Assembly: GCA_964508535.1 (NCBI GenBank)
Contig: CAZDTZ010000001.1
Coordinates: forward strand, 25,786-89,785
Direction of reading: 5' to 3'
DNA from: an uncultured Candidatus Saccharibacteria bacterium
GTDB taxonomy: Bacteria; Patescibacteriota; Saccharimonadia; Saccharimonadales; UBA4665
DNA: 64,000 nt
Numbering within the stretch: position 1 is the first letter of the stretch; every line of letters begins with the position of its first letter. The translations under genes and the position numbers were made by a program. Below, piece after piece: positions 1 to 64,000 of this stretch. The notes below the pieces were generated by a model. The model had not been told where the DNA came from and did no database searches. It saw only the letters and a list, made by a program, of their open reading frames with translations.

Positions 1-86
1 TGACCGGCTTTTGGACGCCTGATTTTATCTTGCACCTCGGCGTTTTGGCCTTCTTGGCATATTACGCCTGCATGGAGACTGACTAA
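1..86 (+). CDS. 3' end of an upstream gene (partial, enters from left edge); hydrophobic C-terminus
   Basis: Frame 3 is open from the window edge to TAA at 84-86 (..TGFWTPDFILHLGVLAFLAYYACMETD*). A hairpin plus T-tract follows at 134-162. Confidence 0.25.
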   Translation, partial: TGFWTPDFILHLGVLAFLAYYACMETD

Positions 87-133
87 CCCTAGCGCTTGAG
101 ACCCTCTCCGTCATTCCCGCGCAGCCGAATAGA

Positions 134-162
134 ATGTCCAAATTTGGACATCTTTTTATTTT
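134..162 (+). terminator. Putative intrinsic terminator / 18-bp perfect palindrome
   Basis: ATGTCCAAATTTGGACAT (134-151) is a perfect palindrome, followed directly by CTTTTTATTTT. Confidence 0.4.
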
Positions 163-195
163 GTCCTTTGACGCAAGATAGAATAAAATCCTGGC

Positions 196-597
196 ATGAA
201 TCGAAAAACGAAAGGCTCTGTCATTATCCCCGCAGGCGTCAACGTCTGGGAACATGAGTTGAAAACCGCTCGAGTTTTAGCCGACTACGGCTATACTGTT
301 TGCTTTATAGCTAAAGACAATGGTCACAAGATTAAATCAGCGGACATTCTTATTGATGGCGTTCCGTACGAAATCAAGTCGCCCACAACGAGCAAACTCT
401 CGGCGATCGAGCGTAATCTAAAGCGTGCCTATCATCAATCAGTAAATATCGTTATTGATTCTCGTCGCATGAAACGCCTACCGGATAAGTCCATTCAGAA
501 AGAGCTTGTCAAGCAGTTTGTACTCACGAAGAGCATAAGGCAAATATTGTTTGTAAATCGTAAACGCGGAGTCATTGATATTAGCAGCCTAGTTTGA
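196..597 (+). CDS. Small PD-(D/E)xK-type nuclease-like protein (resembles stand-alone CdiA-CT/tRNase-like toxin domains)
   Basis: 133-aa ORF with E19/E21 and D50..E59-x-K61 (SADILIDGVPYEIKS), a spacing typical of restriction-endonuclease-fold nucleases. It looks more AT-rich than its neighbours by eye. Confidence 0.45.
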   Translation: MNRKTKGSVIIPAGVNVWEHELKTARVLADYGYTVCFIAKDNGHKIKSADILIDGVPYEIKSPTTSKLSAIERNLKRAYHQSVNIVIDSRRMKRLPDKSIQKELVKQFVLTKSIRQILFVNRKRGVIDISSLV

Positions 598-806
598 TAT
601 GATGTGAGCACTGAAGCCAAGCACGGAGCAGGATGTTCCTACCGCAAGGCTTCTTTTATTTTAGTAGAATAGTAGAAGCCTTATCAATCGCCAATCCTCT
701 CCATAGAACCTCTTCAGGATTTACTCTAACTGTAAAGAACGATACCATCCATGTTTGATGCAATAATTAAAACGAGTGTTTTTATAGTCATCCTTGAACT
801 AAATGT

Positions 807-1526
807 TTATTCCGTTACGGTGAAGTCGCCGGTTATGTTTGCTTCTTTGCTGTCGTGGAATTGGTAAGTGCCTAGCTCGGTAAGCCGCATTGGTGTATCG
901 TGGCGTCCGTAGGCGGTCATGCTGCTTTCGCCGGCGTACATTGCGGGCTTATTGTCAGTACGCGCGCCAAAATCTATCTTACGCGTAGTGGCGTCGTGGT
1001 TCATGAACGTGAGTGTATCGCATACATGGGCGTCGACATGTGCAGGCGTAGCCACGTTGTCCATGAGCATTATCTCGTGGTTCTTGCCTGTTCCTGCGGG
1101 GCACGTGCCGGCCTGCTTGTCGCTCACCTGATACAAAGCTTCGTCTGCAGTTATTTTATTCGTCACCTCCATGCCGGCCATATTGTATTGCAGGTGCTTC
1201 ATAATCCACAGCGAGCCTCCTACTACGAGGAAAATAATGCTGATTGTCGACAGAAGAAATAGCGTGTTCCAATGCGGTTTTTTCTCTCTGCCCAAATGCA
1301 AGAAGAAGACTACCTGTACCGTCATCTGCAGTACGGCAAACACGAAGATAGTCGCCATGATCCCGGTCTTATTAAAAGTCTTGTGTACGACCAAATAGTA
1401 TGGGATGAGCGTAAATACCAAGGACAGGATAAATCCAGTCACATAGGACGTCATTGTCCCGTGGTGTTCGGAGTGTTCGGGCTGAGCGCCAGGTTTGTCA
1501 GATTTTTGGGTAGGATTACTGCTCAT
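807..1526 (-). CDS. cyoD: Cytochrome bo3 quinol oxidase subunit IV fused to a C-terminal cupredoxin-like domain
   Basis: The N-terminus HGTMTSYVTGFILSLVFTLIPYYLV plus 3 TM helices matches CyoD. It is the last gene of the cyoABC operon with a 4-nt overlap. An extra ~120 aa has a cupredoxin-like strand pattern (DTLTFMNHD .. GTYQFHD .. GDFTV). Confidence 0.75.
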   Translation of the reverse strand: MSSNPTQKSDKPGAQPEHSEHHGTMTSYVTGFILSLVFTLIPYYLVVHKTFNKTGIMATIFVFAVLQMTVQVVFFLHLGREKKPHWNTLFLLSTISIIFLVVGGSLWIMKHLQYNMAGMEVTNKITADEALYQVSDKQAGTCPAGTGKNHEIMLMDNVATPAHVDAHVCDTLTFMNHDATTRKIDFGARTDNKPAMYAGESSMTAYGRHDTPMRLTELGTYQFHDSKEANITGDFTVTE

Positions 1527-2146
1527 ACGAATGCCATTAAATATACTACGGTGAAGATGAAGATCCAGACAATATCAAGGAAGTGCCAGAAAAGGCTCAG
1601 CAGCGAAAGCTTGCGCACTAAGTGCGAGTCAAGCCCGCGTTTCCATATGAACACCAGCGTAGTCCCCATCCAGAGTAAGCCAGAGGTAATGTGTGCTCCG
1701 TGCGTACCAACAAGCACAAAAAACGATGAGAGCGAGGCGTTGCTGCGCCAGGTGTGGCCTTCATGCACGAATGCAGTAAATTCTTTTAATTCCAAGAACA
1801 AGAAAGCGACACCCAATAGGAATGTAATCCCGAACCACGTGAGCACTTGGTTTTTACTGCCCCGGCGTGCAGCCAGCATGCCGAGCCCGGCAGTAAAACT
1901 GCTGGTAAGCAAGATGAGTGTTTCGGCCAAAACTCCCGGTAATTTGAAAAGTTCACTGCCCGTAGGGCCGCCAGCGGTGTTGTTACGCAATACGGAAAAT
2001 GTCGCAAACAGCACGGAGAACATCAACAGGTCGGTCATCAGGTAGACCCAAAAGCCGAACCCTACTCTATCGTCGGATGCTGCTTCGTGGCTTTCTTCTA
2101 ACGTAGACTCAGCTGTTTCCATGCGTCCTCCGTTTGATCCCGACAA
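1523..2146 (-). CDS. cyoC: Cytochrome bo3 quinol oxidase subunit III
   Basis: 5-TM heme-copper oxidase subunit III-like sequence located between cyoB and cyoD. The true start may be the internal Met at 2122. Confidence 0.9.
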   Translation of the reverse strand: MSGSNGGRMETAESTLEESHEAASDDRVGFGFWVYLMTDLLMFSVLFATFSVLRNNTAGGPTGSELFKLPGVLAETLILLTSSFTAGLGMLAARRGSKNQVLTWFGITFLLGVAFLFLELKEFTAFVHEGHTWRSNASLSSFFVLVGTHGAHITSGLLWMGTTLVFIWKRGLDSHLVRKLSLLSLFWHFLDIVWIFIFTVVYLMAFV

Positions 2147-4211
2147 GCCCCAAGGCCCAAGCCAAAGCGATCTTGATAAATTCCCATAGGCTCATCTCTT
2201 CGCCTGCTTCCGGAACCTTTGCGCGGTCGGCCTTTGCACGGTCTTGCTCAAGTTTTTCAATTTCCTTAGCGGTAATCGTATATTCTAATTTGTCGTTAAA
2301 GGTACGGGCAATGAAGCACACGATGACACCCACTATGCCGCCTACAGCCAGCCAGTTAATGTGCCAGACCAAAGCAAAGCAAGTGGCGAACGCACAGGCG
2401 GCTATATAAATGCCCGAGGCGGTGTTGTAAGGCACGCGGATATCTTCATATTTTTGCTCAGGAAAGCCATTTTTCTTAAACTCGACCAGCGGGTCCCGAG
2501 TCGTAATGGTTGGGATAACCGCCATGTTGTACGATGGCGGCGGGCTCGCTGTGGCCCACTCTAACGTGCGGCCATCCCAAGGGTCGCCGGTAGTATCTAC
2601 TAATTGGCGTTTTTGTATAACGCTGGCGATGACTTGGACAATCTGCAGGGCAACACCCACCGCAATAATGAGCCCGCCGATAAACATCATGATATAAAAC
2701 GGTTGCCAACCGGTAGATGGATCGTAATGATCAAGCCTTCTGGTCGCACCCATAATACCGAGTATGTACATGGGGATAAATGACAGGCAGAAGCCAACGA
2801 TCCAACACCAGAATGCCTGCCGGCCGATTCGTTCATTGAGCTTAAATCCGGAAAACTTAGGGAACCAATAGTTGATGCCGGCGAAAATACCAAACAATAC
2901 ACCGCCAATCACATTGGAGTGGAAATGCGCTACCAAGAACAAGCTGTTATGGAGCTGAAAATCTGCTGGCGGAACGGCCAACACCACACCTGATATACCG
3001 CCAATTGCAAATATGCCCACAAAACCAAGGAACCACATCATCGGCAGAGTGATTTTAATCCGCCCTTTGTACATCGTCGCAATCCAGCCAAACATCAACA
3101 CCGACGTCGGTATCGCAATAACCATCGTCATGACCCCGAAGAAGGCATTTACATCTGCGCCTGCGCCCATCGTAAAGAAGTGGTGTAGCCACACCGAGAG
3201 CGCAAACAGCGTTACGCCGAACAGAGCGATTACTTGTGAGGTGTAGCTGGCGATCGCCTTCCGGCTGTACGTGGCAACAACCTCCGAGAATATGCCGAAC
3301 GCAGGCAGCACCAAGATGTACACTTCGGGGTGCCCCCACATCCAAATGAGGTTGGTATACATCATGGCATTGCCGCCCAGCGTAGTCGTAAAGAAATGCA
3401 TGCCAAAATAACGATCAAAAAACATCAAGAACAGCGTCGCCGTAAGCAGCGGAAACACCGCGACAACCATAATCATGCTGCACAAACTGCCCCAAGTGAA
3501 CATCGGCATCTTCCATAAGGTCATGCCAGGCGCACGCATCTTGAGTATGGTCATGATAAAGTTGATGCCGGCCAGCGTCGTCCCGATACCCGAAATTTGC
3601 AAACTCCATATCCAATAATCCACCCCAACCCCTGGGCTAAACTGGATGCCACTCAAAGGTGCAACGGCTAGCCAGCCAGTGGCAGCATATTCACCACCCA
3701 GGCCAAAAAACATGTTAACCATCAAAACACCGCCCGCATACAGCCAAAAGCCCAGCGTGTTTAAGAAAGGCGACGCCAGGTCGCGCGCGCCAATTTGCAG
3801 CGGCACAATATAGTTGATGAGCCCAAACACAAACCCCATGGCGACAAAGAAGACCATGATGTTGCCATGGGCCGTAAATATCTGTTGGAAGTGATCGGCC
3901 GAGAGGTATCCATGCGTCGCGCCAAGTACCGCAGTACTCGGTGCGAGTGCCTGCTGCAACCACACCATAAGGGCATCCAGCCCACCACGTATCAGCATAA
4001 ATCCGGCCACAATAAAGTACATGATGCCGATTCGTTTTGGGTCAACCGAAGTCAGCCATTCACCCCACAGCCACTTCCACCCCTTGATGCGGACAAGTAT
4101 GGCCATCGCCGCGATGGGGAGCAGAATAAAGCCTATCGTTCCGCCAATCGTAAACCATTCGTGCGGCAAGGATTGCTCGGTCAGTTTGCCTAGTAGAAAC
4201 TCTTTCATCAA
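2109..4211 (-). CDS. cyoB: Cytochrome bo3 quinol oxidase subunit I (heme-copper oxidase catalytic subunit)
   Basis: 700 aa with WMWGHPEVYILVLPAFG, HHFFTMG and HFHSNVIGG motifs typical of HCO subunit I. Confidence 0.95.
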   Translation of the reverse strand: MMKEFLLGKLTEQSLPHEWFTIGGTIGFILLPIAAMAILVRIKGWKWLWGEWLTSVDPKRIGIMYFIVAGFMLIRGGLDALMVWLQQALAPSTAVLGATHGYLSADHFQQIFTAHGNIMVFFVAMGFVFGLINYIVPLQIGARDLASPFLNTLGFWLYAGGVLMVNMFFGLGGEYAATGWLAVAPLSGIQFSPGVGVDYWIWSLQISGIGTTLAGINFIMTILKMRAPGMTLWKMPMFTWGSLCSMIMVVAVFPLLTATLFLMFFDRYFGMHFFTTTLGGNAMMYTNLIWMWGHPEVYILVLPAFGIFSEVVATYSRKAIASYTSQVIALFGVTLFALSVWLHHFFTMGAGADVNAFFGVMTMVIAIPTSVLMFGWIATMYKGRIKITLPMMWFLGFVGIFAIGGISGVVLAVPPADFQLHNSLFLVAHFHSNVIGGVLFGIFAGINYWFPKFSGFKLNERIGRQAFWCWIVGFCLSFIPMYILGIMGATRRLDHYDPSTGWQPFYIMMFIGGLIIAVGVALQIVQVIASVIQKRQLVDTTGDPWDGRTLEWATASPPPSYNMAVIPTITTRDPLVEFKKNGFPEQKYEDIRVPYNTASGIYIAACAFATCFALVWHINWLAVGGIVGVIVCFIARTFNDKLEYTITAKEIEKLEQDRAKADRAKVPEAGEEMSLWEFIKIALAWALGLVGIKRRTHGNS

Positions 4212-5131
4212 TGCTTTCCCATATCCATCATCTGCGTATTGCTACTGTTACCCATCGACGACATGTATTTCATTAGTACTTTATCATACAGACTGGGGTC
4301 TACGCCGGCATAAAAAACAACCGGGTTATTCTGGCTGGGTTTGAGCAATTTTTGATATTCCACCTCGTTCAACGTCTTGCCAGATAGCTTCACATCGTTT
4401 ACCCAAAAATCGAATGCGTACTTCGGGCTAACTCGAGCGGTAAACTTCATATCGGCAAAACCGGAGCCGTTTATTTCGGCCGAGCTGCCGGTATAGTCCC
4501 CTTGCATGTCGCCCACGAGATTGAGCTGATTCTGGTGACCGGTCATCGAATACAGCTGCCCACCGAGGTTAGGAATCCAGAACGAACTCATCGGCGCTTC
4601 ATCAGCGGTCAGCATAAATGTTACTGGCGTGTGTTCTGGAATCTGCACAAAATTAACGGTGGCAATGTGTTGCTCGGGGTAAATAAATACCCACTTCCAG
4701 CGCATTGAAACAACTTGAATGGTGATTGGCTTGGCGCCTGGATCAATGACGCGCTTGGGGTCAAGTTTGTGGGCGGCGGGCCACATAATCAGCGCCAGAA
4801 CTAGCGCAAACAGACTTGGAATTAGCCATATACTCGAAACAAGCATTCGACCACCCCGCACCTTGGTGCGTGATGGTTTAACGTTCGATTCCCGATATTT
4901 CCAGGCGATAAAATATATGAGAAACAGTGCAGGAATACCGATGACCAACAGTATAGCCACGACACGGATTATGAGCCCACGCTGCTCATTGGCGATCATC
5001 CCTCTAGAGTCAAACAGGGCGACATTGTTGCCATGCATCAGCGCCGTAATCAGCACCGTAAGGCCAGCCAGCCCCAACGCAACGCGCAATGCGATGCTGC
5101 CGACGCTCGTTTGTTTTCTATGTTTTGCCAT
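4208..5131 (-). CDS. cyoA: Cytochrome bo3 quinol oxidase subunit II
   Basis: Two N-terminal TM helices plus a cupredoxin domain lacking CuA ligands (quinol-oxidase type). 4-nt overlap with cyoB. Confidence 0.9.
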   Translation of the reverse strand: MAKHRKQTSVGSIALRVALGLAGLTVLITALMHGNNVALFDSRGMIANEQRGLIIRVVAILLVIGIPALFLIYFIAWKYRESNVKPSRTKVRGGRMLVSSIWLIPSLFALVLALIMWPAAHKLDPKRVIDPGAKPITIQVVSMRWKWVFIYPEQHIATVNFVQIPEHTPVTFMLTADEAPMSSFWIPNLGGQLYSMTGHQNQLNLVGDMQGDYTGSSAEINGSGFADMKFTARVSPKYAFDFWVNDVKLSGKTLNEVEYQKLLKPSQNNPVVFYAGVDPSLYDKVLMKYMSSMGNSSNTQMMDMGKH

Positions 5132-5292
5132 TAACCGTTACCCTCTCAGGAATGACTATACTCATCATAAAAACTATAGCAGGTTAGCCGGTGCCACGTC
5201 TATTATGAGCTACCCCGACCTTCTGCGCATTGCAGCCTCCAGATCCACCGCGCTGTGCTTGCTGATGCGGCCTACACCATACCGCCCACCGC

Positions 5293-5703
5293 TCAGAAGC
5301 TAGGCACGAGCTTCGCAGAAGTTGCCTGACTTGCCAGCTTCTGGTCAAATGTCCACAATGGTTTTGCGTTATTGAGTTCTGCGTATTTGGCAAGGCAGCA
5401 ATCTTCGAAAGATAGTGCTGGATGCTTGGTAAAGAGCGGGAGCGCGGCGACGAACAACCCTCGATTACAATTAATCTCATGAAGGGACATCACCCCCTCT
5501 ATCGCTTCGGCAATCTGTGCACGTGTAAATTCATAATGCCGTTCCAGCACAAAGGTCACCTCGATAATAGCCGTGTCGGCTACGGCGAATTGCCCATCTG
5601 CATCCCGTAGTAATTTTGTAGCAGCCATATTTTGGTCAGGCACATCATTAAGCAAAAGTCGTAAAAGTACGTTTGCGTCGAGAGAACCAGAAAGCATCGT
5701 CAT
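5293..5703 (-). CDS. vapC: PIN-domain toxin (VapC family)
   Basis: 136 aa with an N-terminal LDANVLLRLLL motif and PIN acidic residues. It sits 6 nt after an AbrB-type antitoxin gene. Confidence 0.85.
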   Translation of the reverse strand: MTMLSGSLDANVLLRLLLNDVPDQNMAATKLLRDADGQFAVADTAIIEVTFVLERHYEFTRAQIAEAIEGVMSLHEINCNRGLFVAALPLFTKHPALSFEDCCLAKYAELNNAKPLWTFDQKLASQATSAKLVPSF

Positions 5704-5709
5704 GCAGAG

Positions 5710-5958
5710 CTACATCTTTCGGTTCGTCTGATAATATTCGTCAACATTTGTGACCGGCTTTGTGCCAGGTTTAATATGTCGACTTATTTGCGCACTAAGC
5801 TCCGTTACACTCATTGGCTTTGAAATAATAAGCTCGCCCTTACGTTCATTAAAGCTTACTTGTAATACACCTCCATTCTTATCTAGCCCTAGCTTGCGCC
5901 GCATAGGCGCAGGTAGAGTTGTTTGGCCTTTGCTGGTGATAGTAATTGTGTTCCTCAT
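5710..5958 (-). CDS. vapB: AbrB/MazE/SpoVT-type antitoxin (VapB-like)
   Basis: 82 aa; ITSKGQTTLPAPMRRKLGL is the swapped-hairpin AbrB motif. Confidence 0.8.
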   Translation of the reverse strand: MRNTITITSKGQTTLPAPMRRKLGLDKNGGVLQVSFNERKGELIISKPMSVTELSAQISRHIKPGTKPVTNVDEYYQTNRKM

Positions 5959-5959
5959 G

Positions 5960-6003
5960 TCATTACTATATCAATCGCTCATTACAAAAACAATATGTAA
6001 TGA
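5960..6003. promoter_or_regulatory. Heptamer repeats TCATTAC (x2 direct, x1 inverted) just upstream of vapB; candidate antitoxin operator
   Basis: TCATTAC at 5960-5966 and 5979-5985; GTAATGA at 5997-6003. Confidence 0.3.
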
Positions 6004-6181
6004 ATCATGCCAGCGATTCACTATCCCCGGCCGTAAGCTATACTGAAGGTATGGCGAGCAGGCGTACCGAACAGCAATGTGCCCATAGTAGGCCAATAAA
6101 CCAAAGCGAACTTATTCATAGATACAGGAGTACTTGTTAGTTGACGCAGCAAAGTAGGCCGCGGCCATAAGTGCTATAGTA

Positions 6182-7054
6182 ATGATCATGACGACCACGA
6201 CGCTTAAAACGTATTATCAGTTGACCAAGCCAGGTATTATTTACGGCAATGCAGTGACTGCGGCCGGTGGCTTCTTTTTGGCGTCGCGGTACCACATTAA
6301 TTTGCTCCTATTGGTTGAGGCACTGATCGGTATCTCACTGGTCATCGCTGCTGGCTGCGTGTTTAACAACTATATCGACCGCGGCATTGATAAAAAAATG
6401 GCGCGGACGAAGAAACGCGCGTTGGTCTCTGGCACGATTTCGGGGCGAAGTGCCCTTATATACGCGACCGTTCTCGCGCTTGCCGGCTTTAGCGTGCTGA
6501 CGGCCTACACCAACTTCGTGACTGTTTGCCTTGGCATTATTGGGCTGGTGGATTATGTCGTGTTGTACGGTTTCTACAAGCGACGGACGGTGTATGGGAC
6601 GTTGGTGGGGAGCATTTCGGGCTCAACACCATTAGTGGCTGGTTATACGGCTGTCACGGGGCATTTTGATGCGGCTGCACTGATTCTCTTTTTGACGCTC
6701 GCCTTTTGGCAAATGGCACATTTTTATGGCATTGCCATGTACCGGCACGACGATTACGCCGCTGCACATATCCCAGTGTTGCCGGTGATAAAAGGCATGC
6801 GCCAAACAAAAATACAGGTGCTTGCATACATTGTCGCCTTTACGCTGGCGGCTGCCTCGCTCACCGTGTTTGGCTATACCGGGCACATCTATGTCGTGGT
6901 TATGAGTGCGCTGGGGTTGATTTGGTTTGTTCGCAGTCTGCGCACTTTCCGTACAGTCGACGACAAAAAATGGGGGCGCAAGGTATTCCTCTTCTCGCTG
7001 ATTACAAACCTCGGCTTCTCGGCAATGATCGCTATAGGTGCGCGATTACTATAA
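6182..7054 (+). CDS. cyoE: Protoheme IX farnesyltransferase (heme O synthase)
   Basis: 290 aa UbiA-family polytopic protein (YQLTKPGIIYGN .. NNYIDRGIDKKMARTKKR), divergent from the cyo operon. Confidence 0.9.
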   Translation: MIMTTTTLKTYYQLTKPGIIYGNAVTAAGGFFLASRYHINLLLLVEALIGISLVIAAGCVFNNYIDRGIDKKMARTKKRALVSGTISGRSALIYATVLALAGFSVLTAYTNFVTVCLGIIGLVDYVVLYGFYKRRTVYGTLVGSISGSTPLVAGYTAVTGHFDAAALILFLTLAFWQMAHFYGIAMYRHDDYAAAHIPVLPVIKGMRQTKIQVLAYIVAFTLAAASLTVFGYTGHIYVVVMSALGLIWFVRSLRTFRTVDDKKWGRKVFLFSLITNLGFSAMIAIGARLL

Positions 7055-7072
7055 GCGTAGTACAATACTAGT

Positions 7073-7333
7073 ATGTTACTCATATCTCACATCATTATTG
7101 CGCTCAGCAGCATTGTTTATTCCACCTTTCTATTCTTTGTGCCCACGAAGCGCAACCTGCGCATAAGCTACGGCTTGGTAGGTCTAACATTGACCAGTGG
7201 CACATTGTTGGTGGTGGTATCGGGCGCACGTATCTTGCAAACTTGCACAACCGGCCTTATGTATCTTGGCATTGTTTCAATCGGTATGGTCTATGCTCAT
7301 TATGAGCTTGCCCACGCTAAAGCTAAAGACTAA
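7073..7333 (+). CDS. Small membrane protein (about 3 TM helices), unknown function
   Basis: 86-aa hydrophobic ORF 18 nt after cyoE. Confidence 0.5.
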   Translation: MLLISHIIIALSSIVYSTFLFFVPTKRNLRISYGLVGLTLTSGTLLVVVSGARILQTCTTGLMYLGIVSIGMVYAHYELAHAKAKD

Positions 7334-7341
7334 ACTTTGCT

Positions 7342-7461
7342 GGCACGACTGAGCTTACTCCATTTTGGAGACTAAAAGCGTAGTGCAGCCGGAACCTTTT
7401 TCTCACAGAGAAAAAATCCCGCGCGTAATGGTCTCCAAAATGGAGTAAGCTCAGTCGTGCC
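7342..7461. repeat. 31-bp perfect inverted repeat with 58-nt spacer containing a nested hairpin
   Basis: GGCACGACTGAGCTTACTCCATTTTGGAGAC (7342-7372) is the exact reverse complement of 7431-7461. The spacer contains TTTTTCTC-ACA-GAGAAAAA. Confidence 0.9.
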
Positions 7462-7533
7462 TCAGGTTAGCTTGCGCTGCAGGTATGGATAGCTATATGC
7501 TAAAGCTATATAACTAAGGGTAAAGGGGAAAAC

Positions 7534-8109
7534 ATGGGCGCTCTGGATAAACTTGAATCACAGCTCGACGTATTACTAAACAAAAAAGCACCAGTACAAT
7601 TGCCAGCAAATGGTCGTAAGGGCTTGGCAAATGCTATGTGGTGGATTGCATTAGTCATTGGCCTGTTGGATCTGTGGAACGCGGCTATTTTTTGGCAGGC
7701 TGGTCATATTGTCGACCGCAGCGTTGACGTCGTCAATAATCTTTCAGCATATTATGGCGGCCCAGCAGTCGTTGCAGCCGCACCACACCTCGGTTTGTTT
7801 TACTACCTGTCACTGTTAGTTATGGCAGCAGTTGGCGTTTTGCTATTAGTCGCGACCCCGGGGCTCAAGGCGATGAAAAAGGCTGGCTGGAACTACGTGT
7901 TCTACGCTGCCGTTATCGAAGCCGCTGTTGCTGTCCTGCGTCTATTCTCTGGCGTCGACGGCGGACTTTTCGCATTTATTGGTGCGGCAATCGGTGCAGT
8001 GCTTGGCGCATACTTCTTGTTCCAGGTGCGTGACTACTTCACTGGCGCAAAATCGAGCGTCGAGACAACGACATCTCACGACCACAAAACCGCCAAAGAA
8101 GCGAAATAG
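7534..8109 (+). CDS. Membrane protein, unknown function
   Basis: 191 aa with about 4 TM helices; GGGGAAAAC lies upstream of the ATG. Confidence 0.6.
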   Translation: MGALDKLESQLDVLLNKKAPVQLPANGRKGLANAMWWIALVIGLLDLWNAAIFWQAGHIVDRSVDVVNNLSAYYGGPAVVAAAPHLGLFYYLSLLVMAAVGVLLLVATPGLKAMKKAGWNYVFYAAVIEAAVAVLRLFSGVDGGLFAFIGAAIGAVLGAYFLFQVRDYFTGAKSSVETTTSHDHKTAKEAK

Positions 8110-8112
8110 CTG

Positions 8113-8787
8113 CTATTTATTCTTGACTAGTTTGCCGTCTTGAAGGCGGAAGGTCATGTCGGTTCGGCCGGCGATGGACAGGTCGTGGGTAACGGCCACA
8201 ATCGTGGTGTTCTCTGACCGGCTGAGGTCGTGCAGTAGGTCGAAGATCATTTTGCCGGTTTGTTCGTCCAGATTACCGGTTGGTTCGTCTGCCAAGATGA
8301 GTTTGGGCTTGTTGGCGAGCGCTCGAGCAATAGCCACGCGCTGCTGTTCGCCACCGCTCAGGCGGCCCGGCTTACGGTTTTGCTTGGCGCCTTCCAGGCC
8401 TACTTGATTGAGTAAGTGCGCTGCGCGTGCCTTGCGCTCGCTGGGTGACAGTCCGCTAAACTCCATAGGCAGCATGACATTTTCAATGGCCGTGAGATTG
8501 GGGATCAGGTTGTAGTTTTGGAATACGAAGCCAATTGTGTTGCAGCGGTATTTGATGAGGGCGTGGTCGTGCATATTCTTGAGGCTTTTGTCGTCGACGA
8601 CGATGTCCCCCTTGGTTGGCTTGTCTAGTGCGCCGAGCATGCAGAGTAGCGTTGATTTGCCGCTGCCGCTCCGCCCGACGATACTGGCAAACTTGCCTTG
8701 TGGCACCTGGAAGGTTACGTCATTGACCGCAGTAACGGTGTTGTCTCCGCTTGTAAAGCTTTTGGTAACGTGCTGTACATCTAACAT
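8113..8787 (-). CDS. ABC transporter ATP-binding protein (MacB/LolD/FtsE-like)
   Basis: Walker A GRSGSGKST, signature LSGGEQQR, Walker B LILADEPT. Confidence 0.9.
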   Translation of the reverse strand: MLDVQHVTKSFTSGDNTVTAVNDVTFQVPQGKFASIVGRSGSGKSTLLCMLGALDKPTKGDIVVDDKSLKNMHDHALIKYRCNTIGFVFQNYNLIPNLTAIENVMLPMEFSGLSPSERKARAAHLLNQVGLEGAKQNRKPGRLSGGEQQRVAIARALANKPKLILADEPTGNLDEQTGKMIFDLLHDLSRSENTTIVAVTHDLSIAGRTDMTFRLQDGKLVKNK

Positions 8788-10232
8788 TATTCTACCCTCA
8801 TAACTTCGCTGGGGCGGACCTTAGCGATTAAGCCTGCGGCAACTGTGCTGCCGACCGCGGCGATTAGTAATGCGCTGCCAAAACCGTACAGCAGGATGCT
8901 GCCATTAACGTTGGCCTTTAGGTTTCTGGCGCCTTGGACAGCGGAGTTATTTTCGAAACGAGCGCGGAAGCCGCCGCCAGCCCGGAAGCTTTGTGTGCCC
9001 CCAGTATCGCCAGTCTTAATCTGTATCGGGCCGCTTGGGCCGCCAGCAACCTGCGCGGTTTCTACGACGGTAGTGCTGTTGCTGGCGAGCATTTTGGTGA
9101 CTGGTGTTGCTGCTAGCGCACCAATGATGATGCCAATAGCAGCTGCTAGTACGGTCAGGGTTAGCGATTCGACAACGAATTGCACCATAATGCGGGCGTT
9201 GGATGAACCAATAGCTTTGAGCACGCCAATCTCACGACGGCGTTCGCGGACGATCATCACCATGGTGAGCAAGATGATCACGGCAGCGGTGATCGCTGCA
9301 CCCATGAGGCTAAACAGAGACACCGTTTGGATGTTTTGCAGTGAGCTGAGCGTGGCTTTGGCGCTCGCGGCATCATTGGTGACGTCTGCGGCGCTGCCCA
9401 GCAGTTTGCTTATAGCTGTGGTGGTGCTGTCGAGGCTAGTGGCGTTGTCGATGTGGACGCTCGCGGCAGTAATGTCGCCAGCCTGGTCGCTGAGGCGCTG
9501 CACCGTTGGCAAAGGCAGGATGAGCTGGTCGTTACCAAAGGTGTTGCCAGCTTCAAATATTCCTACAACGGTAAACGTCGTGCCGTAGGCGGTAAACGTT
9601 GTGCCGACCTTAAGACTGTTCTTGGCGGCTAAGGCAGTGCCCACGATGGCCACTTCTTCGTCTTTGGTGCCGTCAAAGCTTTTCCCGCTCGTAATCGTCA
9701 GGTCGCTACCGCTCTTGGCTGCAACAGCGGTCAACGGGTTGCTGGCGCCTGTAACGGTAAGCGGCAATTTGAAGCTGCTGAAATCAGGCGTTGTGCCGTC
9801 GTCGGCAGGGCCGCCAAAGGTCCGAACGCCGCCTTGCGCATCTCCCTGTTTGCTCACGTCGCCATTAATGCGGAATTGCCGCTGACCAAAGATGCCCGGC
9901 GTAATCGACGAAACAAGGTTAGTATCTGCGGTGGTGAGGCGGTCGGATAATGTTTCGTCCACACTAGTCACATGCGCCGCAGTCCTTACTTTGGCGAGCT
10001 GGGCGTCGGTTAGCGGGTTGCCGCCGCCGCTAAAGCCACGGATACCAGCAGGTGCGACAGTAATAGTGTTGCCAATATTTTTTTGCACACTGGCAATCTT
10101 TTGCCCAATGGCTTGGTGTGCCAGCAGCATGGCCAAGCTCAAGCCCATGCTCAAACCCAGCATGCCAACAATGGCAATGGTGCGGATGCCATTCCTAAAA
10201 GCATTGCGCACCCCGCGACTATATGCGTTCAT
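8787..10232 (-). CDS. ABC transporter permease, FtsX/MacB-type with large extracytoplasmic domain
   Basis: 481 aa: N-terminal TM, ~270-aa external domain, C-terminal FtsX-like 3-TM bundle (REIGVLKAIG). 1-nt overlap with the ATPase gene. Confidence 0.85.
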   Translation of the reverse strand: MNAYSRGVRNAFRNGIRTIAIVGMLGLSMGLSLAMLLAHQAIGQKIASVQKNIGNTITVAPAGIRGFSGGGNPLTDAQLAKVRTAAHVTSVDETLSDRLTTADTNLVSSITPGIFGQRQFRINGDVSKQGDAQGGVRTFGGPADDGTTPDFSSFKLPLTVTGASNPLTAVAAKSGSDLTITSGKSFDGTKDEEVAIVGTALAAKNSLKVGTTFTAYGTTFTVVGIFEAGNTFGNDQLILPLPTVQRLSDQAGDITAASVHIDNATSLDSTTTAISKLLGSAADVTNDAASAKATLSSLQNIQTVSLFSLMGAAITAAVIILLTMVMIVRERRREIGVLKAIGSSNARIMVQFVVESLTLTVLAAAIGIIIGALAATPVTKMLASNSTTVVETAQVAGGPSGPIQIKTGDTGGTQSFRAGGGFRARFENNSAVQGARNLKANVNGSILLYGFGSALLIAAVGSTVAAGLIAKVRPSEVMRVE

Positions 10233-10399
10233 TCGTTCCCTTTCGGTTAGTGTTTACCCGAAGTGTATAGCCCTAAGCTGAGTGTTTGCTTAATTTTTAT
10301 CTTCGACTCAAAAAGGTGTTGTAGCCCGAGGCAACCTGCGAACAGCACAACATACAATATTGACTAAAAATACAGTTTGTATTATAAATTATAATCTGT

Positions 10400-11224
10400 A
10401 TGTCATATAATCCAGATGCACCACTTACCGAGATTCATATTTCCACTAATGGTTTCAATGATGCCTTCACTGATTTTGACAATATTTTTACAGACGATGT
10501 TCTAAACCATGTTTACCGAACGGCAAGTGGCCTCATTCGTCTTGCGGCACCTGGGGTTGACCTCGATACCGTATTTGCCAGCGGTTTTAAGAAGGGTTTC
10601 GACCCTGCCGATACCCCGGGTAGTATGGCGCGGTGCGATGAGTTTAAAATAAATGTGCCTTCGTCTGTCAAGGACGGCGGCGTACGTTTGCTGGCTTCGA
10701 GTGAGATCGGCGATCCGTACTTTGGTTCGGCTGGTGATTATGACGAGGATGATCCTTATTATGGTGGCGACGACAGCAATACGGTCAATATTCATAGGCG
10801 TCTCGTTGATGGGTTGTATCGAGACAAAAGAGCTCTGGCCGGGCTCAACGCAGACTACCAGAGTGCTCCTGAGATTTTCGGATATCCTGATCTGCCGAAT
10901 CGCGAAGAATGTGCCGCCGAGCTACGTAGGCTAAATGAGGAGATCGCTCGCATGGAGGCCATGGATGTGCCGATGCAGCCCGTGTACTTTGCTACTCTGC
11001 TCCACAACCTGCTTGAACCGGTGAACGAGGATAACCCTGTCGCCTATTCGGGGGATGTCCCCGGCGTTGCCTATCTCGCCTTATATGATGGTGCCGCCTT
11101 GAGACAGGATCCCGACCTGACTGTCACCAATAAGGATATTTTGCAGATCCGCATTGCCGGTTCTGGCGCGGCAGTGATGCGTCACGCTCTTGGGGTGATG
11201 CGCTTGATTTTTACCGACGAATAA
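10400..11224 (+). CDS. Hypothetical acidic cytoplasmic protein
   Basis: 274-aa ORF with no recognisable motifs. TTGACT-17-TATAAA and TATAAT lie directly upstream. Confidence 0.5.
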   Translation: MSYNPDAPLTEIHISTNGFNDAFTDFDNIFTDDVLNHVYRTASGLIRLAAPGVDLDTVFASGFKKGFDPADTPGSMARCDEFKINVPSSVKDGGVRLLASSEIGDPYFGSAGDYDEDDPYYGGDDSNTVNIHRRLVDGLYRDKRALAGLNADYQSAPEIFGYPDLPNREECAAELRRLNEEIARMEAMDVPMQPVYFATLLHNLLEPVNEDNPVAYSGDVPGVAYLALYDGAALRQDPDLTVTNKDILQIRIAGSGAAVMRHALGVMRLIFTDE

Positions 11225-11274
11225 GTGTGTCTGCTGCTCTACCATTTGTTTGCCGTACCTCGCACCGTGTAGCA

Positions 11275-11307
11275 GTAAAACAAAAACGCCCCTCCGAAGA
11301 AGGGCGT
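11275..11307 (-). terminator. Intrinsic terminator downstream of the RRM gene (possibly bidirectional)
   Basis: Minus strand reads ACGCCCTTC-TTCG-GAGGGGCGT followed by TTTTTGTTTT. Confidence 0.7.
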
Positions 11308-11342
11308 CATTTGATCCTCCGAAGAGGTTAGCGTGGAGCTAA

Positions 11343-11672
11343 TTAGTAGCGGTTACCGCCACCAAAGCCGCCGCGGTCGCCACCACGGTCGTTGCCGCCA
11401 CCGAATGAACGGCGTTCGCGGTTTTCCTGTGGGCGAGCTTCGCTAACAGCGATAGCGCGACCATCAAGGTCTTTGCCGTTCAGCATCTTGATTGCGTTTT
11501 GAGCTTCTTCATCAGAGCTCATCTCGACAAAACCAAAACCCTTAGAGCGGCCAGTTTCACGGTCAACAATAACCTTGGCTGATACAACGGTACCTGCGTC
11601 GGCAAATGCCTGTTGAAGTTGGTCGTCGGTTACACCGTAGCTCAGTGAGCCAACGAATAATTTACTTGCCAT
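11343..11672 (-). CDS. RRM (RNP-1/RNP-2) RNA-binding protein with RGG-rich tail
   Basis: RNP-2 LFVGSL, RNP-1 KGFGFVEM, C-terminal GGGNDRGGDRGGFGGGNRY. Confidence 0.9.
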   Translation of the reverse strand: MASKLFVGSLSYGVTDDQLQQAFADAGTVVSAKVIVDRETGRSKGFGFVEMSSDEEAQNAIKMLNGKDLDGRAIAVSEARPQENRERRSFGGGNDRGGDRGGFGGGNRY

Positions 11673-11912
11673 TTCTAGCTTGTCCTTTTCTTTGCACCGA
11701 GGTAAGCTGGCGAGTAAATCATCCAGTTAACTGCTCCTCTAGCGACACGTTTTTAAATACCTTCTAGAACTGATCTGTAGCAGCTTATTTCTAGCTCCTT
11801 CATTATAGCATAGCTAATGGCAAACGTTGTCAATAAATCTCTATAGGTGGCTATTCCCCCAGTGTGTTGGGCGGTTTGCTATACTGGAGATTGGCTGAAA
11901 GGGGCTTTTGCG

Positions 11913-12899
11913 ATGAGGGTTCTGTCGGGCGCGCCAATGGTGGTGGTTGTTGTAGCGTTAGCCTGCCTTTGCGGCGGGCTCTTGGGTGTCGGTTATACTC
12001 GCATGCGTGGCCACACACGCCTCGCTAGCCAGATGGACAGCAAACTTGCCGGGCACGAACGCCCAGATGACCACCGCAAGGCTGTCGCAGCGCCGCCGAA
12101 GCCGTTCACCTTCCCCGGTGGCGGCCGTGTCTTGGCGAGCACCTACCGTTTTGTTGCGTTGTATGGGTCACCAGATTCGCCGGTGTTGGGTGTGTTGGGC
12201 GAGCAATCGTTGCCCGATACTATTACTCGAGTGCAAAGCACCGCCAAAGACTACCAACCGCTTTCTCCAATTCCCGTGTATCCGACGTTTGAGATTATCA
12301 CGACCGTTGCTTCGGCCTCGGCTACCGAAAACGGCGATTACTCGCGCGAAGTTGACCCCAATCTCATCAAGCCCTGGATTGAGAGTGCTCGAAACGCAGG
12401 CGTATACGTTGTACTGGACCTACAACCGGGCCGTACCGATTTTTTGACTCAAGCAAAAGAGTACGAGTCATTCCTCAAGGAGCCGAACGTCGGCCTGGCG
12501 CTCGACCCTGAGTGGCGGCTTAAATCCAACCAGGTGCCGCTGGTGCAAATTGGGAGCGTCGAGAGCGCGGAGGTCAACGGCGTTGCTGATTGGCTGGCCA
12601 CGCTTGTCATCACCAACGACTTACCGCAGAAGTTATTTGTCCTGCACCAATTTCGCTTGGACATGGTTACTGACCGCGACAATCTCAACACGACACACCC
12701 AGAGTTGGCCTATATTATCCAGATGGACGGCCAGGGGTCGCAACCACAAAAGGCAGATACCTATGCAGCGGTCACTGCAAATCCTCCGCCCGCCGTGGAG
12801 TTTGGTTGGAAAAACTTTTACCAAAAAGACACGCCAACGCTCGACCCAGCCGGCACTATGCAGCTCAATCCGCAGCCTTGGTACATCTCGTACCAGTAA
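11913..12899 (+). CDS. Membrane-anchored/secreted protein, unknown function
   Basis: N-terminal signal-anchor MRVLSGAPMVVVVVALACLCGG. GAAAGGGG lies upstream of the ATG at 11913; the ORF track starts earlier, at 11847. Confidence 0.5.
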   Translation: MRVLSGAPMVVVVVALACLCGGLLGVGYTRMRGHTRLASQMDSKLAGHERPDDHRKAVAAPPKPFTFPGGGRVLASTYRFVALYGSPDSPVLGVLGEQSLPDTITRVQSTAKDYQPLSPIPVYPTFEIITTVASASATENGDYSREVDPNLIKPWIESARNAGVYVVLDLQPGRTDFLTQAKEYESFLKEPNVGLALDPEWRLKSNQVPLVQIGSVESAEVNGVADWLATLVITNDLPQKLFVLHQFRLDMVTDRDNLNTTHPELAYIIQMDGQGSQPQKADTYAAVTANPPPAVEFGWKNFYQKDTPTLDPAGTMQLNPQPWYISYQ

Positions 12900-13027
12900 C
12901 TCTATCTGTCGGCCAGGCATTCCTGCGGCTTAGCACAATATTATCGATGTGTATGTAAACGAATGTATAAACATAAATGGTACAATACCTGTACAGGCAC
13001 ACACTGCGGTGCTTGCGGGTGGTACAC

Positions 13028-13702
13028 ATGCAGGATTTTATATTACAGCTTTTACCAGTTGCGACCAGAAAACTTTACAAGAAGCACTCTATTTTACTCT
13101 ATCAGGGTGAGGCGCCGCGTACAGCGTTTGTTGTTCTCAGCGGCACTATTAAGGTTTACAGCATTAATATGGCTGGCGAAGAGCAAGTTGTATCTTTTCA
13201 TACCATGCACGATATATTTCCAACGTCGTGGTTGTTTAGAAAAGCTTCAACAACGCTTTATTATTACGAAACTCTGACTGACTGCGAGATCTTGATGGTG
13301 GCGCGGGATGACGTCCGTCGGATAATGTCTGCGAAGCCAGAATCAACGGAATGTATGCTCAACTATTACGCCACAAATTACGTTAGCACGCTCATGCGCG
13401 TTACGGCGTTGGAGCAGTCGCGTGCCCGTGAGAAAATCATGTTCACCCTGTATTATTTGTTGTTTCGGTATGGCCGTGAAATGCGCCCCGGCCTGTTTAT
13501 CATCGAGCTGTCGCTGACGCATACCGTGATCGCCAGCTTAGTGGGCCTGACACGCGAAACTACCACCACCGAGCTCAGCAAACTCAAGCGCCAAAAGGTG
13601 CTCAAATACAGCGCCCACACGTACACGTTGGACAAGCTCAAGCTCGAGCGCTTATTGGGCGAAGACAGCTTCCAAAATTTGGCTATGATTGCGCCAGATT
13701 AG
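13028..13702 (+). CDS. Crp/Fnr family transcriptional regulator
   Basis: cNMP-binding beta-barrel (LYQGEAPRTAFVVLSGTIKVY) plus a C-terminal HTH (LTHTVIASLVGLTRETTTTEL). The start could be as early as 12977. Confidence 0.85.
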   Translation: MQDFILQLLPVATRKLYKKHSILLYQGEAPRTAFVVLSGTIKVYSINMAGEEQVVSFHTMHDIFPTSWLFRKASTTLYYYETLTDCEILMVARDDVRRIMSAKPESTECMLNYYATNYVSTLMRVTALEQSRAREKIMFTLYYLLFRYGREMRPGLFIIELSLTHTVIASLVGLTRETTTTELSKLKRQKVLKYSAHTYTLDKLKLERLLGEDSFQNLAMIAPD

Positions 13703-14097
13703 CGGTCGGCCAAGGCGTTCTCGACAATTTGGAGTAGTTCTCTCAGTGAAACCCATTTTTTGACAATGTAGTGTTCAGCGCCCAGGCGGTAGGCTTCGTC
13801 GACCTCCTTTTCGAGGTCGTAATTGCTAAAGATAATGACTTTCACGCTAGGGTGTTTTTGTTTGAGATCGTAGTGACGTAGAAATTCGAGGCCGTCCATG
13901 CGGGGCATGCGTAAGTCGAGCAAGATAAGTGCGGGGTCGGCCACGTCGGCTACCAGCAATGCTTCCTGGCCGTCGTGTGCAATATGAACCGTGTAGCCAG
14001 CCTGTCGCAGGAGTGTTTGGTACAGCTCGCTGAGCTTTGTGTCATCTTCGACTACCAAAATAGTCGAGGTAGTCTGTGTACGTGCGCGCGTCATCAT
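13699..14097 (-). CDS. Single-domain response regulator (receiver only)
   Basis: ILVVEDD .. LILLDLRMPRMDG .. K-containing receiver fold; no output domain. Confidence 0.85.
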   Translation of the reverse strand: MMTRARTQTTSTILVVEDDTKLSELYQTLLRQAGYTVHIAHDGQEALLVADVADPALILLDLRMPRMDGLEFLRHYDLKQKHPSVKVIIFSNYDLEKEVDEAYRLGAEHYIVKKWVSLRELLQIVENALADR

Positions 14098-14231
14098 GCT
14101 CCCTAATCGTGTGGCAATTATAGCGTGTTGCGCTTCTGGTGGGCAGTGAAATTTTTAATATGTATTGTTATTTTTGCCACAAGCAGACGCGGGTTTTTAC
14201 GGTTTAGGGCAATTAGCTGTACACTGGGTGC

Positions 14232-14621
14232 ATGAGTGACAACAAATTACCTGTAAAACTGAGCGGAATAACCCTACCATTTGCCGGCAACGGCCGAAAA
14301 CTTGGATATCCAACAGCGAATATCATCATCCCAACCGAACTGACAGACGGCGTGTACTTCGGGTTTGCCGACCTGGGCGAATATTATACGCATAGGCCTG
14401 CTCTTATTTTTATCGGCACACCGACTACTATGAGCGACGTGGGTCGCCGCGTTGAGGCGCATATCCTGGATGTCCCTGACGAAGATTACTATGGTCTAAA
14501 GCTAACGGTCGACGTCCAGCGCCACCATCGCAGCAACAAAACCTTTCCTTCTACGGAAGAGTTGCAGACGGCCATGAGGGCCGACGAAGCAGCGGCTCGC
14601 GATTGGCTTAAGGCCCAATAG
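14232..14621 (+). CDS. Riboflavin kinase (kinase domain only, no FAD synthetase domain)
   Basis: 129 aa; GRKLGYPTANI .. VEAHILD .. YYG motifs of the RibF C-terminal domain. Confidence 0.75.
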   Translation: MSDNKLPVKLSGITLPFAGNGRKLGYPTANIIIPTELTDGVYFGFADLGEYYTHRPALIFIGTPTTMSDVGRRVEAHILDVPDEDYYGLKLTVDVQRHHRSNKTFPSTEELQTAMRADEAAARDWLKAQ

Positions 14622-14654
14622 GCCACCTATAAGGTAAGGCGAGAGACACCGGCC

Positions 14655-15251
14655 ATGTTTACAGGTATTATCACCGACACTACGAGCATCGTGCGCAGCA
14701 AAAAGAGTAAAGGTGGTCTGACGTTGACCTTCCAAAGGCCCCGCGGCTGGGACGACCTGCAGCTTGGCGAGTCGGTCGCTACCAACGGCGCCTGTCTCAC
14801 CGTGGCCGCACTGCGCGACAGCGAGTATGACTGTGTGCTGATCCCCGAAACGCTTAATAGAACCGCTTTTGGCAGCAGTCTGCCGGAGCAGGTCAATCTG
14901 GAGCGAGCCATGGGCATGGCCGACCGCTTTAGCGGGCATTTTGTGCAGGGGCACGTGGACGGCATTGGCACGGTGCGGGCCATCGACACCGACGCCAGCG
15001 GCTGGCGCCTGAGCATTGCTTTTTCACCTGCAGACAAGCCCCTAGTTATCTACAAGGGCTCAGTTACGATGAATGGAGTATCGCTGACCGTTGCCGCCGT
15101 AGAGGACAATGTATTGACGGTCGCGCTCATCCCACACACTCTCAAGCACACCACATTGGAATCGTTGCAGGTCGGCGGCGCGGTAAACCTCGAGTTCGAC
15201 ATGATTGGTAAGTACGTTGTGAATAGTTTGAAGCTCAGGGGTGACGCTTAG
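14655..15251 (+). CDS. ribE: Riboflavin synthase alpha chain
   Basis: MFTGII N-terminus, duplicated lumazine-binding repeats, GHFVQGHVDG motif. Confidence 0.9.
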   Translation: MFTGIITDTTSIVRSKKSKGGLTLTFQRPRGWDDLQLGESVATNGACLTVAALRDSEYDCVLIPETLNRTAFGSSLPEQVNLERAMGMADRFSGHFVQGHVDGIGTVRAIDTDASGWRLSIAFSPADKPLVIYKGSVTMNGVSLTVAAVEDNVLTVALIPHTLKHTTLESLQVGGAVNLEFDMIGKYVVNSLKLRGDA

Positions 15252-16123
15252 AGTGTCAGCGTGGTGCAGCGGATGCCGCCACCGCCTTTGGCAAGTTCTG
15301 CAGTCTCTGGCGTAAGGGTACTGAGGCCGTGGGTTTCAATGGCAGCCCGGAATTTTGGTGCATGAGCGCTCATGATCACTGTTTTGCCTGTCGACACCAG
15401 ATTGCAAGCCAATCCTTTTTGAGCCTCCTCCAACGAGACTTCTATCTTCTTGATGGGCAACGCGCGGATCTTTTGCTGGCTGGCAGGCGTTAAGGCTTCG
15501 GGGCACCAGCCAATAAGGTCGTCGCGCAGCACGGCAATGGCAAGGTCGATGTCGTAGAAAAAGCTATCTGGCCAGCCAGAGAGTGCATTGGTTACGGGTT
15601 TGTTGTTCTTGTCCAATTCGGGGAGTGCCTCTAGGCTAATAATTTCGAAGTCAAAGGTTTGTGCCAGTATCTGATGCATGCGTGAGTCGGTACGGTAGCC
15701 GCCACCAGCAAATAAGTATTTGCCGCAAACCAAGTTGTCGCCTTGGCCGCTAAAGCGATACGGCGCTTTAATGATGCGCTTACCCATTTCGCGGAGCGCT
15801 TTTTCGGCATAGGGCTCTTCGCCTTTGCGCGGCCCAGGCAGGCTGGCCATCAAGGCAGTATCGCCATGGCAAAAGGCCCAATTGGCTGTAAAAATGCCAT
15901 CTTGGCAGTTGGCGGGCGCGTCAATCTTGATAATCTCGACGCCAGCCTGCTTGAGTGCATCGGCGATGCCTTTGTGCTGGGCTATGGCCAGCGCGCGGTC
16001 GATGGTGTCAATTTGGTGCGAATACGGGTTAAGGTCGACGACATCGAAGTATTCGGCTCCAGACATCAGCACAGTTTGATTCATGCGTAAGGGCATAGCC
16101 CTCGTATTATACGCCCCAGACAC
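15248..16123 (-). CDS. Amidinotransferase/DDAH-like guanidino-group-modifying enzyme
   Basis: C-terminal GGGGIRCTTLTL catalytic Cys motif of the GME superfamily. The start is uncertain (GTG 16123, ATG 16096 or 16084). Confidence 0.7.
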   Translation of the reverse strand: MSGAYNTRAMPLRMNQTVLMSGAEYFDVVDLNPYSHQIDTIDRALAIAQHKGIADALKQAGVEIIKIDAPANCQDGIFTANWAFCHGDTALMASLPGPRKGEEPYAEKALREMGKRIIKAPYRFSGQGDNLVCGKYLFAGGGYRTDSRMHQILAQTFDFEIISLEALPELDKNNKPVTNALSGWPDSFFYDIDLAIAVLRDDLIGWCPEALTPASQQKIRALPIKKIEVSLEEAQKGLACNLVSTGKTVIMSAHAPKFRAAIETHGLSTLTPETAELAKGGGGIRCTTLTL

Positions 16124-16797
16124 TAGGTTAAGCGGACTCCAGCGACTTCGACGGTCGCAGGGTCGCGTAAAATTTTGACGAATTTGTACTGGTAGTCACC
16201 TTTTGCCTGCTCGTATATTTGGCGCGCAACCCAGTCCGGGTTGAGAAAAGTGGACGTATCAACACTTGTTCTGTTGCCGTAGAAAGCGGTATTAGTGCCA
16301 GCTGGCCCGGCGACCAGCATTTTTCCTACGCGCTTGTCCAGCGATAGGCCATTGGCAAAATGGCCAACACCGGCTTTGGCAAAGTTGTAGATCGATTCTT
16401 TTTCACGGGGCGTCCACTGGCTTGTTGAGGTGATTACAATACACTCGGCAAGCTTACCTTGTTTAAGCAAGATGTCTCTGGCGGCAAAAATACAGCCTGT
16501 GCCGCAAACTTGCACCATGTCTTGGATTTCCGCTTCGCTCAAATCGGTAATTGTGCCCTCCTGAAAATAGCCAGGTGCGTAGACGAAGCGGTCGATGTCC
16601 GGGAGCTTGTCGGTGCAGTTTTTGATTTTGGCCGCATAATCCGCAACCGAAAGGTCGAGCTTTTGGAAGGTGATGCGTGCATGCTGTTTGTCTGGAGCCT
16701 TTCGGCCGGTGACCGTGACCGTGTCGCCTTCTTTGGCGTACAAAACTGCCAGTTCCCAACCAATTCCGCGGCTGCCGCCAATGATGAGTGTGTGCAT
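16123..16797 (-). CDS. SDR-family oxidoreductase
   Basis: N-terminal IIGGSRGIG Rossmann motif; 224 aa. Confidence 0.8.
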   Translation of the reverse strand: MHTLIIGGSRGIGWELAVLYAKEGDTVTVTGRKAPDKQHARITFQKLDLSVADYAAKIKNCTDKLPDIDRFVYAPGYFQEGTITDLSEAEIQDMVQVCGTGCIFAARDILLKQGKLAECIVITSTSQWTPREKESIYNFAKAGVGHFANGLSLDKRVGKMLVAGPAGTNTAFYGNRTSVDTSTFLNPDWVARQIYEQAKGDYQYKFVKILRDPATVEVAGVRLT

Positions 16798-16816
16798 GGC
16801 CCCTCCTTTATTTATT

Positions 16817-17401
16817 TTATCGGCTAAAAAGTACTTTCAGGTGTTCGTAGTCTGGCCGGCACTCTTCGCGTACTTCGTCGAACATGATTTTGACGTTGAG
16901 GTCGCGGTCGATTTTTTCCAGCACGTAGGCCTTAATCTCGGCGTAAGCACGTTTTTGTTCGCCAAATTTCCAGGTGGCGAACACGTAAAACTCGGTCTGC
17001 AGGTGTGCCATCGAATCGGCCGTAGCGAGAATTTTACCTTCCAAGCTTTTCGGCCGGTCGTCGCCGTGGCAACTGTGCCAACGGATTGCGTCGTCGGCGA
17101 CTACCGCGACAGCTTCCTTGCTAAAGCCACATTGCTGCATTAGGTCACGGGCAATCTCCAGGCTTTTTTGTTCATGCGCGGTGCCCCGCTGCTGCCCGAC
17201 AGCGTCGGCAACATCGTGCAGCATGCCAGCGGCGCGTGCTAGGTCTTCGCGCGCGCCAAAACGTTTGGCGAGTTTCTCGGCGTAGTCGGCCACCGCAAAC
17301 ACGTGGTTACAAAATAGCCACGACGACCAGTCAGTAGCTTCAGGGTCACGCTTGCCGTAGAGGTCGCGGACGCGTTTTTCGAGATCTTGGATTTGAGTCA
17401 T
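16817..17401 (-). CDS. HD-domain phosphohydrolase
   Basis: HD dyad in GMLHDVAD and additional His residues; 194 aa. Confidence 0.75.
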   Translation of the reverse strand: MTQIQDLEKRVRDLYGKRDPEATDWSSWLFCNHVFAVADYAEKLAKRFGAREDLARAAGMLHDVADAVGQQRGTAHEQKSLEIARDLMQQCGFSKEAVAVVADDAIRWHSCHGDDRPKSLEGKILATADSMAHLQTEFYVFATWKFGEQKRAYAEIKAYVLEKIDRDLNVKIMFDEVREECRPDYEHLKVLFSR

Positions 17402-17430
17402 TGTAAAAGTATAGCAAAATTATTGGCGAC

Positions 17431-18159
17431 TTAGCGGTACTCGGGGTTGGTAAAGTCGAAGCGGGCGCCAGCATCCCATTTGCTGCGCTGGTTGCCATAC
17501 GCCGGGATGCCACCGGCGTCCTTGAGCATTTTGGCGAGGTGCATGAGGTTCCAGGTCATGAAGGTGGTGTTGCGGTTGGTGAAGTCGTTGTCGAGGCCTA
17601 CTTTTGTGCCATCTGGGCGATCGTCACCGTAACTGGGGCCGGGGCCAGCCTCGCCAATCCAACCAGCATCTGCTTGCGGCGGGATGGTGTACCCCAAGTG
17701 TTGCAGGCTGTACAAAACATTCATGGCACAGTGCTTGATGCCGTCTTCGTTGCCAGTAATGAGGCAGCCACCGGCTTTGCCGTAAAAAGCGTATTGGCCA
17801 GCTTTATTGAGCTCGCTCGAGCAAGCATATAAGCGCTCGATGAGTACTTTTGTTTGCGAGCTGTTGTCGCCAAGCCAAATTGGGCCAGCGATGACCAAGA
17901 TGTCGGCAGCCTGCACTTTTTTGTACAACTCCGGCCACTCGTCGCTTTTCCAGCCGTGCTCACGCATGTCTGGCCAGACGCCAGTGGCAATGTCGTGGTC
18001 GATGGTACGGATAACCTCGGTTTTGACACCGTGTTTTTCCATGATGTCGGTGCTAATTTTGATCAGCAGGTCGGTATGGCTTTTCTCGGGCGACTTGCTA
18101 AGCGTCCCGTTAAAGAATAGCGCCTGCAAACCAGTAAAATCGTGTGCGTTCTCTGTCAT
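17431..18159 (-). CDS. Flavodoxin-like NAD(P)H-dependent FMN reductase family protein
   Basis: LFFNGTLSKSP .. ADILVIAGPIWLGD pattern of the NADPH-dependent FMN reductase fold. Confidence 0.75.
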   Translation of the reverse strand: MTENAHDFTGLQALFFNGTLSKSPEKSHTDLLIKISTDIMEKHGVKTEVIRTIDHDIATGVWPDMREHGWKSDEWPELYKKVQAADILVIAGPIWLGDNSSQTKVLIERLYACSSELNKAGQYAFYGKAGGCLITGNEDGIKHCAMNVLYSLQHLGYTIPPQADAGWIGEAGPGPSYGDDRPDGTKVGLDNDFTNRNTTFMTWNLMHLAKMLKDAGGIPAYGNQRSKWDAGARFDFTNPEYR

Positions 18160-18197
18160 AATCCCCCTTTATTCCAGTGTAGCACGAGCGCTATAAA

Positions 18198-18226
18198 TTG
18201 ACATAAGAAGTAAGAGATGTTATATA
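18198..18226 (+). promoter_or_regulatory. Sigma70-like promoter (TTGACA-17-TATATA)
   Basis: TTGACA at 18198-18203, 17-nt spacer, TATATAAT from 18221. Confidence 0.45.
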
Positions 18227-18249
18227 ATTATTAACTTAGTTTGACATTT

Positions 18250-18873
18250 ATGACACAAATACACCTTCCCTTTAGTCTCCCGCCAGTTGACGTGGTACGT
18301 GAGTTGGCTGATATGCTTGAGCCGGAAGTGCCACGTTCAATATTTGACGCTGGTTTTGGGACTGGACGTAACTCAGTGTTTCTGGCTCGTTTAGGACATG
18401 AAGTTACTGGTGTTGATATGCGAGGCGAGGAGGTCGAGGCAGCACGCCGCTACGCAGAGGCCGAAGGCGTAGCAGATCGATGTACATTCTTAGAAGGAGA
18501 TTTGCTTCAGCCGCCTATTTCGGGCACTTCATTTGATATTGTTCTAGCAAATGAAGTGGCGCACGTCTTCTCTCGAGCAGTCACCGCTCGTTTATTCAGG
18601 ACGTTGCGAGGTGTAACAAAACAAGGCGGCCTTAACGTGGTTAGTGGCTACGTTGTATGCCCTGGCACAGCGAACGCTCGAAATACACGTCAGTGCTTTG
18701 GGCAGGGTGAACTTTTAGAAGAGTACCAAGGACAAGGTTGGATTATTCTTGCATATAACGAAACGTACCTACCGAATCAATATATGGGTTCGGGTGCGGC
18801 CACTAAAGAAATTATTTCTTCGCGAGCAAAGTTGATCGCCCAACGCCCGTGGGACGAAGATAGTCCTCAATAA
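18250..18873 (+). CDS. Class I SAM-dependent methyltransferase (TehB-like)
   Basis: Motif I FDAGFGTGRNS and post-I acidic residue. An alternative TTG start lies at 18241. Confidence 0.8.
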   Translation: MTQIHLPFSLPPVDVVRELADMLEPEVPRSIFDAGFGTGRNSVFLARLGHEVTGVDMRGEEVEAARRYAEAEGVADRCTFLEGDLLQPPISGTSFDIVLANEVAHVFSRAVTARLFRTLRGVTKQGGLNVVSGYVVCPGTANARNTRQCFGQGELLEEYQGQGWIILAYNETYLPNQYMGSGAATKEIISSRAKLIAQRPWDEDSPQ

Positions 18874-18903
18874 ACCCATTCGTACGAGCTATACTTATAA
18901 AAT

Positions 18904-19935
18904 ATGACCGCAAACAAAAGCCACAACCTTGATGATATCCAGGCGCGTAAGGGCGACCACATCCGGCTATGTCTGGACCCGCGTTCTCAGGCGGAAGATG
19001 CAGTGTTTGAAGCGTATCATCTGCCCTACACTGCGCTGCCAGAATTGGCACTGGGCGATGTGGATACGTCTTTTAAGCTTTGCGGCAAAAGGTTGGCGAT
19101 GCCGCTGATTATTGCCTCGATGACCGGTGGTTCGGAGCACGGGCGTGCTATCAATACTAACCTGGCTATTGCAGCCGAGCGTTGCGGCGTGGCCATGGCC
19201 CTGGGCAGCCAGCGTATTGGGCTGGAAAAGCAGGACGCCAAAGACACCTTTGAACTGGTCCGCAAGCACGCCCCCACGGCCTGCATCATTGCCAATATGG
19301 GCGCGGTACAGCTCGACTATGGCCACGGCGTTGAGAGCTACCGCAAAGTGGTCGACATGGTACAGGCTGACGCGCTCTACCTGCACCTTAATCCGCTCCA
19401 GGAGGCCTTGCAGCCTGGCGGCGACACCGATTTTAGGGGTTTGCTCGAGAAGATACAGAAGCTGGTTGCAAGCGTGGGCGTGCCGGTGTTCGTAAAAGAG
19501 GTTGGGCATGGTATCTCGGGCGATGTTGCCCGGATGTTATTCGATGTTGGCGTCCAGGCGGTTGACGTAGCCGGTGTGGGCGGTACGTCGTACGCCTGGG
19601 TCGAGGCTGAGCGTTCGCATAACGACGATTTTGCGCGCTGGTTCAAGACATTCGGCATACCTACCGACCAAGCGGTTATCCAGTGCGCCCAGGCTAAAAT
19701 CACGAAGAGCCAATTGGTCATCGCCAGCGGCGGTGTTCGCAGCCCACTCGACGGCCTGAAAGCGCATGCCCTGGGAGCTGATCTCTTTTCTGCGGCAACG
19801 CCCTTTTTGGCGCCGGCCATGGACTCAGCCGAAGCGGTAATCGAAGTAATCGAAAATTGGAAAAAAGGCCTGCAGATAGCGATGTTTGCCGCCGGCGCAA
19901 AAGACTGGGTAGCTGCCCGCTCATTGCGCCTGTAG
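18904..19935 (+). CDS. fni: Type 2 (FMN-dependent) isopentenyl-diphosphate delta-isomerase
   Basis: RKGDHIRLCL N-terminus, IIASMTGG, TIM-barrel FMN motifs (ASGGVRSPLDGLKAHALGA). Confidence 0.9.
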   Translation: MTANKSHNLDDIQARKGDHIRLCLDPRSQAEDAVFEAYHLPYTALPELALGDVDTSFKLCGKRLAMPLIIASMTGGSEHGRAINTNLAIAAERCGVAMALGSQRIGLEKQDAKDTFELVRKHAPTACIIANMGAVQLDYGHGVESYRKVVDMVQADALYLHLNPLQEALQPGGDTDFRGLLEKIQKLVASVGVPVFVKEVGHGISGDVARMLFDVGVQAVDVAGVGGTSYAWVEAERSHNDDFARWFKTFGIPTDQAVIQCAQAKITKSQLVIASGGVRSPLDGLKAHALGADLFSAATPFLAPAMDSAEAVIEVIENWKKGLQIAMFAAGAKDWVAARSLRL

Positions 19936-20313
19936 CTTGCGCCAGCCGCCGGCGCGATTGTTTGCTATGACGGCTTTAAAAAGATTTAGGAGCGCTTGCT
20001 GATTAATGGTTTCACCCTCGTGGATCTGGATCGCGCGGGCGGTCAGGTTGTCTTTTCCCTGATTAATAAGGCGTTGCGGGTCTGGCGCAATCGGGTCGTA
20101 GATAAAAATGCTGAGGTGATCCTTGGCCCCGAGTAGAGCGCAAATATTGCCCTGAAGCACAAAGTATGGCCGATCGGTGCGCTTAATTGTTTCGCTGACT
20201 TCAGGGTCGGCTGCATGCACACAACTGCGTACTTGTTGGCAAACGTGTTGCTGCCATGCGGGTAATCCTGCGATGTAGTGGTCGATACGTTGGTCTGTTA
20301 GGTAAGTCGCCAT
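19921..20313 (-). CDS. DUF1801 (YdhG-like) domain protein
   Basis: 130 aa with the W..H/C..lR..i....P...E.iK pattern typical of DUF1801. Confidence 0.6.
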   Translation of the reverse strand: MATYLTDQRIDHYIAGLPAWQQHVCQQVRSCVHAADPEVSETIKRTDRPYFVLQGNICALLGAKDHLSIFIYDPIAPDPQRLINQGKDNLTARAIQIHEGETINQQALLNLFKAVIANNRAGGWRKLQAQ

Positions 20314-20327
20314 ACCATGCTACTCCG

Positions 20328-22679
20328 TTAAACCGTTAAGTCTCCGGCATCGAGGGTGATAGTGTCGCCTGCCTGGGCCTCACCCCTGAGGATTCTTTGG
20401 GCGACAGTGTCTTCTACAGCCCGCTGCAGGGCGCGGCGCATTGGCCGGGCGCCGAGGCGTGGGTCGTTGCCTACGGCAACAATTTTGGCAACAGCCGCGT
20501 CGGTTAGCTCGACACGGATGTTTTGTGTTGCAAGCGCTTTATTTGTTCCACCGAGCATCAGCCGCACAACTTGGCCGAGTTCGTCTTCGTTGAGCGGGCG
20601 GAATAGTACAATTTCGTCAAAGCGATTGAGGAGTTCTGGCTTAAACTGGTTGCTGGTAATGAGATCATCAACAAATTGGCGTTCGAAGCTTTCGAGTTGC
20701 TCACCTTGCTCGATGTGTTGGCGTATAGCTGCTGCACCAGCGTTGCTGGTGGCGATGATAATCGCGTCCTTAAACGATACGACCCTGCCGCTACCATCTG
20801 TGAGTTTGCCCTCGTCGAGCATTTGCAAAAGAAGGTTGAGAATGTTGGAGTGCGATTTTTCGATTTCGTCGAGTAGTAACACGCTAAATGGCCGCTCACG
20901 CATCTTCAGAAAGAGGCTACCATTGCTGTCCAGCAGGCGGCTCACGTCGCTTGCCTGCTGATATTCGCTCATGTCTAGGCGGATCATATTGTCTTCGTCG
21001 TTGAAGTAGGTCGCGGCGATTGATTTGGCAAGTTCTGTCTTACCGACGCCAGTTGGGCCAAGGAACAAGAAGCTCCCGATTGGCCGGTTGGGGCTGGAAA
21101 CGCCAGCGCGCGACCGCCGCAGGGCGTTGGCGACTACGCTAACCGCACGAGATTGGTTGATCATGCGTTCGTGGATTCTGTCTTCCAGGTTGAGCAGTTG
21201 GTCGGTCTCTATTGGTGCGGCTGCACCCGTTTTGACGCCAGTCATTTGTTCGATTGCGGCCTGGACTGATTCAGGGGATACAATATCGTGCTGTGCGTGG
21301 GTGAGCGACTGTTCGAGTAAGCGGACAGCCTTGCCCGGATAGGCAAAGTCTTGCTCGTAGCGTCCGCTCAGCCGGTAGGTTTCCTTGAGTGCGGGATAGG
21401 TAATGAGTAGTTGGTGCTTTAGCTCCATTTGGCTCGCCTTGCTGGTGAGGACTTCTAATGTGAGCGCTTGGTTGGGCTCTCGCAACACCACTGGTGTGAG
21501 CAGGCCCGCAAAGGCCGAGTTGGCGGTCTTGAGGCGTTGATAGTCGCTGGGTGTGAGTGTCAGCACGAACTGGATGGCATGCGACTGCACAACTGGCAGC
21601 AATATCTGAGTGGCATTGAACGAACCATTGCCATCCTGGAAGAAGAGTTGCGCGTTGTCCATAAACAAGATGATATTGCCGGCATGAGCAGCCTCGTTGA
21701 GCAGCATTGTCACGATGTATTCTAGTTCGCCTGGGCGCTGCGCCGCAGAGATTATTGACGATGGGTCTAGTTCGACAATTTGGTGGTGTTCCAATTTGCG
21801 GTCTTTAGTCTCGGCCAAGAGGCTCTGAGCTAAGGCGTAGGCGTGGCTTGTTTTGCCAATGCCATCTGCGCCAATAAGTGCCACTGCTGACGCGCCTTGG
21901 CTAAAGGCGGTTTTGATCGCGTTGACGCCGTCGCTGTCCCCAAGCGTACCTATCGGTATGTTGTAGCGCTCAATAGCGAGTGATATGTTGTAGCCGAAAC
22001 GCTCGAGCTGCGGGGTGAAGCCATTCGCCCAGTCGCGGCCGAGACCGCCAAAACGCGGCTTCTCACGCCGTATGATCGCTAGGCCGCGGCCAAGCCAGTC
22101 CATCACGGCTTCCACGTCACTGCTATGCAACTTGTGCCGGGTAAGCGCGTGATTGACCTCGGCCGAAGCCAGGACTAGCGCGGTGGCAATATGGCCTGGC
22201 TCAACAGCCGCACAATGTGTCCTGTCGGCCAAGCGCAACGCCTGTGGCCAGATAGCACTAAGCAGCAAGTGTTCGTCACTTTTGAGAAGCTCACTTATGT
22301 CGTCCGGATGTACAAATAGATGGTTGCACAGAAAACTGACTTGCCAGTCGTCTTTGATGGCCTCCCACAGTTCATGCGGATTGTACTCGACTGATGGCCT
22401 GAGATGCACAAGTACATCGATAGATAGTCGGTCGTTGAGCTCTGAGCCAGCGACGGGGATAACCGACAGGCTTCGCTTCCACCAGATAGCAAACATCAAA
22501 GCAAATAAGGCAATACCGCCTAGGCTAAACCCATACCGATGGCCAGACGCAACCAGCGAAATACCACCTGCCCCTAACAGAATCCATAGCGCCAAGGCAA
22601 CGATATATCCCGCAGAGCCGATTTGTTTTCCAAAGCGTGCGCACTGTGCGCGAACGGTTTTGAGGTTGAGCGTCTCCAT
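20328..22679 (-). CDS. Membrane-anchored ClpA/ClpB-like double AAA+ ATPase
   Basis: Two predicted N-terminal TM helices. D1 has Walker A GADGIGKT but Walker B ILFMDNAQ (DN rather than DE). D2 has GPTGVGKT, LLLDEIEK, and sensor-2 GARPMRR. Confidence 0.85.
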   Translation of the reverse strand: METLNLKTVRAQCARFGKQIGSAGYIVALALWILLGAGGISLVASGHRYGFSLGGIALFALMFAIWWKRSLSVIPVAGSELNDRLSIDVLVHLRPSVEYNPHELWEAIKDDWQVSFLCNHLFVHPDDISELLKSDEHLLLSAIWPQALRLADRTHCAAVEPGHIATALVLASAEVNHALTRHKLHSSDVEAVMDWLGRGLAIIRREKPRFGGLGRDWANGFTPQLERFGYNISLAIERYNIPIGTLGDSDGVNAIKTAFSQGASAVALIGADGIGKTSHAYALAQSLLAETKDRKLEHHQIVELDPSSIISAAQRPGELEYIVTMLLNEAAHAGNIILFMDNAQLFFQDGNGSFNATQILLPVVQSHAIQFVLTLTPSDYQRLKTANSAFAGLLTPVVLREPNQALTLEVLTSKASQMELKHQLLITYPALKETYRLSGRYEQDFAYPGKAVRLLEQSLTHAQHDIVSPESVQAAIEQMTGVKTGAAAPIETDQLLNLEDRIHERMINQSRAVSVVANALRRSRAGVSSPNRPIGSFLFLGPTGVGKTELAKSIAATYFNDEDNMIRLDMSEYQQASDVSRLLDSNGSLFLKMRERPFSVLLLDEIEKSHSNILNLLLQMLDEGKLTDGSGRVVSFKDAIIIATSNAGAAAIRQHIEQGEQLESFERQFVDDLITSNQFKPELLNRFDEIVLFRPLNEDELGQVVRLMLGGTNKALATQNIRVELTDAAVAKIVAVGNDPRLGARPMRRALQRAVEDTVAQRILRGEAQAGDTITLDAGDLTV

Positions 22680-23039
22680 CTAGACTATCCCCCACACTAT
22701 GAGCCCAACAGCGGCAAAAGGCAGAGCTGGCCAGATAATAAGTTCAACGATCCCAATAAGTACTAGGAGTAATAAAAAAATTGTTGCCGCGCACAACACA
22801 AAGATGCGTACAAAAAAGCCGATGATGCGGCTGATCGCATTGTCTGCTGCGGCTCGAAGATGGGCGCTCAGCCCTGACCCCGGGTAGCTAATAATCCGAC
22901 GCCAAGGTGAGAACAGCGTGCGTAGCAAGATAGCAACCGAAAATGCGTCGGACACGTGCGCTATGTTTTTTCGCGTGTCCTGAAGGGCCGTTGCCCAACC
23001 ACGTCCGTACCACCAAGAGAAGAAATTCAGCATGAGCAT
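22680..23039 (-). CDS. Small membrane protein, zero-gap coupled to the Clp-like gene
   Basis: 119 aa with 2-3 TM helices. Its TAG stop abuts the ATG of the downstream AAA+ gene (TAGATG). Confidence 0.55.
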   Translation of the reverse strand: MLMLNFFSWWYGRGWATALQDTRKNIAHVSDAFSVAILLRTLFSPWRRIISYPGSGLSAHLRAAADNAISRIIGFFVRIFVLCAATIFLLLLVLIGIVELIIWPALPFAAVGLIVWGIV

Positions 23040-23103
23040 AATAGGTCAATTGTAGCATTGGCTGGGCGCGCTTACTACTCGCAAACACCTAGGACAGTAT
23101 GCA

Positions 23104-23138
23104 ACAAATAGCACCGACGGGTTGCCGGTGCTATTTGT
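23104..23138 (-). terminator. 13-bp stem hairpin downstream of the secreted-protein gene (candidate terminator, weak U-tract)
   Basis: ACAAATAGCACCG-9nt-CGGTGCTATTTGT. Confidence 0.35.
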
Positions 23139-23167
23139 TTGCCAGCAGTACTGCCGGCAAAGGGGTT

Positions 23168-24211
23168 TTAGTGGCCGCTGGGCTGATTCTTACCCGCAGT
23201 AGCGACGAAGCTTACGCAGTCGCCCTGGTTCTTGAAGGTTGTGCCATAGCCCTTCCAGCCAGTGTTGACACATTGGTCCTTGCTGGTTGGGAGGTTTGCT
23301 GGAGTCGCTCCCGAAAGCAAAGTAAGGTTGTCGATCAAGAAGCCTTTGCCAGCATCAGCTGGGTTAGCGGTGCCGCTCTCGCGGAACTCAACGGTTTTTA
23401 CAATTCGAGGTGACTGTTCTGCGACAGACTCGGAGTCGTAGCGGTAGTAGTTTTCCCAGCTTGTTCCCGTAGCCTTCAGGCTGCCGTCGATCCAGACTCT
23501 TACGACATCGTTCGATGGGCCGTCGAGCGTGTCGAGCGTTAGTTTTACGGTGTGCGGGGCAGCTCTGTTTAGCCCAGTTGCAACTTGTGTCTCGACAAAG
23601 TTGGCAGGGTTTGTCGTTCCTTGTACGTCGTCAAAGAACACATCCAGCCCAGTTGCGCCATCTTCAAAGCGCACGTAACTCATGCGCGAACCATCACCTC
23701 TGTCAGGTGATACGGACATGTGCATCCCTGGCTGTTGCGCGCCCGGCACGGCCGAAGCAATATCAAACTGCATCTCAAAGTGATGTTGCAGAGCACCTGC
23801 TGAGTATGTTCCATTGGTAGAATCGACTTCTCCAACTGCATTAGTGAGTGGTTTTGCAAATGCTTGGTCGCCAAAACAGCCGCTTGTTACGGCATCAGAA
23901 ATCCTAAAGGTCTGGTTGTTGAATGATGGATAGCCGTAGGTATTGGCGACGACACCCTCGTCGTATATAGCGCAGCCCAGGCCAGCCGAGCCAGTGGCCG
24001 TCCAGCCATCTTGCCCATTAATGTTGCCAACAGTGTAAGTCGAACTTTCAAAGTTCTGAATGTTGCTATCGGCGTGAGCCGCCAAAGGCAGGGCGACTGC
24101 CACACCAATCCCTGTTACTAGTAACGCCGCCGTTGTCATAACTGTTCGTGCCTTGGCACGTGCCTGGATTGCGCCCCTGTAAATGCTGTACTTGCCCATA
24201 TATACCCCCAA
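23168..24211 (-). CDS. Secreted protein, possibly a concanavalin/LamG-like fold, with a C-terminal Cys-motif module
   Basis: Signal peptide (AALLVTGIGVAVALPLAAHA). C-terminus KDQCVNTGWKGYGTTFKNQGDCVSFV. Confidence 0.6.
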   Translation of the reverse strand: MGVYMGKYSIYRGAIQARAKARTVMTTAALLVTGIGVAVALPLAAHADSNIQNFESSTYTVGNINGQDGWTATGSAGLGCAIYDEGVVANTYGYPSFNNQTFRISDAVTSGCFGDQAFAKPLTNAVGEVDSTNGTYSAGALQHHFEMQFDIASAVPGAQQPGMHMSVSPDRGDGSRMSYVRFEDGATGLDVFFDDVQGTTNPANFVETQVATGLNRAAPHTVKLTLDTLDGPSNDVVRVWIDGSLKATGTSWENYYRYDSESVAEQSPRIVKTVEFRESGTANPADAGKGFLIDNLTLLSGATPANLPTSKDQCVNTGWKGYGTTFKNQGDCVSFVATAGKNQPSGH

Positions 24212-24292
24212 TTTAGCTTGATATCCTCAGTGTACGCTTTTTTTCTACATATAACAGGTTTGCCGTAGCGCTACACTGTCGTCAAGCAAAAT

Positions 24293-24583
24293 TTACTCGT
24301 GGAACGGATTTTGTCGTGATTGGTTAAAGAGTACCTGGACGTTGACGCTGTTGTCCTGGAGTTGTTTTACCTTGTTGATCGTTGCTTGGTCAATGTGCGG
24401 CTCAGACGAAGTAGCCTGTGAGGCGATGGTGCTCTGATTTGGCTGAGCATTACTGAGCGTGTTGATGCGCAAGATGATAAATCCGTAGGCAATGACCACG
24501 AGTGTTATGCAAATCAATATTCGGAAGTGCGCAATACGTTTGGATATAGGCCGCAACTGTTCTCGGAGTGTATCTATGTTCAT
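24293..24583 (-). CDS. Small single-TM protein, last gene of pilMNO operon
   Basis: 96 aa with one TM helix; 4-nt overlap with the pilO-like gene. Confidence 0.45.
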   Translation of the reverse strand: MNIDTLREQLRPISKRIAHFRILICITLVVIAYGFIILRINTLSNAQPNQSTIASQATSSEPHIDQATINKVKQLQDNSVNVQVLFNQSRQNPFHE

Positions 24584-25179
24584 GGCTTTATAAACTCGTC
24601 GATTACTAAAGTAAAGGCGGTGAGGTTAGGATTCTTTTGGTCTGGTTGGACGTTGATGCTGCTTACCTGGGCGGTCCGGCGGTTGTTCTCTAGTTTGGAT
24701 AAGAACGTGATAAAGCTGCTGTAAGGCACGAGGTCGGTCGTGGCCTGTGTGACGGTAATCTGCAGATCGTATACACCATGTATGCCCTTTATTGGGGTGA
24801 CCTGCGTGAGGCCACCAGGGGTCTTTACTTTGGCGCCACCAAGCGTTGAAGGTGGAAAACCAATCGAGCTTAACTGTTTAATACCACTTTGGGCGGCCAA
24901 ATTGACAATCTCCCGCACGGCCTGTGCCTGGTCTTTATCTTGTGGCACGACATTCTTGGCGATGTCGTTGAGCTCGGCGTAGGTGGCGATGTCGGCCTTA
25001 TCTTTAGCAATCTGGGTTTGCTGGCCGGCCATTGCCAGGCTCTTTGCCTTGAGACTTACCAAGGTTTTTGACTTGCCTTCAAGCAAAATATTCGCTTGGC
25101 GCACGCTCAACAACATGCCTATAGTCAGAAGTACAAGCACGGCAATCAGTGCGTAGTGTAATCTTTTGCTTGTGATCAT
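24580..25179 (-). CDS. pilO: Type IV pilus assembly protein PilO-like
   Basis: N-terminal TM, coiled coil and ferredoxin-like domain; position after pilN with a 4-nt overlap. Confidence 0.7.
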   Translation of the reverse strand: MITSKRLHYALIAVLVLLTIGMLLSVRQANILLEGKSKTLVSLKAKSLAMAGQQTQIAKDKADIATYAELNDIAKNVVPQDKDQAQAVREIVNLAAQSGIKQLSSIGFPPSTLGGAKVKTPGGLTQVTPIKGIHGVYDLQITVTQATTDLVPYSSFITFLSKLENNRRTAQVSSINVQPDQKNPNLTAFTLVIDEFIKP

Positions 25180-25778
25180 GTGCCTGCCTTCCCGGAATTA
25201 ATAAACAGGAAGGGGTTGTTGCTGGTAAATTGTGCTCGTATGCTGGCTGTACATGGATAGTCGGTGTTTGTGGCTGCCGTGCCAGTAACGCAGCTTATGC
25301 TGACAATATCAGCCTTAGAAAATATTTGGTTGCCTGGATCTGCCAAGTTGATTTGCAACTGTGTTGCAGCATTGTAGCTGCTGGTCTGGGCGGTTATGTC
25401 GATGGCGCTCTGGGTCTGCGAGATCGACAAGTTAGTGAGTATGACATTTGAAGGAGTTGTCGTACCGAGCCGAGCTAAAAGTTTAGAGAACAGGATTTCT
25501 TTTGACAGCACCTGTACCATTAGCTTGAGGTTATTGGAGATGTCGGACACTTGTTTTTGTACGCCTGTGCTGTTTTGGCTGGTGAGTTGGCTTTGTACTC
25601 CGTCGATACGTTTGTTGTATGTGCCGATGGAATTTTGCATGAGCAGCAAGCCACTCCCCGTGATAACCGCCACCCCGACAATAGCGAGTACAAAGGCGAG
25701 TGACCAGCGGACAAGCCTGCGGTTGTGCCGGGCGTAGCGGTAGTCTTGTTTGAACTCCGGGGGCAGCAGGTTAATCAT
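25176..25778 (-). CDS. pilN: Type IV pilus assembly protein PilN-like
   Basis: MINLLP N-terminus (the PilM-binding motif) and a single TM; 4-nt overlap with pilM. Confidence 0.75.
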   Translation of the reverse strand: MINLLPPEFKQDYRYARHNRRLVRWSLAFVLAIVGVAVITGSGLLLMQNSIGTYNKRIDGVQSQLTSQNSTGVQKQVSDISNNLKLMVQVLSKEILFSKLLARLGTTTPSNVILTNLSISQTQSAIDITAQTSSYNAATQLQINLADPGNQIFSKADIVSISCVTGTAATNTDYPCTASIRAQFTSNNPFLFINSGKAGT

Positions 25779-26854
25779 ACGAAAATCTCTCCAGGGCTCG
25801 TAGTGGCAAGCCCAGCGACGGTAACAAACGACATGCGGTCAGCATTTTTGAAGTGAGGTAGCGCGCCAAATAATATATGGCCCGCTGGGCCAAAGGAGCG
25901 TACGGGTAAACGCAGTTTTTCGGTTAGATAGTCGGCGAGCCCTGGCATGTTAGCGCCTGCGCCCATAATGACAATTTGGCCGATCGGTGGTTCCTTGGTG
26001 TAGCGTTGTTCGTAGTAGCGTATTGTGCGGCGGATTTCTTTTATAAGCAGCTCCAGCGCAGGCTCTACTGCGGCTACAATCTGCGCTTGCAATGTACTGG
26101 TAGATAGCCCGTATTTAGCCTTTACGATGAGCGCTTCGTCGGCGTTTACGCGCAACGCCCGAGCGATGGTCTCGGTAATGCTATCTCCGCCGAAACCTAC
26201 GGTACCGGTTACCACGACGCCATGGTCAAACACTGTAATATCGGCGCTCTCCGTGCCGAAGTCAACCAACACAGAGGGCACGTCACTCTCTTTATCGCGC
26301 GAAAATAATCGGGAGTTTGCGCCAATGGCGGTATCAAGCAACACCGCTTCAAGCCCAAGCATGCGTGTAAGTACCAGGTATGAGTCCACGATTCTCTTGG
26401 GCATGGCAACGATGAAGATGTCCATGCCTTCTTCATCTTCACGGATAGTTGTGTAATCTACGTAGAGCTCGTCGCTGCGGTTGGGGATGTACTGCTCTAT
26501 CTCAGTTTGGACTGCTTCGTCAATGTCTTTGGCACTCAGTTTGGGCAGGCGGACTGCTCTGGTGAGCGCACGGCTGGCTGGCAGCGAAACGGCCACCCGG
26601 TCGGTGTCGATCTGACCAATGAGCTCTTCCTTAAAAAGTTTTACTGAGGCTTTTGCTATCAGCTCGGGCTTTACGATGACGCCGTCTATGATCGCCTCAG
26701 GGTCAAACGCGATTGCTCCATATCCCTTGAGTGTCGGCAGCTTGTGCCCCATCTCAAACTGCATAACCCGCAGCATATGATGGCCAACATCCAACCCAAA
26801 TAAGGGCTTGTCCTCGAAGAAATACGTTTTCACACTCTTTGTAGTCTTTTTCAT
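25775..26854 (-). CDS. pilM: Type IV pilus assembly ATPase-fold protein PilM
   Basis: 359 aa actin-like fold (FGLDVGHHMLRV .. VDFGTESADITV). Confidence 0.9.
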   Translation of the reverse strand: MKKTTKSVKTYFFEDKPLFGLDVGHHMLRVMQFEMGHKLPTLKGYGAIAFDPEAIIDGVIVKPELIAKASVKLFKEELIGQIDTDRVAVSLPASRALTRAVRLPKLSAKDIDEAVQTEIEQYIPNRSDELYVDYTTIREDEEGMDIFIVAMPKRIVDSYLVLTRMLGLEAVLLDTAIGANSRLFSRDKESDVPSVLVDFGTESADITVFDHGVVVTGTVGFGGDSITETIARALRVNADEALIVKAKYGLSTSTLQAQIVAAVEPALELLIKEIRRTIRYYEQRYTKEPPIGQIVIMGAGANMPGLADYLTEKLRLPVRSFGPAGHILFGALPHFKNADRMSFVTVAGLATTSPGEIFV

Positions 26855-26937
26855 GTCACCCGTCTAAGCATAAGCGTAGTCTTTAGAAAAAGTATAGCAC
26901 TATTTAAGATGTCCAGGAATACTTTTCCGCACAGTTA

Positions 26938-28344
26938 TTATGGCGAGAAGAGCTGCTGATAGCTGGTGATTGTCCAGGTTTTTGATCCAGATGTGAGCGT
27001 GGTGCCGAAGATGACCGTACCCGCCCCCGTTAAGTCGACGGTCTGTCCGGCGGCTGCACCAACGTTGCCACTACCGGCAAGTGAAACTTTGCTCCAGTAG
27101 GCGTCAAATACCATGCCCGGTAGGTTTACCGCACCTCCAACACTTATTGTTTGGAGTGCCTGCGAGGTTTTCAGATCGTTGCCAGTGACGGTTGTGCAGC
27201 CAGGATTACACGGCGCAGTACTCTTAAAGCTTATGAATTCGATGCCAGTACCACTACTGTTGGCAATCATGGCAGCCGAGCCAGCAACGGTGATCGTGCC
27301 ATCCACGATAATAACCGGCCGGGTTGCGCCAAGGCTGTTGGCAACGATCATCTTCGAAGAACCGTTAATCGTAAGATTGCCCGTAATATACGCGTTGCCA
27401 TTAACGGTGACGTTGCAGCTACCGCCCACGCCGACGTTGCCCGTCAGTTTTAGGTTGTTCGGCCATGTTCGGTTAAACGGGGAGCTATTGCATACGTACG
27501 TATTGCTTGTGCCTGCGGCCGTAGTGGTAACGGCATTGATTTGCGCCTGGCGATCGTATGTCGGCGGTGATGTCACCGGCGCGACGCAGCCGACCTCTAG
27601 GCCAGCACCAGTAGTGCCTGGTTGTATATTGTTGTTCGGGCCAGTGCTGGTTTGCCCGGTAGCGCAGACAGACCCATAGATGTTTGTGCTGTGCGCCATT
27701 GTTATCGGCTGGGTGCCTGCACAAACCTGTGGATATGTCGGGCCAGGCGATGCACCGGTAGGACAGGCATTGTTGGCTGCAAATACGTTAACTGGGTTAG
27801 TGGACGTACCGATTTTGGACGCCCCGTTTAGGGTAATTGTGCCGCTCACGTACACATCGGAATTAATAATATTGGCGCTGCCGCCCAGGATAAGTCCGCC
27901 TGGTCCAGTCAGGACTGAATAGCCGCTACTGCCGGTACCGACGACGGTTGCCCGCACCTTTCTTGTAAGATACGGCGTGGCATCGCCGCTCCTTTTGTAG
28001 ACGTTGCCAATTGCAACAATAGTTTTTGACGTCCCGTCGGCGTTCGTGGTGACCGTTGACGTAAACGTAGCCCTGCCCTGAGTGCCGTTGCTAAAGAATT
28101 GTTGTGACGATGCGTAGCCGGCAAATGTGTCGTCGGTATTGAGTTGGTGAACCGACTGCTCGATGGCTGCTTCGGCAACCAACTGGGCATTTTGATCGAA
28201 CGACTCTCGCTTGGTGTGCTGGTACTGCAGGGCAACTAATTGGGCGATCGAAAAGCCTATGATTGTCAGGAATAAAATCATAATCACCGCCGAGACCAAG
28301 AACCAGCCTCTTTCTTCGGAATCGTTGGCCGATATTTTACTCAT
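26938..28344 (-). CDS. PilX-N-like large minor pilin / putative tip protein with Gly/Thr-rich, possibly beta-helical, region
   Basis: N-terminus ERGWFLVSAVIMILFLTIIGFSIAQLV. Reiterated segments such as VYVSGTITLNGASKIG, NAYITGNLTINGSSKM and DGTITVAGSAAM, with about 11 Cys. Confidence 0.65.
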   Translation of the reverse strand: MSKISANDSEERGWFLVSAVIMILFLTIIGFSIAQLVALQYQHTKRESFDQNAQLVAEAAIEQSVHQLNTDDTFAGYASSQQFFSNGTQGRATFTSTVTTNADGTSKTIVAIGNVYKRSGDATPYLTRKVRATVVGTGSSGYSVLTGPGGLILGGSANIINSDVYVSGTITLNGASKIGTSTNPVNVFAANNACPTGASPGPTYPQVCAGTQPITMAHSTNIYGSVCATGQTSTGPNNNIQPGTTGAGLEVGCVAPVTSPPTYDRQAQINAVTTTAAGTSNTYVCNSSPFNRTWPNNLKLTGNVGVGGSCNVTVNGNAYITGNLTINGSSKMIVANSLGATRPVIIVDGTITVAGSAAMIANSSGTGIEFISFKSTAPCNPGCTTVTGNDLKTSQALQTISVGGAVNLPGMVFDAYWSKVSLAGSGNVGAAAGQTVDLTGAGTVIFGTTLTSGSKTWTITSYQQLFSP

Positions 28345-28996
28345 TGCGGAATACCATCCTTGTTGTATAACTCGCGCTAATCGTCTTACCGCCTTGTTTG
28401 GAAGATAGGGTTATTGCGGATTGCACCGATCGCGCCTCGGAAGGAGTGACGATCGACTCGTTGGCATCGTAATATGAAACCGAAAAATTAGTTACGCCCG
28501 TGGCGATTGTGGTGTCTGCCGGGCATGCCGCGGTTGCACTAGCCGGCGGGCAGGTAGTAACGGCTGCATCAGTTGCGTCTGTTGACTTGAGTGTGCGGCG
28601 ATACAATGTCGTCCCAGACAAGAAGTACACTTCGTCGTCTTTCTGGCTAATGTATTTTGCCGGGTCGCTAAAGATGATATTTTTGCTGCTGTCTTCTGCG
28701 GCTTTGGCCAGCACGAGCGTCTGGCTGGCGGACGACCAGCTGTATGGGCCACTGGGGCCGTATGCATCCGACCAGCGATTATTTTGGTCGACACTCCCGG
28801 AAAGTCGGATGTCGTTCGCTAAGGTGTCCAGCGCGCTTTCGGCGTTAGACAAAAGAATGGTGCGGTTTTGCGACAAAGACGACGCCTGGAGCCACGTCGT
28901 AATAAAGTTCGCGAGCGACAGCGACAGGATACTCATGATAATCATCGACACGAGCAGTTCGACCAAGGTAAAACCGCCTTCTGCATTTTTCTTCAT
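28337..28996 (-). CDS. Prepilin-type N-terminal cleavage/methylation domain minor pilin (PilW-like)
   Basis: GGFTLVELLVSMIIMS class III signal. Confidence 0.75.
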   Translation of the reverse strand: MKKNAEGGFTLVELLVSMIIMSILSLSLANFITTWLQASSLSQNRTILLSNAESALDTLANDIRLSGSVDQNNRWSDAYGPSGPYSWSSASQTLVLAKAAEDSSKNIIFSDPAKYISQKDDEVYFLSGTTLYRRTLKSTDATDAAVTTCPPASATAACPADTTIATGVTNFSVSYYDANESIVTPSEARSVQSAITLSSKQGGKTISASYTTRMVFRNE

Positions 28997-29437
28997 CTAT
29001 TGCCCCTGCCCTAGCCCGATTATGCCTATGTCGGAACTTAACGTGATCGTTTGCGATTTTTTGTAATCAGTATAGGTAATGGTAACATCGACACGCCTGA
29101 GTTCGGACAGTGGCTGGCTGATTGCTACGGTCCCCACTTTGTCGCGCGGCAGCGATGCTGGCAAACTAGCGGTAAAGTCGATGGTGCCTCCAGGGTTCAA
29201 GGAATTATAGCCGTTGTTACGCAGGTCTTCGATTTCGGTACGCGCTGCCCGCACGGCTAGATCATAGTGCTGGCTTTGGACTTCGGTGATCTGCATGACG
29301 TAGTACAAGCCGCTCAGGCTGCTGATCACAATGCCAAGCACAAGGATGGTCACCAATAGCTCGATGAGCGTAAACCCATCGTTTTTTGGCGTATGTTTTG
29401 TTTTTGTCGCCGCCCGGTCTTGTATGCGTCGGAACAT
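28997..29437 (-). CDS. Prepilin-type minor pilin (PilV/GspI-like)
   Basis: DGFTLIELLVTILVLGIV class III signal. Confidence 0.75.
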   Translation of the reverse strand: MFRRIQDRAATKTKHTPKNDGFTLIELLVTILVLGIVISSLSGLYYVMQITEVQSQHYDLAVRAARTEIEDLRNNGYNSLNPGGTIDFTASLPASLPRDKVGTVAISQPLSELRRVDVTITYTDYKKSQTITLSSDIGIIGLGQGQ

Positions 29438-29445
29438 CCTGTGGG

Positions 29446-29483
29446 TATTATAAAACCGCTTGAGGTTTTCCCCAAGCGGTTTT
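29446..29483 (-). terminator. Intrinsic terminator/attenuator directly after the major pilin gene
   Basis: Minus strand reads AAAACCGCTTG-10nt-CAAGCGGTTTT then ATAAT. Confidence 0.6.
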
Positions 29484-29519
29484 ACTGATTATGTATCTGC
29501 GCCGTGCTAGTCGGTCAGA

Positions 29520-29948
29520 TTAATTCGTGACCGTAATGTCGTCGGCTGGTGATGCGCCACCGAAGATGGTTCCCTTAGCAACCGCAGTGTAGCCAGTACA
29601 GTCGCCACCGGCGCCGTTGTCACAACCACTTGGAGTGGCGGTGTAGGTGTAGTCTGGGGCAACGAATTTGGTGGACAATGTTGTGTTGTTGCCACCGGCG
29701 CTACTCGCCATCCAAGCGTCAACTCCGGCTATGTTGACTGGGTAGTTGCTGTTGTCGGCATTGTACTCGCCAAGCTTGTTGCGAACTTCCGAAAGCGTTG
29801 ATTGCGCATCAGCCTTGTGGGCCTTGTTTTGCGAGCCGCTGTACGCGACAAACGCGATAGCCGCCAAGATACCGATGATGATGATCACGATCAACAGCTC
29901 GATAAGTGTGAATCCTGCAGAATTACTTTTTTTCAGTTGTTTGCTCAT
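29520..29948 (-). CDS. pilA: Major type IV pilin
   Basis: Leader MSKQLKKSNSAG followed by FTLIELLIVIIIIGILAAIA (G-1, F+1, E+5); GAGAGGGA SD. Confidence 0.85.
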   Translation of the reverse strand: MSKQLKKSNSAGFTLIELLIVIIIIGILAAIAFVAYSGSQNKAHKADAQSTLSEVRNKLGEYNADNSNYPVNIAGVDAWMASSAGGNNTTLSTKFVAPDYTYTATPSGCDNGAGGDCTGYTAVAKGTIFGGASPADDITVTN

Positions 29949-30028
29949 GCTAATTGTCTTCCCTCTCTTAATAGTTTATTCACAGCGGGATGCTGCTAGT
30001 CCATACGAAGTATTATTTCTTATGCTTA

Positions 30029-31339
30029 TTATAAAGTCAACAATTTTAGCATAAGCGGGAACACGAGCCACACATTAAGGCCGATAATGATACCTCCTAC
30101 TCCAAACGTCACGATCTGGAGCCATACCGGATTGGCGAATGTGCCCATGTGTTTCTTACTACTCGTCAGGGCCACCAGTGGAAAAATTGCCAGCGGAAGC
30201 TGCATACTCAATACCACCTGGCTTAAGATGAGTAAACTGGAAAGGCCGGAACCACCGTGTAGCAAAGCAATGCACGCTGCCGGTATGATCGCCAAAGCTC
30301 GCGTAGCTAATCGCCTGACCCACGGCTTAAGCCTAATGTGCAAAAAACCTTCCAAGATAACTTGCCCGGCAAGTGTTGCGGTCACGGTTGAGTTTTGCCC
30401 CGAAGCCAGCAGCGCAATCGCGAACACCGCTCCGGCAACGCCAATACCCAGCAGCGGAGTGAGTATGTCATAGGCTTGGTTGATCTCGGCGATCATATGA
30501 TGGCCGTTTGCATAAAACACCGCAGCAGCCAGAATTAATATCGCGGCGTTAATCAAAAAAGCTACCGATAACGCAAGCGTGGAGTCGATCGTCGCAAAGC
30601 GTATGGCCTCTCTCTTGCCATCTGTGGTCGTGGCATGTGCCCGCGTTTGCACGACTGCTGAATGCAAGTACAGGTTGTGCGGCATGATCGTGGCCCCGAT
30701 GATGCCCACGGCGATTAACAGCATTTGGTGGTTCGTAAATAGTTGTGTAGTTGGCACAAAGCCATGCAACAGCGGCGCTATGGCAGGCTGTGAAAAGAGT
30801 ATTTCTAGGCCGAAGCATACCACCACAATGACAATCAGCGTTATGACCAGCGCCTCCAGATAGCGGAAGCCTTTTTTCTGTAAAAGCAGTAACACCAGCA
30901 CGTCGGCTGCAGTAATGAGTACGCCTATGGGTAACGGGATGTGAAACAGCAGTTCCAGCGCAATGGCCGTGCCGATTACCTCCGCCAAGTCACAGGCGAT
31001 AATCATCACCTCGGCCATCAGCCACAAAAAGACATTGATGTGCTTAGGAAAAGTGTCATGGCATATCTGCGCCAAATCTCTCCCCGTTACAATACCTAGT
31101 TTTACTGCCAGGTGCTGCAGGAGCATGGCAAAAACGCTTGACAGCAATATCACAAAAAGCAGGCTGTAGCCGAATTTTGATCCACCTGCCAAGTCTGTCG
31201 CCCAGTTGCCGGGATCCATATAGCCAACCGCCACCAAATAGCCTGGGCCAGAAAAAGCCACCAGCTTTTTGATGAATGAGGCTTTGTCTGGCACAACAAT
31301 AGAGCGGTGCACGTCGCTCAAACTTTTTAACCCCGGCAT
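30029..31339 (-). CDS. mntH: NRAMP-family divalent metal (Mn2+/Fe2+) transporter
   Basis: GYMDPGNWATDLAGG (DPGN motif); 11-12 TM helices; 436 aa. Confidence 0.9.
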   Translation of the reverse strand: MPGLKSLSDVHRSIVVPDKASFIKKLVAFSGPGYLVAVGYMDPGNWATDLAGGSKFGYSLLFVILLSSVFAMLLQHLAVKLGIVTGRDLAQICHDTFPKHINVFLWLMAEVMIIACDLAEVIGTAIALELLFHIPLPIGVLITAADVLVLLLLQKKGFRYLEALVITLIVIVVVCFGLEILFSQPAIAPLLHGFVPTTQLFTNHQMLLIAVGIIGATIMPHNLYLHSAVVQTRAHATTTDGKREAIRFATIDSTLALSVAFLINAAILILAAAVFYANGHHMIAEINQAYDILTPLLGIGVAGAVFAIALLASGQNSTVTATLAGQVILEGFLHIRLKPWVRRLATRALAIIPAACIALLHGGSGLSSLLILSQVVLSMQLPLAIFPLVALTSSKKHMGTFANPVWLQIVTFGVGGIIIGLNVWLVFPLMLKLLTL

Positions 31340-31347
31340 AGCAATTT

Positions 31348-31413
31348 TTAGGACGGGTTGACGATAAGAATTGCGCCGACAACAACAACCAAGAGCGTCA
31401 GGACGGTCAGCAT
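31348..31413 (-). CDS. Candidate 21-aa hydrophobic micro-ORF 8 nt upstream of mntH
   Basis: ATG..TAA encodes MLTVLTLLVVVVGAILIVNPS. mntH itself has no visible SD. Not in the ORF track because it is too short. Confidence 0.2.
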   Translation of the reverse strand: MLTVLTLLVVVVGAILIVNPS

Positions 31414-31466
31414 CTCGCCTGTTTCGGGCGTGCCCCTGTGCGGCGTTTTAGAAAAGTGACGGCGAC

Positions 31467-32465
31467 TCACTTGGTGCCCTTCTTGGTCTTGCCGGTGTTC
31501 ACTTCGTAACTCGTGTTAGTGGCTTCAAAGAAGTTGACGAGCTGGAGCGTATCATTGGCGGTGGCCATCCATTTCGCCGGGTTGCTGACTTTGTAGTGCG
31601 GTTCAAAGCCTAATTCTTCTAGGCGTCGGTCGGCCAAGTATTTCACATATTGGTTAATGTAGTCACTGTTAAGGCCCAGAATGCCGTTGGGGAGCAGGTC
31701 GCGGTTATAGCCCTCCTCCATCTCTACGCCGTCTAAGATCATCTGTTTAATCTCGTCAGCGAACTCGGGAGTTTGTAAGTCTTGGTTTTCTTCCAGAACC
31801 GTCAAGATGAGGTTAATGCCAAATTTTAAGTGCAGGCTTTCGTCGCGCACCACCCACTCGATCAGACTGGCAAAATTGCGCAGTAGATTGCGTTGGCGAA
31901 AGCTAAGCGCCACCATAAAGCCACTGTAGAACCAAATACCTTCTAGGATGATGTTGTAAGCGACCAAATTGCGTACAAAGTCCTTTTTGCCCTCGGTGGT
32001 GGTAATGTCCAATGTTTGCTCTGTCATGCGCCGTATGAATTTCGTCTCGAATGCCTCCTTGCGGGCCATGCTGGGCGTTTCAACATGCGCGGCGTAGGCT
32101 TTGTCGCGGTCAATGGGAAAGGTCTCCAGCACGTACTCAAAACTCATGCAGTGGTTGGCTTCTTCCCACATTTGCTTGGCCAGGTACAGATGGCACTCGG
32201 CAGCATTGACATATGGGTACACCCCAAAGGCCAGTGCTTTGTTTACGAGCAATTCGTTCGGGTTGAAGTAGCTCATCAAAAACGTCAGGGCGTGGCGCTC
32301 TTCGTCGCTCATCTTTTTCCAATCAGACAGGTCTTGGCCAAGCTGGATTTCGTTTGGAAACCAAGTGTTGGCCACCGCCTGCTCGTATAAATCCATCGCC
32401 CATTGATAGTGGATGGGCTTTAGTAATAAACCGTCTTGAATACCGGTTCCGAGTATGTGTGACAT
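31467..32465 (-). CDS. nrdB: Ribonucleotide reductase small subunit, class Ic-like (Glu at first ligand, Phe at radical-Tyr position)
   Basis: Ligand motifs NPNELLV, WEEANHCMSF, LEGIWFY and RDESLH. AGGAG SD before the ATG at 32465; the ORF-track start at 32531 is probably too long. Confidence 0.9.
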   Translation of the reverse strand: MSHILGTGIQDGLLLKPIHYQWAMDLYEQAVANTWFPNEIQLGQDLSDWKKMSDEERHALTFLMSYFNPNELLVNKALAFGVYPYVNAAECHLYLAKQMWEEANHCMSFEYVLETFPIDRDKAYAAHVETPSMARKEAFETKFIRRMTEQTLDITTTEGKKDFVRNLVAYNIILEGIWFYSGFMVALSFRQRNLLRNFASLIEWVVRDESLHLKFGINLILTVLEENQDLQTPEFADEIKQMILDGVEMEEGYNRDLLPNGILGLNSDYINQYVKYLADRRLEELGFEPHYKVSNPAKWMATANDTLQLVNFFEATNTSYEVNTGKTKKGTK

Positions 32466-32490
32466 GTTGTTAGCTCCTATTACGTGGTAG

Positions 32491-32700
32491 TTATTGACAG
32501 CCTTCGCAGGCGAAAGCGTCGGCGGGATCAATAAAGTTGTTCTCGTCTACGGCGACAATGGCAGAGCGCATTTTTCGCTGCTCGGCAGCCACGGCTTCGG
32601 CTATCTGTTGCAATTTGGCTTCCAGGTTTTCGTCGTTAGTGTCTAATGATTCCACTTCGTCCACGAGCTTTTGAATCTTCGGGTTTTTAGATGTTGCCAT
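32491..32700 (-). CDS. 69-aa acidic protein ending in CEGCQ, encoded between nrdA and nrdB
   Basis: AGGAGG-6nt-ATG, with the SD overlapping the nrdA stop. MATSKNPKIQKLVDEVESL..IDPADAFACEGCQ. Confidence 0.6.
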   Translation of the reverse strand: MATSKNPKIQKLVDEVESLDTNDENLEAKLQQIAEAVAAEQRKMRSAIVAVDENNFIDPADAFACEGCQ

Positions 32701-32710
32701 ATATGTCCTC

Positions 32711-35095
32711 CTATGCGGCGCGGGCAAAGCCAAAGCCAGTTTTCTTTTGTCCGAGCCCCGCCGCTTTATTTACTTTTACGGTACTTTGTTCGGCTGAGTG
32801 GCGCGGCTTAACGTGCAAGTAATACGTGGTCTTTAGACCTTTTTTCCAGGCATTACTGTAAATATTCGCCATCTCGTCGATGTCGCGCGTCTCCAGATAC
32901 ATATTGCGGCTGATAGCCTGATCAACCCACTTCTGCGCTCTGGCTGCCACCTCGATGAAGGCGTACGGGCTCAGTTGAAAACTGGTTTTGTAGACATTTT
33001 TTAGCTGTTGTGGGATGGCCTCGATCTGCGTTAAGTCACCTTGCAAGCGCAGCACGTCTTCCCTGACCTCGTCCCAAAGTCCCAGTCTTTTGAGGTCGCG
33101 CACCAGATTACCGTTTACCTCCAGAAACTTGCCGTTTAAAGTTGCGCGGCTAAAAATTTGACTGAATTGCGGGTCGAGTCCTGGCGTTGTGCCCGACACG
33201 TGGGCGTTGTTGGCGGTTGGTGCGATGGCCATAATCGTGGCATTGCGCATGCCCTTTTTGACCTTTGCACGCAAAACGTCCCAGTCTAGGCGGGTCTTAC
33301 GCGTTACGTCTACTTTTATCCGGCGATCCTGCGCATTCACATCAAGTGTGTCTATTGGCACAAGTCCTTTGCTCCAGCCTGAGCCTTTAAAGTTGGGGTA
33401 GCTGCCGCGCGTTTTAGCCAATTCCGCACTGGCATCGATAGCGTGGTAACTAATAAATTCTGTCAGCTGGTCTATGAGATCGTAGGCTTCCTCGCTCTCA
33501 TAGCTGTAGCCTAGTTTTTCGATGACATCGGTAAAACCCATTAGCCCCAAGCCTACGGCGCGGTTTTGTAGGTTAGCGTGCATGGCCTCGGGAATCGGCG
33601 TTTTGGTGATGTCCACCAAGTTATCCAACTGATGAATCGAGCCCCGCACGGCCTGTTCTAGCCTTGTCCAGTCAAAGGTCTTATCGTCCTTAAGGTAGAC
33701 CGATAGATTAATGCTGGACAGATTGCAGACGGCGATGTTCTGAGCGTCTTGTGGCAGGGTGATCTCGGTACACAGATTAGATAAATGGATGGTGCCAGTG
33801 TTGTTGTTGAGTGCACGAACGTTGATCGTGTCTTTCCAGGTGAGCCACGGGTGCGACGTAGCCTGTAGCGTAATCAGAATTTGCCGGAATTGTTTACGCG
33901 CGCTTATTTTTTCAAAGACACGTATTTTTCCAGCGTCGGCCAGCGCAATATATTCGCGGTAGCGCTTGCTAAAGGCTGAGCCGTACAACTCGCACAAATC
34001 AGCCGTTTCGGCCGGGTCAAACAAATACCAAGGCTGGTTTTTATCCGCGCGCTTCATAAATTCGTCGCTGATGAAAACTGCCGTATTAGCAGTACGTGTG
34101 CGCAAGTATGGATCACCGGAGTTTTGCTTGAGGTCAAGAAACTGCGGGAAGTTGACGTGCCAGTTTTCCATGTACAGCGCTGCGGCACCGGCCTTTTTGC
34201 CCTTGCGGCTCACCGAGCGTAATGCAGCATCAACGACGTTCATAAACGGGATTGGGCCAGTCGATACAGTGTTAGTGCTCTTGACCGGTGAGCCCTCGGC
34301 TCGTAGCTTGGTCATGCCCACGCCGATACCGCCGGCGCCTTTGCTCATCCACATGACGTCGCGGACGCCCTTGGCGATAGATTCCATATCATCTTGAATT
34401 TCCATGAGGAAACAGTTACTGAGTTGTGGGAACGAGCCGCCGGCATTGATACGTGTGGTCCCGGCCGGGTTACAACCGAGTGTGCTTATATACTCGTAAA
34501 ATTCTAGAGCCACGGCTGTAGGGTCGGCTTCATTAAGACTGAGCCCCATGGCGATACGCATGTTGGTGAACTGTGGTGTTTCCATTGGCTCGCCGTCGCC
34601 GCGCCGCAGGGCGTAGCGATTTTTGATGGTAATAACGCCCAGGTATTTCATGAGGTTGTCACGTGACGGATCAAGGGCCGCCGCCAAGCGCTTTACGTCG
34701 AATAGTGTATCGTTCATGCGCTCGTCAAGCAGTTTGTCTGTAATCCCCCGTTTGAGATAGGCGGAAAACTGGGCGGTGTGCAGCTTTTTCAGCTCTTCGT
34801 CGGTCTCGTAATCACCTAAAACACGTTTGTAGATCGTTTTGAGCAGCAGGCGTGCGGCAATGATGTCAAAGTCCGGGTCATCCTTAATGTTCTGCAATGC
34901 AGTCTGGATCACTGCTTCGTCGAGCTGCTCGGTGGTAATGCCGTCAAACAGCGTGAGCTGGACTTCGGTAGCAATTTGTACTACCTTGGCAATCTGGTCG
35001 TCCAATCCGCGGCTAGCGCGCTCCAATGCTTTGTTAATTTTGTTGGCGTCGTAGGGCGCTTTTGAGCCGTCGCGCTTAATTACGCTGATATTCAC
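32711..35095 (-). CDS. nrdA: Ribonucleotide-diphosphate reductase large subunit (class I) with N-terminal ATP-cone
   Basis: ATP-cone VIKRDGSKAPYD; active-site SNCF, NLCTEI, AVCNLSS; TTYY. GTG start preceded by AAGGAGGAG. No Cys in the last 33 residues. Confidence 0.95.
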   Translation of the reverse strand: MNISVIKRDGSKAPYDANKINKALERASRGLDDQIAKVVQIATEVQLTLFDGITTEQLDEAVIQTALQNIKDDPDFDIIAARLLLKTIYKRVLGDYETDEELKKLHTAQFSAYLKRGITDKLLDERMNDTLFDVKRLAAALDPSRDNLMKYLGVITIKNRYALRRGDGEPMETPQFTNMRIAMGLSLNEADPTAVALEFYEYISTLGCNPAGTTRINAGGSFPQLSNCFLMEIQDDMESIAKGVRDVMWMSKGAGGIGVGMTKLRAEGSPVKSTNTVSTGPIPFMNVVDAALRSVSRKGKKAGAAALYMENWHVNFPQFLDLKQNSGDPYLRTRTANTAVFISDEFMKRADKNQPWYLFDPAETADLCELYGSAFSKRYREYIALADAGKIRVFEKISARKQFRQILITLQATSHPWLTWKDTINVRALNNNTGTIHLSNLCTEITLPQDAQNIAVCNLSSINLSVYLKDDKTFDWTRLEQAVRGSIHQLDNLVDITKTPIPEAMHANLQNRAVGLGLMGFTDVIEKLGYSYESEEAYDLIDQLTEFISYHAIDASAELAKTRGSYPNFKGSGWSKGLVPIDTLDVNAQDRRIKVDVTRKTRLDWDVLRAKVKKGMRNATIMAIAPTANNAHVSGTTPGLDPQFSQIFSRATLNGKFLEVNGNLVRDLKRLGLWDEVREDVLRLQGDLTQIEAIPQQLKNVYKTSFQLSPYAFIEVAARAQKWVDQAISRNMYLETRDIDEMANIYSNAWKKGLKTTYYLHVKPRHSAEQSTVKVNKAAGLGQKKTGFGFARAA

Positions 35096-35170
35096 TAGAA
35101 ACTCCTCCTTGTGATCCGTTTTTTGGCAGCAACAAATCGGCGTTCGTATGCCACGGAACGTTTTGATAGT

Positions 35171-35191
35171 AAAAAGACCACCTCGAGGTGG
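35171..35191 (-). terminator. Riboswitch expression-platform terminator
   Basis: Minus strand reads CCACC-TCGA-GGTGG followed by TCTTTTT, about 75 nt upstream of the nrdA start. Confidence 0.5.
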
Positions 35192-35254
35192 ATGGAGTTA
35201 ACTTCTGGTGTCTCGCATAACCAGCGCCAATGCTCCTTGCTCGAGAATCGAAAG

Positions 35255-35390
35255 ATAACAGGCAGTCTGGCTTGTCCAATTTGGCGTGCGGTTTGATGAC
35301 CGCGCCAATTGGCATCGCAGTTACGGCATAGTGTGGAATCTCACCACGTTTCCCCTGTCGAAGCCGGGTTCCGAACCCCGGTATCTCTTT
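35255..35390 (-). promoter_or_regulatory. Cobalamin (B12) riboswitch aptamer
   Basis: Minus strand reads GGGGAAAC-GTGG-TGAGATT-CCAC-ACTATGCCGTAACTG, then the long hairpin CCAATTGGCGCGG..CCGCACGCCAAATTGG, then the B12-box-like AAGCCAGACTGCCTG. Confidence 0.7.
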
Positions 35391-35438
35391 GGCGCTATAG
35401 TGCTGCTCTCAAAACACCATATATAGCGCGTACATCTA

Positions 35439-35467
35439 ATAGTAGTCGCTACATACGGGCACGTCAA
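35439..35467 (-). promoter_or_regulatory. Putative promoter of the riboswitch-nrd operon (TTGACG-17-TACTAT)
   Basis: On the minus strand, -35 at 35467-35462 and -10 at 35444-35439. Confidence 0.4.
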
Positions 35468-35504
35468 TGACATTAGCGTAATAGAATTTACTACAGTGGG
35501 TTTG

Positions 35505-36737
35505 TTATTTGCCCGCGTTGGAGGAGATTTGTGTGATAGGCCCGAAGACGCTGACTGCGATAAGGCCGACCATACCACCAAGGACAACTATCATGACTGG
35601 CTCGATAATCGAGGACAGTGCGCCAACTGCGGTGTCGACTTCTTCTTCGTAAAATTCTGCAACTTTAAGGATGATTGTGTCGGTCTGTCCGGTTTCTTCG
35701 CCAACGGCCAACATTTGGGAGACGATTGGCGGGAAATGCTTGCTTTTTTGCAACTCCGCGGAAAGCTGGCTACCTGCTTGGATAGCTTTGGAGCAGCTGA
35801 TTAGTTCTTTTTCGATCACCGCGTTGCCTATGGCGCCTGCAGTTGTCTCCAGTGCTTCAACAATCGAGACACCGGCGCTCATCAGCGAGGCGAAAATGCG
35901 CGCAAACCGCGCGATCGCAGTTTTGGTAATAATCACTTTAATGACCGGGATTTTTAGCAGAAGTGAGTGCCACTTGTAGCGGCCTTTCTCTGTTTTGATA
36001 TAACGACGGAACAGGATAATAGCGATTGGCAGGCCAACAATCACCGGGAAAATAAAGCTTGGTTGTTTCATAGTATTACTTACAGAGAGTAGTGCTCTCG
36101 TGTAGATGGGTAATTTCGCGCTGCTGCTGAGCGAGGTAAGGATGGCGCCGATCTTCGGCACGATAAACGTCATAAGCACAAAGAAGGCCAAGGCCGTAAC
36201 GACACCGACGACGCTCGGATAGATCATTGCCGCGCGGATTTTGCCCTTAAGCGCGGAGTCTTTCTCCTGCTGGAAGGCGAGGCGGTTCAGAACGTCGTCG
36301 AGGATACCCCCAGCCTCACCTGCGCGCACCATGTTGACGTAGATGGTTGAAAAAGCCGCAGGGTGCTTGGCCATAGAATCACTCAGGTTTGCTCCACCCT
36401 CCACGTCGCTGGTTACTGTTTCGAGTATTTTTTGGAGGGCTACAGAATCACTTTGCTCCTTGAGAATCGTCAGCGCACGTAAGATCGGCACGCCGGCATT
36501 CACCATGGTGGCAAACTGGCGCGTAAAAATTACCAAATCTCTGGACTTGATACCGCTCATGCCCGGTATCTTGATGTTCATGCTCAGGCCGCCCTTGCCT
36601 TTGTCCTCTTTGACCATGATGGGCTGTAATTGCCTGGCGCGCAGAGACGACAAGGCAGCCACCCTGGTGCGAGCGCTAATGGTGCCTTTTTGGAGTTGGC
36701 CATTTTGGAGGCGCGCGGTAAATTTGAAATCTGGCAT
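35505..36737 (-). CDS. pilC: Type IV pilus platform protein (GspF/PilC family)
   Basis: 410 aa with duplicated T2SS-F domains and 3 TM helices. Confidence 0.9.
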   Translation of the reverse strand: MPDFKFTARLQNGQLQKGTISARTRVAALSSLRARQLQPIMVKEDKGKGGLSMNIKIPGMSGIKSRDLVIFTRQFATMVNAGVPILRALTILKEQSDSVALQKILETVTSDVEGGANLSDSMAKHPAAFSTIYVNMVRAGEAGGILDDVLNRLAFQQEKDSALKGKIRAAMIYPSVVGVVTALAFFVLMTFIVPKIGAILTSLSSSAKLPIYTRALLSVSNTMKQPSFIFPVIVGLPIAIILFRRYIKTEKGRYKWHSLLLKIPVIKVIITKTAIARFARIFASLMSAGVSIVEALETTAGAIGNAVIEKELISCSKAIQAGSQLSAELQKSKHFPPIVSQMLAVGEETGQTDTIILKVAEFYEEEVDTAVGALSSIIEPVMIVVLGGMVGLIAVSVFGPITQISSNAGK

Positions 36738-36750
36738 AGTGTACTGATTC

Positions 36751-38571
36751 CTACTTTTCTGATGAGGTTACGCGCATAATCTCTTCGATGGTTGTTTGCC
36801 CACGCAGTGCTTTTATAAAGCCGTCTACTTGCATGGTGACCATGCCGTCGCTTATGGCTTGAGCTTCGAGGTCTTCGCTCGTGGCGTTGGTGACAATACG
36901 CTTTTGGATGGACTGGTTGTTGCTGAGGACTTCGTAGATGCCCAGGCGTCCGCGGTAGCCGCTGTGGTTACAATTGTTGCAACCGCCATCGTGGGCTTCC
37001 CACAGACGCTTAATCGTTTTGTCCGTTGTACTCAGCTTGGCTAGCGCGCCTTCACCCGTGGCTGTGCTGTGACCGCGCTCGGAACCAATGCCGGCAGTGA
37101 GCGCCTCTTGCTCGAGCTTGTGGATGAGTATATAGGAATCGGCTTGCAGATTGAAGGTAGTTTTGATGCGCTCCAGAATGCCAGCGTCGGGCTCGTACTC
37201 TTCACGACAATCTGGGCAGAGGCGGCGGACGAGACGTTGGCCAACGACCACGCGCACAGTGCTGGCGATAAGGAATGGTTCAACGCCCATCTCGAGCAGG
37301 CGAGGAAGACAAGTGGCGGCGTTGTTGGTGTGCAACGTACTAAACACCAGGTGGCCGGTCAATGCAGCTTGCACTGCGAGGTCGGCGGTTTCGCCGTCGC
37401 GGATCTCGCCCACCATGATAATGTTTGGGTCTTGGCGCAGCAACGAACGCAGCCCGTTGGCGAAGGTCATATCTGCAGCCGGGTTCACCTGTGTTTGGTT
37501 GACGCCAACAATGCGGTATTCTACCGGGTCTTCGACGGTGCTGATATTGATGGTCGGGTTATTTAAGCTGCTGAGTACGCTAAATAAGCTTGTTGATTTG
37601 CCCGAGCCGGTCGGACCGGTCACGAGTATCATGCCGTGCGGCTGGGTGATCGCCTGCTTCATGCGTTTGAGTGACTCGCCCCAGTAGCCCAGTTCTTCCA
37701 GGGTGGCAGCTTTGCTGGATTCGTCCAGGATACGCATGACGACTTTTTCGCCGTCAACAATCGGCAACGTGGAGACACGTAACGCGTAGACGCGGTCGTT
37801 GACTGCAATTTTGAAGCGGCCGTCTTGCGGCGCGCGGTGCTCGTCTATCTTGAGGTTGGCCAGGATTTTGATGCGCGAAACCAGGGCGCCAAGCACTCTG
37901 CGCGGCAGCTTATTGGCCTCACGAAGTACGCCGTCGACGCGGTAGCGGACGATGACGATGTCTTCTCGTGGCTCGATGTGAACGTCGCTGGCGCGCGTTT
38001 TGATGCCATAGCCGATGATGAGGTTGACGGTTTGGGCGATCGGCGAGTCCTCGGCCACGTCTTCTTCGGCCACGTCTTCTTCGGCGGCTGCTTTGTCTTC
38101 GATGGCAATGACTTTGGCTAGTTCGCTGTTCACATTGCTGCCGCCGTATTGGTCGATGGCAGACTCAACAGCGCTTGCCGGCGCAATGTGCACACGAATT
38201 GGCTTGCCGAGCTGTTTTTGTAGGAAGTTAATTGCCTGGATGTCGTCCGGGTCTTCCATGGCGACAAACACGACACCACTTTTGTCGACACTAAACGCTA
38301 CTGTGCGGTATTGGCGCGCAACGTGCTCGGGAATCAGCTGTAAGATTTCGCGCGGTACGTCACCCACCGTGAACTCGGCATAGGGCACGTCAATCTCGTC
38401 GGCGTAGAGCTTGGTCAGGTCGGTTTCGGTCATTATATTCGTTTGCACGACAATATCTTGGAGCGGCCTTTTTTCGGTTTCGACCTGCTCGTGCAAACTT
38501 TTGAGCTGGTCGGCACTAAATTTGCCGGTTTGTTTGAGTAATTTTTCGACCAATGAATCAGATACGCGCAT
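36751..38571 (-). CDS. pilB: Type IV pilus assembly ATPase (GspE/PilB family)
   Basis: N-terminal T2SSE_N domain, Walker A GPTGSGKST, Asp/His boxes, and a Zn-type Cys cluster (CPDC .. CNNC). Confidence 0.9.
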   Translation of the reverse strand: MRVSDSLVEKLLKQTGKFSADQLKSLHEQVETEKRPLQDIVVQTNIMTETDLTKLYADEIDVPYAEFTVGDVPREILQLIPEHVARQYRTVAFSVDKSGVVFVAMEDPDDIQAINFLQKQLGKPIRVHIAPASAVESAIDQYGGSNVNSELAKVIAIEDKAAAEEDVAEEDVAEDSPIAQTVNLIIGYGIKTRASDVHIEPREDIVIVRYRVDGVLREANKLPRRVLGALVSRIKILANLKIDEHRAPQDGRFKIAVNDRVYALRVSTLPIVDGEKVVMRILDESSKAATLEELGYWGESLKRMKQAITQPHGMILVTGPTGSGKSTSLFSVLSSLNNPTINISTVEDPVEYRIVGVNQTQVNPAADMTFANGLRSLLRQDPNIIMVGEIRDGETADLAVQAALTGHLVFSTLHTNNAATCLPRLLEMGVEPFLIASTVRVVVGQRLVRRLCPDCREEYEPDAGILERIKTTFNLQADSYILIHKLEQEALTAGIGSERGHSTATGEGALAKLSTTDKTIKRLWEAHDGGCNNCNHSGYRGRLGIYEVLSNNQSIQKRIVTNATSEDLEAQAISDGMVTMQVDGFIKALRGQTTIEEIMRVTSSEK

Positions 38572-38680
38572 AACGTTACCTACAGTATATACGAAAACGA
38601 TAAACCATAAACGCGTTTCGTACGTTTACAATTATAAGATGTATAAAGTACTATACAAATAGCTAAAAATCACAAGCAGT

Positions 38681-39442
38681 ATGAACGATATAAAAAAGCC
38701 AAAGAAAACAGCCGCAGTAGTTGCACCCCAGCAGCTGGTTGTTGCGCGTCGGCCCATCATCGGTCACGACAGCAAAAAGACAGTCCAGATACGTGATGCC
38801 AACGAAGATGTGCATAACCCAACGGCCCAGCCAGAGCCTCCTCAACCATTGTCGCCAGCAAGGCGCATGGCCATTGCGCCAATCGAGTCCAGCGCGAGCG
38901 CGACTAAAACAATAAGCGACCCCGAAGAGCCAGAGGTGTCCGCTGGAGACCCCATGATGGAAAGTGTATCTGAGGAAGCCTCCGAAGAAGTAATAGACGA
39001 ATCCATCAAAGAAGCTCCGTCACCCTCAGTGCAACCACCCAAAGAACCCCTCGCTCCACCCACGCCCGCTTCCCAACCACCTGCCGCTCGGCCGACAGCT
39101 CCCGCAGGCACCCCAGCGCCACCTGACGGTGTTACGGATTCGTCTCCCGAATCTCCTGATGACGGCGAGGAGACCAAAGAAAGTGCCGAGACCCGCAAAG
39201 CAGTCGAAGAAGCTGCCAAAGTAGCCAAACGCGAAAAAGAGCTTGAAGAACTCATCGATGCTCGTAAGTTCTATGTCCCTATCAAGACAGGCGAGCACAA
39301 GCGCTCCATCAAAGTAAGCTTTGGCCTGACCTTCCTTATTTTATTGCTGGCCGTCCTGCTTATCGATCTCATGCTAGACTCGGACACCATCTTACTCTTG
39401 CAAAAGATCCCGCACACGCATTTCTTTAGCGCTAGCAACTAG
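38681..39442 (+). CDS. Pro/Glu-rich protein with C-terminal TM anchor, unknown function
   Basis: 253 aa; low-complexity PPxP/acidic centre; TM FGLTFLILLLAVLLIDLML. Confidence 0.55.
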   Translation: MNDIKKPKKTAAVVAPQQLVVARRPIIGHDSKKTVQIRDANEDVHNPTAQPEPPQPLSPARRMAIAPIESSASATKTISDPEEPEVSAGDPMMESVSEEASEEVIDESIKEAPSPSVQPPKEPLAPPTPASQPPAARPTAPAGTPAPPDGVTDSSPESPDDGEETKESAETRKAVEEAAKVAKREKELEELIDARKFYVPIKTGEHKRSIKVSFGLTFLILLLAVLLIDLMLDSDTILLLQKIPHTHFFSASN

Positions 39443-39447
39443 CGCGT

Positions 39448-40146
39448 CTAACTCGTCAGTATCCAACGAATAATCTGCTCTTTGAGTTTACGATACTCGG
39501 CTTCTTCAAATTGCCGGTTGGCAATGCAAAAGCGTTTGCCACGCGTATTCGAGCAGAACATGCATTCGTACATGTCGCCACAGTCCTGGATAAACATGCA
39601 ATTGACGATTTTTGAGGACCAGGCGACAGAAAAACTATTCGAACAATGTTTGCTATCGTCCAGGCGTATACAAAAGGTTGAATTTCTTGACCGCTGGCAA
39701 GCGGCTACAAGCTCGCACTCCATAAGCCCGTCGCTAAACAAGATGTTTTTGCCCTTGTAGATATCTTGCGAGCGGTAGACGTTTTCGGAGCTGTAAATGT
39801 TATCGGATTCCAGGATGTTGAGAGACTCTATTTGCCGTTCGGTGGTGGTAAAATTTATCTCATTCCAGGCGCGTAACACATCATCCACTGACTGCAACGG
39901 CCAGTCTGTTGCCGACCAAGACTCATCTTGACCAAGCTTGCGGGCATTTTTGAGTGTGATGTACTTTGTAGGGTTGACCGACTGGCTCCAGGTTGTCTCG
40001 CCGGTGGTGGAGTCGCTGACTTCTACCGGCAGCGGCACGTCAAAAGCGTACTTTTGCATAAATTGCTTCAGATTATAAGGGTTTTGAAAGCCAAATACCT
40101 CACCGACAATCTTGTTGAGCGTCTGTTGGGCTAGATGTGGCGTCAT
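39448..40146 (-). CDS. Hypothetical protein with Cys-rich C-terminal half
   Basis: 232 aa with about 11 Cys in the last ~95 residues (CELVAAC .. CIRL .. CSNS .. CMFIQDC .. CMFC .. FC). ATGA overlap with the upstream ATPase gene. Confidence 0.6.
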   Translation of the reverse strand: MTPHLAQQTLNKIVGEVFGFQNPYNLKQFMQKYAFDVPLPVEVSDSTTGETTWSQSVNPTKYITLKNARKLGQDESWSATDWPLQSVDDVLRAWNEINFTTTERQIESLNILESDNIYSSENVYRSQDIYKGKNILFSDGLMECELVAACQRSRNSTFCIRLDDSKHCSNSFSVAWSSKIVNCMFIQDCGDMYECMFCSNTRGKRFCIANRQFEEAEYRKLKEQIIRWILTS

Positions 40147-42164
40147 GGAGTGTCCTTTCGTTTGTTGACGTTGCGGCGACTAGAGGAATGCGCTGAAAGC
40201 AGGTCTTTTATGCTGAAGCCTTTTGGCTGTGTGATATTTTGGTTGCTCCCGTCAGCCGCGTCGGTTTTGCCAGCTTGATGCTGACTAATCACAGGCACTG
40301 GTTCCGTCGCCCCCTCCACAAATTTAGCAGGCAGATTTTGCATTTGCGGATAGTGCGTAAGACGAATGTGATTAGCAGTTTCTGCCTCCACCGGCGCATC
40401 AACCGTTCGGGCCTTGACGCAGGGATTAATTTGTCCGTTGGCGGCCACCCGGATTAGGCACTCACGCGGATGCAGCGTGCTCAGCATGGAAACGCGTACC
40501 TGGGTTTCACTGTTGCCTTTTTTACGGGCGGCATCGGCGATTTCTTTGGGCAATTCCATATTGAGATTACCCTCTAGCAGACGAGCATCTTCCTCAGAAG
40601 TTTTAAAGACGTAATAATTGTATACGTTGGCAAAAATAGCAGCGCGCAAGTCTTTTTCTATCTGTCCAAAATATTGTTGGGTAAGTATAACCGACAAGTT
40701 AAACTTACGCGCCTCGGCCAAAATCGACGCCAGCGTCGGGTTTTGGACGATCGATACCTCGTCGATAATTAGGATAATCTTTTGGCCAAAAGCGCGGGCC
40801 TGAGCCAGTAAAAATAGCTGTTGGATAAGCAATCCAGCCACGGTTTTGGTGGTCTTTTCACCCATACTTACCTTGTTAAGTGAAAAAATCGTCAGGAAGT
40901 TATCCTGGATAGTGCGTGCCAGCGAGATGTCACCGCCCTTAGTTAGCCCCGGCTGTAGCTGTAGTTCGTCGATCAGCGATATGATCGGCAGTACCGATTC
41001 GTTGTAGTAGGTGGTGCGGATTTCATTAAAGTCACTCCCAAAGAACTGGACGATGTTTTGTGGCGCATAGCCGGTTACGTGGCCGATGACCTTAGCACGC
41101 AGCTCAGTGTCGGTTAGAAAACGCTTGAGCGTATCAAGTGACATGTTTTGTGCGATAAACAATATATACAGGCTGAACCGCAGCGTCCGATCTAGTCGTG
41201 CATTAAATTGGTCGCCCAGCAACGATTTGAAGAGCGTGGCAGTGAGTTCGGTGGCCGCAGAAATGTCGGGGGCGCTTTCGGCAAACAATTCGGTGCCCTC
41301 GCTGGTAAAGTTTACGATCTTCGTATCGGGGATATAGGCAAGATCATCAGCCAGCGCGGCGTGTGGGTCAACAATCACCACGCGGTAGTTCATCTTGAGC
41401 GCGCTGCGGTACAGACGATCGACCAACAGACTGATCAATTTCGATTTACCCGTGCCCGTCGCACCAATAATGAGCGAGTGCTTATCGAACTCATAATTAT
41501 GCAAGCCAAGATAATGGGGCTGCGCAAAATACGGGAAGGTGTCGATCTCAAACAGTGCATCGGCCTGGCGACCGGTTAACATGTGCAACGATTTCTCGAT
41601 GTTGAGGTACAGTGGTACCGTCTTTTTGAGGTAGCGGACATTGCCTGCGAAGTTGACTGCCAACAGATCTGCCGGAAAGGAAGTGACAAGTTTATCTGCC
41701 ACCGTAAATCGGCCGCCCGCGTCCTTAAAGTACAGCTTCATATGCCCCAACGATTTCTGCGTGCCCAGCCCGCGTACACTAAGCGTCACAAATTCCAGAT
41801 CCTTGGCCTTTTTAACGGCGTATTTTTCTTTTACGTCAAGGAGATTGCCGCCGGTCACAAATTGTACGAGATGTTCTCTGGCGTGAGGTGTTGGGAGGTC
41901 CATTGCGTCTTGGCCTGCTGGCTGCAACAATAGACCATCTATATTATTAGACAGCGTACTTATATCTTTGTCGCTTTGCACAAAGAAACGCGCGACGTTG
42001 TCGGCCAAGCTGACGGTAAGTTCAAACTTGCCAAGTAATCCGCCGTACTGCAACAAGGCCTTGTGAAATTTTGCCCAGTGCGCCGGTGTGAGTGTGTCGG
42101 TAAGAATATAAAGCTCGAAGGTATATCGCATAGTATCAAGATCCTGCCTACCCTGACGGTACAC
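40143..42164 (-). CDS. VirB4/VirD4/HerA-superfamily P-loop NTPase
   Basis: Walker A GATGTGKS, Walker B ILIIDEVS, and ARKFNLSVILTQQ (RK..n..tQ motif of T4SS-type ATPases). ~230-aa unassigned N-domain. An alternative ATG lies at 42131. Confidence 0.8.
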   Translation of the reverse strand: MYRQGRQDLDTMRYTFELYILTDTLTPAHWAKFHKALLQYGGLLGKFELTVSLADNVARFFVQSDKDISTLSNNIDGLLLQPAGQDAMDLPTPHAREHLVQFVTGGNLLDVKEKYAVKKAKDLEFVTLSVRGLGTQKSLGHMKLYFKDAGGRFTVADKLVTSFPADLLAVNFAGNVRYLKKTVPLYLNIEKSLHMLTGRQADALFEIDTFPYFAQPHYLGLHNYEFDKHSLIIGATGTGKSKLISLLVDRLYRSALKMNYRVVIVDPHAALADDLAYIPDTKIVNFTSEGTELFAESAPDISAATELTATLFKSLLGDQFNARLDRTLRFSLYILFIAQNMSLDTLKRFLTDTELRAKVIGHVTGYAPQNIVQFFGSDFNEIRTTYYNESVLPIISLIDELQLQPGLTKGGDISLARTIQDNFLTIFSLNKVSMGEKTTKTVAGLLIQQLFLLAQARAFGQKIILIIDEVSIVQNPTLASILAEARKFNLSVILTQQYFGQIEKDLRAAIFANVYNYYVFKTSEEDARLLEGNLNMELPKEIADAARKKGNSETQVRVSMLSTLHPRECLIRVAANGQINPCVKARTVDAPVEAETANHIRLTHYPQMQNLPAKFVEGATEPVPVISQHQAGKTDAADGSNQNITQPKGFSIKDLLSAHSSSRRNVNKRKDTP

Positions 42165-42180
42165 GTTGTAAATTTTCCCG

Positions 42181-43326
42181 TCAAGAGCGTATGGCAGCGG
42201 TCGGAGGTACCGTTGCAGCAGTCGGTGCGAGTGTCGTTTCTTTGATTTCTGCCTGTCCTGCGCTACTCAGGCGGAACAGATAGCCGGAGAAGAATACTAG
42301 CATGCCGCCGGTTGCATACAGCATACCCATGATGACAAGCTTTATGCCAAAACCTGTCCCTGTAAGCAGTAAAAGCGCGGAGCCGCCAAGACCTACGATA
42401 GCAGACAGTGCATAGCCTCTGCCAAACCACGCGATAGCCCGGGCATATGCCGGTGTTAATGTTTTGCGTATACTGTTGGCCAACAACGCAATAATATAGC
42501 CAAAGTAGCTGATTGAGGTAATTCCGACCATCGTGGTGCCCAAGAAGCGGTCTTCCGAAGTATGCATGTGGGGCAAGAATATTGTCGCGGCGTACAGCGC
42601 CAAGGTGCCGGCCAGCACCCACGTCATGGAGACGAGTGGTGAACGTACGTCTTGTGCCTTGGCAAAGAAGCGAACTCCCAGGTAAGTAATGATAAACGAA
42701 ATGCCAAACAGCCAGTACACCAGCCCGTAATGCAAGATCGGAACCGCATGAACTTTAGGTATGCTGGTGAATAACATCCAGCATGATGCCGAGATGCCTA
42801 GCAGCACGACCCCGGCACACATCCAGGCATAGGCTTTGCGCAGCGCTGGCGTGAAGGTTTTGTATCCGGTCAGGAAGAGCCAACAGCTGCTAATAAACAT
42901 GGTCGTCACTGTGCACGAAGCGGCCAGCAGCCACCAATACGGAACTGAGAACAGCAAAAAAGCAGCAGCGGTCACCACGTACGTCGCGCCAATGATTTTT
43001 ATAATCAATTGAAACTGGTTGTGCACACGTCGGCGCGGTGAGATTTGCCCGGACTCTGATGGATGGAATTGGCTCTCGATTGTCTGTTGCAGTTCTTCTT
43101 TGGTGAAGGTTCGGACGCTGTCTTTGTGTAGAAGATATTCTTTGATCTGGGCGTGCACACTTTCTAGTGAGCGCCGCTCGGCAGACGTTAGTGCCAGCGG
43201 TTTGCCTACCTCTTGGCTGGCGGTAATTACACGCACTGTATTAAGGAGAGGGTTGATTGCCGAAAGATTAGAGGCGAGGCCAGCCAGGAACACAATTTCG
43301 TCGACGAGAATTCTATCATTGTTCAT
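42181..43326 (-). CDS. Polytopic membrane protein (~110-aa cytoplasmic N-domain plus about 8 TM helices)
   Basis: AAGGA-7nt-ATG at 43326, overlapping the last codons of the upstream response regulator. The ORF-track start is 43377. Confidence 0.65.
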   Translation of the reverse strand: MNNDRILVDEIVFLAGLASNLSAINPLLNTVRVITASQEVGKPLALTSAERRSLESVHAQIKEYLLHKDSVRTFTKEELQQTIESQFHPSESGQISPRRRVHNQFQLIIKIIGATYVVTAAAFLLFSVPYWWLLAASCTVTTMFISSCWLFLTGYKTFTPALRKAYAWMCAGVVLLGISASCWMLFTSIPKVHAVPILHYGLVYWLFGISFIITYLGVRFFAKAQDVRSPLVSMTWVLAGTLALYAATIFLPHMHTSEDRFLGTTMVGITSISYFGYIIALLANSIRKTLTPAYARAIAWFGRGYALSAIVGLGGSALLLLTGTGFGIKLVIMGMLYATGGMLVFFSGYLFRLSSAGQAEIKETTLAPTAATVPPTAAIRS

Positions 43327-43690
43327 TGAGTATCCTTGGGATTGCGTCGACAATATCCTGTAAATTGGCTTTGTCAAAGAACCCTACGACGCCGAGTTGT
43401 TGAATTTTTTCCACATCTTCTGATTGCTGCAAGTCGGAAGTCACGATTACTTTAACTGACTTCGTTGCAGGATTGGCCCGCAACTCTTTCAGGGTGTTAA
43501 AGCCATCTTTTACCGGCATAATCAAATCCAACAGCAGTATATCGGGCATTCTGTCTGCAACTGCCTGCAAGGCTTTTTCACCGTCAACGACTACGGCAAC
43601 ATCATAACCCACAGCGGCCAGCTTGTTAGACAGAACCTTTGCGATAAGCTGGTTGTCATCGGCGATGAGTATAAATTTCTTAGTGGCCAT
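43316..43690 (-). CDS. CheY-like single-domain response regulator (second one in the che operon)
   Basis: ILIADDN .. ILLLDLIMPVKDG .. receiver fold; 124 aa. Confidence 0.85.
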   Translation of the reverse strand: MATKKFILIADDNQLIAKVLSNKLAAVGYDVAVVVDGEKALQAVADRMPDILLLDLIMPVKDGFNTLKELRANPATKSVKVIVTSDLQQSEDVEKIQQLGVVGFFDKANLQDIVDAIPRILNEQ

Positions 43691-43706
43691 ACATCCTCAC
43701 TTTCTA

Positions 43707-44183
43707 CTATACGTTAATTGTTGTTTTGGCAGTAGATACATTGACATCTCCGGTGGCGATGGTAAACTGGACGCTTCTACCGACGTCGCCGCCTACATCC
43801 ATGCGTTCGATCGGAATGCCTCGTTGTTCCAGGAACTGTCGCACGGCAGTTACGTTTTGGTCGCCAACACCGTTAATAAATACGCCCAAGCCGTGGAACA
43901 TATGCGCGCCACCGAACAATTGAGCAGTAATATTGGTTTGGCTGGCGCCCATTTCTTCTAGTTTTTCAACTGCCAATGCCAGTGCGGTGTCGGCGAAGCG
44001 GAGTAAGTTGAGGTCGCTATTTTCGGGATATTTGGGCAACATAATATGGCACAAGGCGCCAATCTTTTTGGTGCTGTCGTACAGACAAACAACAACACAC
44101 GAGCCGATGCCAATACTCACCAGAATGTAGTCCTCGCCTGCAGCAGCAAAATCGGCGGTGCCAACTTCAAGCGTCTGTTGCAT
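43707..44183 (-). CDS. cheD: Chemoreceptor glutamine deamidase CheD
   Basis: GIGSCVVVCLYD catalytic Cys motif; 158 aa. Confidence 0.85.
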   Translation of the reverse strand: MQQTLEVGTADFAAAGEDYILVSIGIGSCVVVCLYDSTKKIGALCHIMLPKYPENSDLNLLRFADTALALAVEKLEEMGASQTNITAQLFGGAHMFHGLGVFINGVGDQNVTAVRQFLEQRGIPIERMDVGGDVGRSVQFTIATGDVNVSTAKTTINV

Positions 44184-44787
44184 GCGGTGTCCCCAGCTTT
44201 TCTGCCATTTTCTGCAGTATTTTGGTCGTTGATGGCGGGTCGATAATAACCATAAATTTTAGGCTTACGCCCCTACCAGAAATGAAGCATACGGTTTGGA
44301 GTACCATTATCTTATCGAATGATGCACCCATCTCTGCCACCAGCGGGTCAAGCATTGCGCCGAGCATATCGGTTGCGCTGGCCGGTACCGACTGCAGCAA
44401 TTCCATATCCAGAAATGTGCCTAAGGCACTCACTGTTGCTCCTCCTACGATGTTAACCATCTCGCGCAGGACCGATTGGTCGATGTCTTGATACGTACTG
44501 CTTGTTTGCTGGCCGATGACATCCTCGGTTATTGAATTGGCGTCGGCTGGGTCGAGCGAGAACAGGAGTAGACCTTTCACGTCACCCTCAATTTTAACGA
44601 CACCTGCTGTTGAGAGTTGCGCGGCTGGGCCGAGCGCACTCGAAATTGTTTCTGGGCCCATCAGTGTGACGCTCGGCACGGCAACCGTTACAGTTTGACC
44701 GACAAGTTTCGAAAGAGCGGTTGCCGCGTTGCCAATCGCAATGCTTGCGATCTCTTGTAACGGTTCGATTATGTGCGTTTCATCCAT
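44167..44787 (-). CDS. cheC: CheC-family CheY-P phosphatase-like protein
   Basis: IGNAATALS and LREMVNIVGG (E-x2-N) motifs. The first site appears degenerate (E-I-A-S). Confidence 0.75.
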   Translation of the reverse strand: MDETHIIEPLQEIASIAIGNAATALSKLVGQTVTVAVPSVTLMGPETISSALGPAAQLSTAGVVKIEGDVKGLLLFSLDPADANSITEDVIGQQTSSTYQDIDQSVLREMVNIVGGATVSALGTFLDMELLQSVPASATDMLGAMLDPLVAEMGASFDKIMVLQTVCFISGRGVSLKFMVIIDPPSTTKILQKMAEKLGTPHATDA

Positions 44788-44788
44788 A

Positions 44789-46438
44789 CTACAGTAACTC
44801 CTGTGGATTAATTATTAAGGCTGTCTTGCCGTCGTCCAAAATCGTCACTCCGCTAAAACCGCGGATAGTCTTTAGCACATCAGGTACAGGCTTGATAATA
44901 ATGTCGGCGCTCTCTAGCACCGCATCAACCGATAAGCCAATTTTCTCACTGCCCTCGCCAAGGACAACAGCTAGGATGTTTTTTGCTTGTGGCACGCCAG
45001 GCGCAACCGGCGTTGGATCGGAGCCGAGAAGCTTGGTGTTGAGCTTGATGAGTGGAATGTCCTGATCGTCTATTACGAACGTTTCTTGTCCGGCCAGTTT
45101 TTTAACCGCTGTTGTCGGGATATTGATAATCCGTTCAACTGCCAACGTCGGGATGACGAATTGTTTTTGGTCGATAGTAACTACCAACGCTTTGGCAATG
45201 GCGAGGGTGAGCGGCAATTTGATGATAAATGCCGTTCCTTGCCCAGTTTTTGACTCAACATTGATGACGCCGCCAAAGCTATCAACCATTTTTTTGATGG
45301 CGGTCAACCCTACGCCCCGCCCTGATATCTGCGTGACTGCGACACTAGTGGAAATGCCAGAGAACAGTGCGTCTTTGAGCAGCTTGCCGTCCGTTTCCCC
45401 CGGGTCTAGCCCGGCTTTCTGGGCTACTAGTTGCCAGTCAACGCCTTGGCCATCGTCGCGTACGGTTATTTGTGCGTAATCTTTTTGGCGGGCGGCCGAA
45501 AGCGTGATGACGCCCTTTTCTTTAATGCCGTGCGACACGGCATTGCGTAGCAAGTGGATGAGCGGTTCGTCCAGCCGGTCGACAATAGTGCGGTCAAGCT
45601 CAAGGTCGCTGCCCGTGATCACCAATTCGATTTGCTTGTTTTCTGTCCTGGCGAGGTCGCGCACCGCGCGTGGGAAATGGTCAAAGACCAAGCCAACGGG
45701 TACGGCCCGCGCCTTCATAATTTGGTATTGCAAGCTGGCGAGAATTTTTGCCGAGGCGTTAAAGTAGCTCTCGAGGTCGGCATTGTCGTCGGTAACGGTT
45801 GCGCTCACTCGTTTTAATTTTATTCTTTCTACGAGGAGGTTCTCTAGCAGGTTCATCATTTCGTCCAGGACCTCGACTTTTACGGAGATGGTGTTGACTG
45901 CGCTGCGCGTTGACTCGGGGGCGGCGACTGCCGCCGTTGAGGTGGGGGTAGCTGACTGCGCGTGCGTTTCAGCTGGTGGGGGAACGGCGCTTTCCTGGCT
46001 GGGATTTTTTGTCGCTGTCCCGTCTGCGTTGTGCTGGCTTTTACCCGCTCCTTCGGTTGTCACACCAGACAGTTGCTTGAGGGTTTCTATAGTTGCAGAC
46101 GAGTCCTCTTCGGTGGATTCTTTCTCGATGCGAGCAATAGACCGGGTGAGTGCGTCAAAGGCAGCAAACAGATGATCAGCAATCTCGCTCGTCAACTCTT
46201 TTCTGCCCTGTTTTATCTCATAAAAGATATCTTCGACAACGTGACACAAGTAGCCGGTACTTTGGTAGCCCATAGCTGCCGATTGGCTTTTAAGTGAGTG
46301 AGCGTTCCTGAAAATCTCTTCGATAGCATGCGCGTCGGTCGGATTTTTCTCGAGTACCAGCAAAGCTGCATTCAAGCTTTGGATGTATTCTTTGCTGGTC
46401 TGCACGTATAGCTCTAGATATTCTGAAAGGTCGTCCAT
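44789..46438 (-). CDS. cheA: Chemotaxis histidine kinase CheA
   Basis: Hpt HSLKSQSAAMG, HATPase (DDGQGVD, GRGVGL), and a C-terminal CheW-like domain. Confidence 0.9.
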   Translation of the reverse strand: MDDLSEYLELYVQTSKEYIQSLNAALLVLEKNPTDAHAIEEIFRNAHSLKSQSAAMGYQSTGYLCHVVEDIFYEIKQGRKELTSEIADHLFAAFDALTRSIARIEKESTEEDSSATIETLKQLSGVTTEGAGKSQHNADGTATKNPSQESAVPPPAETHAQSATPTSTAAVAAPESTRSAVNTISVKVEVLDEMMNLLENLLVERIKLKRVSATVTDDNADLESYFNASAKILASLQYQIMKARAVPVGLVFDHFPRAVRDLARTENKQIELVITGSDLELDRTIVDRLDEPLIHLLRNAVSHGIKEKGVITLSAARQKDYAQITVRDDGQGVDWQLVAQKAGLDPGETDGKLLKDALFSGISTSVAVTQISGRGVGLTAIKKMVDSFGGVINVESKTGQGTAFIIKLPLTLAIAKALVVTIDQKQFVIPTLAVERIINIPTTAVKKLAGQETFVIDDQDIPLIKLNTKLLGSDPTPVAPGVPQAKNILAVVLGEGSEKIGLSVDAVLESADIIIKPVPDVLKTIRGFSGVTILDDGKTALIINPQELL

Positions 46439-46439
46439 A

Positions 46440-47474
46440 TTATTGTAGTAACCTGCTTATTGCCTCAGGTATGGCCGCGAGCGGCATTACTTCGTCGGCC
46501 AAGCCCTTGTCTATCACCTCGCGGCCCATACCGTATACAGCACTGGTAGCTTCATCTTGGACGATCGTTGTCCCACCGGCTTCTTTTACTTGCAGCATGC
46601 CAGTTGAGCCGTCGGTGCCCATGCCAGTCAGAATGACGCCGATAGTTTTGCCTCCATAAACCTGAACGGCGGAGGACATGAGTTTGCTAATTGAGGGTGT
46701 CTCGATGTCGATTGTGTTTGGACGTACGTCAAAGGTGGCTTTGCCATGGCTATTTTTTACGGTTGTTGTCGTACTTCCCGCTGCAATGTATATCGTACCG
46801 GGCATAAGCGGCAGACCCTCCTTGGCTTGAGCGACGGCGACTGTGCAGGTTTTCTGTAGGCGGCCAACAAACAATTCGGTAAATTCTTTGGGCAAATGCT
46901 GTGCCACGACGACTGGACAGGGAAAATTTGAGGGTAGCTTTGGCAGCAAAAATTCTAAGGCAGCTGGGCCTCCAGTCGATGCGCCGATAACGACTATGCC
47001 ATCTGTTTTAACGTATTGCTGATTTTTGAGCGGCTGTATACTATCGCTGCGGGTTTTTGAGGTGTCAGCCATGGCTGCGGCCTTTACCTTTGTGCGCAGC
47101 ACATCCTTAACTTTGTCCATGTCCATGCTGAACGACCCCGAGGGCTTTACGATAAAATCTGCCGCTCCCAGGCTCAAGCATTCGAGGGTCATGTTTGCGC
47201 CTGGCTGTACGTAGCCAGAAACCATGACCACAGACGGGTGGTGTGCTTCACTGACAATTGCCTGTAGCGTCTCCACCCCATCCATAACAGGCATTTCAAC
47301 ATCCAGGGTGACTACATCCGGTCGGAGGAGCTTGATCTTTTGTAGCCCATCGACGCCGTCCTTAGCTTCGCCAACAACATCTATGTCAGCATCGGCTCGA
47401 AGGATGTCTCCAATAACTGTACGCATAAAAAAGCTGTCGTCGACAATTAATACGCGTATTTTTTTTGTGGTCAT
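46440..47474 (-). CDS. cheB: Chemotaxis methylesterase CheB (receiver plus esterase)
   Basis: IRVLIVDDS receiver domain; GASTGGP and HLP esterase motifs. The start is taken at the Met before TTKKIRV; the ORF-track start is 47570. Confidence 0.9.
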   Translation of the reverse strand: MTTKKIRVLIVDDSFFMRTVIGDILRADADIDVVGEAKDGVDGLQKIKLLRPDVVTLDVEMPVMDGVETLQAIVSEAHHPSVVMVSGYVQPGANMTLECLSLGAADFIVKPSGSFSMDMDKVKDVLRTKVKAAAMADTSKTRSDSIQPLKNQQYVKTDGIVVIGASTGGPAALEFLLPKLPSNFPCPVVVAQHLPKEFTELFVGRLQKTCTVAVAQAKEGLPLMPGTIYIAAGSTTTTVKNSHGKATFDVRPNTIDIETPSISKLMSSAVQVYGGKTIGVILTGMGTDGSTGMLQVKEAGGTTIVQDEATSAVYGMGREVIDKGLADEVMPLAAIPEAISRLLQ

Positions 47475-47481
47475 AGGAAAC

Positions 47482-47880
47482 CTAAGCGGTAGGTGCTGCC
47501 TCTGCCGGTGCTGCCGGTGCTGTGTCGGGGAAGAGCTTATTAAGTGAATCAATAACGAGTTTAGAGTCAAAAGGTTTTACGATGTAGTCCTTGGCTCCAA
47601 GCGATCTTGCTTGGTCGATGACGCCGTCCTGGCCCATGGACGACACGATTACCACCGACGGCGAGGCGAAGCCAATCTCTTTCAAAACGTCTATGCCGCT
47701 CTTGCCAGGCATAATGATGTCCAGTAGCACGAGATCTGGTTTGTCGGACTGACAGAGGGAGATGGCAGTATCGCCATTGTCTGCCTCGAGTACGGATGCC
47801 CCCACCCATTTGGACTGAGGGACTAGGTTTTTGAGGATAGTGCGCATGAACGCACTATCGTCTACGATTAAAATTTTCAT
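47482..47880 (-). CDS. cheY: Chemotaxis response regulator CheY
   Basis: [13 protein letters not shown] .. LVLLDIIMPGKSG .. YIVKPF. Confidence 0.9.
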   Translation of the reverse strand: MKILIVDDSAFMRTILKNLVPQSKWVGASVLEADNGDTAISLCQSDKPDLVLLDIIMPGKSGIDVLKEIGFASPSVVIVSSMGQDGVIDQARSLGAKDYIVKPFDSKLVIDSLNKLFPDTAPAAPAEAAPTA

Positions 47881-48434
47881 GATTGGCCTCCTTCGTTAGT
47901 TTGTGCTGGCTGAGCGGCATTTTGCGCCGCTTGTAGCTCGGTAATGTTGTTATCTGACAGTATTTTTTGCAGGTCCAAGATGAGCAGCATTCTTTCTGGG
48001 GCGTCAGCATGTACGTTGTCGGCCAGCAATATCACACCGCCCAGATATTCTGCTGATATCTTGCTCTTCACCGCCTCAGGCGTTGGCTTTATACTATCTG
48101 CTGGGATTTTTAAGACTTCTTTTACCTGGTCGACCAGCACACCAAACAAGACTTTTTGTTCGCTTTCGGCGATCATAATGTGTTGGCGGAGTTGCTCGTT
48201 TTCACGCTGTAAGTGAAATTTTTTTTCAAGGTCCAGCACCGCCAGTACTTTGCCTCGCAAGTTAGCTAGTCCCAATATGTAATCTGGTGCGCCAGGAACT
48301 GGAGTAATCTCGATGACCGGCGTAACCTCAGTAACCGACAAGATGGGTACTGCGTATTCGTCGTTGTCTAATACGAAGGCTACGAACTGGTCTAGCTGGA
48401 CGTGCTTCTGCGCGGTCTCATTGTTTGGGTTCAT
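47877..48434 (-). CDS. cheW: Chemotaxis coupling protein CheW
   Basis: [18 protein letters not shown] .. [15 protein letters not shown]. Confidence 0.9.
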
Positions 48435-50052
48435 CAGTTTGCCTCAGGTCGTTAGGCTCGTTAGAAGCAGCGTGCTCGGCGGCTAGCGCGTGCTGTTCGA
48501 TCTGGCGCGGTGTCGCAATTATGTCTAGTGTTGGCTTAGTGATATGACTCGGCATGGTTTCCGGTGCCGCTGTTGCGTGGTAGGCCGTGAGGTGATGAGC
48601 GGGTTTTACACTTGAGGGAACTTCGATTGGCGTCGATGAAAGGGGCTCCCTGCTTTTGCCACTAACTACTTTTTTGAGTTGGTCGGCCAGGCGTTGCAGA
48701 TCGGTAGATGCGGCCGCTACTTGTTGTGTTGCTGCCGAGGTTTGCTGCGTTGAAGCAGATAATTGTTGAGCTCCAGAAGCAGACTGTTCGGCGACCGATG
48801 CAATAGAATCCATTGTTCTGGCAACCTGGCTGATAACCGTTGATTGTTGATTAATGGCGCTTGCTACGTCACCAATCCTCAGTGACGACTTGCCGATGCT
48901 TTCAACAGTGATCGAGATATTACCGGCAATTTCTTTTACGATTTGTTGCACCTCACCTGCTGCTTTGGATGAAGAGTCGGCCAGTTTGCGAACTTCGTCA
49001 GCTACCACCGCAAAGCCCCGGCCCGCCTCGCCTGCTCTGGCTGCCTCGATAGCTGCGTTTAAGGCCAGTAGGTTAGTCTGCTCGGCCGTAGTGGTTACGA
49101 CTTCAACCATTTTGCTAATTTTTTCGGTTGATTCACCGGTTTGCTGGGCCAGCTTGGATGCCTGGGTTGTGTTGGCGCTTACGTCCTGGCTAGTAGTCGC
49201 CATTTGCCCGGCAGCCTGTGACATCTGGGTGAGCGCTTTTGAGATTTCTTCGGCTTGCTTCGACTGCTGGACGGCTCCGGCTGCCACTTGTTGTGCGATG
49301 GCGGCATTTTGTTGCGCCCCTGCCGAGGCCTGCTGAGTGGACGCAGAAAGTGCTAGGCTCAACTTGATGAGTTGCTCGACGGAATTTTTGATTGTGCTGG
49401 AGATCTGGCTGGCGCCCAACTTCATGAACCAGCCACTGGCTATACCCACTAGCAATGCCACTAACAGGCCTATGTATACAACTTTTTTAATGTTTGCAAA
49501 ATTATTATCAGACTGTGCAGCCGCTGCGGCAGTACTTTGTTGGTTGTAGTCGACTAATTTGGTTAGTGTTTGGGATGATTCGTCAAATAAAACATCGACC
49601 CGAGCGAGCATTTTAGAAACCTCTTGTGTCTTGTGCGCTTTGACGAGTGGCAAAATCTGCTGATGGACACTAGCGTATTCGGTCCATTGGGCGGCGAACG
49701 CTTGATACAGTTGTTGCTCTTTTGATGAGCTAACAAGCTGTTTATAAGCCGATTGGTCGTTGTTTATGGATGCCACCGCATCTTGCATGTTGCTTTCCAG
49801 GTCTTGTTGCTGGCCTGGGTCAGTGGCTTGTGCATAGCGTAATTCGTCGCTCGCAAGGTCGGCAATGTGCGTATTAATCTTACCAATGAGGATTGCGCTG
49901 GGCAGCCACTTGTTCTCAATCTCGCCCACTTTGTGGTTGGTACTATTGAGGGCAACAAGGCTAAACACCCCCTGAAAAATAGGAATTAACAACAACAAGC
50001 TGAGCCCCAGGAAAATTCTGCGCCCAATCGTCATATTTTTAAGCGAATTCAT
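48418..50052 (-). CDS. Methyl-accepting chemotaxis protein
   Basis: 2 TM helices flanking a helical ligand domain. Signalling hairpin [35 protein letters not shown]. Confidence 0.9.
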
Positions 50053-50130
50053 ATGCCCACCATATTCATTATTACCTTAAGCATAGTAGGTAACGCCGAA
50101 ACACGCAACTCAAAAAGTAGTCGTGGCTCT

Positions 50131-51279
50131 TTAGTAAAGCGCGGTCAGTGGGCTGCCCAGGCCGGTAACTGTGTCGTAACTGGCTGTCGCCTTGCAAACG
50201 ACACCACAACTGCCATTCGTGCCAGCTGTTATATCACGAAAGAAGGATGAGCTATTACTCGCCTTGGCGTCTTGGTACAGCTGTGCGTTAAAGGCTGTGT
50301 TGCCCAGGGCCTTGATTGCTGCCCATTGCGGCGCGCCAGCACTTGTGCCGCCTACCTGGAACCAGCCAGATTGGCCTTGGTAGCTCGTGGAGTCGTAAAC
50401 GGCAACGCCGCTATTGGGGTCGGCATTGTAGGAGACATCAGGCACGGCACGCTTGCCGTTGGTGCCGGTAACGCCATATACCGATTGGAAGCTTGGCAAA
50501 GGTTCGTATGAGCTTATGCCACCGCCGCTGCCGCTCCAGGCGGTTTCGGAAACGAGCGTTTTAGTAGCAGATAAGTTGAGGGTAGTGCCGCCTACGGCAA
50601 TTACATTCGGCGATACAGCTGGCCACTCAGCGCCGCTGCCGCTGTCGCCTGATGCTGCAAAGAAGCTAACGCCGTGGTTGCTTGTAAAGCTCGTGTCGTT
50701 AATTGCCTCGGACGAGAATTCCCCACCGCCCCAACTCATGGAAACCGCTACGACATCCGCACGGTTACGAGCGTAAGTGACCGCATTGAGCAAATCAGTG
50801 CCACTGGCCGATCTTGCTTCCACGAGCAGAACTTTAGCCCCCGGCGCAATCGCGTGTGCCCATTGTGTATCAAGTGAGGCTTCGAGCGCCCAACCAGTAT
50901 TGGCCTTGATACGTGGCGCCATAGCGTGTTTCTCGAAACAAGGGTTGGCCGTGCTGCACTGCGGCAGGCCATATTGTGTGCTAAAAACATTGAGGTCGTT
51001 TTGGACAGTCGGGCTGTCGTATGCGTCAACGATCGCGATTGTGCCGCTACCCGTTCCGGCACCGTTCAAATTATAGATCGCTTTAATAGTGGCCGGGTCC
51101 AACCCGACTGGCCCACCTGCTGAGTGGCGGTTAATGTGCATGGGCAGATGTCCCTCAAAGCTGTCCAGCGGCTTTGCTGCTAAAACGCTAGACGAGGCAA
51201 AAAGCGTTGCGGCTCCAACGACAGTCACCAGTGCCAAGATTGAGAATCCATAGAAGAAGGTGCGTTTGTTGCGAAGCAT
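50131..51279 (-). CDS. Secreted S8/S53 (sedolisin-like) serine peptidase
   Basis: Signal peptide; IAIVDAYD; GGTSAGAPQWAA catalytic Ser motif. Confidence 0.8.
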   Translation of the reverse strand: MLRNKRTFFYGFSILALVTVVGAATLFASSSVLAAKPLDSFEGHLPMHINRHSAGGPVGLDPATIKAIYNLNGAGTGSGTIAIVDAYDSPTVQNDLNVFSTQYGLPQCSTANPCFEKHAMAPRIKANTGWALEASLDTQWAHAIAPGAKVLLVEARSASGTDLLNAVTYARNRADVVAVSMSWGGGEFSSEAINDTSFTSNHGVSFFAASGDSGSGAEWPAVSPNVIAVGGTTLNLSATKTLVSETAWSGSGGGISSYEPLPSFQSVYGVTGTNGKRAVPDVSYNADPNSGVAVYDSTSYQGQSGWFQVGGTSAGAPQWAAIKALGNTAFNAQLYQDAKASNSSSFFRDITAGTNGSCGVVCKATASYDTVTGLGSPLTALY

Positions 51280-51324
51280 GAAGAGTCCTTTTTTAAATCT
51301 GTAATAAGCATAAGTATACTCTTA

Positions 51325-52374
51325 TTACCATGAGTTGACTTTATCAGAGGGCACACGAAGCAAAGGGGCTGTAAGGGCTCCGGTCTCGCGGTATATTCGC
51401 CTTAGTGTCGTCTCAAGAACTGAAAAAACAGGTGTCCAGGCGCCTTTAAAAGGCGTTTTTTGAAAGATAACCGGACATCCTCGATGGTTGTGGGTTGCTA
51501 CAGCTGGGATCTGTTCTTGGATGCGGTCTTCTATTGCGTCCATGTCAAAACCCACATACGGCCGCTGGCGCTCGTCTTTGCCGACACTACCAACTTTAAG
51601 GTAGTTTGTATTGTACCGAGAGCGCTTTCTGTCGTACAAAAAACCATCACTCGCCAGGTTGAAGCCCAGTATGTCCAAGAGCGCCGGGTGGCGTAGCATG
51701 GGCAGGCTGCTAGCGAGCAGCTCATCCTTTTCTCCCGGCGCTTCTATACCAAGTGTCGCCTCTCCAATATGAAGTGCGGCATTGGCAAACCAAGCGGCAT
51801 CAAGGTGCGAACCCCCATGCGGTAGTTCTGCGGCCGGCGGTGTCCGCAGGAAGAAGGGCTTGTGGATCGCGTCAATTATAGAGAGTGCGCCGGCACTTTG
51901 ACGTAGTTTGGTGTAATCACCTATATCCGCAGCTTGCTGAAAACGGTCGCGCATGTTTTCGCGCGGCTCCGTGTACCAGTCTACGAACACGTGCCAAAGT
52001 CCGCCTTCAAAAAATATTCTTCGGAAGTTAGCAGGCTTTGCCTGGTTGCCGTAGGCTTTAGTAATTGCCGCGTTCCAACGCCTGATGCTTTCTGGAACAT
52101 TGTCCCCGCGCCGAAGTTGTAACCGTTCGCTCGCAGGTCCGTAGGCATTGGCGTAAAAGCCGCTGGAAAAAGCATGCATGGCGTCGGCTAAGGCGGTCGG
52201 ACTGCCGTCTGCCTCTATCTGGGCGGTTCCTCCGATAACAGGAAGTGGAGCAAACAGTTTTCGATCCAGAACTGCACTGCCAGCGCAAACTGCCGTGGCA
52301 TTGAGCATTTGCTTGTGCGTGAGCGCATAGCGGTTGTGTGCTGCATCGCGCTGGACGTCTTCTAGGTAGGGCAT
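51325..52374 (-). CDS. Hypothetical protein
   Basis: 349-aa ORF from the ATG at 52374 (TTG alternative at 52410); no motifs recognised. Confidence 0.5.
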   Translation of the reverse strand: MPYLEDVQRDAAHNRYALTHKQMLNATAVCAGSAVLDRKLFAPLPVIGGTAQIEADGSPTALADAMHAFSSGFYANAYGPASERLQLRRGDNVPESIRRWNAAITKAYGNQAKPANFRRIFFEGGLWHVFVDWYTEPRENMRDRFQQAADIGDYTKLRQSAGALSIIDAIHKPFFLRTPPAAELPHGGSHLDAAWFANAALHIGEATLGIEAPGEKDELLASSLPMLRHPALLDILGFNLASDGFLYDRKRSRYNTNYLKVGSVGKDERQRPYVGFDMDAIEDRIQEQIPAVATHNHRGCPVIFQKTPFKGAWTPVFSVLETTLRRIYRETGALTAPLLRVPSDKVNSW

Positions 52375-52581
52375 GTGCGCTACTTTAAAATAAACTTTTA
52401 GACGTTGCAACTATGCTGATGTTCGCGTGCTATTCGTGAGTAAGGTTTATCGCAATTACCACATTTTTGTCATCCGGGAAACGTATTTTTTTACACGCCC
52501 TCTGCTAAACATTTCGTAGTTGTTTTTCTACGGTTCGCTATGTTTAGGGCATACTCAATTTTAGTCATTCGGGAGGGTGAA

Positions 52582-53136
52582 ATGGCGACGAAGCAAGAAA
52601 AAGTACTCAAAAGTGCAGTTACTCGCGAGAAAAACAAAGGCAAAGTGCGTGAAGAAAAACACGTTCTTTGGCTCCTTGTAGCGATTATTTTGTTACTACT
52701 GTACTTGCTGTTCGCACAGCATGCAGGGTGGTGGCCATACTCACGGCCGAAATTGGGTAGCGCCTTCTATACTAACGTCGCTGCTGGTACTACTAGCCCG
52801 GCTAAGGCAAGTACATCTGGTGGGGCAAACAGCGGTAGCGGCAGCGGATCCAGCACGGGTTCTGATACAAATACCGGCGACGGAACATCTACTCCGCCTG
52901 CTAGTTCCGGTTCCGGCTCAATTGCCGACTTTGCGGCTAACCTCAATGTCGGAAATACAAAATCACAGGTAAGCGGCACAGCCAACAACCTGGGTCAGGG
53001 TTGCGCGGTGCTCCTAGACGCCAACGCGCAAACTGCCGGCAAGCAAGAAGTCTGCACCTATTCACAAGGCGATAAAATCGTTACGGTCACCTACCTCAAC
53101 GACCGAGTAATCAGCGCCTCGAAGAGCGGCTTCTAG
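52582..53136 (+). CDS. Membrane-anchored Ser/Gly-rich protein with small C-terminal globular domain
   Basis: GGGAGGG SD before the ATG at 52582; one TM; low-complexity SGS linker. Confidence 0.55.
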   Translation: MATKQEKVLKSAVTREKNKGKVREEKHVLWLLVAIILLLLYLLFAQHAGWWPYSRPKLGSAFYTNVAAGTTSPAKASTSGGANSGSGSGSSTGSDTNTGDGTSTPPASSGSGSIADFAANLNVGNTKSQVSGTANNLGQGCAVLLDANAQTAGKQEVCTYSQGDKIVTVTYLNDRVISASKSGF

Positions 53137-53169
53137 CCGGGCGGCGCGATGCCGCAATAAACTACTTAC

Positions 53170-53967
53170 TTATCTTGGCAGGCTGAAGGGGTCGACATAT
53201 TCGGTCGGCCCTTTCTCTGGGAGCTGCCCTATTAACCTATCGCCCAGCAGGTTGCCCATGAAAGCATCATCGACGAGCTGGCGGTGAGATGGGTAGTGGT
53301 CGAGATGCCAGGACGTCACCTTGCGTAAGTGCAATACGGTTTCTTGAGATATTCCAACACCAGCCAACTGTTCGGCATCGCTTGCCGCAATTGCGTCAGT
53401 GAATGAGCGCGCAGCATATGAAGCGGTGCTTTGCACTGACTCCGGAGGTAAACCGAGGGGATCAGCTACATAGGCATAGTGAAGCAGATGGCTGTTATAG
53501 TTGGCGGTGTATAGCCCGTACGTTGCTGGCTCAGTTGATTTTCCACGGCTGCCACGGTTGGCGGAGCGCAAGTCGCGTCCAAATATCATATTTCCTAGGT
53601 GTAAAGCGCGTATGTGCACCGCCTCTGGCGAGACCGGCCCTACGGCAACAGCTTCCCGTAGCCAGCCCATAGACTCTCGTGCCACGCGCCTGTCGCTTGG
53701 CGAATCACTGGTAAGCCCGTGCAGATCGCTGGCGGCAAAGCCGCCGATGCGCTTGGCAACAGTTTCGTAAAGATCAAACTGGTTGGGTTTCTGCAGGCGT
53801 CTACGGATAGCGGAACTGACATCTGGGTTCATAACCGCAAATAAGTGCAATGCATGTTGCTGTGTCATTTCACCGCCTTGGGAGACGCCCAGGGCGTCAA
53901 AAATAATCGAACGAATACGTTCGTCGATACTGCCAAACGTTTGGCCAGGAGCACGTCCAGGAAGCAT
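53170..53967 (-). CDS. Hypothetical protein
   Basis: 265-aa ORF; no motifs recognised. Confidence 0.5.
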   Translation of the reverse strand: MLPGRAPGQTFGSIDERIRSIIFDALGVSQGGEMTQQHALHLFAVMNPDVSSAIRRRLQKPNQFDLYETVAKRIGGFAASDLHGLTSDSPSDRRVARESMGWLREAVAVGPVSPEAVHIRALHLGNMIFGRDLRSANRGSRGKSTEPATYGLYTANYNSHLLHYAYVADPLGLPPESVQSTASYAARSFTDAIAASDAEQLAGVGISQETVLHLRKVTSWHLDHYPSHRQLVDDAFMGNLLGDRLIGQLPEKGPTEYVDPFSLPR

Positions 53968-54037
53968 GTGCAGTATTATACAATATTAGCGATCATATCG
54001 CAAAGAAGCTTGATCTGTTCAACGCTTTCCGGCTGTT

Positions 54038-55225
54038 CTAGCGGATTGGCCTTTGGAGGTCAACGCCGTAGGAAAGGTTGGCGGCGTCAACAAACGTGTC
54101 CTTATCGCGGATGATGGCTTGAGCCGGTAACTGCTCGGTACGAGGACCGATATCCTTCATACGTTTGACTGCCGTACCGATTGCCAAAAATTCAATGACT
54201 CCGCCGCCCAAATCATAGATATATGTCTTTATGCCCAGTACGTCGTCGGCGCCAATGGCCTCGGCTTGCTGCTGGACTTTTAACAAAGACTGTTCGCGCG
54301 CGCCATAGATCAATTCTGAGAGTTCTTTAATCTCACCTTTTACAAAGTTGCGGAGCGCGGCTTTAATGCCTCCGGCCAGGCCGAGCGAATAGACGGATGT
54401 GCCAAGAATTAGTTTTAGTGGGGCGTACCCCAGCTTAGCAACGCTCCACATTTCCTCGGCCGTTAAGTCGCTCGTTGTTACGCCGCCGACGGTAGCGGCA
54501 ATGCCATCGAGTTTAGGGTTTTTGGACGCAGTGCCAAGCATGACCATCTCTTGTACGCCCGAAGCGCCAAGTGGCAGAATGCTTGTGCGGATGCCGACCA
54601 CACTATTAGCGCCTTTAGCCAAAGCCTCTTGCTGCAGACGCTGGAGGGCGAGGTTGCGCGTCGTATTAAAGATTTCACTGTACTGGGTGACTTCCCCCTT
54701 GGCGAGTTGCCGGAATGCACCTGCAATGCCCCTGCCGATACCGATAGAGTACGCCACGTTTCCAAATACAAAACTGACTGGCGTATAACCAACATCCCAT
54801 TGACAGAACAGTTCTTGGCCGTCGGCGGAGGTAGAAAAGCTGTCTTCGGGCTGTCCGTCCTCTCGGTGGATGGTCGAGCCAACCGTCAAAAATTCGACAT
54901 TCCCGGGGTGAAAAATGAGTTCGCTGGTGACGCCTGTGGCGCCCGAACCACCGGTTTGCTGGAGTTCTGCGTCGAACCGCTCTAGCGACAGCCGACGACC
55001 TTGGTAAATCATATTGGTGTACTGCGTAATCTCGCCACCGGCAATGGTACGAAGGCTCGAGCCAATACCACCCAAAAAGCCCATCGAGAAAACGCTATTG
55101 CCGACCAACAAATTACCGGGTGTGTAGCCGAGGAGGCTGACGCAATACATCTCATTTCCGGACAGACCGGAGAAGCGTGTATCTTTTGATGCTGTAGGAG
55201 TTGGTGTCGGAGTTTGTGGAGGCAT
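54038..55225 (-). CDS. Protein with three tandem YbjQ/UPF0145 (DUF74) domains
   Basis: Three repeats start at SGNEMYCVSLLGYTPGN, DGQELFCQWDVGYTPVS and TAEEMWSVAKLGYAPLK. Each continues with G(G/A)E(I/V)T/K .. GA(D/N)xV(L/V)GI, as in YbjQ. Confidence 0.75.
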   Translation of the reverse strand: MPPQTPTPTPTASKDTRFSGLSGNEMYCVSLLGYTPGNLLVGNSVFSMGFLGGIGSSLRTIAGGEITQYTNMIYQGRRLSLERFDAELQQTGGSGATGVTSELIFHPGNVEFLTVGSTIHREDGQPEDSFSTSADGQELFCQWDVGYTPVSFVFGNVAYSIGIGRGIAGAFRQLAKGEVTQYSEIFNTTRNLALQRLQQEALAKGANSVVGIRTSILPLGASGVQEMVMLGTASKNPKLDGIAATVGGVTTSDLTAEEMWSVAKLGYAPLKLILGTSVYSLGLAGGIKAALRNFVKGEIKELSELIYGAREQSLLKVQQQAEAIGADDVLGIKTYIYDLGGGVIEFLAIGTAVKRMKDIGPRTEQLPAQAIIRDKDTFVDAANLSYGVDLQRPIR

Positions 55226-55271
55226 AGGGTCCTTCTAAGGGTTAATGGTAAAGAGTTGATTACTTTTGCTT

Positions 55272-55706
55272 TTAGGACTTTGCTTGCAAGATTGAGAAGC
55301 GGTTGCCCTCGGTGTCCATTGCCGAGATCCATAAGCCAACGCCGGGGATCATCTGTGGCTCCATGGTGTGCTCGCCTTTTTCGCTGAGGCCGCCGAGGAT
55401 TTTTCCGCCCGCTGCTTCTACGGCTTTCATGGCTTCCTGGACGTCGTCGACAGAGACAACCACAGACGGAGCCTGGCTCAGCGGGTCGTCAGTTTTTTGG
55501 TAAAACCCACCGTTGATCGCCCCTTTCGTTTGGACCATGCCCTTTTCATCGGTTTCGGCCGTGTGTGCTACCACATAGTTGCCCATGCCAGGCCCCATCT
55601 GCTGGGTTTTCCAGCCAAAGGCGGTTTCGTAAAATTTGACCATGCGGGCTCGGTCTTTGTACCCCATTTCGAAATGCACGACTGGATTCATTTTGCTCAT
55701 AAACAC
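55272..55706 (-). CDS. VOC/glyoxalase-family protein
   Basis: VVHFEMGYKDRARMVKFYETAFGW pattern; 144 aa. Confidence 0.8.
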   Translation of the reverse strand: MFMSKMNPVVHFEMGYKDRARMVKFYETAFGWKTQQMGPGMGNYVVAHTAETDEKGMVQTKGAINGGFYQKTDDPLSQAPSVVVSVDDVQEAMKAVEAAGGKILGGLSEKGEHTMEPQMIPGVGLWISAMDTEGNRFSILQAKS

Positions 55707-55767
55707 CCCTCTTTTAAATTCACATTATCTTTTTATAATACAGCACTTTCGTGACCATGCTTATGCA

Positions 55768-55796
55768 TTGACAACAAGTTATAATATCTTTATAAT
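55768..55796 (+). promoter_or_regulatory. Consensus sigma70 promoter TTGACA-17-TATAAT, 7 nt before the antitoxin ATG (likely leaderless mRNA)
   Basis: TTGACA 55768-55773, TATAAT 55791-55796, ATG 55804; no SD. Confidence 0.55.
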
Positions 55797-55803
55797 TAGC
55801 CAT

Positions 55804-56022
55804 ATGATTGAAACGACTCAAAAACTTATACAAATCGGCTCAAGCGAAGGCGTGACTTTGTCCAAAAAAGACATCGCACGGCTGGGCGCAAAGCGTGGAG
55901 ATACGTTAAAGATACAGGTTGAGCTGGTCAAAAAACCTGGCAAGCATGAAGCCTTGCTCCACGAGTACGACCTATTTGTCGAGAAGTATGGCCAGACTTT
56001 AAAAAATCTTGCTGACCGATGA
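55804..56022 (+). CDS. AbrB/SpoVT-type antitoxin of the Doc module
   Basis: 72 aa; IQIGSSEGVTLSKKDIARLG; 4-nt overlap with doc. Confidence 0.75.
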   Translation: MIETTQKLIQIGSSEGVTLSKKDIARLGAKRGDTLKIQVELVKKPGKHEALLHEYDLFVEKYGQTLKNLADR

Positions 56023-56402
56023 GCCTACTCTATCTTAGTGTAGAGGAAATATTACGCCTGCACTTCCAAATTATTGAAGATTTTGGCGGTTCGCACGGCG
56101 TGCGTGACGAAGGTCGCTTAAAGTCTGTTGTCGAGGCGCCAAGGCAGCAAGTCTTTGGCGAAGAACAATACCCAACACTTTACGAAAAGGCAGCAGTGTA
56201 TTTGCGTAACATCATTGGCGACCATCCTTTCAGCGACGGTAATAAGCGAACTGCAGTAACTATTTGCGGGATATTTTTGGCTCGTAACAGTAAGGGTCTT
56301 ATTGCTGCCCCGCAAGATCTGGAAGATTTTGCCGTAAAAGTAGCGACAGATCATCTGGGCGTCGCTGAAATTGCCGCCTGGCTGGAAGACCACACGAGAT
56401 AA
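56019..56402 (+). CDS. doc: Fic/Doc family death-on-curing toxin
   Basis: Fic motif HPFSDGNKRTA. Confidence 0.9.
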   Translation: MSLLYLSVEEILRLHFQIIEDFGGSHGVRDEGRLKSVVEAPRQQVFGEEQYPTLYEKAAVYLRNIIGDHPFSDGNKRTAVTICGIFLARNSKGLIAAPQDLEDFAVKVATDHLGVAEIAAWLEDHTR

Positions 56403-56424
56403 TTTTTTTGTTATCATGTAGATA

Positions 56425-56967
56425 ATGTTCGCATATCTCGGTCTTATTCTTGTTGGCATAACATGGCTCGCAGGGGCCTTTATGCTCACTAAGTGGCGCG
56501 GTGAAAATCGGCCGACTATTAGCCGGCACGCATCCAGCACCAAAGGCGCGTATTGGTTATTCCTGGCCTTGCTGGTTGGCGGAGGCTCGGTTTTTTATGT
56601 GTGGCTTGTGGATTGGTTTGCACCCCATTTGCAGCTCGGCACTGTATTTAAATCGGTGCTGACATTGGTCATACTTTGCCAAATCGTAACTGCCGTGGTG
56701 CCGGATATTGGCGAAAGGCGGAAACTCGTGCACCACCTGGCGGCTTCTATAATGTGCGTGTTGTACATACCGTTGGCCACCCTAATACTCACCTCTTCAC
56801 GTTTATCACTATTGGCCCGCATCGTTGTTGTTGTGGCCGCCGCTTACATGGTTGTGGCATTGGTATGGGTGGTGATACTCAACAGGAATAGAGACCGGTT
56901 TCTGCTTTTCCAAACGCTGTATGTGATGATTTTCCAGTCGGCCATACTTACGGCAGCGTATTTGTAG
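56425..56967 (+). CDS. Membrane protein (about 5 TM helices), unknown function
   Basis: 180-aa hydrophobic ORF. Confidence 0.55.
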   Translation: MFAYLGLILVGITWLAGAFMLTKWRGENRPTISRHASSTKGAYWLFLALLVGGGSVFYVWLVDWFAPHLQLGTVFKSVLTLVILCQIVTAVVPDIGERRKLVHHLAASIMCVLYIPLATLILTSSRLSLLARIVVVVAAAYMVVALVWVVILNRNRDRFLLFQTLYVMIFQSAILTAAYL

Positions 56968-56999
56968 CTGCCCTGCCTGCTGGCTTTTCGCCTCACTAT

Positions 57000-57326
57000 G
57001 TGAGTTTAGACGTGAATGTCTACGAGCCTCACGACACATTTCCAACGCATATCGACAGAGGAATGGCGAACGATGTAGCGGCCATAACGCTACGGGGCCC
57101 TGGCGCAACTTTTATGCATGTCAAAAGGAGCGCAAACCTAGGCGGGATGCCTGAAGGCGACCAAATACTCCACCAATGGGAGCGAGTGCCGGGCGACGCC
57201 GTATTCATTCGCAACCATCCAGACGCGCGCGATGACATGTATCGGCTTCCACCACACGCTGTCGAGAATGGTGACGAGCAGCGAGTATCTCTCCAGGTTC
57301 AAGTCTCTTACGACTACCCACATTAG
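57000..57326 (+). CDS. Minimal 2OG-Fe(II) oxygenase-like protein
   Basis: 108 aa, GTG start. HxD (THID), a distal His 68 aa later (PPHAV), and RxS 9 aa after it (RVS). Confidence 0.45.
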   Translation: MSLDVNVYEPHDTFPTHIDRGMANDVAAITLRGPGATFMHVKRSANLGGMPEGDQILHQWERVPGDAVFIRNHPDARDDMYRLPPHAVENGDEQRVSLQVQVSYDYPH

Positions 57327-57448
57327 AAAGAAGCGCACGTGAGCCAGCAATAGGACAAGACATGCTGGCCCCGAATTGCTATATATGCTGGATGGCGCGA
57401 GGCTAACTCAGTTGCTCAGTCATTCCGGCATTGCTATTATGCTTATGC

Positions 57449-59074
57449 ATGAAAATAAATTCCAAAACAAGCCCCAAGAAGTTACTCAACACGAGTAAAG
57501 TGGTGCAGCCCTTCAAGCGAAAGGCCTACCCAGAGCTTTGTGCGCACGAATTATTAACACGGCAGGCTAAAAAGACCCCTGACGCCATCGCCATTATTGA
57601 TGGCGGCAAGACCATGACGTTTCGCGAGCTGGACGCCAAAACTGACCGGTTAGCCGCGGCGCTACAACAAGAAGGAGTCGGTCCCGAAGTTGTCGTCGGG
57701 TGTTATCTTTCGCGGTCTTCGGCAGTTGTACTCTGCATGCTTTCTATCTTGAAAGCCGGCGGCGCTTATTTGCTATTGGACTCGCAACTTCCTGCTATGC
57801 GTCTGGCATTTATGATCTCCGATGCAGCACCCCGTTTGATACTGGCCGATATCCCTTTTCCAGATGATATAGAGCGTCCGGGAGTCCCAATACATGATCC
57901 ACAAACATTGCGACAACGCATTAAGGGTGTCGTGTCACCACTGCGGAAAGAAGTAAAACCGGATAATGCTGCCTATGTTGCCTACACTTCTGGTTCGACG
58001 GGGCAGCCCAAAGGGGTTATTATCACTCATCGCTCCACGGTGAACCACACCTGTTCAGTTAAAGAGATATTTAAGCTCGTACCTTCTGATCGCGTACCGC
58101 TCATGGCACCGATAGCGTTTGACGTGGTTACGGAGGAGGTTGTGCCGCCGCTGCTGATTGGTGCAACGCTTATTGTTTCCAAGGCCAGCCACACCGACAT
58201 GGCCGAATTTACCAACGAAATAGTCGCCGAACGCTACACCATCCTGAATATCCCAACGCCGATGTGGCATACCTGGGTTGAGTATTTGGCGACCAATCAC
58301 ATTGCAATTCCACCTTCGCTACGGCTCGTGCTGGCGGCAAGCGAAAAGATTTTGACGAAGGTCTTTATGGTATGGAAGCAACTTGAGAACGCCGAGAAGG
58401 TGCGATGGGTGGCGGCATATGGAACCACCGAAACAACGGTTACGTCTACTTTTTATCTTACGGCGTGGGATGACGACCTCAGCAATGAGCCAAATATGCC
58501 GGTTGGTTTACCGATTTCCAATACAGCACTCTATATTCTTGATGAAAAACGTCAGCCAGTGCCCGATTTTGCCGTCGGGGAAATATATATTGCTGGCGAT
58601 GGGGTGGCGCGCGGCTACCTAAATTTGCCAGACAAAACCAAGGCGGTGTTTTTGCCTGATCCATTTTCGGCTGAACCCGGAGCACGAATGTACAAGACTG
58701 GCGATCAAGGTCGGCTGTTGCCAAGTGGTGTTTTTGCCTGTTTAGGTCGTAAGGATTACCAAGTGAAGGTCAATGGTTTGCGCATAGAATTGGGCGAAGT
58801 GGAGACGATACTATCGCATTGTCCAGGTGTACGAGAGAGCGTCGTTGTGGTTCGGCAACTAGACGATTTCGAAGAAAGTAGGCAGCTGGTTGCATTTTAT
58901 ACTACCAATGCAAGGAAAAAGGTAACGCCCGCTGAGCTCAAGGTTTTTGCGTCCTCTCGTTTGCACCCGCAAATGGTTCCCAGCGAATTTTGCTGTTTGC
59001 CTGAATTCCCTCTAACCGTTAACGAAAAAGTCGACCGAAAAATGTTAGAAAGCCAAGCCAATGCCGGAAACTGA
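57449..59074 (+). CDS. Stand-alone adenylation enzyme (NRPS A-domain-like, no carrier domain)
   Basis: A3 YVAYTSGSTGQPKGV, A4 FDVVTEE, A7 YGTTE, A8 YKTGDQGR..GRKDYQVKVNGLRIELGEVE, A10 NEKVDRK. No Ser-phosphopantetheine motif. Confidence 0.85.
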   Translation: MKINSKTSPKKLLNTSKVVQPFKRKAYPELCAHELLTRQAKKTPDAIAIIDGGKTMTFRELDAKTDRLAAALQQEGVGPEVVVGCYLSRSSAVVLCMLSILKAGGAYLLLDSQLPAMRLAFMISDAAPRLILADIPFPDDIERPGVPIHDPQTLRQRIKGVVSPLRKEVKPDNAAYVAYTSGSTGQPKGVIITHRSTVNHTCSVKEIFKLVPSDRVPLMAPIAFDVVTEEVVPPLLIGATLIVSKASHTDMAEFTNEIVAERYTILNIPTPMWHTWVEYLATNHIAIPPSLRLVLAASEKILTKVFMVWKQLENAEKVRWVAAYGTTETTVTSTFYLTAWDDDLSNEPNMPVGLPISNTALYILDEKRQPVPDFAVGEIYIAGDGVARGYLNLPDKTKAVFLPDPFSAEPGARMYKTGDQGRLLPSGVFACLGRKDYQVKVNGLRIELGEVETILSHCPGVRESVVVVRQLDDFEESRQLVAFYTTNARKKVTPAELKVFASSRLHPQMVPSEFCCLPEFPLTVNEKVDRKMLESQANAGN

Positions 59075-60584
59075 GAGTACCTTGCCAATAACGTTCGTCC
59101 ACACGCCCATGCCCGTGGTTGCCGTGCCTCAGGCCAGGAATTTTTGGGAGGCTTTTGACAGGCAATATTATCCTGCTCACCCTGGTCTGCACCCCCTCGA
59201 AGGAAATATTATGTGGGAGCTTCCATATTGGGCTCACGAACTCGGCGGCGTACTCGACCAAGCAGGTCTTCCAAATACCGGGATGCTCAATTTGTACGGT
59301 AACGCTGCTACGCTCACCGGCAACAATAGTATTGATCCCGACCACGTGCGGAGAGAGCTGAAAAAACAAGGCGAGGCCGCAGCATATTTATTTTCTCCAA
59401 TGACGGCCAACTATCGACTGGCTTTGTCGATCGCTGATGTCATTAAAGACGAGTTTCCAGATAGCAAAACTATTTTTGGCGGCGTTATGGCTACGCCTCT
59501 ACACGAACAGACTGCTCGTCATCAAAGCGTCGATTATGTAGTACGTCACGCCGGCGAAGTAGCACTTCCTAAGCTCCTCAGGGCAATCGAACGGGGCGGA
59601 AAAGACATCGAGGACATCGGTAATCTTACGTATGTAGACGAAAACGGAGAGTTGCGGGTTAGTCCCAAGCTTTACCCTGAAATACCACCGGACAGATTGC
59701 CTATGCCCAAAATTGACCTTTTCGACCCTGAAGTTGGCAGTGGTCTACGATATTTGCGCGTCGTGCACGGCTTGGGCTGTGTTTCGAAATGTTCATTTTG
59801 CACTATCCGCACTATTGGGCGTCTCCCCTCATTTTTCCCCGACAAACGCGTGATAGACGAGATTGATGCTTTCCGCAACCGTTACAGCGCGCCACTTGTT
59901 GAGGCAGGCTACCCTCCACACAACATTTATTTTGGCGACGAAACGTTTACGGAAGATACCGACCAAACAGTTGCCCTTTTGCAAGAACTCGAAAGACGAG
60001 GCGGCTACGGCTTTGATGCCCAGACGAGGCTAGACCGTTTACAAGATCCCAAAATTGTTGAGGCGCTTGCTAAGAGCGGCTGTCGTTGGCTGGAGATCGG
60101 CCTAGAAACAGTGTTACTGGATTCACGCAATAGGCATAAACGCGGTCGGCGACTAAAAGAGGACCCCCAGACCAAAACGCTCAAGGCCTTACGAGATGCT
60201 GGCATTGCAACGTGTGCCTTCACCATAACGGGCATGTCAGGCCAAACAGTGAACGACATGCGTGCGAACGTAGAGGGAGTTGCTCAGTTAATAGACGACG
60301 ATCTATTAAACGCAACTTACTCTGCAGTATTTGTCCCCTACCCCGGGAGTGAGTTATACGACCACCCCCAGCGTTTCGGTATGGATATTCTTCACGAAGA
60401 TTATAGTAAATACCATGAGGATCTACCGCCTGTTTTCACGACAGAGCAAGCTCCTGATCCCGATGCGGTTCACCAGGTGTATCTGGACGGGCTTGGCACT
60501 TTGGCACAGGCCATGACGCGGTCAAAGCATGCCGCGAAAGGCCGTGGCCCATACGGTGGTAGCTGGGATCAAGGCCATTCATAA
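59061..60584 (+). CDS. Radical SAM enzyme with N-terminal B12-binding-like domain
   Basis: CVSKCSFC (CxxxCxxC) cluster preceded by a Rossmann-like region. 14-nt overlap with the adenylation gene. Confidence 0.85.
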   Translation: MPETESTLPITFVHTPMPVVAVPQARNFWEAFDRQYYPAHPGLHPLEGNIMWELPYWAHELGGVLDQAGLPNTGMLNLYGNAATLTGNNSIDPDHVRRELKKQGEAAAYLFSPMTANYRLALSIADVIKDEFPDSKTIFGGVMATPLHEQTARHQSVDYVVRHAGEVALPKLLRAIERGGKDIEDIGNLTYVDENGELRVSPKLYPEIPPDRLPMPKIDLFDPEVGSGLRYLRVVHGLGCVSKCSFCTIRTIGRLPSFFPDKRVIDEIDAFRNRYSAPLVEAGYPPHNIYFGDETFTEDTDQTVALLQELERRGGYGFDAQTRLDRLQDPKIVEALAKSGCRWLEIGLETVLLDSRNRHKRGRRLKEDPQTKTLKALRDAGIATCAFTITGMSGQTVNDMRANVEGVAQLIDDDLLNATYSAVFVPYPGSELYDHPQRFGMDILHEDYSKYHEDLPPVFTTEQAPDPDAVHQVYLDGLGTLAQAMTRSKHAAKGRGPYGGSWDQGHS

Positions 60585-60616
60585 AGCAAAGTGTTTTCTA
60601 TCGGTGATACATGAGG

Positions 60617-61501
60617 CTAAAGCAACATCACGACGACACCAATAACTGTTGCGCTCGCACCAAACAGAGCCGTTCGGCTGAGGTCTTCCTTGAAGTGTTT
60701 AAGCGCTAAGCAGATAGTAACAATAGGGTATGTAGCGCTTAGGGCCACGACCAATGATCCTGCTGCTCGGTCATGCATAAAGCCGACATTTAACAGTAAG
60801 GTGGCAGTAAGTTGCACCAAACCAGCGCCGAGGATGTACGGATTTCGTAACGATACAACCATTTGCTTCAGATTAGCCTGCTCGGTGTGGCGATTTAGCC
60901 AGAGCGCTGCCAAGCTGGTTAGGGACAAAACGATCAATTCTACGAGTAAGACAGGCCGCCAGCCTGCATGTGCCACGGCGTAATCGATGAACGGATAGCC
61001 TACGCCCCACGCCAAAGATGCCAAAAGGGCAAATAGTGGGCCACGACCTATGTGGCGGCCGGGCTTCCAGGCCGAAAATAGCCCTGTGGCGGTCATTACT
61101 CCGCAGACCACCATGATAATTCCGGCTAGCTGACGCTCGGAGAGGGACGCGTGAAAAAAAGCCAACCCAATACTGACTGTCACAAGTGGATAGGCCGACC
61201 CCAGCGGGCTAGCTAGGCTGACGGGGCCGATAGCAAAAGCTTTGTATAAGAAAACAAGACCAAGCCCTACCAACGCTGACCCGCCGATAGCGGCCATGGC
61301 GACCATGCCTGGTAGTTGCGGCACAGTATGTACCGCCAGAATATACCACACACCAAAACCGGCTAAACCCAGAACCTGTACGCAGCAGGCTGCAGTAATT
61401 GGACCCAGTTTTTTCGAGCCAGCAGCGCCCAAAAAGTCAGCAAACCCATAAGCGATAGCTGCGCCTAGGCCTAGCAATATAGCAACGGATTGTTCACTCA
61501 T
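60617..61501 (-). CDS. EamA/DMT-family transporter
   Basis: 294 aa; 10 TM helices in two EamA repeats. Confidence 0.85.
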   Translation of the reverse strand: MSEQSVAILLGLGAAIAYGFADFLGAAGSKKLGPITAACCVQVLGLAGFGVWYILAVHTVPQLPGMVAMAAIGGSALVGLGLVFLYKAFAIGPVSLASPLGSAYPLVTVSIGLAFFHASLSERQLAGIIMVVCGVMTATGLFSAWKPGRHIGRGPLFALLASLAWGVGYPFIDYAVAHAGWRPVLLVELIVLSLTSLAALWLNRHTEQANLKQMVVSLRNPYILGAGLVQLTATLLLNVGFMHDRAAGSLVVALSATYPIVTICLALKHFKEDLSRTALFGASATVIGVVVMLL

Positions 61502-61655
61502 TACTATCCTTTAGACAGAACAGATGTCTGACTATTTTAGCCAGCCTTATCATGCGTACAGTATAGCAAACCCCGCATGCTGGGGCGACCGATTTGATCA
61601 GGCCTTTGGCCGAGCCCGTTACGAGTTCGTATTTGAAGTGCTATACTTTTAAGTA

Positions 61656-62594
61656 ATGCTTAAGCTTGAATTGCGATTGCGATTTACAGTTCTCATTTTA
61701 CTGCTCTGGGGAGTGTATTGCGGAGTTACATTATTAACACCCCATAATCCTGCTGTTGAGAAGTATCATCTTTCTGCTGTAGCACTCAATTTTTTGTTGA
61801 TAAGCGTCACCCTTCCCTATCTTACTTGTTGGCTATTCGGTGTGTACGGTTGGCTGCATCTGCGCGACTTTACACATGAGCAACCGCGTGGTGCCGAACG
61901 TGATGGTTTTACGAAGATTACATTCGGCCTGCTTGCCTTGCTTGCTGATTTGACGGTCCCAACGTTGGTTAGGGCGGTATACACCTACATTGGCCATGAT
62001 CCTAGGAGTGCGAGCTGGAATATATTTAGTAATTACATGGGGATATTCTTCCCGCTACTTGCTTTTCTGTTGATGTTTTTAGGCTCATTGCAGATTGTCT
62101 CCCCTATAACGCCAAAGATTACCCGACTCGCAAAGGCTACGACGGTGTTTTTCCCGGTTTCGTTGTTCAGCGTCTTCTATTTGTTTATGATTTTTGCCAA
62201 CCATGCCCGTCAAACCTCAATGGATCCAGCGGTAGCGCCAACCTACTTTTTACCGGACAGTATGATTATCGCTACGATTATCCTACCTGTTATTGCGACA
62301 TGGTTTTTTGGTCTGCTGTTAGTGCTTAACTTAGAGCACTACTCTCATTATTCTAAAACGATCAACCGGCCAGGTTTAGTCAGTTTTTATAACGGGATAA
62401 TCATTATCGTGGCTGTCACGATTCTTACCCAGGTGATCGCCTCGCTTGGCAGTAGCCGGCTCGCCAATCTAAATCTTGGGGCTGTCCTCACCATAATCTA
62501 CGTATTCCTTGCTCTCCTTACACTTGGTTTTGGACTGATTGCACACGGGGCTAAAAAACTGCGACCGCCGACGTCAAAATTCGAAGCAGGATAG
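61656..62594 (+). CDS. Polytopic membrane protein, unknown function
   Basis: 312 aa with about 8 TM helices, 10 nt upstream of the histidine kinase gene. Confidence 0.55.
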   Translation: MLKLELRLRFTVLILLLWGVYCGVTLLTPHNPAVEKYHLSAVALNFLLISVTLPYLTCWLFGVYGWLHLRDFTHEQPRGAERDGFTKITFGLLALLADLTVPTLVRAVYTYIGHDPRSASWNIFSNYMGIFFPLLAFLLMFLGSLQIVSPITPKITRLAKATTVFFPVSLFSVFYLFMIFANHARQTSMDPAVAPTYFLPDSMIIATIILPVIATWFFGLLLVLNLEHYSHYSKTINRPGLVSFYNGIIIIVAVTILTQVIASLGSSRLANLNLGAVLTIIYVFLALLTLGFGLIAHGAKKLRPPTSKFEAG

Positions 62595-62604
62595 GCGCTC
62601 GTAT

Positions 62605-64000
62605 ATGTCGATTGTTCAGAAGATCATAGCGTGGTTTTTGGGACTAACTCTAGTGCCAACTCTACTGATTGGTGGCATCCTCTACTTCGGGTTTCAACAC
62701 TACATCGTGGACCAATCAGTAGCCAAGTTAGAGTACCAGGCGGGCGTCCAGCAACAAAGGGTAGAAGACATCGTTAGCCAGAACAAGACACAGTTGGAAG
62801 GCTTTACGAGTCGAGTGCTCTTGCCTACGACGCTTGATCGCTACAATCACTCTCACCAGTCCGAAGACCTAGCTCTTTTAGCTTCAACGATCAGCACCTC
62901 GAAAGCGCAGACGCCGAAGTATAAGGAGATTTCGATACTAAGTCTTGAGGGCAAGGTTGTTGCCTCGACTCTGCAATCCGCCACTGGCCAGGATTATTCA
63001 ACGAAGAATTACTTTGAGGAAGCAAGAACAAAGAATAATTCCACAGACTATCTATTTACTGATACCGAAGGGCGGCTCCACATTAACCTTGTAGGTCCGA
63101 TAATGTACCACAATAACCGTATCGGTATTATTGTTATTGACGCCGGCGCAGAAGATCTCCAATCTATAGTGACCGACTACTCTGGGCTGGGAAGCACAGG
63201 AGAAACGATCTTGGCCAGGCGTGAGGCCAATGGCGACGCTCTGTATATTGCGCCTCTAAGGTTTGACAACGCGGCGATGCTTAAGCAAAGGGTCGACCGT
63301 CGAGAAACGAGCCAGCCAATCATCCAGGCAATAAATGGGCACACTCTCACGATTCCTGACGCAACAAGCTACCGAGACGAGCCAGTTATCGCAATTACAC
63401 TGCCAATTAAGGGAGCGAATTGGGGAATAGTTGTTGAAACCGCGCACGCCGAGATATACCAACCGCTGTATACTCTGCGCGATACGTTCCTGCTGCTCAC
63501 GTTTGTTGTATTGGTGTTTGGTGTGTTTGTCGCACTATTTGCCGCTCGTCTTATTACCGACCCGCTCATCACTATGTCCATCGCTGCCGACGCCCTGAGT
63601 AAGGGCGATCTCAGTCAAAGAGTTCATCAGATCAGCGTCGATAATGGCGATAATGAGTTCGGCGTTCTCGCGCATACCTTTAATGTTATGGCGAGCAATC
63701 TAGAGAGGCTCGACAAGATGAAAACTGAGTTTATTCTTCTGACCTCGCATCAACTGCGTACGCCTGCCAGTGCCGTAAAGGGTTTTCTGTCCTTGCTGAT
63801 AGATGGCTACGCCAAGCCATTAAGTGGCAAACAAAAGGATTTGTTAGTATCGGCCTACGAAGAGAACGAGCAGCAACTCCGTCTTATCAATCAGATTTTG
63901 TCTATATCCCAGGCCGAAAGTCAGCAGATCAAATTAGCTAAGACTGAGGTTGATCTCGTTAAACTGACTCAGAAAATTGTTGGCGAACTACACGCTCTCG
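62605..64000 (+). CDS. Sensor histidine kinase (TM - Cache-like - TM - HAMP - HisKA ...), partial, runs off right edge
   Basis: My own translation from the ATG at 62605: MSIVQKIIAWFLGL.. ; HAMP ..EFGVLAHTFNVMASNL; H-box LLTSHQLRTPASAV. Absent from the ORF track because there is no stop in the window. Confidence 0.85.
   Translation, partial: MSIVQKIIAWFLGLTLVPTLLIGGILYFGFQHYIVDQSVAKLEYQAGVQQQRVEDIVSQNKTQLEGFTSRVLLPTTLDRYNHSHQSEDLALLASTISTSKAQTPKYKEISILSLEGKVVASTLQSATGQDYSTKNYFEEARTKNNSTDYLFTDTEGRLHINLVGPIMYHNNRIGIIVIDAGAEDLQSIVTDYSGLGSTGETILARREANGDALYIAPLRFDNAAMLKQRVDRRETSQPIIQAINGHTLTIPDATSYRDEPVIAITLPIKGANWGIVVETAHAEIYQPLYTLRDTFLLLTFVVLVFGVFVALFAARLITDPLITMSIAADALSKGDLSQRVHQISVDNGDNEFGVLAHTFNVMASNLERLDKMKTEFILLTSHQLRTPASAVKGFLSLLIDGYAKPLSGKQKDLLVSAYEENEQQLRLINQILSISQAESQQIKLAKTEVDLVKLTQKIVGELHAL

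What the first reader, a model, noticed from the sequence alone, without database searches (positions are those of the whole stretch)
32491..32830. Strong-SD 69-aa ORF ending in CxxC between nrdA and nrdB, while NrdA lacks its C-terminal redox Cys pair
Class I large subunits normally end in a flexible tail with a Cys pair that shuttles reducing equivalents into the active site (E. coli ..DDGCESGACKI). This NrdA keeps the active-site Cys residues (SNCF, NLCTEI, AVCNLS) and TTYY. Its last 33 residues (..HVKPRHSAEQSTVKVNKAAGLGQKKTGFGFARAA) contain no Cys. Immediately after it comes a separate ORF with a perfect AGGAGG-6nt-ATG, the SD overlapping the nrdA TAG. It is in a different frame, so simple read-through does not fuse the two. 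The ORF encodes an acidic, probably helical peptide ending ..IDPADAFACEGCQ, which resembles a detached RNR tail. Hypothesis: the redox-shuttle tail is supplied in trans, or this peptide is a dedicated mini-reductant or assembly factor. I do not recognise this arrangement as a described one.
Basis: partly seen in the sequence, partly recalled or inferred. Interest (0 to 1): 0.7.

Follow-up and report, generated by a model that had tools for sequence, protein, structure and literature searches.

The report
Detached redox tail of ribonucleotide reductase
In this Saccharibacteria genome the cysteine-bearing tail that normally ends the large subunit of the DNA-precursor enzyme ribonucleotide reductase is encoded as a separate 69-residue protein between the two subunit genes. 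This split is conserved in many environmental bacteria and phages, and I found no description of it for this enzyme class.

Summary
All genes are on the minus strand. nrdA (32711-35095) has an intact active site but no Cys after TTYY. An AGGAGG that overlaps its TAG, followed by 6 nt and an ATG, opens a 69-aa ORF (32491-32700) ending DPADAFACEGCQ. A class Ic-like nrdB follows 25 nt later.

It is neither an assembly error nor a chance ORF. About 73 small homologues (44-98 aa) turned up in a search of 1.8 billion representative proteins. Non-synonymous differences are 0.31 per site against a saturated 0.77 for synonymous ones. The nrdA-small-nrdB order recurs in 15 Saccharibacteria loci and 45 metagenome contigs, with varying spacing and frame. 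All 72 upstream NrdA tails lack Cys.

C-E-x-C-Q-COOH is the normal C-terminus of fused NrdAs of the same clade (P. aeruginosa, Georgenia, Demequina, Calidifontibacter). In the closest of these it sits behind a 60-220-aa disordered linker. The ORF is therefore a detached NrdA redox tail: a helical hairpin plus a flexible CxxC end. It most likely re-reduces the active-site disulfide in trans and is itself recharged by a glutaredoxin or thioredoxin.

Relatives also occur as 21-30-aa micro-ORFs, next to or fused with glutaredoxin in phages, and fused to cytidine deaminase and GNAT enzymes. I found no Pfam, NCBIfam or PHROG family and no paper. It is a new variant of a known mechanism and has not been tested biochemically.

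The parts
32711..35095 (-). nrdA, class I RNR catalytic subunit (794 aa): ATP-cone, all-alpha domain and barrel. The active-site Cys residues (SNCF, NLCTEI, AVCNLS) and the TTYY radical-transfer pair are intact.
   Evidence: Pfam gives PF02867 at 7.6e-161, PF03477 and PF00317. The best solved relative is P. aeruginosa NrdA 5IM3, E 1.2e-185.
32714..32830 (-). C-terminal region of NrdA from TTYY to the end. It is Cys-less and basic, and ends in the conserved (K/R)KxGFGFA(K/R) motif.
   Evidence: There is no Cys in this tail here, in 14 other Saccharibacteria loci and in 57 metagenome loci, nor in 119 of the 120 closest NrdA C-termini. Median net charge in the metagenome loci is +5.
32701..32712 (-). 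Shine-Dalgarno AGGAGG (32712-32707), overlapping the nrdA TAG (32713-32711), plus the 6-nt spacer before the small ORF's ATG.
   Evidence: Read directly from the sequence. Each homologous locus has its own GGAGG or AGGAG upstream of the small ORF.
32491..32700 (-). Small ORF of 69 aa, MATSKNPKIQKLVDEVESLDTNDENLEAKLQQIAEAVAAEQRKMRSAIVAVDENNFIDPADAFACEGCQ. This is the stand-alone NrdA redox-tail protein.
   Evidence: Homologues are. Synteny is shown. Purifying selection is shown. No Pfam, NCBIfam or PHROG family matches.
32551..32682 (-). Predicted acidic helical hairpin (residues 7-17 and 26-50) containing the nearly invariant L30 and I33 (LEAKLQQIAEAV). Inferred to be a docking or solubility module. 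It is absent from the 21-30-aa micro-ORF versions.
   Evidence: AlphaFold2 with a 12-sequence alignment gives pLDDT of about 84 over residues 11-40. Conservation is shown.
32494..32532 (-). Flexible C-terminal tail IDPADAFACEGCQ. D58, P59, C65, C68 and Q69 are invariant in 72 family members. This is the CxxC redox motif at the extreme C-terminus.
   Evidence: Invariant columns are listed. The stretch is disordered in the model. The same terminal motif ends the fused NrdAs of P. aeruginosa, Georgenia, Demequina and Calidifontibacter.
31467..32465 (-). nrdB (332 aa), a class Ic-like radical-generating subunit. It has Phe at the radical-Tyr position and Glu as the first metal ligand.
   Evidence: Pfam gives PF00268 at 3e-75. 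The best solved relative is C. trachomatis R2 1SYY, E 1e-69. In that alignment the query's EEANHCMSF lines up with EEAVHTHTF and NPNELLV with STAESLV.
30029..31339 (-). Nramp/MntH-type divalent-metal (Mn) transporter gene directly downstream of nrdB. It is probably part of the same functional neighbourhood.
   Evidence: Pfam gives PF01566 at 4e-129. The same nrdB-Nramp order is seen in L001 and L003 and in Calidifontibacter indicus.

Best explanation
The 69-aa ORF is the C-terminal redox tail of NrdA, encoded as a separate polypeptide and translated from its own ribosome-binding site within an nrdA-tail-nrdB operon.

Proposed mechanism, step by step:
- Each turnover of the tail-less NrdA leaves a disulfide between the two active-site cysteines (those in SNCF and AVCNLS).
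- The flexible C-terminal ...DPxDxxxC-E-G-C-Q end of the small protein enters the active site, as the covalently attached tail does in other class I enzymes. It reduces the disulfide by thiol-disulfide exchange.
- The oxidised CxxC is then re-reduced by a glutaredoxin/NrdH-like or thioredoxin protein encoded elsewhere in the genome.
- The acidic N-terminal helical hairpin probably keeps the peptide near NrdA, possibly by binding the basic GFGF-containing C-terminus of NrdA.

What is shown: homology of the motif to bona fide NrdA tails; complementary presence and absence with Cys in NrdA; conserved synteny; purifying selection; genomic association with glutaredoxins.

What is inferred: action in trans, the identity of the reductant, and the role of the helices and of the GFGF motif.

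Evolutionary reading: the nearest fused NrdAs carry the tail behind a 60-220-residue low-complexity linker. The split arose by a break in that linker.
For: (a) Motif homology. Fused NrdAs of the same clade end in C-E-x-C-Q-COOH:
- P. aeruginosa ..ACSIDNPDCEACQ, Georgenia ..CSLENPETCEACQ and Pseudomonas phage Illi-2 ..FAECESCQ.
- Barrientosiimonas P0178, 68% identical..GFGFARR-linker-CPTDPQELLNCEACQ.
- Demequina lutea ..ACPVDPMERLQCESCQ and Calidifontibacter ..VCPTDPQALLECEACQ.
- Nine metagenomic NrdAs of 866-887 aa ending ..EDPQDxxLCEGCQ.

(b) Complementarity. NrdA tails lack Cys in 15 of 15 Saccharibacteria loci and 57 of 57 metagenome loci where the small ORF follows nrdA. 119 of the 120 closest NrdA C-termini lack Cys.

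(c) A real gene, not an artefact. Each locus has its own SD and ATG. The gap from nrdA to the small ORF ranges from -4 to +135 nt and falls in all three frames. pN is 0.31 against pS 0.77, and dN/dS is about 0.17. A profile search of 1.84 billion representative proteins gave 77 hits, of which about 73 are small proteins of 44-98 aa ending in the motif; none is NrdA-sized.

(d) Redox partner by association.
- One contig carries an nrdA-small-nrdB-glutaredoxin operon.
- A glutaredoxin gene (PF00462) lies in 22 of 61 viral loci that carry the motif. It abuts or overlaps the small ORF in about 15 of these and is fused to the tail in 2. A further fusion occurs in L139.

(e) Shape. The model is a helical hairpin followed by 19 disordered C-terminal residues, as expected for a tail that must reach an active site.

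(f) Precedent from the literature. In P. aeruginosa class II RNR a separate NrdJb polypeptide carries the C-terminal cysteines and mediates disulfide exchange in trans (PMC4520616).
Against: - There is no biochemical or genetic test.
- No thioredoxin or glutaredoxin gene lies in this 64-kb window, so the recharging partner in this organism is unidentified.
- The role of the helical hairpin is unknown, and the micro-ORF versions of 21-30 aa do without it.
- Some phage homologues follow a monomeric class II RNR. The one tail I read there, in L018, keeps its own CxxxxC.
- Most phage homologues have no RNR gene in the fetched stretch. The module is therefore not only a replacement for a missing tail.
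- The same tail is fused to cytidine deaminase and GNAT enzymes, which the simple model does not explain.
- A complex model of NrdA with the peptide could not be computed with the tools available.
Confidence: 0.8

Rival explanations
1. This is a sequencing or assembly indel, or a recent pseudogenising frameshift. The true gene would be a single nrdA with a normal Cys tail.
For: The small ORF starts only 10 nt after the nrdA stop codon and is in another frame. Fused relatives exist.
Against: The split recurs in independent assemblies from NCBI, ENA, JGI and Logan: 15 Saccharibacteria loci and at least 57 metagenome loci. The gaps range from -4 to +135 nt and fall in all three frames, and each small ORF has its own SD and ATG and a conserved M-A-T-S N-terminus. 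The N-terminal 50 residues are under purifying selection. They form a predicted helical hairpin that looks unlike the low-complexity linkers of the fused proteins; I did not align the two.
Confidence: 0.01
2. Programmed recoding (ribosomal frameshift, stop-codon bypass or hopping) joins NrdA and the small ORF into one polypeptide during translation.
For: The genes abut or overlap. In high-GC relatives such as L084 the tail frame stays open for about 100 codons over the end of nrdA. Translational bypassing elements are known in phage genes (10.1101/2022.08.31.505936, title and abstract seen, not read further).
Against: Frame offset and distance differ from locus to locus, and there is no conserved slippery site at a fixed position. 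Some micro-ORFs are bounded by an in-frame stop immediately upstream; for example, the stop-to-stop ORF in L085 and L182 is only 27 codons. In 7 loci the small ORF lies after nrdB, not after nrdA. Strong SDs precede the ATG.
Confidence: 0.03
3. The small protein is a metallochaperone or assembly factor for the Mn/Fe cofactor of the class Ic NrdB. Its CxxC would act as a metal ligand rather than as a redox shuttle.
For: It sits between nrdA and nrdB, and an Nramp Mn-transporter gene follows. CxxC motifs bind metals in many chaperones (general knowledge). JGI's automatic name for one homologue is 'Zn-ribbon protein'.
Against: The motif is homologous to the C-terminus of fused NrdA, not of NrdB, in close relatives. 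Its presence is complementary to Cys in NrdA tails. It associates with and fuses to glutaredoxins. Two cysteines alone do not make a Zn ribbon. Homologues also accompany class II RNRs, which use no NrdB.
Confidence: 0.06
4. The peptide is a regulator or inhibitor. It would occupy the tail-binding or active-site entrance of NrdA, like Sml1, or act as a phage-type modulator of host RNR, rather than being the obligatory reductant.
For: Phage homologues occur without a nearby RNR, or next to a class II RNR whose tail, in the one locus read (L018), has its own Cys pair. This would fit a modulator acting on another, possibly host, enzyme.
Against: In the bacterial operons NrdA has no tail cysteines at all, so some shuttle is needed, and the peptide carries exactly the missing motif. 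The two cysteines are invariant, and the glutaredoxin linkage points to redox cycling.
Confidence: 0.06

Closest known systems
Covalent C-terminal Cys-pair tail of class I RNR large subunits, specifically the ...C-E-A/S/G-C-Q-COOH tail of the P. aeruginosa-type NrdA clade
   Same: It has the same terminal motif at the extreme C-terminus (CxxC followed by Q). The motif is preceded by an acidic, Pro-containing segment and is predicted to be flexible. Close NrdA relatives (66-69% identical over the C-terminal 329 aa) carry it in cis.
   Different: Here it is a separate gene product with its own SD and start codon and an added N-terminal helical hairpin. The NrdA polypeptide ends instead in a basic GFGF motif without Cys.
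Split class II RNR NrdJa/NrdJb of P. aeruginosa (Crona et al. 2015, PMC4520616)
   Same: The catalytic polypeptide lacks the C-terminal cysteines. A second polypeptide from the same operon supplies them and mediates thiol-disulfide exchange in trans.
   Different: That system is class II (B12-dependent), not class I. NrdJb is 229 aa, and AlphaFold predictions give it folded IscU-like and zinc-finger domains (Burnim et al., bioRxiv 10.1101/2022.04.23.489257). Here the partner is 21-76 aa with no Pfam family match; I did not compare it directly with an NrdJb sequence. Crona et al. called NrdJab the only split RNR known in a non-viral organism.
Glutaredoxin fused to NrdB in Facklamia ignava (PMC6187632), and the NrdH-redoxin partners of class Ib RNR
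   Same: These are examples of RNR operons rearranging the electron-delivery chain as modules. Relatives of this peptide are encoded next to, or fused with, glutaredoxin-fold proteins.
   Different: The window's small protein has no thioredoxin or glutaredoxin fold: there is no PF00462 hit and the model is a helical hairpin. It corresponds to the substrate of such redoxins, not to the redoxin.
Yeast Rnr1 CX2C tail acting on the neighbouring protomer (Zhang et al. 2007 PNAS; recalled from my own knowledge, not checked here)
   Same: It shows that a class I tail can regenerate an active site that is not on its own polypeptide.
   Different: In yeast the tail is still covalently part of an R1 subunit within the dimer. 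Here it is a free small protein.

Membership tests
Class I RNR catalytic subunit (NrdA) | ATP-cone, all-alpha domain and ten-stranded barrel domain | tested here: met
   PF03477, PF00317 and PF02867 all score above their cut-offs. P. aeruginosa NrdA 5IM3 matches at E 1.2e-185.
Class I RNR catalytic subunit (NrdA) | Active-site Cys triad with Glu, and a C-terminal YY pair for radical transfer | tested here: met
   SNCF, NLCTEI, AVCNLS and TTYY are present in the translation. They align with the corresponding residues of 5IM3.
Class I RNR catalytic subunit (NrdA) | C-terminal flexible tail carrying a redox-active Cys pair on the same polypeptide | tested here: not met
   There is no Cys after TTYY in this NrdA or in 71 syntenic relatives. 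The motif is on the next ORF.
NrdA C-terminal redox tail (C-E-x-C-Q-COOH type) | CxxC two residues from the C-terminus, followed by Q and the stop codon | tested here: met
   The ORF ends ..ACEGCQ*. C65, C68 and Q69 are invariant in 72 sequences. The fused NrdAs have the same ending.
NrdA C-terminal redox tail (C-E-x-C-Q-COOH type) | Conformationally flexible segment able to reach the active site | tested here: inconclusive
   AlphaFold2 gives no secondary structure and pLDDT of 51-57 for residues 51-69. This is consistent with flexibility, but no complex model or experiment exists.
NrdA C-terminal redox tail (C-E-x-C-Q-COOH type) | Reduces the active-site disulfide and is itself reduced by thioredoxin or glutaredoxin | not testable with these tools
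   The only evidence is by association: glutaredoxin genes adjacent to or fused with relatives.
Class Ic NrdB (C. trachomatis type, Mn/Fe) | Phe in place of the radical Tyr, and Glu in place of the first Asp ligand | tested here: met
   In the alignment to 1SYY the query's EEANHCMSF lines up with EEAVHTHTF and NPNELLV with STAESLV. The metal content itself cannot be tested here.
Glutaredoxin / NrdH redoxin | Thioredoxin fold with an N-terminal CxxC (PF00462) | tested here: not met
   The small ORF has no PF00462 hit. The model is all-helical with the CxxC at the C-terminus.
Split class II RNR subunit NrdJb | A protein of about 229 aa with a Cys-rich zinc-finger or IscU-like domain, partnered with a B12-dependent NrdJa | tested here: not met
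   The partner here is a class I NrdA with an NrdB. The small ORF is 69 aa with only two Cys and has no Pfam domain. It is a functional analogy only.

The most novel reading that the evidence does not exclude
The DPxDxxxC-E-G-C-Q-COOH tail may be a portable, diffusible electron-shuttle and RNR-docking module rather than just a broken-off piece of NrdA.
- Bacteria would use it as a free (micro)protein.
- Phages would carry it together with their own glutaredoxin to drive or hijack RNR turnover, including host enzymes.
- Actinobacteria would graft it onto cytidine deaminase and GNAT enzymes to couple them physically or by redox to RNR.

If so, peptides as short as 21 residues would be genuine, unannotated subunits of an essential enzyme.
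Probability: 0.3. Interest if true: 0.85.

Novelty: new variant of a known kind. Interest (0 to 1): 0.72.

Why it matters
The C-terminal Cys pair is treated as a defining, built-in part of class I RNR large subunits. Surveys of RNR C-termini have described Cys-less cases only for class II, and suggested small-molecule reductants for the unexplained ones (bioRxiv 10.1101/2022.04.23.489257). Here a whole, widespread NrdA lineage turns out to depend on a separately encoded tail, in Saccharibacteria, in high-GC contigs resembling Actinobacteria, and in phages. Gene callers often miss this tail when it is only 21-30 aa.

This has several consequences:
- It provides a natural system for studying tail-to-active-site electron delivery with a titratable, mutable peptide.
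- It explains apparently 'tail-less' NrdAs.
- It adds an essential micro-protein to the minimal genomes of Patescibacteria.
- It points to phage-encoded tail plus glutaredoxin pairs as a possible way of controlling dNTP supply.
- Fused and split versions exist in close relatives, some of them cultured (Demequina, Calidifontibacter), so the idea is directly testable.

Tried and rejected
- The profile of the small ORF against PDB sequences gave only coiled-coil noise.
- A 26-aa fused-tail peptide against PDB gave nothing.
- Pfam, NCBIfam and PHROGs gave no family for the small protein, only sub-threshold coiled-coil hits.
- tblastn of a distant homologue against GenBank phages found no match.
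With the 12-sequence alignment it returned only 10 Saccharibacteria loci, because the peptide pattern was narrow.
- Rfam found no match anywhere in the window. The promoter and terminator scan was no better than shuffles and showed no terminator between the three genes on the minus strand.
- phmmer with E. coli TrxA and NrdH and three phage glutaredoxins found no redoxin gene in the 64-kb window.
- Literature searches for the motif strings, for 'in trans' tails, for Cys-less class I tails and for Saccharibacteria RNR found no prior description. The library is incomplete.
- I considered a RiPP-precursor reading (a leader helix plus a Cys-containing core). I rejected it because no maturase genes accompany the ORF and because the motif is homologous to NrdA C-termini.
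- I did not attempt a complex prediction of NrdA plus peptide.
Full report
**What is in the window.** All relevant genes are on the minus strand.
- nrdA (32711-35095) encodes 794 aa with ATP-cone, all-alpha and barrel domains. It is most similar to P. aeruginosa NrdA among solved structures (5IM3, E 1.2e-185).
- The catalytic motifs SNCF, NLCTEI and AVCNLS and the TTYY pair are present. The 35 residues after TTYY (LHVKPRHSAEQSTVKVNKAAGLGQKKTGFGFARAA) contain no cysteine.
- The TAG stop (32713-32711) is overlapped by AGGAGG (32712-32707). Six bases later an ATG (32700) opens a 69-codon ORF in the +1 frame, which ends ...IDPADAFACEGCQ-TAA (32491).
- After a further 25 nt, and with its own GGAG, nrdB starts at 32465 (332 aa).
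- The best solved relative of this NrdB is the class Ic R2 of Chlamydia trachomatis (1SYY, E 1e-69). Phe aligns with Phe127 at the radical-Tyr position and Glu aligns with Glu89.
- An Nramp transporter gene follows (30029-31339).
- No terminator-like site separates nrdA, the small ORF and nrdB on the minus strand.

**The ORF is a real, conserved gene.**
- A word-indexed search found 12 homologues of 66-76 aa, all stand-alone. The invariant residues include D58, P59, D61, A62, F63, C65, G67, C68 and Q69.
- An exhaustive profile search of 1.84 billion representative proteins gave 77 hits. About 73 of them are small proteins of 44-98 aa that end in the same motif, and none is NrdA-sized.
- Across ten Saccharibacteria loci the median non-synonymous difference is 0.31 per site. 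Synonymous sites are saturated at 0.77, and dN/dS is about 0.17 where it can be computed.
- AlphaFold2 with the 12-sequence alignment predicts helices at 7-17 and 26-50 (pLDDT about 84) and an unstructured stretch at 51-69.
- Pfam, NCBIfam and PHROGs have no family for it.

**It is not a frameshift artefact or recoding.**
- The order nrdA, small ORF, nrdB is found in this window and in 14 other Saccharibacteria loci from NCBI, ENA and Logan assemblies.
- It is also found in 45 of 120 metagenome contigs recovered with a degenerate DNA pattern for the motif. In 7 more contigs the small ORF follows nrdB.
- The distance from the nrdA stop to the small ORF start ranges from -4 to +135 nt and falls in all three frames. 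Each copy has its own start codon, and every Saccharibacteria copy has its own SD.

**It is the NrdA tail.** NrdAs of the same clade that have a normal, covalently attached tail end in the same way.
- P. aeruginosa ends ..ACSIDNPDCEACQ, Georgenia ..ACSLENPETCEACQ and a Pseudomonas phage ..FAECESCQ.
- Among the 120 database proteins closest to the C-terminal 329 aa of this NrdA, 119 have no Cys after TTYY. They end in a conserved basic (K/R)KxGFGFAK motif.
- The single exception, from the actinobacterium Barrientosiimonas (68% identical), continues after GFGFARR with a Pro/Ala-rich linker and ends ..CPTDPQELLNCEACQ.
- Cultured Actinobacteria have an NrdB 85-87% identical to that of a high-GC relative (L084) of this operon, and their NrdAs are fused. 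Demequina lutea (1013 aa) has GFG repeats, then about 200 low-complexity residues, then ..ACPVDPMERLQCESCQ. Calidifontibacter indicus (863 aa) has GFGFGRR, then about 60 residues, then ..VCPTDPQALLECEACQ.
- Nine metagenomic NrdAs of 866-887 aa end ..EDPQDxxLCEGCQ after a 55-70-residue linker.
- Conversely, every NrdA that is followed by the small ORF lacks tail cysteines: 15 of 15 and 57 of 57.

The small ORF therefore carries exactly what its NrdA has lost. The most economical history is a break within a long disordered linker.

**Forms of the detached tail.**
- Saccharibacteria-type proteins of 66-76 aa, and a very common 55-65-aa type (MNASTIINDDMTLEEKLAAID...APLDPADLTMCEGCQ), both have the N-terminal helix.
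- High-GC contigs carry micro-ORFs of 21-30 aa without it. Examples are MNEEYYVPVDPMDELQCESCQ, starting at the nrdA stop in L084, which the gene caller missed, and MMNEHDNVGEYMVPMDPMDLLHCEGCQ in L085 and L182.
- The peptides are acidic (median net charge -7). The NrdA tails they accompany are basic (median +5). This makes an electrostatic interaction plausible but proves nothing.

**Redox partners.**
- One contig has nrdA, small ORF (67 aa), nrdB and glutaredoxin in a row. L166 has a glutaredoxin about 1 kb downstream.
- In IMG/VR the exact motif pattern occurs in 61 viral contigs, always at the end of a small ORF of 23-100 aa.
- A glutaredoxin gene (PF00462) lies on the same strand in 22 of those 61. 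It abuts or overlaps the small ORF in about 15 and is fused to the tail in L021 and L064. L139 carries the same fusion.
- This is the association expected if the tail is a substrate of a glutaredoxin/NrdH-type reductant.
- The 64-kb window itself contains no recognisable thioredoxin or glutaredoxin.

**What does not fit the simplest model.**
- In most viral stretches no RNR gene was detected near the small ORF.
- In L018 and L030 the gene immediately upstream is a monomeric class II RNR. The related ORF in L036 matches 1L1L at E 4.6e-40. The L018 RNR ends in its own CxxxxC (..ELACVGGNCEV).
- The tail also ends cytidine deaminases (L133, L156, L183) and GNAT acetyltransferases (L119, L181) in high-GC metagenome contigs.

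These cases suggest the motif is a portable module with a wider use than replacing a lost NrdA tail. They do not weaken the reading of the operon in this window.

**Comparison with what is known.**
- The mechanism proposed is the established one for class I and II RNRs: a C-terminal Cys pair shuttles electrons from thioredoxin or glutaredoxin to the active site.
- A separate polypeptide carrying that pair is documented only for the split class II enzyme NrdJa/NrdJb. [quoted passage not shown]
- Burnim et al. discuss Cys-less C-termini only for class II, and state that most class I enzymes have a C-terminal CXXC (bioRxiv 10.1101/2022.04.23.489257; PMC9669993).
- Six full-text searches, including the motif strings, found no description of a stand-alone class I tail. 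The library does not hold all journals, so the absence of a hit is not proof.

**Verdict.** I put the probability that the ORF acts as a trans-acting redox tail at about 0.8. It is a new variant of a known mechanism. It is widespread, directly testable, and has unexplained extensions in phages and enzyme fusions.

Noticed in passing
window 30029-31339 (-); also L001, L003, L207, L208: An Nramp/MntH-type metal transporter gene lies directly downstream of nrdB. The same nrdB-Nramp order is found in the actinobacterium Calidifontibacter indicus. This fits a manganese requirement of the class Ic-like R2, and transfer of the whole block between lineages.
   Followed up: partly
window 31467-32465 (-) compared with the proteins: The NrdB of L084, a high-GC relative of this operon, is 85-87% identical to NrdB proteins of both cultured Actinobacteria (Demequina, Calidifontibacter, Pengzhenrongella) and Saccharibacteria. 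Identity this high between an epibiont phylum and its usual host phylum suggests horizontal transfer of the RNR operon.
   Followed up: partly
window 32714-32750 (-); NrdA C-termini listed; L205, L207: NrdA ends in a conserved basic (K/R)KxGFGFA(K/R) motif. The motif occurs in two to four copies in high-GC and actinobacterial relatives and is kept in the fused versions too. Its function is unknown. It may be a docking site for the acidic tail protein or for a redoxin.
   Followed up: partly
L021 2691-3014 (-), L064 2154-2465 (+), L139: These loci encode glutaredoxin-fold proteins (CAPC ... MVPVTVV..GF) carrying the DPSDALACEGCQ tail at their C-terminus. Reductant and RNR tail are thus in one chain.
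   Followed up: partly
L133, L156, L183 (cytidine deaminase); L119, L181 (GNAT): In high-GC metagenome contigs, cytidine deaminases and GNAT acetyltransferases end in ..DPADDxxCEGCQ, the same tail motif. No RNR gene was detected in the fetched stretches.
   Followed up: partly
L019-L079 (IMG/VR viral contigs): The small tail ORF sits in a recurring phage gene neighbourhood. The neighbours are a DUF6378 protein (23 loci, immediately upstream), an RNase H-like exonuclease (28 loci), polynucleotide kinase-phosphatase (17), RNA ligase (12) and glutaredoxin (22). RNR genes were seen in only 5 of the 61 stretches.
   Followed up: partly
L018 2-1053, L030, L036: A monomeric class II RNR is encoded near a 47-50-aa tail protein in these phage loci, directly upstream of it in L018 and L030. 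The L018 RNR ends in its own CxxxxC tail (..ELACVGGNCEV). The small protein is therefore not replacing a missing tail there.
   Followed up: partly
L084 1630-1692 (+); L085, L182, L201, L204, L142, L150: Micro-ORFs of 21-30 aa, such as MNEEYYVPVDPMDELQCESCQ, lie at or just after the nrdA stop in high-GC contigs. In L084 the gene caller did not call it. These are probably systematically unannotated.
   Followed up: partly
L029 1-4874: This phage-like stretch carries, in order: an ORF that looks like ThyX, a region I read by eye as three tRNA genes, an SD plus a 27-aa tail micro-ORF, a 316-aa ORF with no Pfam hit, and a class Ic-like nrdB very similar to the window's (E 9e-183). No nrdA lies in the stretch. 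The 316-aa ORF contains LEWLAGLFDSGL, which may indicate a homing endonuclease. The ThyX and tRNA readings were not checked with a tool.
   Followed up: no
window 28997-29437 (-) and 29520-29948 (-): Two type IV pilin-like genes with N-terminal methylation motifs (GFTLIELL) lie just downstream of the Nramp gene. The second matches PF07963 and ComP_DUS. This is typical of Saccharibacteria.
   Followed up: partly
window 1-64000: There is no Rfam family match at gathering threshold anywhere in the 64-kb window. No thioredoxin, glutaredoxin or NrdH gene was detected either, by phmmer with five queries.
   Followed up: yes

Follow-up and report, generated by a model that had tools for sequence, protein, structure and literature searches.

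Stand-alone adenylation (A) enzymes of the NRPS type are known from DltA, CytC1 and streptothricin ORF19. Each consists of one A domain of about 500–550 amino acids that carries the full A1–A10 core, with the alpha-amino-binding Asp and the A10 Lys, and is not fused to a T, C or TE domain; each also has a cognate carrier (DltC, CytC2 and ORF18). Streptothricin ORF19 handles beta-lysine, a basic amino acid, and makes amide bonds directly. Class-B radical SAM (rSAM) enzymes such as MgmA, TsrM, CysS, TokK/ThnK, OxsB and AprD4 join an N-terminal Rossmann B12-type domain to an rSAM barrel with a CxxxCxxC motif. An rSAM enzyme without a B12 domain, PylB, converts Lys to 3-methylornithine, and its partner PylC is an ATP-grasp ligase. 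Permeases of the DMT family, including EamA/YdeD, RhtA, YddG and the Rickettsia SAM importer, are built from two EamA repeats. Specialised metabolism and cofactor-heavy enzymes are considered to be almost absent from CPR/Patescibacteria.

A sequence-only reading of the window, the whole 64-kb stretch of DNA that was analysed, described four adjacent ORFs as a minimal pathway for activating and modifying an amino acid. All four ORFs and their motifs were found as described (Table 1). The real unit is the three genes at 57431–61501, which encode an A enzyme, a B12-type rSAM enzyme and an EamA permease. The A enzyme shares the domain layout of DltA, CytC1 and ORF19, the rSAM enzyme that of the class-B enzymes, and the permease has two EamA repeats in about 294 residues. 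The TGA of the A gene lies at 59072–59074 and the ATG of the rSAM gene at 59061, giving the 14-nt overlap that had been noticed. This overlap is real because the rSAM N-terminus from ATG 59061 is conserved in 28 homologues. The A gene has alternative starts at ATG 57449 and GTG 57503. The EamA gene does converge on the rSAM gene, with 32 nt between the two stop codons.

Table 1. Features of the locus, in positions of the 64-kb window.
Feature	Position	Strand	Basis
ORF, 108 aa, GTG start	57000–57326	+	2OG-oxygenase-like residues; homology from 56967
Stand-alone NRPS-type adenylation (A) enzyme, 547 aa, TTG start	57431–59074	+	TIGR01733, Pfam
Class-B radical SAM (rSAM) enzyme, 507 aa	59061–60584	+	PF02310, PF04055
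EamA/DMT-family permease, 294 aa	60617–61501	-	Pfam EamA, two repeats

The genome had been expected to be biosynthetically sparse, in agreement with a reduced lineage, Saccharimonadales: the PilB of the same window is 72–83% identical to Saccharimonadales and Patescibacteria proteins. Each of ten window proteins tested is a singleton 90% cluster, and the window proteins therefore have no close named relative. Scans of the 64-kb window for tRNAs and Rfam families found nothing. Around the module, promoter, terminator and repeat scans gave counts at chance level, and no repeats flank it in the manner of a mobile element. Pfam searches place a toxin-antitoxin-like pair just upstream.

The A enzyme scores 389.4 bits against the TIGR01733 amino-acid adenylation model (cutoff 317.4), and it matches Pfam AMP-binding and AMP-binding_C with 256 and 32.5 bits. 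Core motifs A3–A10, including FDV (the Asp235 equivalent) and the A10 Lys, were located by regex. The protein ends 12 residues past A10, which leaves no room for a T, C or TE domain. These results bear out the motif set and the bare architecture first read from the letters. The best PDB matches are the NRPS A domains of LgrA, ApnA and Txo2. By these signatures the protein is a genuine NRPS-type amino-acid A domain, and an acyl-CoA or aryl ligase identity is ruled out by the TIGR01733 score and the PDB matches. The protein lacks the carrier, condensation and release domains of a complete NRPS module, and searches of the window gave no T, ACP or PPTase match. Against the DltA equivalog model it reaches 239.5 bits, where the cutoff is 559.85, and no MBOAT or DltC neighbours of the A gene were found. 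Unlike DltA, CytC1 and ORF19, the A enzyme has neither a cognate carrier nor any other NRPS gene nearby in any of its contexts, and its conserved partner is the EamA permease. A metagenome scan with the A protein returned only distant NRPS matches.

The 10-residue specificity code of the window enzyme is DVENLAAVTK, as read from an alignment with GrsA. The stand-alone A family comprises about 75 clusters with the near-invariant code D[MV]ENIGAVTK (mostly DMENIGAVTK), and the rSAM-linked clade has DVENLAAVTK. Following Stachelhaus logic, we take D235 to indicate an alpha-amino group and E239/N278 to suggest a cationic or polar side chain. Read in this way, the code suggests that the substrate is a basic amino acid, and its near-invariance across the family suggests a common one. 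No mention of the pattern D[MV]EN[IL][GA]AVTK turned up in the searchable literature.

The rSAM enzyme matches PF04055 with 58.4 bits (cutoff 29.5) and the B12-binding model PF02310 with 34.7 bits, only just above its cutoff of 32.1. Its CxxxCxxC motif is CVSKCSFC at residues 240–247, and C240, C244 and C247 are invariant in the 28 homologues. The AlphaFold2 (AF2) model has a pLDDT of 91. Foldseek aligned it to AprD4 (top match), MgmA, TsrM, CysS, OxsB and TokK with E-values of 1e-15 to 1e-19, TM-scores of 0.54–0.69 and only 16–18% identity. The PF02310 match and the modelled fold place an N-terminal B12-binding Rossmann domain before the rSAM barrel, which is the class-B arrangement and confirms the cobalamin-binding-like region proposed earlier. 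We take the closest solved structures to be mostly B12-dependent methyltransferases (MgmA, TsrM, CysS, TokK), and AprD4 to be a B12-independent dehydratase of the same fold. Cobalamin use and methyl transfer are not assured, because AprD4 is the top match and the PF02310 score is barely above cutoff. Unlike the named class-B enzymes, the window enzyme belongs to a separate unnamed family in which methylation and B12 binding are predicted. No NCBIfam family reaches cutoff. Housekeeping identities were rejected: BchE scores 59 bits against 481 and HpnJ 60.5 against 578, neither HemN nor MiaB is among the NCBIfam matches, and the resemblance to MiaB is confined to a distant structural match.

The rSAM enzyme falls in an uncharacterised class-B family of about 480–510 residues that resides in NRPS clusters and amino-acid cassettes. 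The family is linked to basic-amino-acid building blocks; its members turn up in Streptomyces, Micromonospora and Acidobacteriota NRPS clusters and also on a megaplasmid of P. aeruginosa. A P. aeruginosa cassette belongs to pPUV-6, and the Streptomyces griseus rSAM gene has a DGGDIGCIDK A domain as its neighbour. NRPS A domains lie within 8 kb in 37 of 51 loci of the family. Neighbours were called from tblastn, Pfam and called-gene tables, and longest-ORF calls err on strand in high-GC loci. The A codes beside the family are DGGDIGCIDK in at least 12 loci and DVEEVGIVTK, DVEDIGVVTK, DVENVGGVTK and DAADxGxxDK in others; we read these as basic-type codes. Further neighbours are an arginase-family gene, a PLP-dependent Orn/DAP/Arg decarboxylase, TauD and DUF3865 diiron oxidases. 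In a neighbour-joining (NJ) tree the window clade is the deep sister to all other members, and no recent horizontal-transfer donor is identifiable. The literature yielded no relevant characterised B12-rSAM enzyme acting on Arg, Orn or Lys, including in the 2026 B12-rSAM review, and no relevant characterised CPR NRPS or rSAM cluster.

The three genes are conserved as a block. The nearest cassette, in a Ca. Saccharimonadales MAG (locus L009), has the same arrangement, with 86, 74 and 75% amino acid identity for A, rSAM and EamA. The A proteins align at 86% identity from residue 1, and the L009 rSAM gene shares the overlap with its A gene. DNA homology to L009 (73%) spans exactly 57432–61501, and the flanks are unrelated. 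A second locus, L068, has an A gene (75%) followed by an rSAM gene (65%), and the EamA protein is 75% identical in both L009 and L005. An additional conserved gene upstream of A was sought and rejected: L068 has a hydrolase and L009 has ORFs there, and nothing is common to both. All three genes have pN values of 0.08–0.16 against pS values of 0.65–0.77, which are saturated. The dN/dS is about 0.04 for the A gene and about 0.12 for the EamA gene, and the rSAM gene has a pN of 0.157 against a pS of 0.77. The module is under strong purifying selection. Conservation of the gene pair had been set as a test, and the A–rSAM pair and EamA are kept together in relatives. An acyl-CoA or aryl ligase grouping, a housekeeping rSAM and an unconserved pair, which the sequence-only reading had named as findings that would speak against it, were each absent.

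The permease is a clear EamA protein (81.6 bits, cutoff 28.2) with two repeats, and all its NCBIfam equivalog scores are far below cutoff. Its gene also accompanies the A gene in more distant loci. In L059, L070/71 and L072/73 an A orthologue (55–56% identity) is followed directly by an EamA gene whose product is 38–41% identical to the window permease, and the two genes overlap by 8 nt in L059 and L070/71. Unlike EamA/YdeD, RhtA and YddG, the window permease belongs to a subfamily defined by adjacency to a stand-alone A gene. Stand-alone A relatives in L060 and L062 have no EamA or rSAM neighbour. The Mycolicibacterium orthologue adjoins a DinB/MST-like transferase.

The 108-aa ORF has the residues H17-x-D19, H73/H86 and R95-x-S97, and searches of Pfam, NCBIfam and PDB sequences gave no match. 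Full-length homologues (P0242–P0247) are 205–215 residues long and 46–59% identical, and they align with the window only through their own residues ~95–210. The homology occupies 56967–57326 on the forward strand, directly after the stop codon of the upstream gene. An in-frame stop lies at 56889–56891, and the N-terminal half, ~95 residues, is missing. The AF2 model of the full-length homologue P0242 matches Ofd2, ALKBH6, P4H, PHD2 and PolD. Like Ofd2, ALKBH6, prolyl hydroxylases and PolD, the full-length homologue is thus a double-stranded beta-helix (DSBH) protein with HxD...H; the window ORF retains the triad residues but is only the C-terminal half of such a protein. Unlike small 2OG oxygenases, it lacks the N-terminus and a Pfam match, and its relatives are unlinked to the module elsewhere. 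The ORF is a 5'-truncated relic, the C-terminal ~110 residues, of an uncharacterised family of ~210 residues with the 2OG-Fe(II) oxygenase fold. Neither L009 nor L068 nor any of the 50 rSAM loci contains it. Because the ORF is truncated and absent from related loci, it stands outside the module. The proposed mini 2OG oxygenase was therefore right in its fold and wrong in its pathway membership, and the hydroxylation step it was to catalyse is not supported.

The best explanation, to which we assign a probability of roughly 45%, is that 57431–61501 is a functional three-gene module that acts on a basic amino acid without a carrier. We infer the substrate and reaction from the neighbours and the specificity code, because neither enzyme family has a characterised member. 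The A enzyme would bind an alpha-amino acid whose side chain is long and either polar or basic (like that of ornithine, lysine or arginine) and make the aminoacyl-AMP. Most likely it would then act as a carrier-independent ligase and hand the aminoacyl group straight to a nucleophile, either a small molecule or part of the envelope. Direct transfer is proposed because the enzyme has no carrier domain and none is encoded nearby in four independent contexts. The translationally coupled class-B rSAM enzyme would use radical C–H chemistry, most likely C-methylation, to tailor either that amino acid or the product of its ligation. Methylation or rearrangement of the activated amino acid is reasonable but unproven. 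The EamA permease would bring the substrate in or the product out. As part of the same explanation, the ancestral unit would be A plus EamA, and the rSAM gene, recruited from a family whose other members serve NRPS clusters, would have been inserted between them in the window lineage. PylB and PylC offer an analogy only: there too an rSAM enzyme reshapes a basic amino acid and an ATP-dependent ligase joins the product to an amine. PylB is a distant structural match of the rSAM model (rank 26). Unlike that pair, the module has an ANL/A-domain ligase, an rSAM enzyme with a B12-type domain and no PylD, and homology is limited to the rSAM barrel.

The strongest competing explanation, which we consider unlikely, is loading in trans. 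A DltA/CytC1-like A enzyme would charge a free-standing carrier encoded elsewhere with its PPTase, the rSAM enzyme would tailor the carrier-bound aminoacyl thioester, and the product would be an envelope polymer bearing aminoacyl groups or a short NRPS-like molecule. In its favour, a carrier is the normal partner of every well-studied NRPS-type A domain of this size, CysS and TokK among the structural neighbours work on pantetheine-linked substrates, and DltA models cover the whole A enzyme, at a score far under cutoff (248 bits against 476). Against this, crude tblastn and motif searches of the 64-kb window detected no carrier protein (T/ACP), PPTase or MbtH, in accord with the sequence-only reading, which had seen no carrier. 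The 8 kb on either side of A in L059, L070 and L072 contain no PP-binding gene, and the permease is the only conserved partner. Saccharimonadia also generally lack, to our knowledge, fatty-acid synthesis with its ACP and AcpS. The inspected DNA is 64 kb of the genome, and a carrier protein, a PPTase, an acceptor-forming enzyme or B12 uptake could be encoded elsewhere in it. We know of no CPR bacterium that makes cobalamin, and such an organism would have to scavenge it.

Salvage or detoxification is a rather improbable alternative. Here EamA would import or expel a host-derived basic amino acid or antimetabolite, A and rSAM would convert it for use by the epibiont or neutralise it, and there would be no secreted natural product. 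The lineage is reduced and host-dependent, A plus EamA is conserved without other biosynthetic genes, the DMT family includes importers such as the Rickettsia SAM transporter, and a transferase gene adjoins the Mycolicibacterium orthologue. Adenylation, however, is an unusual route for the salvage or detoxification of an amino acid, and elsewhere the rSAM family goes with biosynthetic NRPS clusters.

Maturation of a ribosomal precursor peptide (RiPP) by the rSAM enzyme, with the A enzyme unrelated or accessory, was rejected as highly improbable: the RiPP enzyme ApyD is the top NCBIfam match, but at 95.4 bits against a cutoff of 750, the rSAM-family neighbours are NRPS and amino-acid enzymes, and the intergenic gaps in the block are only 32–154 nt and contain no conserved small ORF, as the reported lack of a precursor-peptide ORF had indicated. 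A decaying, functionless leftover of a horizontally acquired NRPS cluster, which the truncated oxygenase gene, the upstream toxin-antitoxin-like pair and the differing flanks might suggest, was rejected with equal firmness, given three intact ORFs with all catalytic motifs, purifying selection, retention in at least three diverged lineages and a deep-branching rSAM clade that is not nested in a donor group.

A conserved and selected module of an NRPS-type A enzyme and a B12-type rSAM enzyme is unexpected in a CPR genome. With neither a carrier nor a condensation domain, the module would probably be missed by the standard rules of cluster detection. The analysis defines two orphan families, one of stand-alone A enzymes (about 75 clusters, with EamA permeases as partners in the closer relatives examined) and one of widespread class-B rSAM enzymes, and one solved member would annotate hundreds of genes. 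We tentatively suggest that Saccharimonadales and related bacteria may possess an unrecognised carrier-independent pathway, in which a stand-alone NRPS-type A enzyme, genetically linked to a DMT permease, would join a basic amino acid to an acceptor. Here the amino acid would first be C-methylated or rearranged by a new class-B rSAM family, to give a small molecule or an envelope modification in the epibiont–host interaction. If true, a CPR bacterium would for the first time be credited with B12/rSAM-plus-NRPS-type chemistry, and the large orphan rSAM family of actinobacterial, acidobacterial and Pseudomonas clusters would gain a function. A solved member could also bring to light a new non-proteinogenic amino acid and a way of ligating it that needs no carrier.

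The adenylation enzyme (A), the class-B radical SAM enzyme (rSAM), and the EamA permease form a three-gene module under selection. The sequence-only reading placed four ORFs here, and their positions match exactly, as does the 14-nt overlap it described between A (stop TGA, 59072–59074) and rSAM (ATG 59061). The database gene call for rSAM is 50 aa shorter. The N-terminal residues from ATG 59061 (ITFVHTPMP...) are kept in 28 homologues, so the longer start and the overlap are real. The genome that matches rSAM most closely is L009, a Ca. Saccharimonadales MAG (L005 comes from the same organism), in which A, rSAM, and EamA are 86%, 74%, and 75% identical in amino acid sequence to the window proteins, the 14-nt overlap is the same, and EamA is convergent. 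At the DNA level the two are 73% similar over exactly 57432–61501; the similarity ends at both boundaries, beyond which the genes are unrelated. A third lineage (L068) has A (75%) followed by rSAM (65%). Between the window and L009, the three genes have a saturated pS of 0.65–0.77, a pN of 0.08–0.16, and a dN/dS of at most about 0.1 per gene. The conserved block and a pN far below pS therefore define a selected three-gene unit, and the same values contradict a dead relic. Promoter, terminator, and repeat scans at the module gave no signature that stands out.

The fourth ORF, of 108 aa, lies outside the module. It had been read as a mini 2OG-Fe(II) oxygenase of the pathway; the fold holds and the pathway membership does not. 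The HxD...H...RxS pattern is present, and sequence searches of Pfam, NCBIfam, and PDB gave no match. Six homologues of 205–215 aa (46–59% identity) came out of an exhaustive HMMER search, and all align to the ORF through their C-terminal halves only. For one full-length homologue, the AF2 model (pLDDT 91) matches the 2OG-Fe(II) oxygenases Ofd2, ALKBH6, prolyl hydroxylases, and PolD with E about 1e-6. In the window, homology sets in at 56967, immediately after the stop codon that closes the upstream membrane-protein gene; the reading frame has a stop at 56889–56891, and the N-terminal half of the family is absent from the window in every frame. The ORF was not found in L009, L068, or any other related locus. 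It is a 5'-truncated relic with only the DSBH core left. Just upstream of the module, 55636–56402 probably encodes a Phd-Doc-type toxin-antitoxin pair: a Fic/DOC-family gene (Pfam Fic, 70.6 bits) shares 4 nt with the end of a small ORF upstream of it, which stops at 56022, looks AbrB/SpoVT-like, and had no Pfam match at 1e-5.

Pfam and NCBIfam assign AMP-binding and AMP-binding_C domains to A, and TIGR01733 ('amino acid adenylation domain') scores 389 bits against a cutoff of 317. Every motif from A3 to A10 was located, in line with the sequence-only reading, and the protein ends 12 residues past the A10 lysine, which bears out the claim that it has no T, C, or TE domain. The best PDB matches are NRPS A domains, among them those of LgrA, ApnA, and Txo2. 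The closest proteins form about 75 clusters, all A-only (495–575 aa, 44–56% identity), drawn from metagenomes and genomes labelled Verrucomicrobiae, Mycobacterium/Mycolicibacterium, Nocardia, and Ca. Saccharimonas; proteins with an A-T or A-T-TE architecture come next, at about 40% identity. The specificity code was read from an alignment to GrsA-PheA, for which the register check gave the textbook code DAWTIAAICK. Asp235 indicates an alpha-amino acid substrate. The stand-alone family carries the near-invariant code D[MV]ENIGAVTK (M/V at position 2, V/I at position 8, rarely T9S), and the four-sequence rSAM-linked clade reads DVENLAAVTK. Glu239 and Asn278 are typical of basic-amino-acid pockets. 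The first six residues resemble those of DMENLGLINK, the Stachelhaus 'Orn(2)' code, a lead rather than a test. Compared with P0124–P0196 (homologous proteins), positions 299/301 are LA in every rSAM-coupled A orthologue versus IG in stand-alone relatives that lack rSAM (D[MV]ENIGAVTK or a near variant). This change correlates with rSAM presence and may be an adaptation to a modified substrate. The window also encodes an amidinotransferase/DDAH-fold protein (PF19420, 41.6 bits) that is possibly arginine-deiminase-like; if so, it would be a source of citrulline or ornithine, which bears on the proposed ornithine-like substrate.

Pfam and NCBIfam both confirm EamA in the window permease. Three other loci (L059, L070/71, and L072/73) have an A orthologue (55–56% identity) with EamA directly downstream (38–41% identical to the window EamA), and an 8-nt overlap joins the pair in L059 and L070/71. 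The EamA neighbour is missing at the more distant A relatives L060 and L062. Upstream of A-EamA, L059 differs from the syntenic L070 by a six-gene insertion (2326–7883) whose products are a UbiE-like methyltransferase, a variant radical SAM protein of 442 aa, and four unannotated proteins of ~250 aa. Radical SAM chemistry is thus associated with the A-EamA core a second time, independently, and the core has gained radical SAM partners at least twice.

Radical_SAM and B12-binding domains were found in rSAM by Pfam and NCBIfam, confirming the cobalamin-binding-like N-terminal region proposed from sequence, and the CVSKCSFC motif occupies residues 240–247. rSAM falls below the cutoff of every NCBIfam model. 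The best, ApyD, scores 95 against 750, which contradicts RiPP maturation, and BchE and HpnJ score about 60 against cutoffs of 480 or more, which contradicts a housekeeping function. The AF2 model (pLDDT 91) is nearest to AprD4, MgmA, TsrM, CysS, OxsB, and TokK (TM 0.54–0.69, 16–18% identity). rSAM thus has the class-B architecture and lacks any closely related characterised enzyme. Homologues at 42–51% identity abound in Streptomyces, Micromonospora, Catenulispora, Acidobacteriota, Myxococcota, Burkholderia, and Pseudomonas. The NJ tree sets the window, L009, P0002, and P0003 sequences apart as a deep clade whose sister group comprises all remaining members; it therefore points to no recent donor.

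Of 51 loci, 37 have an NRPS A domain no more than 8 kb from rSAM. Beside rSAM, at least 12 loci carry the code DGGDIGCIDK (cf. Orn, DVGEIGSIDK); other basic-type codes are DVEEVGIVTK, DVEDIGVVTK, DVENVGGVTK, and DAADxGxxDK, and the rest are Asn/Asp-type. Next to rSAM, the non-NRPS genes are an arginase-family gene (L052/L024), TauD together with an aminotransferase (L008), a CmlA-like hydroxylase, and, in Pseudomonas loci including conjugative megaplasmid pPUV-6, a DUF3865 diiron oxidase, a PLP Orn/DAP/Arg decarboxylase, EamA, and a VOC protein. Taken with these neighbours, the basic-type codes make a basic amino acid the probable substrate class. Twenty actinobacterial loci combine rSAM with a 272-aa protein, a second B12-rSAM of 622 aa, TauD, MbtH, and NRPS genes. 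Within actinobacterial NRPS clusters, rSAM (~490 aa), the 272-aa protein (no match in Pfam or NCBIfam), the B12-rSAM (~622 aa), and sometimes Methyltransf_21 form a conserved sub-operon; TauD, MbtH, and an A domain with the code DGGDIGCIDK occur in the same clusters, and we found no description of the set as a BGC family. On the P. aeruginosa IncP megaplasmid pPUV-6 (L074, NZ_MT732184.1; also L027 and L035), the rSAM homologue is 44% identical, and the cassette runs YcaQ/AlkZ-like crosslink-repair DNA glycosylase (divergent), rSAM, diiron oxidase, decarboxylase-like protein, EamA, and VOC protein. AlkZ-type glycosylases are known self-resistance genes against DNA-alkylating natural products, so the cassette may specify an unknown genotoxin built on a basic amino acid.

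Elsewhere in the window are genes for a bo3-type quinol oxidase, heme O synthase, type IV pili, a Che cluster, class I RNR, and Nramp. One marker was searched: PilB shares 72–83% identity with proteins annotated as Patescibacteria group or Candidatus Saccharimonadales. On these matches and the L009 link, the host is assigned to a Saccharimonadales (CPR) lineage not yet described, in keeping with the sparse genome proposed earlier. Ten window proteins are singletons at 90% identity. Aerobic respiration genes occupy window positions 2109–7054 in this Saccharimonadales genome, chemosensory genes and a VirD4/TrwB-like ATPase are interspersed with type IV pilus genes (25775–50052), and a 395-aa protein consists of three tandem YbjQ_1 ('putative heavy-metal-binding') domains, an unusual triplication.

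Coordinates of features in the window and in related loci
Feature	Locus	Position	Strand
COX1, bo3-type quinol oxidase operon	window	2109–4211	
COX2 with COX_ARM, bo3-type quinol oxidase operon	window	4208–5131	
UbiA-family heme O synthase	window	6182–7054	
Amidinotransferase/DDAH-fold protein	window	15248–16123	
Type IV pilus PilM	window	25775–26854	
Type IV pilus PilC	window	35505–36737	
Type IV pilus PilB	window	36751–38571	
VirD4/TrwB-like coupling ATPase	window	40143–42164	
CheA	window	44789–46438	
CheB	window	46440–47570	
MCP	window	48418–50052	
Triple YbjQ_1 protein	window	54038–55225	
Fic/DOC-family protein	window	56019–56402	
108-aa ORF	window	57000–57326	+
A	window	57431–59074	+
rSAM	window	59061–60584	+
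EamA	window	60617–61501	-
Actinobacterial sub-operon	L002–L004, L010–L013, L016–L019, L028–L030, L036–L038, L040, L041, L045, L053, L055	about 8001–12340 each	
pPUV-6 cassette	L074	5517–11819	

We propose that A would adenylate an ornithine-, lysine-, or arginine-like amino acid and hand the aminoacyl group directly to an acceptor. The coupled rSAM would modify either that amino acid or the resulting product, with C-methylation the most probable reaction, and EamA would move substrate or product through the membrane. Domain identities, conservation of the module, selection, and the neighbourhood statistics are direct results; substrate class, type of reaction, independence from a carrier, and direction of transport are inferred. 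The main alternative is ordinary trans-loading, with A charging a carrier encoded outside the 64-kb window. No PP-binding protein, PPTase, C domain, or MbtH was found in the window or in the neighbourhoods of L059, L070/71, and L072/73. Trans-loading is less probable than the proposed reading. Salvage or detoxification is less probable still. In function the module recalls streptothricin ORF19, a stand-alone A domain that makes amide bonds with beta-lysine, as well as the logic of PylB/PylC, but it belongs to neither system. Its parts come from known superfamilies (NRPS A domain, class-B rSAM, DMT permease), and neither the A nor the rSAM subfamily has a characterised member. The literature searched gave no account of the A+EamA pairing or the A-rSAM-EamA module. 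Such chemistry is unexpected in a CPR bacterium.
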